64,000 nucleotides of DNA from Octopus vulgaris. Taxonomy: Eukaryota. The notes under the pieces were generated by a model that did not search any database, was not told where the DNA came from, and saw only the letters and a list, made by a program, of their open reading frames with translations. The position numbers and the translations under genes were made by a program. Below, piece by piece: positions 1 to 64,000 of the stretch; within the stretch, counting starts at the first letter, position 1, and each line of letters starts with the position of its first letter. Location of the stretch: positions 1,550,001-1,614,000 of the forward strand of contig OX597821.1 in the NCBI GenBank assembly GCA_951406725.2. Reading direction: 5' to 3'.

Positions 1-111
1 CTGTGAAGGAGAGAGGAAAAATTGGAGATGAGAGAAGTGAGAAAAAAACAAGAGGGGGAGATACATACACATGATAAAAATGCATATATGGACCTATATG
101 TATATGTACTC

Positions 112-143
<32 letters not shown>

Positions 144-179
144 ATATGTGTGTGTAGAATAATAGGCCGTATTCGCACC

Positions 180-600
180 AGTATCACAAACACTACCTTC
201 ACCAACACCATCACAAACAATACTGACGAGATAAATACTACCACCATAACCACACCCTCACTACCACAACAACGAAAAACCATTATAAAAAGAATAACAA
301 AATCATCGCCACCACTGCCAAGCAACAATGGCATGACACTTATAATTGAATAACACCGTCACCATTTCAACCAGCACCACGACCGCTATCACCATCACCA
401 ACAACAACGGCAACATTACCACCACCACAACCACCAAGAACAACAACAACAACAACATTACTACCACCACCACCACCGCAGCAGCCGCCACCACAGTACT
501 AAATCGACATCATGATCACTACTACTACTGCCTCCGCTACCTCTGCTACCACTACTACCCCCCACCAATGGCCATGAAAACTATACCAGCAACAATGGTT
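180..600. repeat. Degenerate (ACC/AAC)n low-complexity tract
   Basis: Runs of accacc/aacaac; explains the Thr/Asn/Val-rich ORFs in the track. Confidence 0.85.
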
Positions 601-873
601 TAAATAGCAGCTAAATCTCCCTTAAATTACATTCGACAATCTTATACAAAAACAGGACTCCTAAGAAAATATATGCCAACAGAACCCTAGAAGGAGTAAG
701 TTGGTCAAGACGGCCGGAATCCCTTTTATCAAAGAGACTCCGATACTGATTGCTACCCTGCTGCCACCACACACACTTACCCGATGCCACCGCGTACCCA
801 ACACCCCAACACTAATTTCACATGCTACGAATAGTGGGTAAAACTCTATGAGATTATACCTTACCATCTAAGT

Positions 874-1090
874 CAATGGTTCTCAATTAGGGTCTTTATG
901 ACCATTGGGGTCAATATAGGATTTTATTGTAGGCGACGGAGTGTGTGTATGGTAAGAAGCTTGCTTCACAACCACATGGTTCCGAGTTCCGTCCCACTGC
1001 GTGGCACCTTGGGCAAGTGTCTTCTACTCAGGCCGACCAAAGCCTTGTGAGTGGATTTGGTAGACGGAAACCGAAAGAAGCTTGCCGTAT

Positions 1091-1175
<85 letters not shown>

Positions 1176-1496
1176 TATGCTTGTGTTTATGTCTGTATTT
1201 GTTCTACCATAGCTTGACAACTGATGTTGGTATATTTGCGACCCCGTAACTTAGCGGTTGGGCGTAAGAGTCCGATAGAACAAGCACCAAGCTTACAAAG
1301 AATAAGTCCACTGTCCGATTTCTTCGACTAAAAGGCGGTGCTCCAGCATGGCTACAGTCAAAATGACTGAAACAAGTAAAAGTATAAAAGAATTAGAAAT
1401 ATAATGGGATTTTTTCCAACATGGAATAGCTTTAGAGCTCCTGTAGAGCAAAGTAGGAAAGAAAAGGGTCCATAGGTAAAATATTTAAGACCACTG
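874..1496 (+). mobile_element. hAT (Charlie/MER5-type) MITE with a SINE-A nested inside
   Basis: Left end caatggttctcaa and right end ttaagaccactg match the CAGTGGTTCTCAA-type TIR; a related 5' end occurs at 8132. Confidence 0.55.
930..1390 (+). mobile_element. SINE family A (tRNA-like head, CORE-like ccttgggcaagt segment, internal microsatellite, 3' end ...gactgaaacaagtaaaag)
   Basis: Same bipartite sequence recurs more than 12 times in the window; A-box-like tggtaag and B-box-like gagttccgtccc. Confidence 0.85.
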
Positions 1497-2741
1497 GTCA
1501 AATTAAGGGACATATTGAAAAATTTGTTCTTGTGTTACATGTACATAAGAAAAGGGACAGGATGGTCACGTTTGGAAAGGTTTTAAATGTAGATTTCGAT
1601 TATCAGGGCTGACCCGGGACTGGAACAATCTCCACCACGACTACCACGACCACCACCACCCTAACTACAACGACACCATTACGGCCATAACCATCAACAA
1701 CCACAGGAGTTGGGGGGAAGACGGTACACTGGGTGCTATATTCCTAGAAACACTATGTCAAGTAAAAAGACGTGTGAAACAAAAGAATAAAGAACTGTAA
1801 CGAACCCCTCTCCCGCTCACTCGCACGAAAATACAATATTGAAATCTAAAAGATCGGTAACCATTTTGTTTTGTTTTCTTCATTATTATTATTATTTTTT
1901 TGTTCTCTCTCATTTCCTCATACGTCTGAGAATGGAATCAATACTTCCATATCTTCAAAAACTTCTGTACGTTCTTTCTTGCTATTTTTTTACTGTTTCT
2001 CATTTTGCTCTCATTTCTTTTTCTTTTACGTTCTATTCTTATATTATTTTTTTGACTCTTTCTTTGTGTGTGTGTTTTTTTTTGTGTGTGTTCTCTTTTT
2101 ATTCCTTTCCAAGCTCTACATTATTTTCAAAGGTGTCAATGCAATCAAAGTGAGTGTTGCTGAATTGTTTAATTTCTGTTTTCAATCCAGTCACGTTTCT
2201 ATTACAACACACGTACTGACCTCTCTGACAGGTCCTCTGTGTCAATCAGTGAAGCAGAAAAAAATATCTAACACCTTACTATATTGTTACTTTCTTTTCA
2301 TATCACAAATTTCCTATTCCAGTTATTTTTTTATATTTCTGGCTGCACAATATATTCACCCTCACACAATCACATACGCTATTAGCCCCACTTCATTTTC
2401 TCCGTACATTTCCAGTATACATTCCGTTCTCTCTCATTCTCATTTTCGTTTTTGCTATATTCTTTCTGAATATATTTGCCACACACTTTTTATTTATTTT
2501 CTTTCTTCGTTAATCTGAAGTTTTCTCTCATTTTATTTCAGTCCTGAATTCCTACTCTAATGCTTTTATACTCTGTTAAATCATTTTAATCTCCCTATAA
2601 GTCTGTCATTCACCTTTTCCAATTCTCTTCGCAAAGCATTTCTATCTTAAAAGATTTTTCTCCATTTCTCCTATTTGTTTTTCTGTCTATCGCATTGTCT
2701 GGGCGTCATTCTCTCTAAACTTTCACTACATTGTCCCTCTG

Positions 2742-2810
<69 letters not shown>

Positions 2811-2818
2811 ATATATAT

Positions 2819-3051
2819 TAAAGGCGGCGAGCTGGTAGAAACGTTGGCATGCCGGGCGAAATTCTTAGCCGTATTTCGTCTGTCGTTACGTTCCGAGTTC
2901 AAATTCCGCCGAGGTCGACTTTGCCTTTCATCCTTTCGGGGTCGATAAATTAAGTACCAGTTACGCACTGGGGTCGATGTAGTCGACTTAATCCCTCTGT
3001 CTGTCCTTGTTTGTCCCCTCTGTGTTTAGCCCCTTGTGGGTAGTAAAGAAA
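2819..3051 (+). mobile_element. SINE family B (tRNA-like head plus Meta/LF-SINE-like core gcctttcatcctttcggggtcgataaattaagtaccag)
   Basis: Full copy from taaggcggcgagctgg to gggtagtaaagaaat; B-box gagttcaaattcc; many copies in the window. Confidence 0.85.
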
Positions 3052-3177
3052 TATATATATATTTTAAGGCGTCGCGCTGGCAGAATCTTTAGCACACCGG
3101 ACAGAAGGGTGAGCGGTATTTATACAGATATACATGCACACACATACACAGGCTCCCCCCACACATGCACACACATG

Positions 3178-3223
<46 letters not shown>

Positions 3224-3295
3224 CGTGTGTGTGTGTGTGTGTGCGTGTGTGTGTATGTATATATTTATAGATGTATACACACACGCACACACAAA

Positions 3296-3370
<75 letters not shown>

Positions 3371-3382
3371 GTATATATATTT

Positions 3383-3595
3383 TAAGGTGGTGAGCTGGCA
3401 GAACCATTAGCAGACCGGACGGAAGGCTGAGCGGTATTTTGTCCGTCATTACATTCTGACATCAAGTTCCGCCATAGTCGATTTTGGCTTTCATCCTTTA
3501 GTGGTCGATAAATCAAGTACCAATCAAGCATTGGGGTCAATGTTATCAGCTGACCACCTACTCCAAATTTTCAGGGATTTTGCCTTCAGTAGAGT
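3383..3595 (+). mobile_element. SINE family B, diverged copy
   Basis: Colinear with 2819-3051, with the alternative 3' tail. Confidence 0.7.
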
Positions 3596-3653
3596 TTCGT
3601 GCATTGGCACTTATGAAACAGATTTCAAATAATGAGTATTACATTTGTGTAGG

Positions 3654-3926
3654 TGGAGGTATTTGGTCTAGTGGTTAGAGCAGTGGTCCCGTGGTTGATG
3701 GATCGCGGGTTCGAATCTCAGACCGGATGATATGTGTGTTTATGAGCGAAACACCTAAGCTCCACGCGGCTCCGGCAGAAGGGAATGGCGAACTTCTGCT
3801 GACTCTTTTGCTACAACTTTCTCTCCTTCCTCTTGCATCTTGCAGCTCACCTGCGACGGACCGGCGTCCAGGCCAAGGAAACCGGCCCTTATTAGTCAGG
3901 CGTGGCTCGAGAAGGAACAAACAACA
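3654..3926 (+). mobile_element. SINE family C (tRNA-derived head)
   Basis: A box tggtctagtggttagagc, B box gggttcgaatctc; homologous copies at 51534 and 61425. Confidence 0.85.
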
Positions 3927-4262
3927 TCAACATTTGAGTAGATCGGTTAAAATGATAATTATTAGATACAAATATTAAATGTTATTCATTTATCGTTTTA
4001 ACCGGCCTATATTAATGCAATCAATAATTTGAAAGCAGTTTGATAAGTACAAAGTGACGAAACTCCTGACCCTCGAATCACTCAGTAACTTTTACCAATC
4101 AATAATGATTTCAAATTTTGACACAAGGTCAATAAGTTCGGTGTAGGGTTAAGTCGATTAGATCGACACCGAAAGGATGAAAGGAAATGTCGATCTCAGC
4201 GGAATTTGGGGCTTTGGGGAATTTGCCGATTGGTAATAAATATATAAATATATTACTCCTAA

Positions 4263-4483
4263 CCCTCTTTTACTTGTTTCTGTCATTTGACTGTGGCCAT
4301 GCTGGAGCACCACCTTTAGTCGAGCAAATCGATCCCAGGTCTTATTCTTTGTAAGCCTAGTAATTATTCTATCTGTCTCTTTTGCCGAACCGCTAAGTTA
4401 CGGGGACGTAAACACACACGCATCGGTTGTCAAGCGATGTTGGGGGTAGGGACAAACACAGACACACAAACATATACACACCT

Positions 4484-4515
<32 letters not shown>

Positions 4516-4690
4516 GTATACATACATATATACGACGGGCTTCTTTCAGTTTCCGTCTACCAAACACACTCACAAGACTTTGGTCAGCTCAAGGCTATAG
4601 TAGAAGACACTTGTACAAGTTTCCACGCAGTGGGACTGAACCTGGAACCTTGAAGTTCGTAAGCAAGCTACTTATCACACAGCTACTCCT
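4263..4690 (-). mobile_element. SINE family A
   Basis: Reverse complement of 22775-23167, including the internal microsatellite. Confidence 0.85.
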
Positions 4691-5579
4691 ACTTACATTC
4701 ATGTGTCTGTATTTTTCTGTTTGTGTGTGTGTTTGTATATGTGTGTGTTCACTCTACTTACAAATAACCACCGTTTATCCTCACCGTCTGTCGCTTTCAC
4801 TATCATTCATAGAATTTTTCTTTCGCTTGTTTCAATTTGTTATTCACACTGATTTCTCTTTCTTTTACCCAATCTATCTTTTGTCTCTCACAACCTACTT
4901 TTTCGTATACCCTTTCCCTCACGTTCACCGATACTTCTGTGTCTGCTGCTCCTTTCAGTAAAAATATTGTTTACCGAACTCCCGCGGAAACAGACGCAAC
5001 GAACCGGCCTCTGCACATTACTATCTCTACCTTGTCACTCAAGATCTATGCTAATAAACTTTACCTTCTCCCCTCCTTTATGATAATTCCAACCTTCCGC
5101 AATTCCCACTCGGACTATATTTTCTCCTGAGAAATAAGAATAAAAAAAATTTCATGCTATACATCAACCACATTGTCCTATCTAGGGAGGACCGAAAATC
5201 CCAGCAGTACTGGCCTACTTCCTCAGACAAACTAATAAAAATAATTCTAACACCCAACCCTGCTTTGTTTTATCACTAAAAATAAAAATCTTAATCACAA
5301 TTTTTCTTCAGCTGAATGTTATTTTCTTTCATCTCATTCGCTTTTCATCAACTGATGACCTTCTTTCTTATTCTTTCACTCTCTGTTTGCAATTTATTTT
5401 CCTTGTTATACATTTTCATATCATCGTTTTTCTTTTACTGTTCTATCCATATTCCTACACTCTCTACCATTGTAATATTGATGTCCTTTCTCTTTTCATT
5501 TACAATCTACTCTTATCTCTTTTAATACTTTTTGTCTCTCAGTTCCTTTTATAGCAATACATATAATTATCAGTCTTAC

Positions 5580-5960
5580 GTATCATCGAGCAAACACAGA
5601 CAGGCCCGCTGACATATACATATATTCTGGCCCGGCTCTCCGTCGTCGGCGGCGACGACGTTGATGGTTCCAGTTAATCAGATCAACGGAACAGCCTGCT
5701 CGTGAAATTAGCAGGCAAGTAGCTGAGTGTAATCCTCCCGTAGTTCTCAGGAAGATCCAGTGTGACATAGAGTGTGACAACGCTGGCCCTTTGAAATACA
5801 GGTACAAGAGAAACAGGCACAATCCCTTTTTGCCAGTTGAATGGAATGGAGTAACGAGAAATAAAGCGTCTTGTTCAAGGACAGAACGCGATGTCGGGAA
5901 TCAGACTTCCCGCCTTACGAACATGAGCCAAAGATTCTCGCTAATAAGCCACGCATCTTC
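5580..5960 (-). mobile_element. SINE family D variant (tRNA head, V/CORE-like segment)
   Basis: Shares gatcaacggaacagcctgctcgtgaa with 54290-54630 and, in reverse, 11182-11475. Confidence 0.65.
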
Positions 5961-6064
5961 TCTCATATTATTTACCTGTAAATTAACGTGAAACAACTTG
6001 TTTAGTGATACGCACGAATCTCTCGCGCTTTTGGTTACTTATATAGCTCTACAGTTAAATAACT

Positions 6065-6435
6065 GTTTCTAATTTTGGCGCAAGTCTAGCAAATTTGCTG
6101 AAAGTGAGTAAGACTATTAAATCGATCCAAGTACTTGAGAGGTACTATATTTTACAGGTCCTGAAAGGATTAAATGCAAAGATGACTACGGAGGGATTTG
6201 AACTCAGAACTTCAAGAGCAGATAGAAATTCCACCACTTTGTTTTTGACAGCACGCTATCGATTGTGCCAGCTTCTTGCTTTAATAACAGTGATTTCAAT
6301 TTTTTGGCGCAAGGCCAGCAATTTTGCTGGGATGGACTAAGTCAATTACATCGACCACAGTGTTCAAATGTTTTATCAACCCCGGAAGGATGAATGGCGA
6401 CATTTGAACTCAGAACGTGCAGACGAACTAAATGG
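6065..6435 (-). mobile_element. Two diverged SINE-B fragments
   Basis: atttgaactcagaac and gaa(a)gga core occur twice. Confidence 0.6.
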
Positions 6436-6466
6436 TGCTAGAAGTTCAGTTTTGTTTTCATACGCA

Positions 6467-6565
<99 letters not shown>

Positions 6566-6625
6566 ACGTACGTACATGTGCATGTATGTATGTATGTATG
6601 TATGTATGTATGTATGTATGTATGT

Positions 6626-7175
6626 CAGGTCACTTTCGAGTGCTACTGGTAACATGTAACCCAGCACAACCTGTTGCATGGTCGGGTCATCGGCGACTAA
6701 ACCGGCAACCCCACCAAGCTTGCTTGGTGAGGAGCGTGTTTATTGGACACCCTGCGGGATGAAAAACAAACCCGTCAAAGGGCGGAGGAACTCCTGAGAG
6801 TCAACGGCCATCCAATAAATGTCTTAAGGCTGTATCATGTGCGGGGACATAGAAATAATCGCACTGAGTACTCGATCGCGCGGTTAAACCACTGGGAGTA
6901 AAAGACTCCTAGCCTTCGTTAGGGAAGCCTTCTAGGAGAAGGTAACTCAGGTAACTGGGATAACTCCGACATAAAACTGCGGCTCAGTGGTTACCGATGA
7001 TGTTGACTTGTTCTTCTTTTCGGATTATGGCTGCTGTTGCTTAGTGATTGGGATTGACTCAGTGGGATTGACTCCTCACTTTAAAAAAGATCTTCTTGCA
7101 CAGGCATTGCATGATAACAACATTGATTAAGCTTCGTGCAATGGCTATACTCGATAACGAGGGGGCAGCCACCAT
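6626..7175 (+). mobile_element. RTE-like non-autonomous retroelement (RTE-type 5' UTR segment plus 3' end with (ATGT)n tail)
   Basis: ctaggagaaggtaactc resembles the RTE/Rex 5' UTR motif; the 3' part (7040-7175) is homologous to 47535-47780 and both end in (ATGT)n. Confidence 0.5.
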
Positions 7176-7484
7176 GTATGTATGTATGTATGTATGTATG
7201 TATGTATGTATGTATGTGTACGTATGTATGTATGGATGGATGGATGGATGGATGTATGTACGTATGTATGTATGTATGTATGCATACATGTATGTATGTA
7301 TGTTTGTATGTATGTATGTATGTATGTATGTACGTATGTATGTATGTATGGATGGATGGATGGATGTATGTACGTATGTATGTATGTATGCATGCATACA
7401 TGTATGTATGTATGTTTGTATGTATGTATGTATGTATTATGTATGTATGTATGTATGGATGGATGGATGGATGGATGGATGTAG
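7173..7484. repeat. (ATGT/ATGG)n compound microsatellite with higher-order repetition
   Basis: Seen directly. Confidence 0.9.
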
Positions 7485-8131
7485 GTAAGTACGTATATTT
7501 ATATATATTACGGTGCAACATTTTCAGTCGCGATTGCGCAACAGTTTCAATAGCGCATACTTATATCATTTTCAATCTGTACATTCATACATTAATTTCA
7601 TAACACTTTGTTATTGTCAAGCAAGTGGCTGATCAGCACTATAAAGACAACACACTTAAAAATGTAAAGTAACAAGAAACATAATATTTGTCAAAAAAAA
7701 GCATATTTATATATATCATTTTTTTACTTAAACGTAGCATAACAAATGCAGATATGTAGAATGACAATAAAAAATATACACATGTGCACACACAGAGTTA
7801 TACTTGGAATCACAAAATTATACATGTTTATGATTAAGTTCTTGTCATGGTTTGCTTTTAGCGAGATTTCCCAAGATTCGCATTCAGCCATACTGAGATT
7901 TAAACAATCGGCATCTCGAAATATTTCTACAAATATTTTGTAGCTCGAGTTTAAAGTTTAAATAGTTATGCCAACTACTTCAGTGTCTTAACTGTCCAAC
8001 TTAAATATGTCATACACACTGCTTGGAAGAATATTTGTATCCCTGTCATAGTGTTTTACTATAATATAATACAGATTAATCATTAGAAGTGGAAATTTCC
8101 ATGTATTTTACCGCCTAACTATCGGTTAGAA

Positions 8132-8242
8132 CAATGGTTCTCAAGTGGGGTCCGTATAAGATTTTATTGTAAAATTGTAAAATTTATCTACAATTAATTA
8201 GTTATACTTCTAAAATACGCGAAATATTTCAACAATTTTTTT
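8132..8242 (+). mobile_element. hAT MITE 5' fragment (same family as 874)
   Basis: caatggttctcaa...ggggtc...gattttattgt shared with 874-930. Confidence 0.5.
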
Positions 8243-8247
8243 TATGT

Positions 8248-8492
8248 GGTAAGGAGCTTGCTTACGAACCACATGGTTCCGGGTTCAGTTCCACTGCGTG
8301 GCAACTTGGGCAAGTGTCTTTTACTATAGCTTCGGGCCGACCAAAGCCTTGTGAGTGAATTTGGTAGACGGAAACTGAAAGAAGCCCGTTGTATATATGT
8401 ATACATATATGTATGTGTGTATATGTTTGTGTGTCGGTGTTTGTCCCCCAACATCGCTTGACAACCGATGCTGGTGTGTTTACGTCCTCGTG
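8248..8492 (+). mobile_element. SINE family A, 3'-truncated at the transposon fragment
   Basis: Head and first half of the 3' module are present, then an abrupt switch to transposase sequence. Confidence 0.8.
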
Positions 8493-9576
8493 ACCCACCC
8501 CACCTCTTTCCTATTGCACACTCCGTTCATCTTCATAAATCATATGAGAATATGGAACTTTTACTTCATGCCACTACCTACGAAAGATACTCATGGAAAA
8601 TATATGGAGATTTAAAAGTCATTGGAATGTTAATGGGAATGCAGTCAGCTTTCACAAAATACTGTTGTTTCTTGTGTGGGACTATGGGACAGTGGGGGAA
8701 CTGACAGACGTTATTCGGAATTAAACTGGCAGACAAGAACATCATAGCAGCCAGGACTGTCTAGCGTCAAGAATACGTCTCTTGTAGATCCATGTAATCT
8801 TCTATTGCCTCATGTGCACATAAAGCTTTGATTGATGGTTTCATCAGTTTGCAAAGACACTAGGGAAGAGAAATGCCGGAGGGTTTGAGTATATTGTAGA
8901 AAAGGTTCCCAAAATCCCACTGTTGAAAGAGGGTATCTTTGTCGGACCCCAAATTAGAGAAGTACTCAAAGATGTCAACTTCAGGACAACACTGGATGAA
9001 TTGGAACTGCCTGCCTGGAATGCTTTCAATTGGATCTGTGAGAATTTCTTGGGCAACAAGAAGGCATTGGACTACAAGGATGACATGTCATTGAAAGTTC
9101 ACTTCTTGGATGCCCATCTGGATTTCCTCGCAGATAACCTTGGAGCAGTGTCTGATGAACATGGTGAAAGATTTCACCAGGACATTAGAGCTATGGAGAA
9201 ACTATACCAAGGCTTCGAGAATGACAGTATGCTGGCTGACTACTGCTGGACACTTTACCGTGATCAACCAGATTAGGAACACCACAGGAAATCCAAATCA
9301 CAATGTTTCTAACTCTGCTATACAAACTTTGCTTTGTCGCACAAATATTTCTGTGTATTCACTTTTTGTAGAATGATGATTTTTAAGTGAATAAATTCAT
9401 TTACTCTATAAATGCTTTCATATATATAAATATTTAAATATTTGCTTGTATCTACTGAAAAACTAAGACGAGCTGCATACAAATGGAGTAAAATTTTGAA
9501 ATCAGCGAGAAATTAGTCTAAAAAAGTTGGTTTGCATTCATAATGAGTATAATACATTTAATTTCGTTGACCAGTG
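8493..9576 (+). pseudogene. Chapaev3-like (CMC group) DNA transposon: decayed transposase 3' half and right end
   Basis: Motifs WKIYGDLKVIGMLMGMQSAFTKYCCFLC, LKEGIFVGPQIR, MSLKVHFLDAHLDF and NLGAVSDEHGERFHQDI across frameshifts; terminus ...ttgaccagtg fits CACTG..CAGTG ends. Superfamily call is from memory of the motifs. Confidence 0.75.
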
Positions 9577-9784
9577 CAATTTAATCGATGAAATTCACTG
9601 CAGTACTTACTATCGAAATCTGGGACCTGTTCACTCGGTTTCCATTACGGAGACGAATAGAAACGTTTGTTTCGCAGGGAACCATACACACATGTGTGTG
9701 TGTGTGTTTGTTTATATATATATATATATATATATGTCATATATTCATATATATTATATATATATATATACATATATATAACAT

Positions 9785-9911
9785 AAGGGACTAAAGCCAT
9801 CTGAATATGGCTAGGGACAGGGCAGGGTGGTGGGGGTGTTACTGTTGCATTTAGCCCCAGGCGAACATCGACGTCACCAGAAAGGCCCGACACCGTCACG
9901 GTGTCCTTTAA

Positions 9912-9912
<1 letters not shown>
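9785..9912 (-). mobile_element. Short retroposon 3' tail fragment between (TA)n tracts
   Basis: Minus strand gatgttcgcctggggctaaatgcaac resembles gatgtctcctggggctaaattacatc at ~25928. Confidence 0.35.
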
Positions 9913-9970
<58 letters not shown>

Positions 9971-9976
9971 CATATA

Positions 9977-10037
<61 letters not shown>

Positions 10038-10040
10038 GCA

Positions 10041-10378
10041 GAGACCCCCTTCGGTCATGACTGACCAGGGATTGCACCTACAATGTTACCCTCCCAGGCA
10101 GAAGTCCGGGCAAGGTTGTTTATGAAAGACCAGCAGTCGCCCATGCATACCAGCCTCCCCCTCTCCACGCCACCAGTGTTATCCAAGAGAAAGGCAAAGG
10201 CCAATACAGCTTGGCACCAGTGATGTTGCAACTCATTTCTACAGCTGAGTTAACTGGAGCTACGTGAAATAAAGAGTCTTGCTCAAGAACACAACACCCA
10301 GCAGCCCAGTCCGGGATTCGAACTCACAACCTCACGATCGTAAGCTCGACGCTCTCACCACTGAACCATACGCCTTCA
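10041..10378 (-). mobile_element. SINE family D
   Basis: Reverse complement of 22130-22455; tRNA head with A/B boxes at 10310-10375. Confidence 0.85.
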
Positions 10379-10384
10379 CATATG

Positions 10385-10455
<71 letters not shown>

Positions 10456-10794
10456 GTGTGTATACATGTATATATATATATAACTGGTTTCTAGACAATT
10501 TTCGTCTTCTAAGTTTGGTCACATGCTATTGGTCAGCTCGGTGTTATAGTAGAATACAATCACCTACAAAGTGCCGCACGGTGAGACGAAACCCGAAACC
10601 ATATCATTGCGTTGTAAACCTCCCGTCCACACGTTCGAGCCTGCGTCTATAGCCTATTATGATATACCATGGAATATTCAATATATACTTGTAGATTTTT
10701 GTAAAGTCACTGTGTAACTTGATACAAATGATTTAAATACATGTCGACAAGAGTGAGAGAGAACGAGTGGGAGAGAGAGAAAGAGAGAAAGAGA

Positions 10795-10842
<48 letters not shown>

Positions 10843-10902
10843 GTGGGATTAGATTAATTTCAATGTTCGTTAAAATTTAATCAGTAGCTAATTTCCCTCA
10901 TT

Positions 10903-11130
10903 TTTAACTCTTCTGTTACCATATTTCTGTTGAAATACGCTGTTTGCTTCAATCGAATTTTAAAATAATGAAACATTTAGCGAAATACCTTCGCCCTTAC
11001 TAAGCTGATGTCTGCAAAATAAATTAACATGAAATTTTGCTGGAAGGTTTTAATTTCGGCCACTTTAAAACCGGAAGCTTGTATAATAGAAGCAATGGCG
11101 GTCTTAAGCAGGCTGGTATCCTAAATTTTA
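10903..11130. mobile_element. Possible piggyBac-type MITE
   Basis: Starts ttaactcttctgttacc; degenerate inverted end ggtatcctaaatttta. Confidence 0.35.
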
Positions 11131-11181
11131 TCTGTCCACCATACTAATGTATTCTGTATTTTATCGGCTACGTACATTAGA

Positions 11182-11475
11182 GAAGGCGCGTGGCTTAGTG
11201 ATTTCGGTATTCGGCTCAGTATCATAAGGTCGTGAGTTCAATTTCCACCGGCTGTGTGTTGTGACCTTGAGCAAGTCATTTTATTTCACGTTGCTTTTCC
11301 AGTCCATTCAGCAGGCAAAGATGAGTAGTACATGTATTTCAAAGGGTCAGCCTTGCTACATTCAATGTCACTCTGCATCTCCCTCACAACTTCGTGAACT
11401 ACGCGAACGGTACGCGTATTTGTGGATCGGATCAGCTGAAATCCTTCTGGTCGTAGCCGACGGAGAGCCAGTTGT
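11182..11475 (+). mobile_element. SINE family D variant
   Basis: gaaggcgcgtggcttagtg head, gagttcaattt B box, gtgaccttgagcaagtca CORE-like segment. Confidence 0.7.
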
Positions 11476-11964
11476 GGTACATTGAAGACGTATTCCTAGT
11501 AATTATTTTCGAGTAAATAAATGTATATCATTGAATTAATTAACGTACCAATAGGCAATTAATTATATAACTGTACCAGACTGAACTATTATTTAATTAA
11601 ATTTGCTGTAAGAAATAAATAATATTAGTCAATGGTAAATATTAATTTGATTATTTCGAATAATATTATTAATATTAGTTTAGTAGTATATTCTTAAACT
11701 ACTCAACGCATCTAATTCGATTAATGAAGGACATAGCAAAAGAGATGCATAATTAAAATCATTGTAATCCTGAACATTCGCCTTCGTTTTCTTTACTATA
11801 TCTCTAGGAGTACGTTAGGTGATGGGTTTTACCAAGATTTGAGAGATGTTTGACTGTTATTTCTAGCTGGACGTCTGTGAACGAATGCATTGAAACACAA
11901 TAGATTAACGTTCAATGTTAATCTGAGTATGTTATAGTACTGATTATATAACTTTATTTTATAT

Positions 11965-12480
11965 ATTTCGTATGTCTTTACTCTCTGAGTTCAAATTCCG
12001 CCAAGGTCGACTTTGCATTTCATCTTTTCAGGGTCGATAAATTAAGTACCAGTTGCGTACTGGGGTCGATCTAATCAACTGCCCCCCTTCTCCAAAAATT
12101 TCGGGCCTTGTACCTAGTGTAGAAAGAATCGTTAACACGCCGGGCAAAATGCTTGGCGGCATTTCGTCTGTCGACTTTGCCTTTCATCCTTTCGGGGTCG
12201 ATTAAATAAGTACCAGTTACGCATTGGGGTCGGTATAATCGACTTAATCCGTTTGTCTGTCCTTGTTTGTCCCCTCTATGCTTAGTCCCTTGTGGGTAGT
12301 AATGAAATAGGTATTTCGTCTGTCTTTACGCCCTGAGTTGAAATTCCGCCGAGGTCGACTTTACCTTTCATCCTTTAGGGGTCGATAAGACAAGTACCAG
12401 TTGGACACTGTAGGTTGATGTAATCGACTCGTTCCCCATCCCTCGAAATCGCTTCTCTTGTGGCAAAATTTGAAACCATT
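11965..12480 (+). mobile_element. SINE family B multimer (about three core units)
   Basis: gtcgactttgc..ttcatc core repeated at ~12006, 12170 and 12354. Confidence 0.8.
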
Positions 12481-12732
12481 ATTTTGCACGATGATCTTGA
12501 GAAAAAACGGAGTAAGCAAATCCAGCGGACAATGACTCCTTTAATTGACTCCTTTAAAGCAGGAATGCTTTGTTCCCTTTGGCACTGCTAACAGCAACGC
12601 TTGGTGCAAGAATACCACAAAGCTGATAAGCAGATGACATCAATCGTTTGGCCCCTGATTCTCACGTGTTCCTCCGCTTTGACGGGTCTTGTTTTTCATA
12701 CTGCAGCTTGTCGAATGGTTACTTTTTTTAAA

Positions 12733-12962
12733 TTTCTTTATTGCTCACAAGGGGCTAAATATGGAGAGGAATAAGGACAGATAAACGGATTAAGTCGATT
12801 ACATCGATCCCAGTGCGTAACTGGTACTTAATTTATCGCCCCCGAAAGGATGAAAGGCAAAGTCGACCTCGGCGGAATTTGAACTCAGAACATAACGGCA
12901 GATGAAATACGGCTACACATTTCGCCCGGCGTACTAACGTTTCTGCCAGCTCGCCGCCTTAA
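12733..12962 (-). mobile_element. SINE family B with TSD
   Basis: Full copy flanked by gtcgaatg(g/a)ttac at 12710-12722 and 12965-12977. Confidence 0.85.
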
Positions 12963-13244
12963 TCGTCGAATGATTACCTTACTAACCAGTCAATCGGTTT
13001 TTGTCGCAGATGATGGGGTGGGGAGATAGGGGGAGCAGGAGCACATGGGATTCGAGAGAGAGGGGATAGGAAGGGGAGGCGGATAAAGTTTTCATAAATA
13101 ACCCAATAAATCTACCATTAATTCTATGAAATATTCACGGGTCCTGCTAGTAAATGAAATATTGTGCGTAACGCAAACATTATCGGGTATAGAAGTCAAT
13201 ACCCTTGGTAGAGTGGACAGACTATCTAAGGGTGAACTCGTATG

Positions 13245-13460
13245 CGTTTCAAATTTTGGCCCAAGGCCAGCAGTTTTAGAGATGGGGAAAATCGAATAGA
13301 TCAACCATTATGCTAAACCGGTACTTATTTTATCGATTCCGAAAGGATGAATGGGAAAATCGAACCCGATGGGAATTGAACTCGTAACGTAAAGTAAAGC
13401 CTGAAAAAATGGCGCTAATCGTATTATCCGGCCGGGCAACAGTTCTGCCGGGTTTCGTCC
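13245..13460 (-). mobile_element. SINE family B, diverged
   Basis: Core ccgaaaggatgaa...ttgaactc present. Confidence 0.65.
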
Positions 13461-13514
13461 CTCATGAGGGAACCCATATTAAAATGTCAACTTTGATATA
13501 ATGAACATACATGC

Positions 13515-14320
13515 GAGCAGGAGTGGCTCTGTGGTTATTGACAGACCAAAGTGGCCTCCGCAGGTGGCTGCTCTGCTACTGGAAAGAAATGAGTTATTTC
13601 ATACATCAGGCTCCTCCTCAAGGGAGGATTATAGATTACTTTCTTGGTACCCCGACTTGCGGATGCAGGGGTGCCTGCAGGTCGCAAGAGAATTAATCGG
13701 GGACTTGAGGTATGGGGTTCATCGCCTCAATATGTGTCTCATGTTTTAAATTGTAATGGACTTCTTAGTCCAAATAATTGTAAAATAATGTAAATTATAA
13801 GAGGGTTATTACTTCAAGATGTGTCTTTTCAAAAGAATAATGTTATAGAGAAGCAGAGAGTCGGCGGGCGCTTTCTGTCTTCTCTCAACCTTATCATCTT
13901 GTATTATTATCATTTGCCTCATCAATGTCTTGTCCAGCCCACAAAGCTACCAATCTTTGTACTGCCTCTATGGCAAATGAAATGAAATAAAGTAGCTTGC
14001 TTACCAGCAATATGGTTCTGGATTCAGTCCCACTACGTGGCGCCTTGGGCAAGTTTCTTCTATTATAGCCTCGGGCCGATCAAAACCTTGTGAGTGGATT
14101 TGGTAGACGGAAACTGAAAGAAGACCGTCATATATATATATGTGTGTGTGTACATGTTTGTATGTCTGTGTTTATCCACACTCCATCGCTAGACAACCGA
14201 TAATAGTTACGTCCCCGTATCTTAGTGGTTCGACAAAAGAAAACGATAGAAGTACTAGGCTTACAAATAATAAGTCCTTCATGGCCGCAGTCAAATGACT
14301 GAAACAAGTAAAAGAATAAT
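13515..14320 (+). mobile_element. SINE family A interrupted by a 454-bp insert
   Basis: Head gcaggagtggctctgtggt ends at 13535; the SINE resumes with aagtagcttgcttacc at 13990. Confidence 0.8.
13536..13989 (+). mobile_element. Unclassified retro-insert (probable LINE 3' end) in the SINE-A head
   Basis: Splits SINE-A at GTGGT^AAG; ends in gaaatgaaataa; no clear TSD. Confidence 0.55.
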
Positions 14321-15401
14321 AGAATCAAAGAATACAGGCAGACCCCCCACACACACACACACACGCGCGCGCACACATGCACATAAACATACGCACGCAC
14401 ACACACACACACACACACACGCACACACACACACACTGAGTTTTATTCAAATGTATATAATCTTTTTGTCAACAACAGGCCAATATTTACAGGCACATAT
14501 AAATAAAATGTGGCGGCAAAAAATGTAAACAAAAACACAGAGACATGTGAACATACACGTACTCACATACACTTTCTTTCACTCTTTCTCCCCCTAACGG
14601 ACGATCACACACACACACAAGCACACGCACACGCTCGCAGGCACAGACACGCACGCACGCACGCACGCACGCACAGGGGGCCCAAACGTATGTACAAACA
14701 ATGTGCACATATACAAACTACACAGAAATACAAGCACAAACAGTCAAATAGACTCACTATCCAGAGCGGATCTTGAAATTATGTGAAATGTTTTATGTGT
14801 CCAATGAATTTAAACAGAGCTAATCGAATTAATCCGACAAATATCGGTAGAATAATTAAAAGACAGCAAAAGCAAAGAAAAAGAGATTATTATTCCAAAG
14901 CAATCTAAAAATATGTCTAATTCGGAGGCATTGGCAAAATAAATAGATAACAAAGAATTGTAAAACGTCGTAACGGAACGGAAATTGCAGTCTTCGAAAA
15001 CATAGTCAAAACTAAGCTAGGTTAGGACTTCTTCTTCCTAAAGTGGTTCTATTGAAGTCTTGTATAAATACGAAGACAATGAAGAATTCTAACCGCGACT
15101 AATATGAATATTAACTGAATTCAATGTGATAGTATGCTGTTTATTATGTTTAAAGAACTGAAAATGAAGCCGGCGTGGATAGCTATAGAATTCAACTTAA
15201 AATGAGGCCAAGCGGAATCGAATTACAGTTTGAGAAAAAAATGTATTAAAATTTAGTGTTATTGCAAAGCATTATAGAGGAGGTATGTGTTTAAGACGTT
15301 TGCTATGATAGACCGTGCTATTGCGTTCGATTCCACTGTATGGCATATATCCGGTCACTGCTTTCTGCCATAGCCTCGAGTCTAGCGGGGTCTTGTGAAT
15401 A

Positions 15402-15620
15402 CGAGGTGGGGTGCTGAAATGCTCCTGGCTTTAAGGGTATCTCGAAAATCTATGTTGAAGGCTCAACCTTCCAAATTCTTTTACAGGACTTAGAAAAACT
15501 GAAGAACCGCTGCAATAAGTGTGTGAATCTGTGAGAGGAATATGTTGAATAAAATCATAATTGACTGATCCTCCTGTGTTTTCTTTTACCCAAAGCCAGA
15601 AGCTTTTCAGCACACCCTTG
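15402..15620 (+). mobile_element. mariner-derived MITE (internal deletion derivative)
   Basis: TA on both sides; TIRs cgaggtggggtgctgaaatgctcctggctt / aagccagaagcttttcagcacacccttg; retains the transposase C-terminus KLKNRCNKCVNL*EEYVE*. Confidence 0.8.
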
Positions 15621-16185
15621 TATATTATATTCTCCTCATCATCATGAGTTTTATGTATCGTATGGCTGGTTACCCGTTGATATGGCGTATAACTGACCAG
15701 CAGTGCAATACTCATCCTGAAACGAATGCCAGTCTCATGCAATGTTACTCTCCTCCTCCCCCTCTCACTATTCAATGACATCTGTATGTATAAAAGCCAG
15801 GATGTGTGTGTATGTATGTGTGTGTACGTCAATGTAATTTATCCACGTCCACAAATTAGCACGCATGCCGCTCCAATTTTAGGAGGACATTCGTCATCAT
15901 CCTCGCTGTATTTTCGTCAACTTATTTTCCCCAGAGGCACCAGCGAATAGCAGTAAAATTAAATTTTCAACCAAAACTTTTAGCAATTTTCAAGTCGGAG
16001 AAATCACCATTGTTTGCAAACAGGAGTAAATTTTTGTTAAGATTTTTGTTGCTTTTTTTCCATCGAGGTAAAAAGTGTTTTGTTGATATACGGGCAACAC
16101 ACACACACACGAACATGTTTGCGTACAAAAAACATGTATGGAATAGGTGTATGTATGTACGTGTGTGTATGTGTGTGTGTATTGC

Positions 16186-16245
<60 letters not shown>

Positions 16246-16329
16246 AATTTCAACGGATTTCGCCCAAATTTGACGTCGATGTTACTTTGTTTGGTTTGAA
16301 ATAAAGAACTTGATTAGCTTAATAATCCT

Positions 16330-16366
16330 AACTGATTCCTAGGCAAAGCCGAGTTATACTGCTAGT
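16330..16366 (+). mobile_element. Helitron-type 3' end
   Basis: aggcaaagccgagttatactgctagt: decayed subterminal hairpin followed by CTAG-T; similar to the ends at 29643 and 36330. Confidence 0.45.
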
Positions 16367-16904
16367 TTCTACTATTTCCAAAAGTGATTTACAAAATAAA
16401 CATTAAAAAAATCTTCCTCTAAATATTATAGCTGTTTAACCATCACGCATGCTTCATAACGTTCGGAACTGAAATACGTATTGAACTCACTCTCTCATCA
16501 CTCTCTACCATAAAAATGTTGGATATCTAGTATTTTATCAGATATTAATAAAATTTGTCGGACCGATTTTCATGCCGCCGGCCGTCGGAGATATGGAAAC
16601 TAAGTGCTCTCCAACTGCATGAAAATAGATTCGACAAATTTTATTTTTACCTTAAAAATTACTAAGAAATGCTAAATTTCAAACATATCTACACGTTTAG
16701 AGAAATTTCAAACCATAAAAATCGCACTTTAAAATAGTGCTTGGTGACATTGGTGTAATATTCATTTAAACTATGAACAGGTGTTTAGATACATACCAGC
16801 TACAACTAATAGTTGTCTGTACGGAAAGCAAGGCCCTACGTATATCATATTGTCTTTAAATTAAGTGGCGGCAGAAGAATTATCGTTGAACTTTTAAAAG
16901 GCAA

Positions 16905-17028
16905 GTTTATTGTTGCCTACGGCCAGCTGTATGCTTGTTGTTCAAGGGGAGGGAATGGGACCAATCTATTTGTACTGACCCCGAATGGAAAGACAAAAAA
17001 TGCTGTCTATCATGCAGCTTTGCAATAA
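16905..17028 (+). pseudogene. Helitron RepHel (Pif1-like helicase) C-terminal fragment
   Basis: YGQLYACCSRGGNGTNLFVLTPNGKTKNAVYHAALQ* matches the Helitron C-terminal pattern HGQLYVACSRVG..L....GKTKNIVY..AL. Confidence 0.75.
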
Positions 17029-17166
17029 TTTCCAAGTCGACAAGTTATATCATTGTTTTGATGAAAATTGTTCATCGCTTGAAAAATATTGTTCAAGCTT
17101 GATAAAATGTAATATGTTTCTGTCTTTAGGCGCAGGAGTGGCTGTGTGGTAAGAAGCTTGCTTCCC

Positions 17167-18523
17167 GCACATGCGTCGGTCTATTCGCTGTGTTAATTTT
17201 TGACGAGTCGGATAGAATTTTTTGTACTTCTTGGCAGCGGTTTGTGAATGGGCGTTGTATCGGTGGTAAAATGTATTCGGACCTTCGCGAGTATGAGCTG
17301 TCCTCAGCGGAGGAGGAGCTCGTTTAGGCAGTAAATAGAATGGACGAACGTTTGGAAAGAGTAAAGAGTTTTGCTGAGGCTGCAGAGGTGAAGAAAAGGG
17401 AGTTGGACCTAGCCGGACTGAAGGAGCTGAGTAAGATGACACAGAAGGTAGGCGATGACGTAAAGTCATTACCCCCGAAAAGGGTTATGGAAAATATGGA
17501 AAAGAAGACCATTACCTACAAGGTGTACTCAATGGAAAGTAGGAAGGTGGAGATGGAAAAAAGTAGAAAAAGCATTGAAGGGGCTTTCGAAGTAAGTGAC
17601 ATACATAGCGAAAGGAAATGGATATGGGACGGTTGTGGTCCAGTTTAGGTCTCGGAGGAGGCAAAGAGGCTGACGAGTGCAACTGTAAAAACGGAGGCAG
17701 TGGTACTTCTACCTACGTACCTTGGAAGAAAGACTTATAAGGTGAGGGTAGAAGGAATTCCACCCGATATAGAAGTGGCTTGAGTTGCGGCAGCCATCCT
17801 CGTTGGAAGTGAGAAGGAGGTGGCTGTCCTCCAAGCCACAGAAACAGAGGACGAAGGATGGAGAGGAAAAACACTGGACCTCATTATACGGGCAAAGGAG
17901 AGTCAGTTAGAGAGTTTGGCGGAGACGGTGACGTTGGGAAAGATTGTGTTAAGAGTGTCGGTGAAGGGCAGAATCCCACAATGTTTTAATGTGGCCAAAA
18001 TGGCCACATGAGTGCGCACTGCCCTCTGCAGAGGAAAACGACAGAATAAGTGGTGGTAGAGACAGACGAGAAAAAGGAAGAAGTACAGATAGGTGGAAGG
18101 AACAAGGAGGATGAATGGACAGTGATAGAGAATAAAAGGAAAAAGAGAAAGGAGAGGAAGAATAGTCAGTGTTACGGGGGACCTCCAGACCAAATCCATC
18201 TCACCCAAGGCCACTCAGACCCACCCTTCCCATTCAGACACCAAACCCACCCACCCCCTCTCCCCACAAAATTTACAAGACCCCTCCCCCCAGTGAAAAA
18301 CGTTACGTGTGCATGAAGGAGAGAGTGCTATCACTCAGCGATGGGGAAAACGGTAAACGAAAGACTAGAATAAATACTAAAGAGGGTTCAGAACACAGAG
18401 GGGGTGAGTGGTGTTACTCAGTGTGGGGCGAGTAACACACTTTTCATATTCTCATTTCTTAATTGTTATATGTTCCCACATGTGTCGTAGTGTCCCCCTT
18501 TATGACGCAATTTAAAAGACATA
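17167..18523 (+). mobile_element. ORF1-only L1/Tx1-like non-autonomous retrotransposon (HAL1-like architecture)
   Basis: 16-bp TSD aagaagcttg(c/t)ttccc at 17151-17166 and 18524-18539; 5' UTR, one decayed ORF, short 3' UTR ending ataaa; no EN/RT sequence. Confidence 0.75.
17340..18316 (+). pseudogene. Decayed ORF1/gag-like protein (charged N-terminus, RRM-like region, CCHC zinc knuckle, basic tail)
   Basis: Joined across frameshifts: ...GTVVVQFRS..EAKRL...KVRVEGIPPDI...RVSVKGRIPQ CFxCGQNGHMSAHCP (17982-18022) ...EWTVIENKRKKRK. Confidence 0.7.
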
Positions 18524-18663
18524 AAGAAGCTTGTTTCCCAACTACATGGTTCCGGGTTTAGTCCGACTGCATAACACCTGGGACTAGTGTCTTCTACTAT
18601 AACCTCGGGCCGACCAAAGCCTTGTGAATAGATTTGGTAGAGGGAAATTAAAAGAAGCCCGTC

Positions 18664-18697
<34 letters not shown>

Positions 18698-18908
18698 GTG
18701 TCTGTCCCCCACCATCACATGAGAACTGATGTTGGTGTCTTTACGTCCCGTAACTTAGCGGATCGGCAAAAGATGCTGATAGAATAAGTACTAGGCTTAC
18801 AAAGAATAAGTCCGGGGATCGACTTGTTCGTCTAAAGGCGGTACTCCAGCATGGCCGCACACAAATGACTGAAACAAGTAAAAGAATAAAAAATAAAAGA
18901 AACATACT

Positions 18909-19142
18909 CGAGTGGCTGTGTGGTAAGTAGATTTCTTACCAACCACATGGTTCTAGGTTCAGTTCCACTGCGTGGCACCTTGGGCAACTGTCTTCTACTA
19001 TTGCCTCGGGCCGACCAAAGCCTTGTGAGTGGATCTGGTAGACGGAAACTGAAAGAAGCCCGTCGTATATATATATGTACATATATATATATATATATAT
19101 ATATAGATATATATATATAGATATATATATAATATATGTATA

Positions 19143-19216
<74 letters not shown>

Positions 19217-19430
19217 GTGTGTATGTTTCTGTGTCTGTGTTTGTCCCCTTAGCATTGCTTGACAACCGATGCTGGTGTGTTTACGTCCCCGTAACCTGGC
19301 GGTTCGGGAAAAGAGACCGATAGAATAAGTGCTCGGCTTACAAAGAAAAAGTCCTGGCGTCAATTTACTCAACTTAAGGCGGTGCTCCAGCATGGCCACA
19401 GTCAAATGACTGAAACAAGCAAAGAGAGAG
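18909..19430 (+). mobile_element. SINE family A
   Basis: Full copy directly downstream of the previous one. Confidence 0.85.
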
Positions 19431-20090
19431 TAATGAATGAAATGTTATTGAAGAGCGCTCCACAGGAGCTAGTTTAAAAGCCCGCCAATAGCTAAGTACG
19501 TATATATAATGCATGTTTATTTGAGCGTGCGTGCGTGCATGTATGTGGAAAGCAAGAGACACTGGGAGTTCGAGCCGAGTGGGGACGGAGGGAGAGAGAG
19601 AGACTGAAAGAGAACGGAGAGAGAGAGAGAGAAACACATGCACATGGTTATATAAACCTGTACGTCTGTATGGTGTGCACGTGTGTAAGTACTTCTGCAT
19701 AAATATTTCCATTGACCAAACAATAGTAACCAGAAAATATGAAACATATGAAACTAGTAGAATTAACAATAATACTAAACAAACTCTGAGGCTAAAAGTC
19801 TGTAAATATTATCAATGACTATTGTCTGGCTACTAAGAAGTATTTGAAAATAACATAAATAACATTGGTTCCGTACTCTATAGAAATTGCAATGGACGTA
19901 ATCAATCGTGTTTTATGACCTTAAAGTAATCATTGTATATCAATAGTCAGGCACTCATTTTATCTTTGTACAGTGAACATCCCAAGTCAGTGAAGTAAAT
20001 TTTTTTTATATGTGCAATAATGGCGTTGTTTAGAAGAAGCTTGCTTTGAACTGCGTGGTTTCGGCTTCAGGCCCACTGTGAAGGAATATT

Positions 20091-20489
20091 CTTTTCTACT
20101 CTAGGCACAAGGACTGAAATTTTAGGGGATAGTGGGTGGGGCAGTCGATTAGATCGACTCCAGTACGCAACTGGTATTTTATCGAACCCGAAAGGATGAA
20201 AGGCAAAGTCAACTTTGGTGGAATTTGAATCCAGAACGTAAATACAGACGAACTACCTATTTCTTTACTACCCACAAGGGATTAAACACAGAGAAGACAA
20301 ACAAGGACAGACAAACGGATTAAGTCGATTATATTGCTCCCAGTTCGTAACTAGTACTTATTTAATCGACTCCGAAAGGATGAACGGCAAAGTCAACCTG
20401 AGCGGAATTTGAACTCAGAACGTAACGGCAGACGAAATACTTTAAGCATTTCGCCCGGTGCACTAACGTTTCCGCCAGCTCACCGCCTT
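20091..20489 (-). mobile_element. SINE family B dimer inserted as one unit
   Basis: Flanked by 16-bp TSD actgtg(a/t)aggaatatt at 20075-20090 and 20490-20505. Confidence 0.85.
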
Positions 20490-20539
20490 ACTGTGTAGGA
20501 ATATTGCTAACGGAATGAAACATCTGTGGAATACCGTAG

Positions 20540-20596
<57 letters not shown>

Positions 20597-20602
<6 letters not shown>

Positions 20603-20825
20603 CACAAGATAAGGGCAAAAGAAAAATTCTAATGCCAAATATGCCGAAAAAAAGACAAAAATTGACAATTGGCAATTCTTGTCTTTTTTTCAGCATATTT
20701 GGCATTAGAATTTTTCCTTTTGCCCTTATCTTGTGAATTATTTATAAATTTAACCTTTAAAGGTATTTTTGATATGCTGGCCATTGATAAAAATTTTTCC
20801 CGAAAAAAATTTTATCCTACATTAG

Positions 20826-20828
<3 letters not shown>
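20597..20828. mobile_element. Fold-back element between (TA)n tracts: ~145-bp spacerless palindrome plus unique tail
   Basis: ataattcacaagataagggcaaaag...caattg...cttttgcccttatcttgtgaattat (20597-20741). Confidence 0.7.
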
Positions 20829-20913
<85 letters not shown>

Positions 20914-20922
20914 TTTTTTTTA

Positions 20923-21364
20923 ATAAAATTTATGAATAAATGAAAGAATGGAGTTGAACGACAAATTTCCTTTATTTTCGACATATGTTTCGAAGGCTGC
21001 ATATTCCTAATTGTGAAGGAATAAGGAGTACATTATGCCGCTTTCTCATCAGGAAAAACAAAGAATTTATGTCAATATCAAGATTCACAAAAACTTTTAG
21101 ATGACTACACCTTATTCCTTCACAATTAGGAATATGCAGCTTCGAAACATATGTCGAAAATAAAGGAAATTTGTTAATTTGTCGTTCAACTCCATTCTTT
21201 CATTTATTCATAAATTTTATAAAAATACACAAATTTCCACACGAAAACACGTAGTCTCTGCCCTAGGCACTTAACTTCAACCGTGTTATTTCTGATGTGA
21301 ATTTGCTACCCAGGTATCGGTTAAACGAAGTATCCATAAAAAGATATTTCATTTTTCTACTCAA

Positions 21365-21365
<1 letters not shown>
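20923..21365. mobile_element. Penelope-like fold-back remnant with hammerhead
   Basis: Inverted arms 20923-21026 and 21110-21220, unique tail to 21365, (TA)n on both sides. Confidence 0.7.
20975..21057 (-). ncRNA. Type I hammerhead ribozyme, core intact
   Basis: Minus strand: UUUUC-CUGAUGA-GAAAGCGGCAUA...UAUGCAGCCUUC-GAAA-CAUAUG-UC^GAAAA; stem III ACAUAUGU is palindromic. Confidence 0.8.
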
Positions 21366-21403
<38 letters not shown>

Positions 21404-21419
21404 CGTGTGTGTGTGTATG

Positions 21420-21660
21420 TGTGTGTGCATGTGTGTATTTGTGTTTTTGGTAGTCCCCTCCCTACCACTGCTTGTCAACCGGTGTTGGTTTGCTTACTTT
21501 CCAGTGATTTAACAGTACAGCAAAAGTCTCTAACAAAATAAGCAACAGATTTAAATACCAAGAAAGCGAGTACTCTGGTCGAATGCTTCGACTACATCTT
21601 TTAAATTAATGCCCTAGCATGGTCGCAATTCAATGACTAAAACCAGTGTGACACAAAAGA
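21420..21660 (+). mobile_element. SINE family A 3' module, diverged
   Basis: gcttgtcaaccggtgttgg...tagcatggtcgca...atgact. Confidence 0.6.
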
Positions 21661-22129
21661 TACCACCAATATTACCATACGCACTCAGAGAGTCTATATA
21701 AAATCACTAGAATTAAGCAGTCGTCAAAATGAAAGAATCCTTCGAAATATCGTATATACGTGTTGAATCTAACGAGATGGAAAACATTTCGTTGAGTTAT
21801 CATTAAGAACGACAATGGAAGATAATGGCTACTTCTATACTGGTGCAATGTTAGTTTTTATAAATGTCTTTTTTTTTTTCAGAGAGAATTTGGAATCGTT
21901 TTCGAATATAGCATCATTAATGGCAGATATGAATAGATAAGTGACAGAGAAATTTGTAAGATATGGCATATGGAATAAGTGGCTTTGCTTGGCATGATGG
22001 TCAGAAACAGAAATCTTAGTTCAACGATCTAACATCTATATATTTCCAACTTTTGCGTGATGGAATATATGCTTATGTATATGTGTGTGTGAATGGATTT
22101 AATAGACGGAAACTGAAAGAAGCCCGTCA

Positions 22130-22455
22130 TGGCTCAGTGGTTAGAGCGTCCAGCTTACGATCTTGAGGTTGTGATTTCGATTCCCGGACCGGGCTGCGTG
22201 TTGTGTTCTTGAGCAAGACACCTTATTTCATGTTGCTCCAGTTCATTCAGCTGTAGAAATGAGTTGCGACATGACTGGTGTAAAGCTGTATCGGTCTTTG
22301 CCTTTCCATTGGATAACAATAGTGGTGTGGAGATGGGAGGCTGTTATGCACGGGCGACTGCTGGCCTTCCACAAAAACCTTGCCCGGACTTGGGGCCTGG
22401 GAAGTTAACTTTTTAGGTGCAATCCCACCGTCATTCATGGCCGAAGAGTGTCTTC
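22130..22455 (+). mobile_element. SINE family D nested in a SINE-A (22090-22720)
   Basis: tggctcagtggttagagcg head follows SINE-A ...gaagcccgtc; the SINE-A 3' module resumes at ~22540. Confidence 0.8.
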
Positions 22456-22458
22456 TCC

Positions 22459-22502
<44 letters not shown>

Positions 22503-22735
22503 AGTGTGTGTGTGTATATACATGTGTGTGTGTGTGTATGTTTGTGTGTCTGTGTTTCTCACCCCAACATCGCTTGACAACCGATGCTGGTGTGTTTACG
22601 TACCCATAACGTAGTGGTTCAGCTTACGAGACCGATAGAACAAGTACTAGGCCTACAAAAAATAATTCCTGTGGTAGTGCTGCTTGGCGTCAGTGTAATG
22701 ACCGAAACAATTAAAAAATAATAGATATACATATG

Positions 22736-22774
<39 letters not shown>

Positions 22775-22776
<2 letters not shown>

Positions 22777-23167
22777 GGCGCAGGAGTGGCTGTGGTAAGT
22801 AGCTTGCTTACCAACCACATGGTTCGGGTTCAGTCCCACTGCGTGGCACTTTGGGCAAGTGTCTTCTATTATAGCCTCGGGCCGATCAAAGCCTTGTGAG
22901 GGGATTTGGTAGACGGAAATTGAAAGAAGCCCGTCGTATATATGTATATAACATATGTGTATGTTTGTGTGCATGTTTGTGTGTCTGTGTTTGTCCCCCA
23001 CCATCGCTTGACAACCGATGCTGGTGTGTTCATGTCCCCGTAATTTAGAATAAGTACTAGGCTTACAAAGAATAAGTCCTGGGGTCGATTTGCTCGACTA
23101 AAGGTGGTACTCCAGCATGGCCGCAGTCAAATGACTGAAAGAAGTAAAAGAGTAAAAGAGTAAAGAG
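22775..23167 (+). mobile_element. SINE family A
   Basis: Near-consensus copy taggcgcaggagtggctgtg...gtaaaagagtaaaagag. Confidence 0.9.
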
Positions 23168-23197
<30 letters not shown>

Positions 23198-23198
<1 letters not shown>

Positions 23199-23647
23199 TA
23201 ATTAATCAATATAAGGGTAGCAAAAAATTCAAGAGAAATTTTTTCGCCACCAGCGGTCTAGTGAGAAAGAAAAAGTAGTCAACAGACATATAATGTACAT
23301 TCAACAATAATATTAAAGAATGGCCTTAATAGGCCATTCAATTCACTAAAACGAGCAGCTAAACTCAAACCGCTAAATAGTAGTTATTCAGAAAACAAAG
23401 GAAAATTAAAAAGATTTACCCTAATCATCTTTGGACTATGCATAGTTTCGACGTACTTTTTGGTAAACCAGCTAATTAAATTAAATTTAATTTAATCAAG
23501 TCAATTTACCACTGGCCCGTCTCATCGGCAAAGAAGCCAGGAGGATTGATTTCTGAATTACTACTATTTAGCGGTATGAGTTTAGCTGCTCGTTTTAGTG
23601 AGTTGAATGACCTATTAAGACCATTCCTTAATATTATTGTTGTATGT
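23198..23647 (-). mobile_element. Penelope-like fold-back remnant with hammerhead in the spacer
   Basis: Inverted arms 23297-23394 and 23550-23647; flanked by TA-rich microsatellites. Confidence 0.7.
23429..23533 (-). ncRNA. Type I hammerhead ribozyme with one core change (CCGAUGA) and long stem II
   Basis: Minus strand: CUUUG-CCGAUGA-GACG..UGGUAAA..(AU hairpin)..UUUACCA..CGUC-GAAA-CUAUGCAUAG-UC^CAAAG. Confidence 0.75.
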
Positions 23648-23681
23648 ATATATATACATATAGATAGATAGATAGACAGAC

Positions 23682-23723
<42 letters not shown>

Positions 23724-24060
23724 GTACGTATGTGTGTATGTATTTCGCGTTACACTAAGAAGCGGTGCATGATAAAAGAATTATAACAAGATATTCCAAA
23801 TCATTGTTAGAGTACCGGTGTAAGTAATGTTTGGACCGGATACTCTCCTTTTACATCGTATCGTAAAAGTTGTAATAATGAAACTAAACCATATAGCGAT
23901 ATCTTGAAATCATTTAATATGTACGTTTCGGATCTGTGCAACTTATAATAGGAAATACTTTCAATACGTAACATCTTCAGTTGAAATACTTCAGAACATG
24001 TTTAAACATTTAATTGTCATTATGTAGTGGATGCATTTCCTGTTATATATTATGCATAAA

Positions 24061-24080
24061 TAGTAGTAGTAGTAGTAGTA

Positions 24081-24178
<98 letters not shown>

Positions 24179-24185
24179 AATTATA
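24061..24185. repeat. (TAG)n(TAA)n(CAA)n compound microsatellite
   Basis: Seen directly. Confidence 0.95.
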
Positions 24186-24413
24186 ATTTCTTAAGTCACC
24201 ATAACATGGATCTGGTATTGATCATTATATCCTTATTTTGTACAACGGTCGTTTTGACCCACCCTGCTACATGTTGAACGGGGTCCCTTGTGGGTGGAAC
24301 TCCGTTCAGCAGATTTAGTTGCAACGATTTCGCAGTCTGTGTCTCATCAAACCGTGCCAGGGTTCTACTGAACACTTCAACACATTAATTGACACACACC
24401 CATTGGCCCGAAG

Positions 24414-24491
<78 letters not shown>

Positions 24492-24495
<4 letters not shown>

Positions 24496-25110
24496 CAACA
24501 ATTGAGGGTAAAATTAATTAATTATTAATCAATTTCACCAAGTATTCAGTATGCAAAGGGACCATTTAAGGCGAATTCAAAATATTACATTATATAAAAG
24601 GGCTTAGTAAAATAAATTACTTTGCCACATACTGAACTCTTTAGAAATAGCAGCTAAAAAAAATTTTTTTAAAACTATTTCTAATACTTAAAGAAAATCT
24701 CTCTCAGATAGTGTTTGCTCAAACCAACTCACGAAGGTATGGGGGTAAAGACATTAAAAAATCACAAATGCAAAGGTTATTTGAGAACGTACGTTTCTAG
24801 ATTAGTCAAATCGACATTTCTTTCGTCAGCTCAGAACTCCTTGATTCGAATTTGGGAACACTGAAAGTGGGAGCATACCCTTTTGGCTTCTTATCACCTC
24901 CTGAGATCCGCTCGAAACTAACAGTGCTGACAAATTCAAAATATGCAAGCGAAGAATTTCTGCTCTCCCCTTTCCACCAGCGTGGGTTAAAATTGGCAAA
25001 CACTATGTTTTATCGGTGAAAAACCGAAACATTAAACAGAGAGAAATGAATTATAATTTCAACAATGGAGGGTAAAATTAATTAATTATTAATCAATTTC
25101 ACCAAGTATT
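24492..25110 (-). mobile_element. Retrozyme/pLTR-like element: 564-bp unit with 55-bp terminal direct repeat and one hammerhead
   Basis: atttcaacaat(t/g)gagggtaaaattaatt...caccaagtatt at 24492-24546 and 25056-25110; (TA)n on the left, A/T-rich tract on the right. Confidence 0.75.
24782..24833 (-). ncRNA. Type I hammerhead ribozyme
   Basis: Minus strand: UGAG-CUGACGA-A-AGA.AAU.GUC.GAUUU.GAC.UAA.UCU-A-GAAA-CGUACG-UU^CUCA; stem III ACGUACGU is palindromic. Confidence 0.75.
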
Positions 25111-25220
25111 AAATAAATAAATAATTAAATAAATAAAAAATATAAATAAAAATGAAAAAAAAAAAAAATATATATATATATTTATATAAAATTTTATATA
25201 TATATATATATAGAATATAT

Positions 25221-25679
25221 ATATCGGTGCCTTGTTGTACCATTTATTTACTTTTATATGTATAATTTTACCCTTACGGGCTATCTTTTACTGGAAAGCA
25301 ACTCTTTCGAATTGCATTATTATTTTCATTGAAACTTCTTCACTGTTATCGTTCTGTTAACGTTTTGGCATTCAGACGAGTGTACTGGCATAGATGTGGC
25401 AACATTTGAAATATTGTCTAGGTATATGCAGCTGATGAAGACAAATCAAATCTACGTTTTCAAACGTATTTGAAGAGTCTGAAACCGGTCCTGCATTATC
25501 CGATTCTATGTTTTCCATTTTTGAGATGTTCTTCCTAGAGGTAAGACAAAATTTTTTCATGTTTGTTACACACACGCGTCTTTGCTAGTATATACGCAGT
25601 GAAGCTATACAATAGCGTCGTATTTATTACGATTGCTATTTTTCAGTAAATATCGGTCCCTTGTTGTACCATTCATTTA

Positions 25680-25682
<3 letters not shown>
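25221..25682 (+). mobile_element. Retrozyme/pLTR-like element: 429-bp unit with ~33-bp terminal direct repeat and one hammerhead
   Basis: atatcggt(g/c)ccttgttgtaccatt(t/c)atttactt at 25221-25253 and 25650-25682; (TA)n on both sides. Confidence 0.8.
25426..25496 (+). ncRNA. Type I hammerhead ribozyme, fully canonical
   Basis: AUGCAG-CUGAUGA-AGAC..UCAAA..UACGUUU/AAACGUA.UUUGA..GUCU-GAAA-CCGG-UC^CUGCAU; perfect 6-bp stem I, 4-bp stem II base, palindromic ACCGGU; predicted cut after 25490. Confidence 0.9.
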
Positions 25683-25750
<68 letters not shown>

Positions 25751-25857
25751 CTGACACGACATTTAGACAGATCACAGAGGTTACACACATAGGAATAAGC
25801 AGACCGAGCCTCGACATGGAGACACGATCTGAGCCCTTATATTTTCGAATACGGTAA

Positions 25858-25901
25858 TTTGTGCTGATGAAGGGAAATAACCCAGAAATCGCGATGCACA
25901 G
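25858..25901 (+). ncRNA. Degenerate minimal hammerhead motif
   Basis: UGUG-CUGAUGA-A-GGG.AAAUAA.CCC-A-GAAA-UCGCGA-UG-CACA; G at the cleavage position violates NUH. Confidence 0.6.
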
Positions 25902-26074
25902 ATCGTGTCGTATAGCTAGCTGTAGACGATGTCTCCTGGGGCTAAATTACATCAACATTCGTCCAAAACCAGGATTGCCATGTTCTGTTGGCAAATAATC
26001 TTTACGCCAAATTAGTGTTGCTGAATATCTCTCGTTGTGAGATTTACAAATAGTAATTTTCTAATTGATAGCAA

Positions 26075-26508
26075 CAATGACGACGACGGCGACGACGATG
26101 ATGATAATGGACACCAACACCGCAACTACTAATACAATGACCATCACAATGACCACCAGAATCACAACAAACCACCACCATCCTCACCACCAATAACTCC
26201 ACCCTCATCATCAATGACGCCAACAGACCCACCACCACTACAACCGCCACCACCGCCAAAACAACTACCACCACCATCATTATCACAATATCATCATCAA
26301 CACTAGACTTATCATCGCACTCGCGTTGTCGTTGTCGTTAACGCCCTCCTCCTCCACCTCACCATCATCATCATCATCATCATCCTCATCTTCATCCTCA
26401 TCCTCATCCTCATCCTCATCCTCATCATCATCATCCTCATCTGCTTCCTGTTTATTGTCATCATCATCGTATCGTCGTTACCATTGTCGTTATCGTCATA
26501 CTCTTTCA

Positions 26509-26540
<32 letters not shown>

Positions 26541-26885
26541 CCCCTTCTCCATGACGATTCTTTTTGTTATGGTTGCTGGTGTTGTTCTTTCTTCTTCTTC
26601 TTCTTCTTCTTCTTCTTCTTCTTCTTCTTCTTCTTCTTCTTCTTCTTCTTCTTCTTCTTCTTCTTCTTCTTTCTTCTTCTTCATTTTCTTCTTCTTCTCA
26701 TCAAACTTCATCACCGTCAACATTCTCCTATTCTCCATCTACTCCTCATCTTCATTCTGTCATAAAACAACTAGAACGACAAGAACAACAATAAAACAAC
26801 AGCCGCAAAAATAGCAGCCACGGTAATATCCTCGCGAACATCATCACCATCATCATCAGCAGCAACAGCAACAACAACAATCTAT
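26075..26885. repeat. Trinucleotide low-complexity block (ACC, ATC, ATCCTC, TTC, AAC)
   Basis: Seen directly; duplicated at ~32875-33710. Confidence 0.9.
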
Positions 26886-27494
26886 CTATCTATCTATCTT
26901 TATATATATATATGTCACACACACGCACACACACGCGCACACACACACGAACACGCACACACAGACGCACATGCAAACACACACACACACACACATATAT
27001 ATATTCGTGTGTGTGTGTGTGTGTGTGTAATTTTTTTTGTTTTTTGCTTTTGCAAACGAAGAATCTCGAAAATAACTAAATGTAGAAACCGAAGACAATA
27101 GTGAAATGGAACTGTGCAGAGAATTCCAAGAAGCAGGGAATTATCACGAAGTGAGTATTAATGGTGAAGGAATTAGCTATAAACAGACGTAGACAATAGA
27201 TGGTTCTAGAAAGAAGGTTCAAGAGGAAATAGCGGCAAGAACACAAGAATCTTAAATTAGAATCCTCCCGGATCCTTTAAGAATATGTTTTGTCTTAATT
27301 CATGCATAATTCTTTTTATTGTGTTTAATTTGTTTTTGTAACACACGATATAATATATTTTCGGTATCAATGCGAATTATACGCCAATGTGCGTGTGTGT
27401 GTTTTTGTGTGTATTCATATTCATACATGAATACATAGAAACTTACATATATACATGTGTATATATATGTATATATATATATACATATATATCT

Positions 27495-27537
<43 letters not shown>

Positions 27538-27565
27538 CTATATAATATATATATATATATGTATA

Positions 27566-27607
<42 letters not shown>

Positions 27608-27922
27608 GTCAATTCAAATAAACAAACAATTCAAATTAATATAATACACATATATATGCGAACATATAAATTACTATACATATATACATATATATATATA
27701 AGTCTGATGTATAATATGCATACGTACGTATGCATGTATATACATACGTGTATATATATAATAATGATGCATATGTATGCATGTAGATATATATAATATA
27801 CTCACGCACACACACACATACAAGCATATATATATATATATATATATTATTCACATGTACATGTATGTGTGTATGTATATTTATATGTATGTGTGTGTGT
27901 GTATACATATATATATATATAC

Positions 27923-27955
<33 letters not shown>

Positions 27956-28167
27956 TGTATGTATGTATGTATGTATGTATGCACGTCTAAAGATTCCCTA
28001 TAGTACATAATTGGAAAATGTCTTATTAAGAAATCGTGGTTTAGAACAGAAACAACTACGTTATGGAACAGTGATTTTGGCGATTATTCCAGAACGTACA
28101 GTTTCCAGAATTTATTGAAAACAGGAGCCGACACTTCTTGAATTCGCACTTAACAGTGTTTAAATGA

Positions 28168-28214
<47 letters not shown>

Positions 28215-28226
<12 letters not shown>

Positions 28227-28912
28227 GGAAGTTGTGTGAGTGTCTGTCTCCTACGATTTAGATTCCTAACTACTCCCACATTTTGCGGTGCAGTTTAACC
28301 AAATTCGGGTATCTTATAGTCGTGATTCATACGAAGCCCGTCTGGGTATTAGCGCGCGTCTACAATGAGTCTACGATTTAAAAAATTATTTACCATAATT
28401 TTTTTCCATTTTAACGCATATTTTTTAAATAAAAGGCTCACACCTGCACCTGTGTTGCTTCTCCCCCTTCTTCCCTCCCTCGTGAAGCTGTGGGGAAGGG
28501 AGTGTAAGGAAATCAAGGTCGTAAAGCGTTGTCAAGGAGACCAGCGTTCTTTTAGAACAACGACTTCATGGCTTGAAGACACCAAAACAGAAATGGCTAA
28601 GAAAGCCCGAAAGCAAATTCTACAAAATCGGGAAACACGCCACACAGGGAAGGTTTCCCGCGCAAATAATTTGCACAACCGAATGTTATAGTTGTTGCAC
28701 AACTTTTACTTAAAAAATTATCCAAACACAAACTTTATGGCGATGGTACTTGTGAAATATGGTAATGGATTTTGTAGCCAAAAGGAGAGAGCAGAGGCAT
28801 AGTATGGTGGTGGTGGAGGCGGTGGTAGTGGCAGCGGTGGAGGCGGTGGTGGCGGTGGTGCTGGTAGTGGTGATGGTGGTGGTCGTGTTTGTGGTGGTGG
28901 TGGTGGTGGTGG

Positions 28913-28943
<31 letters not shown>

Positions 28944-29668
28944 GGTCGTGGTCGTGGTGGTGGTGGTGGTGGTGATGGTGGTGGTGGTTGTCGTGGTGAT
29001 GATGGTGGTGGTTGTCGTGGTGGTGGTGGTCTTCGTGATGGTGGTGGTGATGATCATGGGCGTAGTGGTGGTGGTGGTCATGGTGGTAGTGGTGATGGTG
29101 TTGGTCGTGGTGGTGGTGGTGGCTGAAGCTGTCGTCTGGGTTCTTCCAATTTTTTCGTGTGTCGGTGGCGGCGTTGGCGTTCATGCTCGCACCTGCACCT
29201 GTGTAGCTCCTCCCCTTCTTCCCTCCCTCGTGAAGCTGTGGGGAAGGCAGGGTAGGGAAATCAACGTCGTAAAGCGTTGTCAAGGAGACCAGCGTTCTTT
29301 TAGAACAACGACTTCATGGCTTGAAGTCACCAAAACAGAAATCGCTAAAAAAGCTGAAACCAAAACCGGGCATCTTATAGTCGTGATTCATATCGAGCCC
29401 TTCTTGGTAATAACGCGCGTCTACGATGAGTCTACGATTTAAAAAAAATTACCATCATTTTTTTTCCATTTTAATGCATTTTTTCGCTATTATATTGGAA
29501 TAACTCTCTAAAAATGTCTACGATGAGTCAACGATTTAAAAAAAAATTACCATCATTTTTTATTCCATTTTTAATGCATTTTTTTGCTATTTTTTTGCTA
29601 TAACTCTCTAAAAATGCTTATCATAGTTATTTCCCTTACAAACCCGAGCTGCCGGCGATACTGCTGGA
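28215..29668 (+). mobile_element. Non-autonomous Helitron-like element with internal duplication and (GGT)n tract
   Basis: 5' tatataaa..gttgtgtgag..ctgtc; 3' cccgagc(aac)gccgg(g)cgatactgct hairpin end; internal repeats 28439-28606/29188-29354 and 28307-28420/29367-29480. Confidence 0.6.
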
Positions 29669-29691
29669 GTATATATATATATATATATATA

Positions 29692-30200
29692 CTCCACGAC
29701 TTATTCTATCGCTATCTTTAGCCGAACCGCTAGGTTACGAGGACGTAAACACACCAACAACAGTTATCAAGCATGTATATATATGTTTTCGACGGGCTTC
29801 TTTCAGTTTCGATCTACCAAATCCAATCACAAGTGTTTGGTAGGCCCCAGGCTATAGTAGAAGACTCTTGTCCAAGGTACCACGCACTGGAGCTGAACCC
29901 AAAACAATGTGGTTGGGAAACAAGCTTCTTGTTTCTTTATTGCCCACCAGGGGCTAAACACAGGGGAGATAAACAAGGACAGACAAACGGATTAAATCGA
30001 TTATATCGACCCCAGTGCGTAACTGGTATTTATTTAATCGACCCCGAAAGATTGAAAGGCAAAGTCGACCTCGGCGGAATTTGAACTCAGAACGTAAAGA
30101 CAGACGAAATACCGCTAAGCATTTCGCCCGGCATTCTAACGTTTCTGCCAGCGGTGTGGGAAACAAGCTTCTTACCACACAGCTACACCACGCCTGCCCG
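29692..30200 (-). mobile_element. SINE family A with a SINE-B inserted in its head
   Basis: SINE-B at 29931-30156 flanked by 17-bp TSD tgggaaacaagcttctt (29914-29930, 30157-30173). Confidence 0.85.
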
Positions 30201-30793
30201 TATGGGCCCTGGAAGCATGTGGCTAGAAAGCAAGCTTTTTACCACACTGTGTGGCTCTTTGGGCAAGTGTCTTCTAGTACAGGATAATGTGGAGACGCAT
30301 TGCTTAGTAGGTAGGGTGTTGGACTCATGATTGTAAAATTGTGGTTTCAATTCTTGGACCAGGTGACACTTCCTTTCACTTTGTTCCAGTCCACAAAAAT
30401 AGTAAAAATGACTTATCTTGCGTCAGCATTGGTGTACCGTCAAGGGGGGAATACGTACGCCAGAGAAATCTCGAACCCTTAAGAAGCGACCTGGACTAAC
30501 CATAGCCTAATGTAGTTCCAGATACCTTATACATGAGATGATAACCATTTTGTCCATGTCCTAAAATCATTTATTCTTAAGGAATAAATGTTAATGTTAA
30601 ACAATACAACGACTGCTAGGCAACATAAAACCTAATTAATCAATAAAGCTAGAGTTGAGAACAACAAAGACTCGAACGTGTGTTTGGGTATATATATATA
30701 TATATACATACATGTACATATATATAGAAAATGTAAAAATTAATATCAATATCCTTATAAATACATGTTTATACACACACAGACACACATATG

Positions 30794-30826
<33 letters not shown>

Positions 30827-32016
30827 ATACATATACATGTACATATATATAGCAAATATCATAACAATTGATACGAATATCCTCATAAATACATCTTAAT
30901 ACAACATTATGAAGGTTATCCAAAATTAGTGAAGTTCAAATAGAGTATATGAAATATTACCAGTTTATAAACGCTGAGAGAAGCGACGCCTAATTTGAAT
31001 TCAGTCTAAGACAATCCTTAATTTATTCTACATAGGATCTTTTCCTTTAAGAAATGTATTATATAATTACTTCTATATCAATTTCATTAAATTTTAATGG
31101 GAACTTTGCAATAAGGTGTTGGCATAAATTTAGAGAGACATTCAAGAAAATAATATATACTTATAACGCTCGAACAAATAACATAAGTTGATTCCTACGA
31201 CACTAGTGATTTGCCCGATCCACCAATAGAGACATTCATTTTACTATTAAAGGGGTAAAATTGTAAGTGAGAAATAAATGCGAGTGCTAATTATTGTATG
31301 TTAGGTTACTACGTAACTGACTTTTGTTTGCTTGTTGTATTATAATATATGGCTGTTTTGATTGTCTTTTAATCCCAAGGCGACCCGGATTGAAGAAAGC
31401 AAAATTTCTACCCCTGTCCGTTCTTATGTCACATAATTTCAGATATAGATCTAAATCATGTAATACATTTATTTTTATAACAAAATGGAAATTTGACTGC
31501 TATTTCTATTACATGAATAAACCATGTAAAGGTATTTTCGGTGATTGGATTTCCTGTTTTATTCTTTTGAACACAGAAGCAATTTATGTAACACTAATTG
31601 ATCCATTAGCTATGTTAGTTACTGCAACGTATTTGTGGACATATATTGAAACAGAAAAAGACCAAGTATGTTTGTTCGTATATTTTAATGACGTGATTCG
31701 AAGAAAGGGTGTGAGGCATTGACAATTCGCAAATATCCAGAGCTTGACTTTTAAAAGTTAACCAATTACAGGGCATTTCAGCGTATAAATAAATTTAATC
31801 TACAAAATATATTAGTTTATTTTTTATTTGTTAATAAACGAAGAATAGCTTTGAAGGGTTTCCATTGTGAATTTCTCCTTACATCATTCAACCAGTTCGT
31901 GTTTATATTTATAATAGACGTATGATATAATATTGAATATATATATATAATACGTATATATATATAAATAGTTAGATAGATAGATAGAGTCATAGTTGGA
32001 TAGATAGATTCATGCT

Positions 32017-32065
<49 letters not shown>

Positions 32066-32106
32066 GTATATATATATACATATATGTATATGTATATATA
32101 TGCATG

Positions 32107-32171
<65 letters not shown>

Positions 32172-32294
32172 AAAAGTAATGTAAGGTCTGTTTGTCGATA
32201 TTTACAAATGCCAGACGATGAAGCAAATATTTCCGGATTTTGGCCTCGTTCTAGTTAACATAATGTTTGCCTGTCTAGTAATTATTTGTAGATC

Positions 32295-32394
32295 NNNNNN
32301 NNNNNNNNNNNNNNNNNNNNNNNNNNNNNNNNNNNNNNNNNNNNNNNNNNNNNNNNNNNNNNNNNNNNNNNNNNNNNNNNNNNNNNNNNNNNNN
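32295..32394. other. Assembly gap (100 N)
   Basis: Run of exactly 100 n. Confidence 1.
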
Positions 32395-32504
32395 ACACAC
32401 GCGTCTTTGCTAGTATATACGCAGTGAAGCTATACAATAGCGTCGTATTTATTACGATTGCTATTTTTCAGTAAATATCGGTCCCTTGTTGTACCATTCA
32501 TTTA

Positions 32505-32549
<45 letters not shown>

Positions 32550-32656
32550 CTGACACGACATTTAGACAGATCACAGAGGTTACACACATAGGAATAAGCA
32601 GACCGAGCCTCGACATGGAGACACGATCTGAGCCCTTATATTTTCGAATACGGTAA

Positions 32657-32700
32657 TTTGTGCTGATGAAGGGAAATAACCCAGAAATCGCGATGCACAG
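32657..32700 (+). ncRNA. Degenerate hammerhead motif (duplicate of 25858)
   Basis: Identical sequence. Confidence 0.55.
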
Positions 32701-33307
32701 ATCGTGTCGTATAGCTAGCTGTAGACGATGTCTCCTGGGGCTAAATTACATCAACATTCGTCCAAAACCAGGATTGCCATGTTCTGTTGGCAAATAATCT
32801 TTACGCCAAATTAGTGTTGCTGAATATCTCTCGTTGTGAGATTTACAAATAGTAATTTTCTAATTGATAGCAACAATGACGACGACGGCGACGACGATGA
32901 TGATAATGGACACCAACACCGCAACTACTAATACAATGACCATCACAATGACCACCAGAATCACAACAAACCACCACCATCCTCACCACCAATAACTCCA
33001 CCCTCATCATCAATGACGCCAACAGACCCACCACCACTACAACTGCCACCACCGCCAAAACAACTACCACCACCATCATTATCACAATATCATCATCAAC
33101 ACTAGACTTATCATCGCACTCGCGTTGTCGTTGTCGTTAACGCCCTCCTCCTCCACCTCACCATCATCATCATCATCATCATCCTCATCTTCATCCTCAT
33201 CCTCATCCTCATCCTCATCCTCATCATCATCATCCTCATCTGCTTCCTGTTTATTGTCATCATCATCGTATCGTCGTTACCATTGTCGTTATCGTCATAC
33301 TCTTTCA

Positions 33308-33339
<32 letters not shown>

Positions 33340-33797
33340 CCCCTTCTCCATGACGATTCTTTTTGTTATGGTTGCTGGTGTTGTTCTTTCTTCTTCTTCT
33401 TCTTCTTCTTCTTCTTCTTCTTCTTCTTCTTTTTCTTCTTCTTCTTCTTCTTCTTCTTCTTCTTCTTCTTCTTTTTTTTCTTCTTCTTCTTCTTCTTCTT
33501 CATTTTCTTCTTTTACTTCTTCTCATCAAACTTCATCACCGTCAACATTCTCCTATTCTCCATCTACTCCTCATCTTCATTCTGTCATAAAACAACTAGA
33601 ACGACAAGAACAACAATAAAACAACAGCCGCAAAAATAGCAGCCACGGTAATATCCTCGCGAACATCATCACCATCATCATCAGCAGCAACAGCAACAAC
33701 AACAATCTATCTATCTATCTATCTTTATATATATATATGTCACACACACGCACACACACGCGCACACACACACGAACACGCACACACAGACGCACAT

Positions 33798-33839
<42 letters not shown>

Positions 33840-34360
33840 TCGTGTGTGTGTGTGTGTGTAATTTTTTTTGTTTTTTGCTTTTGCAAACGAAGAATCTCGA
33901 AAATAACTAAATGTAGAAACCGAAGACAATAGTGAAATGGAACTGTGCAGAGAATTCCAAGAAGCAGGGAATTATCACGAAGTGAGTATTAATGGTGAAG
34001 GAATTAGCTATAAACAGACGTAGACAATAGATGGTTCTAGAAAGAAGGTTCAAGAGGAAATAGCGGCAAGAACACAAGAATCTTAAATTAGAATCCTCCC
34101 GAATCCTTTAAGAATATGTTTTGTCTTAATTCATGCATAATTCTTTTAATTGTGTTTAATTTGTTTTTGTAACACACGATATAATATATTTTCGGTATCA
34201 ATGCGAATTATACGCCAATGTGCGTGTGTGTGTTTTTGTGTGTATTCATATTCATACATAAATACATAGAAACTTACATATATACATGTGTATATATATG
34301 TATATATATATACATATATATCTATATAACTATATATATATATATGTATATGCATGTATG

Positions 34361-34392
<32 letters not shown>

Positions 34393-34980
34393 GTCAATTC
34401 AAATAAACAAACAATTCAAATTAATATAATACACATATATATGCGAACATATAAATTACTATACATATATACATATATATATATAAGTCTGATGTATAAT
34501 ATGCATACGTATGTATGCATGTATATACATACGTGTATATATATAATAATGATGCATATGTATGCATGTAGATATATATAATATACACACGCACACACAC
34601 ACATACAAGCATATATATATATATATATATATTCACATGTACATGTATGTGTGTATGTATATTTATATGTATGTGTGTGTGTGTATACATATATATATAC
34701 ATATATGTATGTATGTATGTGTGTGTGTGTATACATATATATATATACATGTATGTATGTATGTATGTATGTATGTATGTATGTATGTATGTATGCACGT
34801 CTAAAGATTCCCTATAGTACATAATTGGAAAATGTCGTATTAAGAAATCGTGGTTTAGAACAGAAACATCTACGTTATGGAACAGTGATTTTAACGATTA
34901 TTCCAGAACGTACAATTTCCAGAATTTATTGAAAACAGGAGCCAATATTTCTTGAATTCGCACTTAACAGTGTTTAAATG

Positions 34981-35014
<34 letters not shown>

Positions 35015-35026
<12 letters not shown>

Positions 35027-35730
35027 TGAAGTTGTGTGAGTATCTGTCTCCTACGATTTAGATTCCTAACTACTCCCACATTTTGCGGTGCAGTTTAACC
35101 AAATTCGGGTATCTTATAGTCGTGATTCATATCAAGCCCGTCTGGGTATTAGCGCTCGTCTACGATGAGTCTACGATTTTAAAAATAATTTACCATAATT
35201 TTTTTCCATTTTAACGCATATTTTTTAAAAAAAGGCTCACACCTGCACCTATGTTGCTTCTCCCCCTTCTTCCCTCCCTTGTGAAGCTGTGGGGAAGGGA
35301 GTGTAAGGAAATCAAGGTCGTAAAGCGTTGTCAAGGAGACCAGCGTTCTTTTAGAACAACGACTTCATGGCTTGAAGACACCAAAACAGAAATGGCTAAG
35401 AAAGCCCGAAAGCAAATTCTACAAAATCGGGAGACACGCCACACAGGGAAGGTTTCCCGCGCAAGTAATTTGCACAACCGAATGTTTTAGTTGTTGCACA
35501 ACTTTTACTTAAAAAATATTATCCAAACACAAACTTTATGGCGATGGTACTTGTGAAATATGGTAATGGATTTTGTAGCCAAAAGGAGAGAGCAGAGGCA
35601 TAGTATGGTGGTGGTGGAGGCGGTGGTAGTGGCAGCGGTGGAGGCGGTGGTAGTGGCAGCGGTGGTGGCGGTGGTGCTGGTAGTGGTGATGGTGGTCGTC
35701 GTGTTTGTGGTGGTGGTGGTGGTGTTGTTG

Positions 35731-35762
<32 letters not shown>

Positions 35763-36345
35763 GGTCGTGGTGGTTGTCGTGGTGATGATGGTGGTGGTTG
35801 TCGTGGTGGTGGTGGTCTTCGTGATGGTGGTGGTGATGATCATGGGCGTAGTGGTGGTGGTGGTCATGGTGGTAGTGGTGATGGTGTTGGTCGTGGTGGT
35901 GGTAGTGGCTGAAGCTGTCGTCTGGGTTCTTCCAATTTTTTCGTGTGTCGGTGGCGGCGTTGGCGTTCATGCTCGCACCTGCACCTGTGTAGCTCCTCCC
36001 CTTCTTCCCTCCCTCGTGAAGCTGTGGGGAAGGCAGGGTAGGGAAATCAACGTCGTAAAGCGTTGTCAAGGAGACCAGCGTTCTTTTAGAACAACGACTT
36101 CATGGCTTGAAGTCACCAAAACAGAAATCGCTAAAAAAGCTGAAACCAAAACCGGGCATCTTATAGTCGTGATTCATATCGAGCCCTTCTTGGTAATAAC
36201 GCGCGTCTACGATGAGTCTACGATTTAAAAAAAATTACCATCATTTTTTATTCCATTTTTAATGCATTTTTTTGCTATCTTTTTGCTATAACTCTCTAAA
36301 AATGCTTATATAGTTATTTCCCTTACAAACCCGAGCAACGCCGGG

Positions 36346-36350
<5 letters not shown>
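35015..36350 (+). mobile_element. Helitron-like element (duplicate of 28215)
   Basis: Ends acaaacccgagcaacgccgggcgata. Confidence 0.6.
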
Positions 36351-36391
<41 letters not shown>

Positions 36392-36399
36392 TTTCATCC

Positions 36400-36965
36400 T
36401 TTGATTTGTTGGAGACATATGACTGCGGCCATGTTGGAGCACTTCGAACAAATTGACTCCACGACTTATTCTATCGCTATCTTTAGCCGAACCGCTAGGT
36501 TACGAGGACGTAAACACACCAACAACAGTTATCAAGCATGTATATATATGTTTTCGACGGGCTTCTTTCAGTTTCGGTCTACCAAATCCAATCACAAGTG
36601 TTTGGTAGGCCCCAGGCTATAGTAGAAGACTCTTGTCCAAGGTACCACGCACTGGAGCTGAACCCAAAACAATGTGGTTGGGAAACAAGCTTCTTGTTTC
36701 TTTATTGCCCACCAGGGGCTAAACACAGGGGAGATAAACAAGGACAGACAAACGGATTAAATCGATTATATCGACCCCAGTGCGTAACTGGTACTTATTT
36801 AATCAACCCCGAAAGATTGAAAGGCAAAGTCGACCTCGGCGGAATTTGAACTCAGAACGTAAAGACAGACGAAATACCGCTAAGCATTTCGCCCGGCATT
36901 CTAACGGTTCTGCCAGCGGTGTGGGAAACAAGCTTCTTACCACACAGCTACACCACGCCTGCCCG
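36400..36965 (-). mobile_element. SINE-A with nested SINE-B (duplicate of 29692)
   Basis: TSD at 36679-36695 and 36922-36938. Confidence 0.85.
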
Positions 36966-37556
36966 TATGGGCCCTGGAAGCATGTGGATAGGAAGCAAGC
37001 TTTTTACCACACTGTGTGGCACTTTGGGCAAGCGTCTTCTAGTACAGGATAATGTGGAGACGCATTGCTTAGTAGGTAGGGTGTTGGACTCATGATTGTA
37101 AAATTGTGGTTTCAATTCTTGGACCAGGTGACACTTCCTTTCACTTTGTTCCAGTCCACAAAAATAGTAAAAATGACTTATCTTGCGTCAGCATTGGTGT
37201 ACCGTCAAGGGAGGAATACGTACGCCAGAGAAATCTCGAACCCTTAAGAAGCGACATGGACTAACCATAGCCTAATGTAGTTCCAGATACCTTATACGTG
37301 AGATGATAACCATTTTGTCCATGTCCTAAAATCATTTATTCTTAAGGAATAAATGTTAATGTTAAACAATACAACGACTGCTAGGCAACATAAAACCTAA
37401 TTAATCAATAAAGCTAGAGTTGAGAACAACAAAGACTCGAACGTGTGTTTGGGTATATATATATATATACATACATGTACATATATATAGAAAATGTAAA
37501 AATTAATATCAATATCCTTATAAATACATGTTTATACACACACAGACACACATATG

Positions 37557-37589
<33 letters not shown>

Positions 37590-38779
37590 ATACATATACA
37601 TGTACATATATATAGCAAATATCATAACAATTGATACGAATATCCTCATAAATACATCTTAATACAACATTATGAAGGTTATCCAAAATTAGTGAAGTTC
37701 AAATAGAGTATATGAAATATTACCAGTTTATAAACGCTGAGAGAAGCGACGCCTAATTTGAATTCAGTCTAAGACAATCCTTAATTTATTCTACATAGGA
37801 TCTTTTCCTTTAAGAAATGTATTATATAATTACTTCTATATCAATTTCATTAAATTTTAATGGGAACTTTGCAATAAGGTGTTGGCATAAATTTAGAGAG
37901 ACATTCAAGAAAATAATATATACTTATAACGCTCGAACAAATAACATAAGTTGATTCCTACGACACTAGTGATTTGCCCGATCCACCAATAGAGACATTC
38001 ATTTTACTATTAAAGGGGTAAAATTGTAAGTGAGAAATAAATGCGAGTGCTAATTATTGTATGTTAGGTTACTACGTAACTGACTTTTGTTTGCTTGTTG
38101 TATTATAATATATGGCTGTTTTGATTGTCTTTTAATCCCAAGGCGACCCGGATTGAAGAAAGCAAAATTTCTACCCCTGTCCGTTCTTATGTCAAATAAT
38201 TTCAGATATAGATCTAAATCATGTAATACATTTATTTTTATAACAAAATGGAAATTTGACTGCTATTTCTATTACATGAATAAACCATGTAAAGGTATTT
38301 TCGGTGATTGGATTTCCTGTTTTATTCTTTTGAACACAGAAGCAATTTATGTAACACTAATTGATCCATTAGCTATGTTAGTTACTGCAACGTATTTGTG
38401 GACATATATTGAAACAGAAAAAGACCAAGTATGTTTGTTCGTATATTTTAATGACGTGATTCGAAGAAAGGGTGTGAGGCATTGACAATTCGCAAATATC
38501 CAGAGCTTGACTTTTAAAAGTTAACCAATTACAGGGCATTTCAGCGTATAAATAAATTTAATCTACAAAATATATTAGTTTATTTTTTATTTGTTAATAA
38601 ACGAAGAATAGCTTTGAAGGGTTTCCATTGTGAATTTCTCCATACATCATTCAACCAGTTCGTGTTTATATTTATAATAGACGTATGATATAATATTGAA
38701 TATATATATATAATACGTATATATATATAAATAGTTAGATAGATAGATAGAGTCATAGTTGGATAGATAGATTCATGCT

Positions 38780-38836
<57 letters not shown>

Positions 38837-38880
38837 GTATATATATATACATATATGTATATGTATATATATGCATGCAT

Positions 38881-38944
<64 letters not shown>

Positions 38945-39264
38945 AAAAGTAATGTAAGGTCTGTTTGTCGATATTTACAAATGCCAGACGATGAAGCAAA
39001 TATTTCCGGATTTTGGCCTCGTTCTAGTTAACATAATGTTTGCCTGTCTAGTAATTATTTGTAGATCAATTTCTTTAATAACCACAGACAACGTTTACAT
39101 ACTGTGAATATCGGTAGTTATTGCTTGCAAACCAATCAGTGCTGAAAGTTTATAATCCACAGGTTAAGTTTGCATTATCTAGGTTTCTAAGCTTTGTGAT
39201 TTTATTTTGTTTGACTCTGAGTCTGCCTGTCTCTGTCTGTCTCCTATCAGGCTGTCTGTGCAAA

Positions 39265-40740
<1,476 letters not shown>

Positions 40741-41202
40741 TATGATTCGTTCGATCTATTGCAAAGTTGTATAAAGCTATATAACTAAAACATTTTCATT
40801 AATCAGAAATTGCTGTGTGTATGCGTATTCGGGAATTAGTATGTCTTTAGTGTAAGCAAACATAATATAAAACACGAACATCCCAGTAAAATACCAGCAT
40901 GAAAACCAATAACAGTGAATTTTTCATTAGTAATATGTTCAAAATCCCAGCACAGCAGACCCTCCATAAGAATAATTACTATTTGCCACTGTTGACTTAT
41001 GTCGGTCTATCTTTCACTCCATTCCCTGTTTTCAATCTTCCCACTGACAAGAGTACATCGTATATCATTACATTATCTTATTTTACTATATTTAGTATAT
41101 TTAGCGTATCAAATGAAGTGTGTATCTGATGTTTGTATATGTATGTTTTAGTTTATATATACATATATATATATACGCTTGCATGTTTGTTTGTGTGTGT
41201 GT

Positions 41203-41286
<84 letters not shown>

Positions 41287-41379
41287 TAAGCCTATAAATA
41301 TATATATAGTGTAAGCCTATAAATATATATGCATTAAATATTACCTGTAAATATATATATATATCATATTCATTAAATA

Positions 41380-42567
41380 TAGTAGGGTCGGGTGAAAATT
41401 GGTTGACTCTCTTGGAATATGACCAAATGAGATTTATTTTTCAATATATTTCACTTTATTGTCCACGCATTTCTTCCATTGGCGCCGCATTACTTGGATC
41501 TCTTTGTTGAATAAGCTTTATCCTGTTGGTCAAAAATGCCATCAACAGCAGGTACAACGTCATAATCATTGCCATGTTCTAGTTTCCAGCAAATTGTTTT
41601 TTCATGTTGGAGAAAAGATGATAGGCAGATGGGGTCATAATTAGTAGAATAGGGAGGCTAATAAACCAGTTCAAGCACAGTCACGCATAGCGGACATTAA
41701 AAGCAAGGATTTGTGTGTTGGAACATTTTTCTCATGAAAAAAGACCATTTTTGTCAGTTTACTGGACGTTTGGTCTTGATAGGCTTTGGTAACTGCCTCA
41801 ACAAGTTAGCATCGTATTCTCCATTGATGGTGTGGCTCTTTTGAAGATAGCCAATAAACAATGCTTTTTCCATACTCCAAAAAGCGATCCATCACCTTCC
41901 CTACAGATGAAACGACATAAATCTTCTTTGGAGCATGTGAGGTGGAGCATGGACTCTGTCTCTGGCTCGAAATGTTATGAATCCAACACTCATCCTGGGT
42001 TAGGAAACGTTCAAAGAAATCAACTGGATCTGCCTCAGATGATGTCAGATTTTCCCTGCTTGGTGCCTTTTGGTCAGGTCTCAGATTTGCGGCCGACTGA
42101 GCAGAAACCTTCGTCATGCCAAGTTTATTGTGCAGAATATTCTCAACTCTCTCACGGAATACGCTAATAGCATCGTCTATGTGATTTATGGTCAATTACC
42201 TGTCATGCCACACCATGCGGTGAACGCAATGTTTTCCTCGGTGGCGGCAGTTGTAAGACGTCCTGACCTTGGGTCATCCTCAACACTGTCCCCTCCTGAT
42301 GTAGCAATCGTGTCAGCATGAATGTTATTTGGAGGGTAAACTCTTTTTCTGAAGGTAGTTCTTAACACCATAATACAAAATTTTGTCCATTTTTCAAGAG
42401 AAATCGCTACTAGTAACATTAGAAGTCTTCTTTGAAGAATTAGACATCACCGCACCTGAAAAGAAGCAATGTAGTTATTATCAAGCGTGGAAATTAACGC
42501 CTGTAAGATTTCACAGCTTTAGCATGACTAGTTTATAGTCAGCCTATGAACTTTAGATCCCTCATAT
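41380..42567 (-). pseudogene. Decayed mariner (DD34D-type) transposon
   Basis: Minus-strand motifs SVEDDPRSGRLTTAATEENI, ILHNKLGMTKVSA, FFERFLTQDECWIH and C-terminal RQWKKCVDNKVKYIEK*; degenerate TIRs at both ends. Confidence 0.85.
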
Positions 42568-43087
42568 ATCATATTCATGTTACATACAAACACACACGTA
42601 CGCGTGCGCGCACACACACACATATTTATGAGAATATATATATATGTATGTATGTATACTGTGTTTCTCTGTTATCTTGGTGCGATACGGTGAATACATT
42701 TAAGACTTTAGCTCTTATTTCTAGCAGGTGGATGCTTGTTTAAGCATCCTAACGCTTCGTACAAATTTATAATTCATAGCTATTCAATGCTATTGCGCCT
42801 GCGATCCACCTATGTCACTGATGGTGATATCATCAATTTTAAAATTTATCCACAAATGATATGAACAGTAATGACATCTGATTTCAAATCTCAGTGTTTG
42901 AATGTTTCGCTAATATATATATATATATATATATATATGCATTTAATTTGTTTTGGGCAAATGTTTCTAAATGCGCTTGTAAAAACCCTTATGCTTCGAG
43001 TTGTCGGCTACCAGATTTATATATATATATATGTATATACCTGAAATTTTTTCTGTAAAAAAACTTCATCCTATATTAGTGTATATA

Positions 43088-43141
<54 letters not shown>

Positions 43142-44291
43142 CATATATTTATATATTTATATATGTATATATGTATGTATGTATGCGTATATGCACACAC
43201 TTAATACATCTGGACCAACATTGGTCAACACACTGCAAACGCAATGAAAGAAGACGGTTAAAAGCATAATTTAGACCTTGCATAAGTATATGAATGAAAC
43301 TATGCAAAAAGAAATTTTTTTATCGTTAAATATAGCGATTTTCTCTATCTTCTATGAAAGACGAAACTAGTCATTTTGTCCTCCAACGAAAATCTACAAG
43401 AATATCTTTGATAAAGAGAGTAATTGCATATCTGTTAAATATGGTTATAACCTCGCATGCTCATTTAAAAATCGTAGAGATTCGTGTTTTATGAATATAT
43501 TATATCTAATTTCATGGATAAATTTATAGATCTTCCGTAAGACTCTTTCGTTATACTAAAGAATTTCAATCATGTTTTCAATTTCATGCCACATTTAAAA
43601 TGTTTTATAGCGTAACACTCGAGCGCATACCGTGACAGGTAAAATAATTTTATAGATGTTAACATTTGGTAGGGATTTTTATAAGTGGAAATAATTTCAG
43701 TAACTTAGCAAAGGAAAATGTACGTGGTCACTGGACCTTAATTTACGCTACCATCTTTAATAAATTATAAAGGATTCGTTGATGGATGAGACGTTTTGGC
43801 GCAGCCGTTTGTCGCTGCCTATTTGGAATCAAATATTGTGATATTTCTTTCGCACTGTCTCCTTTTCTCTGTCTGTGTTTATGTATATGGAGTTAGTTCT
43901 GTGTGTTTATGAGGAAAATGAAAGTGTTCATGTCAATTGTATTCAGTTAATCAATTGTAAGGACATTTTTCCCCTGCCATCCTCTCTGTTTCAAACACTC
44001 CCTGTTCGTATATGCTTGTTTCTACGCTCATGTGCATGTGTTTGTACGTGAGTGTGTGTGCGTGTGTATGGTTGACTTCTGTGCCACAAAGCATTGTTGC
44101 CAAAACAGGTCGGGTGTCCAGTGAACCGTGTCAAATCGTCAACCACCCTGAATCATCTCATTGTGTCGAATGAAATAAACTGGAGAATAGACACGATGCA
44201 CACGATCTCTACCTTCAATTCTACAAAACAAAAACAAACAAAACATGTACCGCAAAATATATTACTATGAACAAAATTATATGTATATATA

Positions 44292-44452
44292 TAGGCGTAG
44301 CTGTGTCGTAAGGAGCTTGCTTACCAACCACATGGTTCCGGGTAAAGTCCCACTGCGTGGCACTTTGGGAAGGTGCCTTCTACTATAGCCTCGGGCCGAC
44401 GAAAGCCTTGTGAGTGGATTTGGTAGACGGAAACTGAAAGAATCCCGCCGTA

Positions 44453-44493
<41 letters not shown>

Positions 44494-44782
44494 GTGTGTA
44501 TTGGTACATTCATGGTTGTATTATTATATATTATATTATTATATATATTATTATTATTATTATTATTATTATTATGTATATGTATGTAATGTCTGTGTAT
44601 TATCCTCCCAACATCGCTTGACAACCAATGCTGTTTACGTCCCCGTAACTTAGAGGTTCCGCAAAAGAGACCGATAGAATACGTACTAGGCTTACAAAGA
44701 ATAAGTCCTGGGGTCGATTTCCTCGATTAAAGGTGGTGCTCCAGTATGGCCACAGTCAAATGACTGAAACAAGTAAAAGAGT
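44292..44782 (+). mobile_element. SINE family A (internal tract includes (TAT)n)
   Basis: Full copy. Confidence 0.85.
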
Positions 44783-45911
44783 ATATATATATATATGAAA
44801 ATGTGGAAAGAAATATAAATTTTCGATGAACGTAAACAGGCACTTAAATGGATTTGTTTCTTCCATTGTTAAACACTCAATTTTTGAATTCGAAAATACA
44901 TGCACCATCATGGCACACGACGTATCATTGGCAATTAAAAAGCCATGGTTCTCTTCCCAGGTCTGCTGCAGCAGATTTCTCTCTGAGTAAATATTCATCT
45001 TCTGCCATCGAACGAAGTCATAGCGTTACATCGTTCTGACATCCTCATAGTGTTTTCTTGGCAAAAATATGACGGTGGTCTGCAACTAGATGACTATTGG
45101 CCTGCAAGGAGCTCATCCGATTTTCGACAGTTCCTCTTTTTAGTCCTGCTGTGTGTCCAGGCACGCTTCTCAGGAGAGGAATAGGCTACTCAAGCAAAGG
45201 GGCATGTTTAATCGTCGACCACCTCACCATGGGACAAAATATATATATATATATATATATCAGTAGCAGGTCTAATCAGCCTGTGGTTAAATCCCTGACC
45301 TGGCATAAATCATACAGTAAGTGCTTTATTTCTTTTCGCATTAGAACACATGTTTTGGGCTTTTCAACACCTCTCAAAACCCTACAATTTTTAATTCGGC
45401 TGAGTGTTTCAGGATGATTTCACTTTGAATTTTTTCATGTTACAAAATTCGCAATAGGGCCTCTATCATTGACGAAAGTAAACAAACACTCGTCAAGCCT
45501 TGGGATCGATTTATTTGACTATGCTCCTTCCCCAAACCTACTTAAAGAAAGAAAGAAAAAAGCATATACTTCTATCTGTTAGAAAATCATTATTTGTTTT
45601 TATAGTAAAAAAAAAAAATGGTTCGTGGAAAATAAATCGGAATATATGTGGAATGCCTGGGTGGGTGGGTGGACTAAGTATGATTTGAAGATGAAAGCAA
45701 AAAACAAATGAATAAGAAAAACGAAAAATTAGATAGAAATACGTAATAAGCTGGGAAAATGGAGACCGGAGTACTTGTGTGTATGTGTGTGTGTGTGTGT
45801 GTGTTTGCTTGTGTGCGTATCTGTTGATCGAGTGCCTGTGTATGTTGCATATCTGGGCATTTATATGCGTATATACGTATATAAATACATAGACATATCC
45901 CTCTATCTTTC

Positions 45912-45971
<60 letters not shown>

Positions 45972-45972
45972 A

Positions 45973-46005
<33 letters not shown>

Positions 46006-46015
46006 ACTATCTATC

Positions 46016-46046
<31 letters not shown>

Positions 46047-46147
46047 CTATCTAAACTAGTAACTAGCGAGCTAGCTCTCTCTCTCTTTGTTCACCCTTCT
46101 CTCACTCACTCACTCTCTCTCTGTGCATATGTATGTATATACATATA

Positions 46148-46199
<52 letters not shown>

Positions 46200-46664
46200 C
46201 GCACAGAGAGATAAAGAGAGGGATAGAGAAAGGGAGATAAAAATATATGGTATGTTGTCAATATTTACCATAAAGAATAAAAAATGGGAAAGGAAAAACA
46301 GCAGCATTAGACAGAATTAAAGAGAACTATACGCAGGGAGAGAGATTTTTTGTGGAGGAAAAAAAAGCTGTTCAAAAGAATGATAGATTGGTAATTATTA
46401 TTCCAAAGTATGGTGAAGAATAAATAGGTTATATTTACTGAAAAATCTGTTGAAGAATTCAATAAATCTTATCAAAATTAAATACTTGTTGGCACATCTC
46501 GCCTAATATCGACATTTGAGTCTTATAGGTACATCATATGTGTGTGAGTGAAAGTCGGTGTATGCGTGGAAGTCGATGTATGCTTACCCGTTTTATGTGG
46601 GTATCTCTCTATCTCTTTCTCACTCTCTCCTTCTGTCTGTCTGTCACTGTCTCTGTCTCTTTTC

Positions 46665-46709
<45 letters not shown>

Positions 46710-46828
46710 CATGTGTGTGTGTATGCACGTTTGTGTCTCTGTATGTATGAGCGTATGCAAATATTAATACGCAGACACCTTCATATACACACGTATTTAT
46801 GCATGTATGTACGCAAGCATGCATGTCT

Positions 46829-46865
<37 letters not shown>

Positions 46866-47059
46866 CATATACTTTAACATACATTCATTCACACGCATAT
46901 ATATACATACTTGTATACATACAATATACATTCATACATACATACTTAAATACACGAATACATACATACATACATACATACATACATCACGTGTGCGTAT
47001 GAGTTTATCTGCGTATCATTATTCGCATACGCGGTCACCAGTCATCTCGCCATGTTGGA

Positions 47060-47258
47060 TCGTTGAACGCAGCATACTTTCCTCTCTCCGTTTTTTTTTA
47101 ATTCTCCCACCATTCCTCCCTCTTAATCCTTTCTGTCGAAGAACGTAGGCTCGAAACGTAAAAGACTTTTCCATTCTTGCCGAGCGTTAAACTAATACAC
47201 CTGCTTGTTTTTCCTACACCTGTTTTCGTCTTTTGTTTCCTGTTAATTTGAACTATAT
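47060..47258 (+). mobile_element. Penelope-like terminal-repeat fragment ending in (TATC)n
   Basis: Pyrimidine-rich segment containing a decayed hammerhead motif, running into a microsatellite. Confidence 0.5.
47128..47165 (+). ncRNA. Decayed minimal hammerhead-like motif
   Basis: CUUU-CUGUCGA-A-GAAC.GUAG.GCUC-GAAA-CG-UA^AAAG; stem III ACGU palindromic; core A6 is changed. Confidence 0.5.
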
Positions 47259-47260
47259 TA

Positions 47261-47383
<123 letters not shown>

Positions 47384-47489
47384 ATGTGTGTATATATACG
47401 TGCATATATATATATATATATATATATACATGCATATATATGCATATATATATATATATGCATATACATAGACACACACACCCAAACTA

Positions 47490-47790
47490 GTGACGAACTA
47501 CACGATTAAGTACTGGACTCGAAGACAGTGGAAAAGCTGTTGCTTAGTGAGTGGGATTGACTCAGTGCATAGCCTTTCCTCACTTTAAAAAAAATCTTCT
47601 TGCACAGGCATTGCACGATAACAATATTGTTCATGATTGTTGATGGTGCTGTGAGTCTCAACCGAATGCCTGGCTGTGGCCTTAAAAAGCAAATAAAAGT
47701 CACATTCAATCACAACACCAATAACAGTTAAGCTTCGTGCAATGGCTATACTCGATAACGAGGGGGCAGTCCATCATGTATGTATGTATG
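47490..47790 (+). mobile_element. 3' end of the same retroelement family as 7040-7175
   Basis: Shared cctcactttaaaaaa.atcttcttgcacaggcattgc and aagcttcgtgcaatggctatactcgataacgagggggcag. Confidence 0.7.
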
Positions 47791-47802
47791 CATGAATGTA
47801 TG

Positions 47803-47920
<118 letters not shown>

Positions 47921-47967
47921 TAATTATATCCACGCACACGCACACACACTCACACAGACATATATAT

Positions 47968-48010
<43 letters not shown>

Positions 48011-48021
48011 CACATACTCAG

Positions 48022-48270
48022 AGTGACGGCGCATAGCCTAGTGGTCAGGGTGTTGCACTCACGATCGAGTGATCGCGGTTTCAATTCTTAGACCTGGTGT
48101 TGCGTTGTGTTCTTGAGCTAAACACTTCGTCTCACGTTGCTTTGCGGTCACCTCGACACCTGACATGTGATATACCTTGCACCTCTTCTGGCCGATTTGA
48201 TGAAGCGTGTGAACTTAATGTATGGCACATACATTTGATCACTATAAGCAAATCATTTGTGTCTTATACT
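48022..48270 (+). mobile_element. SINE family D-type head and body
   Basis: tagcctagtggtcagggtg A box, ggtttcaattc B box, ttgtgttcttgagc segment. Confidence 0.65.
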
Positions 48271-49420
48271 GTAGTGTCGAGCCAACCGAAGCTTTGTGCC
48301 TGGATCTGGTAGACAGAAGCTGAAAGAAGCCCGACGTATATGTATATGCAGGGTGTCCCATAAGTAAATGATGGGTTTCAATTTTTAATAACTTCCTTAA
48401 CCTTACAAATAGATGCGTGGAATTTTGATAAAATATAAAGGACATAATGGAAATTAATATGCTCAAGTCAATTTGTGCAACAACACTACATCACATATGA
48501 AAAAGACATCGCTTCAATGGCAGCCATTTTGGGTTTCGCACGCCCATGCTCTTTCGAAAACTTGCACTATAACACCCTCAAGAGTTACAGACCCCATTTC
48601 TCTGATTTCTCTATTGATGTTATCCTTCAGTTGCACCACGGTCTCCGGTTTGTTGACGTAAACCCTCACTTTCAGGTATCCATGATTAAGACATTTTTGC
48701 GCCCAGCTTTTCAAAGTAGACCTCACACATTGTTCCAGCATGATGGGACAACTGCTCATACCGCAAGTGAAACAATGCAATTGCTACGGCACTGCTTTGG
48801 GGTGGGGAGAATAATCTCTCGCTACGGCACTGCTTTGGGGTGGGGAGAATAATCTCTCGCTACGGCAATGTCTAATGGCCTTCACGTTTCCCAAACTTGA
48901 CTAGCCCAGATTTTTTCTTGTGAGGGTACCTGAAAGAGAGGGTTTACGTCAACAAACTGGAGACCCTGTTGCTACTGAAGGAGAACACGGACTGCAAAGC
49001 AGAAAATGGCCGCCATTTAAATAAAGTCATTTTTCATATGTGATGTAGTGGTGTAGCACAATTTCGCTTGTGCGTATTAATTTCCATTATGTCCTCTATA
49101 TTGTATCAAAATTCCACGCATCTATTTGTAAAGTTAATGAAGGTATTAAAAATTGAAACCCATCATTATCTTCTGGGACACCCTGTATATATCTATGTGC
49201 GTGATTCTTTGTGTCACTGTTTCTCCTCCATCACCGCTTGGCAACCGGTGTTTGTGTGTTCCTGTCCCCGTATCTTAGCGGTTCGGTAAAAGAAGCCGAT
49301 AGAATAATGCCTAGGCTTAAGAAATTAGTTCTGGTATCGGTTTCTTTGATTAAAAACCTACAAGGCAGTGCTCCAGCATAACCGCAGTCTACAGACCGAA
49401 ACAACTAAAAGATTAAAAAG
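48270..49420 (+). mobile_element. SINE family A interrupted in its internal microsatellite by a Tc1/mariner element
   Basis: ...ctgaaagaagcccgacg at ~48335; the 3' module resumes at ~49215. Confidence 0.75.
48349..49185. mobile_element. Tc1/mariner (DD41D/rosa-like) derivative built from two inverted right ends
   Basis: TIR cagggtgtccca/tgggacaccctg+TA; plus strand FQHDGTTAHTA...WPSRFPNLTSPDFFL*GYLKERVYVNK; minus strand GYLKVRVYVNKPETVVQLKDNI...CETQNGCH. Confidence 0.8.
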
Positions 49421-49909
49421 CATATATATATATGTATATATACATACATATACACATAAATATACACATATATATACATAAATATATACATACATACGTA
49501 CATACATACATGTGTGTGTATGTGTGTGTATGTTTGTCGAAAGAAACAGTAGTAAATTCGCAATGTATTTACTTTAAGTATAATACAAAGATGGCTTTTT
49601 TTTTTATCTAATACTGCTTCTGCTGCACGTAACGGATTCTATTTCGCCAAGAATCTATTTACAACACCAGTGATTGTTCATTCACTGTTTTCCCATATTA
49701 GTGGAAACATAATTGTCTTAGCTTACAGTTAGCAGTGAGTAAATGCTACTGTTAGCACCCAGAAACAGTATGCACATGTAACAAACCCGCATGCATCTGT
49801 TTCAACAACTTTCGGATACCGCCGTTATATGTTGTAGTTTTTAAGCATAAAACTAATACGTCATTAAAATACGTCATTAAAAGCCATTTCACTATGGTAT
49901 ACATGTCGT

Positions 49910-50120
49910 CGTTTTCCATTATGTCTTGATTTGTTCTGCCATCGTTTATCGTTTGTTTGTTTTTATCACCGTTCCTTTACGTTTGCACGTTTATTCCCAG
50001 AAGCTTTTTGCTGCTGACACCACAAAAATGATCAACGTTAAAGGCGCGAAGTTGTTACGATTTTCGGACGATAACTGAGAGAGGAGAATGTTCAAATCTA
50101 GTTTGTGATTTTTCCATGTT
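49910..50120 (+). repeat. Old diverged direct repeat, copy 1 (decayed hammerhead-like motif at 50007-50061)
   Basis: ttccattatgtct...tcccag.agc.ttttgctg.tgac.cc...aggcg.gaa.ttgttacgattt..gataactg shared with 50905-51117. Confidence 0.6.
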
Positions 50121-50296
50121 TATTTTTTTTCGGGGATGGGGATCATCTTTGTCCATATCTTGTATTCGACTTTTTCCGTGTGTCTCTTCGTCGTCTTGTG
50201 TAAGTTTTTAATCTAATTATTTAATATTACTTAACGCACCGTGCATTTTGTTCCAACACAAGGACACCTCATACAGAGAGTAATATTGGGTGTGAC

Positions 50297-50347
<51 letters not shown>

Positions 50348-50904
50348 TCTTCCGTCTATCTCCCTGTTACTTTTTCTGTCTCTCCCTTCCACTTTTCTAT
50401 TTGCTCTCTTTCTCTTTTCTTCTGCGCTCAACTGCCTTATTCCCCTTTTCCCCCTCTGTAATCCCATCTATCGCTCTCTGCCCCTTCAGCCTATATTTTG
50501 CTTCCATTTCTTCCTCTACATTTCTTTCTACTCTCCAATACCAGTCTTCTCTCTCTTCTCTCTCTTCTCTCAATACCACGTGACCATTCCTTTTCTCCCT
50601 TCACATTTCTTTCAGTTGACCCCTGATCTGGTCATTCATCGTCTCTTGGGTTCCCATTTTAGCATTTACCGACAACCCTAGATTTGTCTCATTTCCCACT
50701 TTTCATTCTATCTATCCCTCTGTTTCTTCCCCCCTTCCACCTTCATTTATCTCCTTTTTATCCTTTCTCCTTTGCAAGGCCTACAGGACATCATTTTCCA
50801 CAAGCGTTACTTCTGCACATATCTTATCTTAATGTTGTCTCAGTGTCCCTACAGCCTTTATTTATGTGTATATCTTTCTATATATTTACCAACAACCTGT
50901 GTCA

Positions 50905-51117
50905 CATTCCATTATGTCTTTTTTCTTGTTCTGTCGCCGTTTGTTCGTCCTCGTCACCGTCCTGTGCGTTCGTTCACTTAATCCCAGCAGCGTTTTGCTG
51001 TTGACGCCTCCAAAGTGAACAACCTCTCTGATAGAGGCGTGAAATTGTTACGATTTGCCGTTGATAACTGGTGATGGAAAATATCAAGTCCACGACATGT
51101 TCGAGATGTTTCCACAT
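50905..51117 (+). repeat. Old diverged direct repeat, copy 2 (decayed hammerhead-like motif at 50994-51054)
   Basis: CUGUUGA-CGCCUC...GAGGCG-U-GAAA-UUGU-UA with a perfect 6-bp stem II. Confidence 0.6.
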
Positions 51118-51193
51118 CTCCATCTGTCGTCATTCTGTGCAGTGTTTTAATTTACGATACATATATATACGTATCTATCTACCTATCCACCTT

Positions 51194-51311
<118 letters not shown>

Positions 51312-51313
51312 CA

Positions 51314-51406
<93 letters not shown>

Positions 51407-51450
51407 TCATCTATATATCTATCTATATATACATACATGCATATATAATC

Positions 51451-51521
<71 letters not shown>

Positions 51522-51533
51522 TTGAGTGTGTGT

Positions 51534-51830
51534 GGAGGCATATGGCCTTGTGGCTAGAGCAGCAGATTCCCTGTCGAGGGATCGCGGGTTCGAATCTCAG
51601 ACTGGGCGGTGCGTGTGTTTGTAAGCGAAACACCTAAGCTCCACGCGGCTCCGGCAGAGGGTAATGGCGAACTTCTGCTGACTCTTTCGCCACAACTTTC
51701 TCTCACTTTTTCCTCCTTCATCTTGCAGCTCACCTACGACGGACCGACGTCCTGTCCAGGTGGGGAACCTCTACGCCGAGGAAACCGGGAATCTGGCCCT
51801 ATGAGTGTGGCTCGAGAAGGAACAAACAAA
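51534..51830 (+). mobile_element. SINE family C
   Basis: Homologous to 3654-3926. Confidence 0.85.
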
Positions 51831-51841
51831 TATATATATAC

Positions 51842-51886
<45 letters not shown>

Positions 51887-51941
51887 GCCACACACACATT
51901 TATATAAATGTATTAATATGTATATGTATATATATGTATGA

Positions 51942-51974
<33 letters not shown>

Positions 51975-52683
51975 TGTACATGTATATATGCATATGTCCT
52001 TATATATGTGTGGTTGTGTATATCTATCTTGGTATCTACGTGTGTGTGCTTACATGTTTACACATGCATAACTGTATACACGCATGTATACAATTATATA
52101 CAAATTTGCTTTCTGCATTTGAATTCGATGTACACTTAACATGCAGCAACTTCACAGATTTATTTTCCGTTTAAAGTTGCAACATGCATACAAATATTTA
52201 GACATTTAAGGAGCTGATGGAGAAAAATGGCGGAAATATTGAGTGAGAATTTGAAAGTGAATCAGAATTGTATAGTGAGTACGATTATGGGGAAAATGTA
52301 CATGGTAACGTACTGCATATTTGCATATACGTATGTGTGTGTATATATACGTACACATACACACACACATACCTCCACACACGCCTCCACACACACACAC
52401 ACATATATATAGATTGATAGCTATATACATATATATATACCTATATATATACATACAAATATACATACATACAAATATGTATATATATATATACGTTTAT
52501 AAATATGTACATATTGACATATATTTATGAGTGTATACACTCACATAGATATAAATATAAATATATATACATGTACGTATGTATATATATATATGTATAC
52601 ATATATATATGTGTGTGTGCATATATATATGTATGTATATTAATATGTATATATATATATGTATATATATACATATAATGTAT

Positions 52684-52740
<57 letters not shown>

Positions 52741-52849
52741 GTATGCATACCTATACGAGTGTGTACCCGTATTTATATTCCACTACGCATATACATGTAA
52801 TTTATACACATGGATGTCTGTGTGGCGAGTTCTGTTTGTATGCGCGCGC

Positions 52850-52886
<37 letters not shown>

Positions 52887-52960
52887 TGTGTGTGTTTATA
52901 GAAAGGTATACACATATAGAGAAAAAAGTAACACGTATTTGCATATCTATGTCAATTTTC

Positions 52961-53016
<56 letters not shown>

Positions 53017-53155
53017 CAAACATATATATATATATATATATACACCCATACACACACACATATATGTATATATATATATATATATATACATACATACATA
53101 CATACATATAAATACGTGTATATATACCAACACACAAACTCATACACACACATAA
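51830..53155. repeat. TA/TG/CA microsatellite field
   Basis: Seen directly, with short unique interruptions. Confidence 0.85.
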
Positions 53156-53989
53156 GTCATCGATATGTTTGACTAAAATAATATGCTTAAAGGTGTAAGA
53201 CTGATAGCGGTACGAAAAAAAAAGATAGTTCCATGTAATACACATGTAATAAATAGTTGTAGTTGGTACGAAAAGTTTACTGAAATATTGCAAAAGGAAA
53301 ACGAAAAAAAATTTGAGTAGAGATAAATAACTCACAGGTATAATTATCGATGCAGCTAGGATACAATTTGTTTGAATGTAAGATCTAATTTTCAACAGAA
53401 ACATAACAGTTTACTAACAAAATACCGACACGGGTTTTCACGGAAAATTTCTATTCCATCGACATATTATTTGTTTTTATCCAGGAAAACATTCATCATA
53501 TGAAATCTATGTCAAGCAGAATTAAGCCCTGGGCTTAATCTTGTTTATTATGTTGTTTTTGTTTTTTTTGTTGTTGTTGCTATTGTCGTTTGTGTTTTTG
53601 TTTGTGTTTTATCAAGAGTCTGCCAGGAAGTCTTGTAATTATGGATTTTTCAGCCATGATCGAACTATGCTTCTGTATATAATGGACCAAATCATTTATT
53701 GTGTTCTTTATTTTTGAAAGCTATAGTTTGTGATTTAAGGGCTATCTATATCCCTAAAATTGCAAATTACAATCTTATCTAACTGTGTTGATTACTGAGA
53801 TTGTAGTGTGTTAAAATTTTAAATATAGTTCATGTATTTTTATATTTTTTATGTTTTATATTTTTTAGATTGTAATGTATAATTTCTAACGTAACCGTTA
53901 GAAACGTTCCAATATTTCCATTAGTCATATTTCAATGATATTGTGTTAAATAAAGCTGTTCTCTGTATAACTAAAACTATGACTTTTGA

Positions 53990-54054
<65 letters not shown>

Positions 54055-54289
54055 CTCTACATGGTTTATAAATATTGTAAAAATATCTGCAAAACAGATC
54101 TTTCTCAAATTAGAAACTAATTGTCTTAAAAGTATGAGAACACGTTCGTATGATGTTCTTTTAAATACGTTATGTTTGCAATAAAGAACGGGATGGCTAC
54201 GGCTAAAATGCTTTTGAATATACGATAAGTTCAGTCTCGGTGATGCTTAGCCCTGTCGTGAGCTTTTGGACTCCAAAAGCCTAAGTTTA

Positions 54290-54632
54290 ATCCAGTTTCC
54301 ATGGCGTATGGCACTCCGACAGTTACGACAGTGAGGGTTCCAGTTGATCCGATCAACGGAACAGCCTGCTCGTGAACTTAATGTGTAAGTGGTTGAGAAC
54401 CACACAGACACATGTACCCTTAACGAAGTTTTCAGGGAAATTTAGCGTGGCACATAATGTGACAAAGCTGGCCCTTTTAAATACAACTAATACTCATTCT
54501 TGCCAGAAGGGTGGACGGGAGCAACGTGAAATAGAGTGCCTGGCTTAAGGATAAAAAAGCGTCGTCGGGAATTGAACTCACGACTTTACGATCGTGAGCC
54601 GAATACCCTAACCACCAAGCCACGCGCCTTAG
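54290..54632 (-). mobile_element. SINE family D variant
   Basis: Head aaggcgcgtggcttggtggttagggtattcggctcacgatc on the minus strand. Confidence 0.75.
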
Positions 54633-56225
54633 CTCATGGGGTAGAAATAACTGAGGCTACAACAGCGCTTCTATGGACAGGATGCCGGTCCGTAGGATTA
54701 AATTCCCAGTGTTTTTTTTCGAAAACATACCCGTTCTTGAATCGAAATCGAAACTTGAAATCAAAACTTTCCCGTGCTGGAATCGAAACCACGACTTTAT
54801 GATCATGAATGCAACACCCTAACTATTAGGTCATGTGATTCCACAAGCTCAGAAATGACCTAGTGTTAAACAACAAAATGTCTGTTATAGCTATCCCTGG
54901 AGAAAATTATCTGATATCGTTTCAGAATATGAGAGAAGTGAATCTTCATAGTTTTACGTGACTCAACTCTGTGCGTATGATAATCAAATAAAAGCTCATA
55001 TTTGCTTTCAATGTAACAATATTTTACCCGACAATAAGCTCTGCACGATGCGTTGCAATATTCTTCTCAAAACATGAGAGCTAATTGTATTTTGTGACAT
55101 TTCCATTCTTAGATTTCTCTATTCGTCTCAGTCACTGAAGATCAGTCATGTTGCAGCATTGCTTTCAAAGATTTGATTAGTTGAAATCTACTCCCTTACA
55201 TTCAAACCGTAGCTATTCTTATCGAGTCAAGGTCAGGATGAAAAGCCAAGCTGGGCTTCCAGAAATCTGAACTCAGAATATAAAAGGGGCGTAACATATT
55301 ATGGCCAAACCTTTTATTTTCTGCTTCTCTACCGATTCTGCCACAGCGTTGCCATCGTGTTTTTTTCTCTCTTTATTCCCCTTTTCGTTTCTCCTGATTA
55401 AGCTTCGTAAATACTTTTCTGTTATCTCTAAAACTGAGAACCATTACTATTTCATGATCGTTTCAAAGATGAGGACCACATCCCGCTTTTAGCATTTATC
55501 ATGGCCTATTTTATATGAAAAAAGTTCTTTCAATTATAATTTTAAAACGATAGATAACGACGGTTACTATCGTCAAATTTTGAACTTCAGAGACTTTCCT
55601 ATATCTTTTCTCCCGCAAAAGGCAAAAAAAATTCGTCTAAAATCCACTTTACCATCAATAAATCTACTTTCCCTAATGATAAATCATTATCTCGTTTTAT
55701 ATCTCTAATCAGTGGTATAATTAGAGTAAAATTACTATTTCTGAAGTGAACTAGCAATTCCTCTTTTAATTTACCGGGAAACGCTCGTTAATACAAAGAC
55801 AGACAGGTACAGATGCGCACACATATTGAAAAAATATCTACAATATATCTGATCTCCACTCCAGAGCTTTAGTATATAATAACTGCATATATATATGTAT
55901 ATATATACCCAATCATAAGTATGTATATGTGCGTGGGGTCAAAGCACACAGATCTATAAATGCATTAATATCAATGTTTTACACATGCCCAGGTGTGCAT
56001 ATACAAATATACATATATACACTATTACATATATATTTATGTATATATACGTTTATATATTTGTTGTACAAAATTTTTTATGTGTAGTCGTGTGTTGAAA
56101 CAGATATTATTATATTTCGGAATGGTCATTTTGCCAGTTTAGCCAATAAAAACACACGCACAATATATTTGGTGTTACTTTGCTTCAGTGTTATTTATTT
56201 TTTACATTAATCTTAATCTTATTTC

Positions 56226-56270
56226 GGCCAGAGTTCTTTCGTCACACTCCTGGGACCGCATCAGTGGTCC
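56226..56270 (-). ncRNA. Hammerhead-like motif (variant core CUGAUGC-G)
   Basis: Minus strand: GGACCA-CUGAUGC-G-GUCCCA.GGAG.UGUGAC-GAAA-GAAC-UC^UGGCC; the other arm supplies GUCACA, giving a perfect consensus stem II. Confidence 0.6.
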
Positions 56271-56391
56271 TTTATTTTCTTCTTTCTTATTTGTGTCTCT
56301 CCTTACTAACCGTCGGCCATTTTGTAGAAATACAAAATGGCTGACAAAATGGTTTGTAAAGAGAGACACAAATAAGAAAGAAGATAACAAA

Positions 56392-56436
56392 GGACAACTG
56401 ATGCGGTCACAGGATAGTAAAGAAAGAACTCTGGCC
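56392..56436 (+). ncRNA. More decayed mirror copy of the hammerhead-like motif
   Basis: ggacaa-ctgatgc-g-gtcacaggatagtaaa-gaaa-gaac-tc-tggcc. Confidence 0.45.
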
Positions 56437-56555
56437 GAAATAAGATTAAGATTAATGTAAAAAAATAAATAACACTGAAGCAAAGTAACACCAAATATAT
56501 AGTGCGTGTGTTTTTATTGGCTAAACTGGCAAAATGACCATTCCGAAATATAATA

Positions 56556-56628
<73 letters not shown>

Positions 56629-56646
56629 TGTATGTATGTATGTATG

Positions 56647-56699
<53 letters not shown>

Positions 56700-57616
56700 G
56701 TGTGTGTGTATGTCTGTGAGTAAAGTGTATCTTTGTATTGTATGTAAACACGCATGTATATAGGGGTATGTGTGTATTTACAAATATGCTCGTTAGCATT
56801 ATAGCAGAACGAACAACAATTGTTAAAAATCATCGACAGCAGTAACAAGAAGAAAAGGACAAAAAAACGTAAATAAAGTACAAAAATACATCATGAAGAA
56901 GAAGAAGAAGAAGAAAAATGTGTATAATAAGCACATAAAATAATTTCTCCCGCCTTCCTTAAATACACAACTGAAAAGCGCGGCTCTGATAGAAACCAGG
57001 AGCCCCTGCCTGAAAATACAACCTGCTAATACAAGACACACACACACACGTATAATACACACATGTAAGCTCACAAGCGCACCCGCATCTACTCACGCAT
57101 GCGCATACACACACACTGAGATAACACAAATAAATCTCAGCATTAATCAAATAAGGAAACACAAACGAATAAAAAAAAAAATAAAAGAGAGAAGAGCAAA
57201 AACAACTGGCAAACATTTGTGTGCATCATAAATGAAGGGAACACGCTGTACAACCCCCATAGAAAGTAATTAGCAGCTATAATGTTATAATAACGAACAC
57301 AGCACAGCACATGTCATAATAACAACTTGAAGTCCCTTTACTACGCTACAACAGCGCGCAAATTCCTTTATTACTCATTTTTCTAAAATGAGTCACCCGA
57401 AAATAAATAAAACAAAAAGAAGTAGTAAAGAAATTTCAAAAAAAAAACCAAACAAAGAATTTGCAATGTTAGTTGGAAACTAGCCACTCCACACAAGGAC
57501 CCCCTATGTTGTCGTGTGTTACACTAGAAATAGCAGCTATATTGGTTTTAAATCACATACCCTTAAATACGTCTTAAATACAAAGATGGATACACATTAC
57601 ACAATATAGTGACCAT

Positions 57617-58115
57617 AAGGCGGCGAGCTGGCAGAAAGGTTAGCGCGCCGGGCGCAATGTTTAGCGGTATTTTGTCTGCCGCTACGTTCTGAGTTCAAAT
57701 TCCGCCGAGGTCGACTGTGCCTTTCATTCTTTCGGGGTCGATAAATTAAGTACCAGTTACGCACTGGGGTCGATATAATCGACTTAATCCGTTTGTCTGT
57801 CCTTGTTTGTCCTCTCTGTGTTTAGCCCCTTGTGGGTAGTAAAGAAATAAGTATTTCGTCTGCCGCTACGTTCTCAGTTAAAATCCCGCCGAGGTCAACT
57901 TTGCCTGTCCTTGTTTGTCCCTCTATATTTAGCCCCTTGTGCGTAGTAAAGAAATAGTTATTTCGTCTGAGTCCTGAGTTCAAATTCCACCGAGGTCGAC
58001 TTTGCCTTTCATCCTTTCGGGGTCGATACATTAAGTACCAGTTGCGTTCTGGGATCGATCCGCTCAACTGGCCCCCTCCTCAGAAATTTCTGGCATTGTG
58101 TCTAGAATAGAAAAA
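57617..58115 (+). mobile_element. SINE family B trimer
   Basis: One head, three core/tail units; probable TSD tagt(g/t)acc(a/c)taa. Confidence 0.85.
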
Positions 58116-58172
58116 AATTAAGTAGTTACCCTAAAATAAACTAAAACAAAATAGATAATAAAACAATAAACA

Positions 58173-58355
58173 TAGGTGCAGGCATCACCGTGGTATAAGA
58201 AGTCTGTTTATCAACTGCAGAGTTTTGTGTTCGGTACCAGTGCGTGCACCATGGGCAAGTGTCTTCTACTATGGTCTCAGTCTGACTAAAGACTTGTGAG
58301 CGGGCTTGATCAATGGAAACTGCGGAAACCTGTCATATGCAATGTGTGTGTGCGC

Positions 58356-58428
<73 letters not shown>

Positions 58429-58630
58429 TGTATATACCTGTCTTTATGTTTCAAATTTCCTCTACCACCGCTTGACATACCGTTGTTGGTTGTTGATGTC
58501 CTCTTTGCGGTTCGGCGAAGAGACCGATAGACAACGAACTTGTCCTAAAAAACAAAGGACTGGGGTTGATGAGTTCGATTAAACTCGTCAAAAGCAACAG
58601 CCCCAGTTGAAAGACTGAAATAAACAAAAT
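58173..58630 (+). mobile_element. SINE family A, diverged
   Basis: Head, (TG)n and 3' module recognisable. Confidence 0.7.
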
Positions 58631-58816
58631 ATGAAAAAAGCAAACAATCAATAAACAAAAACAAAAATAAAACAAAAAGTGATAGAACAGGGATGAAAAC
58701 CAGCCCCAAAAGAACCCGCTATGTAGTCGCATTACATGCTAGAAATACCAGCCGTATTTGCTTCGACTCACACAACCTTCAGTTCTTAAAAAATATAGCA
58801 TGCGCTACACAATATA

Positions 58817-59432
58817 CTTTCCTACTCTAGGCAAAAGGCCCGAAATTTTAGGGGAGGGATCCAGTCAATTAGATCATCCCCCAGTACGCAACTGGTACTT
58901 AATTTATCGACCCCGAAAGGATGAAAGCCCAAGTCGACATCGGGGGAATTTGAACTCAGAATGTAAAGACAGACGAAATACCGCTAAGTATTTCGCCGGC
59001 GTGATAACCTTTCTTATTTCTTTATTGTCCACAAAGGGCTAAACATAGAGGGGATAAACAAGGACAGACAAAGGGATTAAGTCAATTACATCGACCTCAG
59101 TGCGTAACTGGTACTTAATTTATCGACTTCGAAAGGATGAAAGGCAAAGTCGACCTCAGTGGAATTTGAACTCAGAACCTAGAGGCAGACGAAATACCTA
59201 TTTATTTACTACCCACAAGGGGCTAAACACAGAGAGGACAAACAAGAACAGACAGACGGATTAAGTCGATTATATCAACCCTAGTGCGTAACTGGTACTT
59301 ATTTAATCGACCCCGAAAGGATGAATGGCAAAGTCGACCTGGGTGGAATTTGAACTCAGAACGTAAAGACAGACGAAATACCGCTAAGTATTTCGCCCGG
59401 CGTGCCAACATTTCTGCCAACGCGCCGCCTTA
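58817..59432 (-). mobile_element. SINE family B multimer
   Basis: Three core units; head at 59380-59432. Confidence 0.85.
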
Positions 59433-61424
59433 TATAGTTACTCCCCGATACACGGAAAAACAATTACGGCTGATTATTATTTTTTGCAAGGTTTTCGTGC
59501 GTGATCTGTCCCTTTATGACATACTTCAATGTTTGCCTTCATTTTTGTTATTGCTTCGTTTATTTATTTCCCCTTGATGTTTCATTATATATTTGATAAA
59601 CGTTGAGGTTTATTACAGTAGCGTTTGTATTTGTGTACATATATGTATTATGTTGTATGTACATATTGATGTCAATGCGTGTTCATATGCGTGGTGTAGT
59701 GTGATATTGTCAGGTTGTATTTCAGGCCATGTCTGGTTTCTATCAAATCCGCTCCCTGTTTCAACTCGTGTATTTTAGGGAGGCGAGAGAAAATGTTTTA
59801 TGTACGTTGTGACATGTATTTTCTTTTTGATTTGTATTTTTATTTTCTTCCTTAACTGTTGTTCATGTGGTATATGAGCAACGATATCAACAAACATGTT
59901 AACAAACAGAATCACTGCGTGTATCAAAAAAACATTATTGCATCTCAACGCACCTAAATATGAGCAACGCGCATAGAGTGGCCTCGCGATCGCTCCAGAG
60001 GATGGGCTCAGTAAACTATCAGTTAACCTCTATAATATAATACATGCCTAACATACCAAAAATTACATCCCAAAGGCTAGGTTTTCGCTTCATAACCAGA
60101 AAATACCTAATTTTTCGAAACGTATTAATTTTCCACAATGTCAATTTGTTACTCCATGTATTACTGTTCCTATGTATGTGATGGCGTTGCTGCACAACCA
60201 TCCTAAACCAAAGAAAATACAGAGAAATGTTCAGCATGAAGTCAAAAGCATTCACCTTCCGACGCAGATATATTTTGTCCTTCCCTTCCCTCATTTTGTT
60301 TCTCTCTCGTTCTTTGTGTCTCACCTCTTTCAGTTGTAACTATACTGTGCTCCTCCGACGAGACTAGTTTCGGATTATTTTCACTTATTCCGATCGCAAA
60401 TAATTTGTTTGTCCTTCTCTTTGGATTTATGCTTATCATAGCTTCTTGTTGACTTTGTGGTAATTCGTTCTGTTCCACTTACCCGCTTTTTTTACAGCTG
60501 CAGCAATTTTGACTTACTCTATTAATAGATCAGGTACGGGACTTGAGGTTTATACACCCAATTTACACTGGCGCAACAGATTTTTCTACTGTCTATTTAG
60601 GTAGGACTGAAAATTTTAGATAAAGTACAAAAAAATAGAATAATCGAATTTATTGTTTCCAATCTCCTTCAGGCCCCAACTACACGCTACCACCACCACC
60701 ACCACCACCACCACCACCACCATCAAAATGTCAGACCTCTGGGACTCTGTGTCTGGACATGCATTTGTTGCAGTCGTGCCAAGTTTCAAATTCTTTTAGG
60801 AAGTTAGAGGAATCGATCCCATCAACTTTCGAAAGCTATTCAAAGGTGTGGGTCATGTCCATTCTTCCCGATGCATTTAATATAAAAAAAGAGCCTGTTA
60901 ATGGATGGAACGCTTTTGATCATAAGTATGATTCACTCGAGTTAATAATAGTAATACATCCAGTGAGCTTCCATAAAAGAAAAATGGCCACAACCTCACA
61001 AATGTAGTCGGTCTCTGGATGTGTTCAATGCAAAGTAAATTTTTGAATCATTGAACCATGCAATTACTTGCTACATAATCGAGTTATTGAGAATGCTAAC
61101 TATTGTTTTCCGCTCGCCTCAACACATAGATATGATCTTATGTAGAATTCATAATTTATGTCAGTGAAAATCAAACCTGTTTGGTGAAGATTCATGAGTT
61201 CTTTCTCGGTGGACAATGGCGCGTACATTAAGCTCCGTCATCTGTTCAGAAGGGTATTTCACAATTTTCTTTTTTCACGAAACAGTCGAAGACATCCGTC
61301 ATACAAGAAACGCAGAAAGACACATATATTCATGACTATGTAAACTATAGATATTATTAGATTTTTAAAATTCAGAAAGCAAAATTTAAATTGCGTGACG
61401 AATTGTACTGTATAACAATTCGAT

Positions 61425-61730
61425 GTTTTGTTTGTTCCTTCTCAAGCTATGTCTGGCTCATAGGGCCGGTTTCCCGGTTTTCTTGGCGTATAGGTTCCTC
61501 ACCTGGATGGAACGCCGATCCGTCGCAGGTGAGCTGCAAGATGCAGGAGGAAAGAGTGAAAGAAAGTTGTGGCGAAAGAGTCAGCAGAAGTTCGCCATTA
61601 CCATTTGCCGGAGGGGCGTGGCGCTTAGGTGTTTTGCTCATAAACACACACATCACCGGTCTGAGATTCGAACCCGCGAACCCTCGACCGAGAGTCCGCT
61701 GCTCTAACCACTAGGCCAAGTGTCTTCACA
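61425..61730 (-). mobile_element. SINE family C
   Basis: Reverse complement of 51534-51830. Confidence 0.85.
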
Positions 61731-62065
61731 ATTCGATGTTTGAGTTTCAATATATAAATCAAAAACTTCAACTATCTTGATCCACCTTGTTCTACATATA
61801 TGCCAAAAAATGAGAAATTCGAAATTCATAGAAATTTTAATTCAGATTTTCATTTTACCCCTTGTGTCTGATTAGTGTGTATGTATTAAGTTCAGTTCGA
61901 ATTGATATTTGATATTTCGAAAACGTAATTCTGAATTTGGAAATTCAAAATTAGTTTAGTTTACCACGGACCTTTTTGCTCAGTACATCACTTAGAACTA
62001 ATAATTCAAAGTACACTGAATATGGTTGCTTTATCAGTATAAAAATAATATATGTATAAATTTTA

Positions 62066-62242
62066 TAGGCGCAGGAGTGGCTGTGTGGTAAGTAGTTTGC
62101 TTACCAACCACATGGTCCTGGGTTCAGTCCCACTGCATGGCACCTTGGGCAAGTGTCTTCTACTATAGTCTCGGGCCGACCAAAGCCTTGTGAGTGGAGT
62201 TGGTTGATGGAAACTGGAAGAAGCCCGTCGTACATATATATG

Positions 62243-62293
<51 letters not shown>

Positions 62294-62540
62294 ATGTATA
62301 TGTATATGTGTGTATATGTTTGTGTGTCTGTTTTTGTCCCCCCAACATCCCTTGGCAATCGATGCTGATGTGTTTACGTCCCTGTAACTTAGCAGTTCGG
62401 CAAGAGAGACCGATAGAATAAGTACTAGGCTTACAAAGAATAAGCTCTGGGGGCAATTTGCTCGACCAAAGGCGGTGTCCAGTATGGCCACAGCCAAATA
62501 ACTGAAACGTATAATAGGATAAAGAAAAAGAATAAAGAAT
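62066..62540 (+). mobile_element. SINE family A
   Basis: Full copy with internal (TA)n(TG)n. Confidence 0.9.
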
Positions 62541-63070
62541 ACTCCGATGTTGCATAATTGCAGTCACAAACTTCAAAATAACGCTAGAGTAGAGCCAACA
62601 GTCATTTAATGGTGAAAATTTTAGTGAATTCACAACTGGGGGATGTCTTTTATGTTAGAAATCTACATTACTTGATCATAAAAGCAACAGTTGTCCAAGC
62701 AACCGATTCAGTGCAGGGTAAATTGAACCGAATTTATCTCAGAAAGCCATATATCTGCAGATTTCATTTCAGTATAGCTGAAACAAATTCACTCTGGAAA
62801 AAGATCTCTCCAAGATGCTGGGAATTCCACAATGGTCACTATGTAATCGTTCTTTCACTATATAGATATAAGAAGAAACATTTATACACGTACACATACA
62901 GATGCAACTATATATGTATAGACATACATGCATGATATAAATATGTATATATATGGTTATATATGTATATAGATTTATATATATGAATCTATACATGCAT
63001 ATGTATATACATGTATATATGTATGCATGTATGTATGTATGTATGTATGTATGTATGTATGTATGCATGA

Positions 63071-63114
<44 letters not shown>

Positions 63115-64000
63115 GTGTGTGCGCATTTCAATAAATTTGTGGTTAGAAACGAAGAAAACATATCTGAATATATAAAATAGAGTTTTGGTATTTCAATCAT
63201 TTATCTTAAAAAGGTTTACGTTTCCATTATTTAAATGATAAGCAATGTAACACTATAATAAACATATTAATGGACATAGCAAAATGCATTTAGTCATCGA
63301 GATTTGACAGGTGAACCTACATCCCTTCCAAAATGTATTCTATAATTATTTATACAAGTTTCCTGCGCAAAACACCTGATATACTAATCTATTCGGCTGT
63401 TAGTTTCGTACCTTCATATTCATGTTTACAATACACAAAAGCAACGTCGGCTGCCGTTCTTCTAGTGTCGATGAGAAGCTGAATTTCCGTGTGACTCTAT
63501 TTCAGGGTATGGCTAATCCATTAGTAAAGAATAAACTATTTAAGCGAAATGGTTGTTGAAAATTCCTTAATAAATTTCTGATACCTTGTTCAAAATTGCT
63601 AAAGACTTGTGTATTCAATAACACAAATGTATTAACTAATTTTTTATATTAATATTTTACAAGTACCAGTTACAGTTGGAGAGTGAAGTGATAAAGCATA
63701 TTTCAGCTAGAGATTTTTTTATATGGGATTTCTCTGTTATTTACGTGAGAGAATATCATTTGACAAAGGAATGCTTTAAAAAACATATAGCTATTACAGA
63801 TACTTGAGTTGTTACAATTACGCAGACGGGAATTCTTTGTGCATGTTTGTACGGGAAAGTGATCTTTCATGTATATTGGTAATCGAAGCAGGAAAGTTTT
63901 CGGGGCAACTGTGACTCACGTTAATGCTCTTTCTATCAAAGACTTTGTGACAACAATTATCAACATGGAAATGCATATTATATGGTTTAAGTAAACACTG

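What the first reader, a model, noticed from the sequence alone, without database searches (positions are those of the whole stretch)
13515..30173. Three different retro-inserts at the same nucleotide of the SINE-A head (GTGGT^AAG)
Seen: (1) a 454-bp insert at 13536-13989, (2) the 1357-bp ORF1-only element at 17167-18523 with TSD AAGAAGCTTG(C/T)TTCCC, and (3) a SINE-B at 29931-30156 with TSD AAGAAGCTTGTTTCCCA (minus strand). All have their 3' junction immediately before AAG(A/T)AGCTTG in the A-box region; (2) and (3) are clearly co-oriented with the host SINE. Established: L1/Tx1 endonucleases nick T/A-rich sites and make ~15-bp TSDs, and Tx1-clade elements are often specific for multicopy RNA genes or repeats. 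Inference: an L1/Tx1-like enzyme here prefers this SINE (or its parent tRNA) as a landing pad and mobilises several passengers.
Basis: partly seen in the sequence, partly recalled or inferred. Interest (0 to 1): 0.7.

Follow-up and report, generated by a model that had tools for sequence, protein, structure and literature searches.

The report
Three retro-inserts share one SINE site
In an octopus-like genome, three different jumping-gene inserts end at exactly the same base of three copies of one very common short repeat, and two of them share a tail motif, which likely reflects a sequence-preferring LINE enzyme of a kind already known to aim at other repeats, though no genome-wide hotspot has been shown.

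Summary
Observation confirmed, with corrections. All three 3' junctions lie at GGT|AAG, just behind the A-box-like motif of the SINE-A head; 3 of 11 copies are filled there. Insert 1 has no target-site duplication; inserts 2 and 3 have 16 and 17 bp. The copy at 36696 is a segmental duplicate. Insert 2 carries a broken ORF1 whose relatives are Octopus proteins with two RRM-like domains plus a CCHC knuckle, fitting the Tx1 clade; no ORF2 is present. New here: inserts 1 and 2 share a 3' tail motif, and SINE-B's long tail resembles it weakly, pointing to one LINE lineage. Best reading (0.55): a Tx1-like endonuclease prefers this sequence and mobilises several cargos, as Tx1-Mar does with SINEU. 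Limits: a 7-base preference alone would do, since SINE-A supplies 11 of 31 such sites; only 1 of 9 long-tail SINE-B ends lies here; the genome-wide test was inconclusive; the enzyme was not seen.

The parts
13513..13535 (+). SINE-A head with A-box-like motif, left half of host 1
13536..13989 (+). Insert 1, 454 bp, single copy in the window, no TSD; likely the 5'-truncated 3' end of a LINE
   Evidence: no protein hit; tail motif
13950..13989 (+). 3' tail of insert 1 (short hairpin TGCC-TCTAT-GGCA, then GAAAT repeats), similar to the tail of insert 2
13990..14319 (+). Rest of host SINE-A 1 (5' module, microsatellite, 3' module)
17129..17150 (+). SINE-A head, left half of host 2
17151..17166 (+). 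Left TSD of insert 2 (16 bp)
17167..18523 (+). Insert 2, 1357 bp, ORF1-only non-LTR element: ~100 bp 5' UTR, ORF1, ~200 bp 3' part
17271..18316 (+). Broken ORF1 (in-frame stops at 17325, 17646, 17781, 18047; frameshift near 17988 in the CCHC knuckle); predicted RRM+RRM+CCHC from a relative
18484..18523 (+). 3' tail of insert 2, similar to the tail of insert 1 and weakly to the SINE-B long tail
18524..18539 (+). Right TSD of insert 2 (15 of 16 identical to the left)
18540..18895 (+). Rest of host SINE-A 2
30174..30200 (-). SINE-A head, left half of host 3
30157..30173 (-). Left TSD of insert 3 (17 bp)
29931..30156 (-). Insert 3: SINE-B, long-tail form, lacking the first ~8 nt; 86-90% identical to five other copies
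29914..29930 (-). Right TSD of insert 3 (17 of 17 identical)
29699..29913 (-). Rest of host SINE-A 3 (3' module cut short)
36696..36921 (-). Segmental duplicate of insert 3; not an independent event

Best explanation
Three different retro-inserts end at the same GGT|AAG base of SINE-A, likely because a Tx1-clade LINE enzyme prefers to nick that sequence and copies in whichever RNA carries its type of 3' tail. Shown: the shared junction, the 16-17 bp duplications, the ORF1 of insert 2 and the tail similarity. Inferred: the enzyme nicks the bottom strand at 5'-CTT|ACC-3' and primes reverse transcription on the RNA's hairpin plus A-rich tail. A second nick 16-17 nt downstream gives the duplication (inserts 2, 3); insert 1 left the target unaltered. 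Insert 2 would be an internally deleted, ORF1-keeping derivative, insert 1 a 5'-truncated copy of a related family, and insert 3 a SINE whose long tail lets it borrow the same machinery with weaker site preference.
For: Junction identical in 3 independent hosts; 3 of 11 copies filled at this base and none seen elsewhere in the 5' module. Tail of insert 2 against insert 1: 0 of 1000 shuffles reach the 3'-anchored score, 5 of 1000 the local score. Among 127,831 window positions, insert 1's exact 3' end ties for best match to insert 2's tail, and a SINE-B long tail ties for next. ORF1 relatives are Octopus proteins (4 of 10 looked up named O. bimaculoides/sinensis/vulgaris via NCBI, 2 more via UniRef). 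A relative is predicted as tandem RRM-like domains; zf-CCHC in 11 of 23 relatives; ESM look-alikes include ZCCHC3-type RBD1/RBD2+CCHC at 0.90. Precedent: Tx1-Mar and SINEU share a target transposon, with a 16-bp TSD for SINEU-3; unaltered targets occur for SINEU-2 (PMC4494074). Recently active L1-Tx1 families exist in O. vulgaris (PMC13282606).
Against: No endonuclease or RT seen, so the clade rests on ORF1 build only; RRM+CCHC is also reported for plant L1 and, from recall, for other clades. Insert 1 has no protein hit and no TSD. With insert 1's tail as query, 5 unrelated sites score higher than insert 2's end. Insert 3's own tail match is weak: 8 and 69 of 1000 anchored, 271 and 40 of 1000 local. 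Only 1 of 9 long-tail SINE-B ends lies at this site. Inserts 1 and 2 are single copies, so no family is seen twice at the site. In one search the junction was not among the 6 loose-end rows listed per run. The window was selected for the coincidence.
Confidence: 0.55

Rival explanations
1. Short-motif preference plus abundance: the enzyme recognises only a short word such as T|AAGNAG (a relaxed L1-like pyrimidine-run/A nick), and SINE-A is hit because it supplies a large share of such words. The SINE is a passive sink, not a dedicated target.
For: SINE-A heads hold 11 of 31 T|AAGNAG sites in the window, giving 0.045 for three of three. SINE-A is extremely abundant: 78,682-146,614 contigs laid per run. 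The bottom strand reads CTTCTT/AC, close to the L1 TTTTT/AA consensus (PMC8565326, abstract start).
Against: A 4-base T|AAG preference is not enough (11 of 408 sites, 2e-5), so the preference must already be fairly long, which shades into true target specificity. None of the 20 non-head T|AAGNAG sites was inspected for inserts, but the tail-motif scan found no further insert-1/2-type tail in the window.
Confidence: 0.22
2. Mixed cause: inserts 1 and 2 are targeted, but insert 3 landed by annealing of its A/G-rich tail (ending AAAGAAAT-AAGAA in another copy) to the site's AAGAA, using another LINE's enzyme.
For: The copy ending at 59015 runs tail-AGAAA into another SINE-B head; the other SINE-B tail type also joins at AGAA at 12125. 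Other SINE-B copies make 13-16 bp duplications at unrelated sites (12733, 20260).
Against: SINE-B's long tail resembles the tails of inserts 1 and 2 (copy 59017: 4 and 19 of 1000), whereas its other tail does not (274 and 617 of 1000). A second AAGAAG in the same SINE-A module (position 151) is not hit in any copy seen.
Confidence: 0.13
3. Coincidence picked out by the scan: unrelated elements with a mild T|AA bias happen to share a base in one of very many windows.
For: The window was chosen for the coincidence. Tail similarity is short and A/T-rich. No genome-wide peak was displayed.
Against: Needs a 1e-5 to 1e-7 event and, separately, tail similarity between the same inserts.
Confidence: 0.1

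Closest known systems
Tx1-Mar and SINEU in crocodilians (Kojima 2015, PMC4494074; passages, section 15 and part 3 of 5 read; supplements not readable)
   Same: LINE-derived and SINE cargos share a site inside another interspersed repeat; 16-bp TSD for SINEU-3; targets may also be left unaltered; weak-preference passenger SINEs exist (13% and 23%).
   Different: There the target is a Mariner DNA transposon, specificity was measured on hundreds of copies and the RT tree was built. Here the target is a SINE head, there are three events and no RT.
Tx1L in Tx1D (Xenopus); Keno (U2 snRNA); Kibi/Koshi (microsatellites); Dewa (tRNA-Leu spacer) (PMC4494074, PMC3706591 passages)
   Same: Tx1-clade target choice set by the endonuclease; multicopy repeat as landing pad.
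   Different: None of the targets named in the passages read is a SINE or a Pol III A-box region.
ORF1-keeping non-autonomous LINEs: HAL1, HeT-A, Ag-Sponge (PMC5786205 passages)
   Same: Insert 2 has a 5' part, ORF1 and a 3' tail, with no ORF2.
   Different: One copy only, so it may be a one-off internal deletion and not a family; it would derive from Tx1 rather than L1, Jockey or CR1.
Dada-t DNA transposons of Perkinsus (PMC3706591 passages)
   Same: Insert in the A-box region of tRNA-type promoters.
   Different: DNA transposons with a 6-bp TSD in real tRNA genes; unrelated mechanism.
Octopus tRNA-CORE SINEs (OR2; named in PMC4758252; tRNA-Core dominance in PMC8967140)
   Same: SINE-A is very abundant in the four related organisms laid and has A/B-box-like motifs by eye.
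   Different: Identity with OR2 is recalled, not tested; no SINE library was available.

Membership tests
Tx1-clade LINE (or derivative) | RT phylogeny places ORF2 in the Tx1 clade | not testable with these tools
   No ORF2 found in the window; ORF1-ORF2 fusion search blank but limited to 1092-3115 aa
Tx1-clade LINE (or derivative) | Type I ORF1 with RRM and CCHC knuckle | tested here: met
   Insert 2: (fold done on relative P0012, 29% identical); the build is not exclusive to Tx1
Tx1-clade LINE (or derivative) | APE endonuclease plus RT in ORF2 | tested here: inconclusive
   Absent from insert 2; insert 1 frames gave no hit, which a decayed C-terminal piece may not give
Target-specific non-LTR element (Kojima criterion) | More than 20% of family copies flanked by the target repeat | not tested
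Target-specific non-LTR element (Kojima criterion) | Breakpoint peak at one base of the target repeat | tested here: inconclusive
   Window: 3 of 11 copies at one base. Four public runs: junction not among the 6 loose-end rows shown per run, all of which lie at or beside places where the reference copy departs from the family
Target-primed retrotransposition product | Target-site duplication, co-orientation, A-rich 3' end | tested here: met
   Inserts 2 and 3: 16 and 17 bp. Insert 1: A-rich tail but no duplication
HAL1-like ORF1-only family | Multicopy family with the same internal deletion | not tested
Tx1-mobilised SINE (SINEU-like passenger) | Shared target preference with the partner LINE | tested here: inconclusive
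   1 of 9 long-tail SINE-B ends at the site; 5 of the 9 belong to one composite form
tRNA-derived SINE (host SINE-A) | tRNA-like head with A and B boxes | tested here: inconclusive
   A/B-box-like motifs by eye against a recalled consensus; ARAGORN 0 genes, Rfam no tRNA match

The most novel reading that the evidence does not exclude
An octopus Tx1 lineage has specialised on the Pol III promoter of one of the genome's most abundant SINEs. It cuts just behind the A box, so every insertion pushes A and B boxes 0.2-1.4 kb apart and silences that SINE copy, and the same enzyme carries truncated LINEs, an ORF1-only derivative and a rival SINE into the site: a hyperparasite that feeds on and disables another retroposon.
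Probability: 0.25. Interest if true: 0.6.

Novelty: new variant of a known kind. Interest (0 to 1): 0.38.

Why it matters
If confirmed genome-wide it adds a SINE promoter to the list of Tx1 targets and gives a mollusc parallel of the Tx1-Mar/SINEU system. Nested inserts at one base would also date octopus SINE waves relative to each other and supply a natural sequence-preferring endonuclease to characterise. The principle itself (Tx1 aiming at another mobile element and carrying SINEs there) is published, so a specialist would find it neat, not startling.

Tried and rejected
No whole genome is held. SINE-A pattern scans: 0 matches in viral, prokaryote-genome and metagenome collections. ORF1 locus search: 5 loci, all matching only the zinc-knuckle region; not used. 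Read-laying on an intact SINE-A copy, 22770-22940, 4 of 24 listed runs: the copy's own indels swamped the table; 24 loose-end rows shown, 1042 hidden; if the table keeps the best-supported rows, the junction is bounded only at under about 917, 722, 1247 and 1146 contigs, which would not exclude even a fill rate near the window's. No RNA holder listed. ORF1-ORF2 fusion search blank. Insert 1 coding identity: Pfam 0 of 6 frames, homolog search 0 of 163 candidates, ESM first hit 0.83, at chance level. A by-eye likeness of the last codons of inserts 1 and 2 to Tx1 ORF2 C-termini is recalled and untested; not counted. tblastn of 154 fetched proteins found no SINE-A read-through next to ORF1. Rfam over 13000-31000 gave only microsatellite-type noise. 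Rejected: counting 36696 as a fourth event (segmental duplicate); template-switch chimeras (the host head is present upstream in all three); a DNA transposon for insert 1 (tail motif; no terminal inverted repeat seen by eye). Literature searches that listed no report of a SINE-targeting octopus Tx1. Repbase/Dfam entries, subscription papers (Kojima and Fujiwara 2004; Ohshima and Okada 1994) and the supplements of PMC4494074 could not be seen and may hold it.
Full report
Observation. The three junctions are as described. Each insert splits a SINE-A copy whose head lies directly upstream, and each 3' end abuts AAG(A/T)AGCTTG. Insert 2 has a 16-bp duplication with one mismatch, insert 3 an exact 17-bp duplication, insert 1 none. 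Eleven SINE-A copies cover the site (ten at 85-96% identity to the majority over their main part, one at 73%; more decayed copies left out); three are filled. I saw no other insertion in the 164-bp 5' module. The copy at 36696-36921 is part of a ~6.8 kb tandem duplication and is not counted.

Chance. Three inserts on one base have probability 3.7e-5 if all positions are equal and 2e-5 if any T|AAG is equally good (11 of 408 sites), but 0.045 if the enzyme wants T|AAGNAG, because SINE-A supplies 11 of the 31 such sites. So the window argues for a real sequence preference but cannot tell 'aims at this SINE' from 'likes a 7-base word'. The window was also selected for the coincidence.

Host. The genome is octopus-like: 6 of 10 ORF1 relatives looked up carry Octopus names, and SINE-A drew 78,682-146,614 contigs in each of four runs from four related organisms. 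The head has A- and B-box-like motifs by eye, with the junction just behind the A box. ARAGORN and Rfam do not call it a tRNA. Its identity with the octopus CORE-SINE OR2 (named in PMC4758252, passages) is recalled, not tested.

Insert 2. It holds about 100 bp of 5' UTR, a broken ORF1 (17271-18316; four internal stops and one frameshift) and about 200 bp of 3' sequence. Closest proteins are 67-74% identical; 208 cluster representatives match a relative at E<=0.001, many through the knuckle alone. zf-CCHC is found in 11 of 23 aligned relatives. A model of relative P0012 (mean pLDDT 72) matches tandem-RRM proteins (best E 6e-5; best Z 9.8, rmsd 2.4, 81 aligned), and ESM look-alikes include ZCCHC3-type RBD1/RBD2+CCHC clusters at 0.90. 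RRM/CCHC ORF1s in non-mammalian animals are described as consistent with the Tx1 clade (PMC5203782, passages), but the build is not exclusive. No ORF2 was found, so the clade is inferred. The layout parallels ORF1-keeping non-autonomous LINEs such as HAL1 (PMC5786205, passages).

Insert 1. No protein family, homolog or language-model match. Its last 40 bases resemble those of insert 2: 0 of 1000 shuffles reach the 3'-anchored score and 5 of 1000 the local score. Against all 127,831 window positions, insert 1's exact end ties for first place as a match to insert 2's tail; in the reverse search five unrelated sites rank higher. I read this as moderate evidence for a shared LINE tail and for co-orientation.

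Insert 3. SINE-B comes with two tails. The long tail resembles the tails of inserts 1 and 2 weakly (copy 59017: 4 and 19 of 1000; insert 3 itself: 8 and 69 of 1000); the other tail does not (274 and 617 of 1000). A motif written from the three tails hits only long-tail SINE-B copies and inserts 1 and 2 (11 hits; 0.61 expected per shuffled window); it was built after the fact. Of nine independent long-tail ends, one is at the SINE-A site, five run on into a SINE-B body (one composite form), one lies in a TA tract, one at a unique site with a 13-bp duplication, and one joins another SINE-B head at AGAAA. Preference is therefore weak at best, and tail-target microhomology is a live alternative.

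Genome-wide test. No assembly was available and no collection held the SINE. I laid four runs on the intact copy at 22770-22940. The six loose-end rows shown per run lie at 22791, 22825-22828 and 22868, at or beside places where that copy departs from the family; 1042 rows were hidden and counting was incomplete in three runs. The junction (22797) is not among the rows shown. The bound is too loose to count for or against a hotspot.

Mechanism. Shown: junctions, duplications, ORF1 build, tail similarity. From established knowledge: target choice in non-LTR elements is set mainly by the endonuclease, and duplication, truncation or an unaltered target can all result (PMC4494074). Inferred: a Tx1-like enzyme nicks the bottom strand at CTT|ACC, primes on a hairpin plus A-rich tail and nicks the top strand 16-17 nt on. 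I give this 0.55, a short-motif preference 0.22, a mixed cause for insert 3 0.13, and coincidence 0.10.

Comparison. It works like Tx1-Mar/SINEU, where LINEs and SINEs share a site in a Mariner element, SINEU-3 has a 16-bp TSD, and passenger SINEs range from 13% to 90% on target. Membership is not established: the RT tree and the over-20% flank criterion could not be tested. My searches listed no report of this site; the O. vulgaris annotation (PMC13282606, part 1 of 3 and supplement search) lists 80 L1-Tx1 families, and what I read says nothing of their targets. PMC8967140, PMC11203168 and PMC3706591 were read as passages only. Repbase and older papers were out of reach. Earlier notes of this scan describe similar SINE-site cases in other genomes; they are unchecked AI notes, suggest the pattern is recurrent, and add no support.

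Verdict. Real, more than naive chance, most likely a sequence-preferring Tx1-like system with a SINE head as target: a new variant of a known kind, resting on three events. Interest 0.38.

Noticed in passing
window 22794-22812 (and other TTACC-type SINE-A copies): In the AAGT/TTACC subfamily the target is a near-palindrome, so GGT|AAG also occurs on the minus strand 13 nt away. The insert without a duplication sits in this subfamily; the two with 16-17 bp sit in the non-palindromic TTCCC subfamily.
   Followed up: no
window 26200-39070: Tandem duplication of about 6.8 kb (94-99% identical) near an N gap at 32295-32394; may be real or an assembly duplication.
   Followed up: partly
window 12170-12427, 20090-20479, 57627-58100, 58830-59430: Composite SINE-B forms: head-body-long tail, then a second body and a different tail; suggests one SINE-B once landed in another and the read-through unit spread.
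   Followed up: partly
window 30208-30282: Just upstream of insert 3's host there is a second SINE-A head fragment and an inverted SINE-A fragment.
   Followed up: no
window 48350-49185: Insert with terminal inverted repeats and a transposase-like frame (48448-48852) in the TA tract of another SINE-A copy; Tc1/mariner-like by recall.
   Followed up: no
window 17161-17180 and 18473-18490: The 5' end of insert 2 resembles both the host continuation (CACATG) and a stretch 50 nt before its own 3' end; may be chance or annealing at the 5' junction.
   Followed up: no
protein P0009: A 46%-identical ORF1 relative is embedded in a Helitron-like predicted protein (PIF1, Helitron_like_N); flanks unknown, so neutral for target choice.
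   Followed up: no
window 8836-9276: Open frame that looks like a DNA-transposon remnant by recall.
   Followed up: no
window 22129-22260: A third SINE-like family with its own A/B-box-like head begins right after a SINE-A fragment.
   Followed up: no
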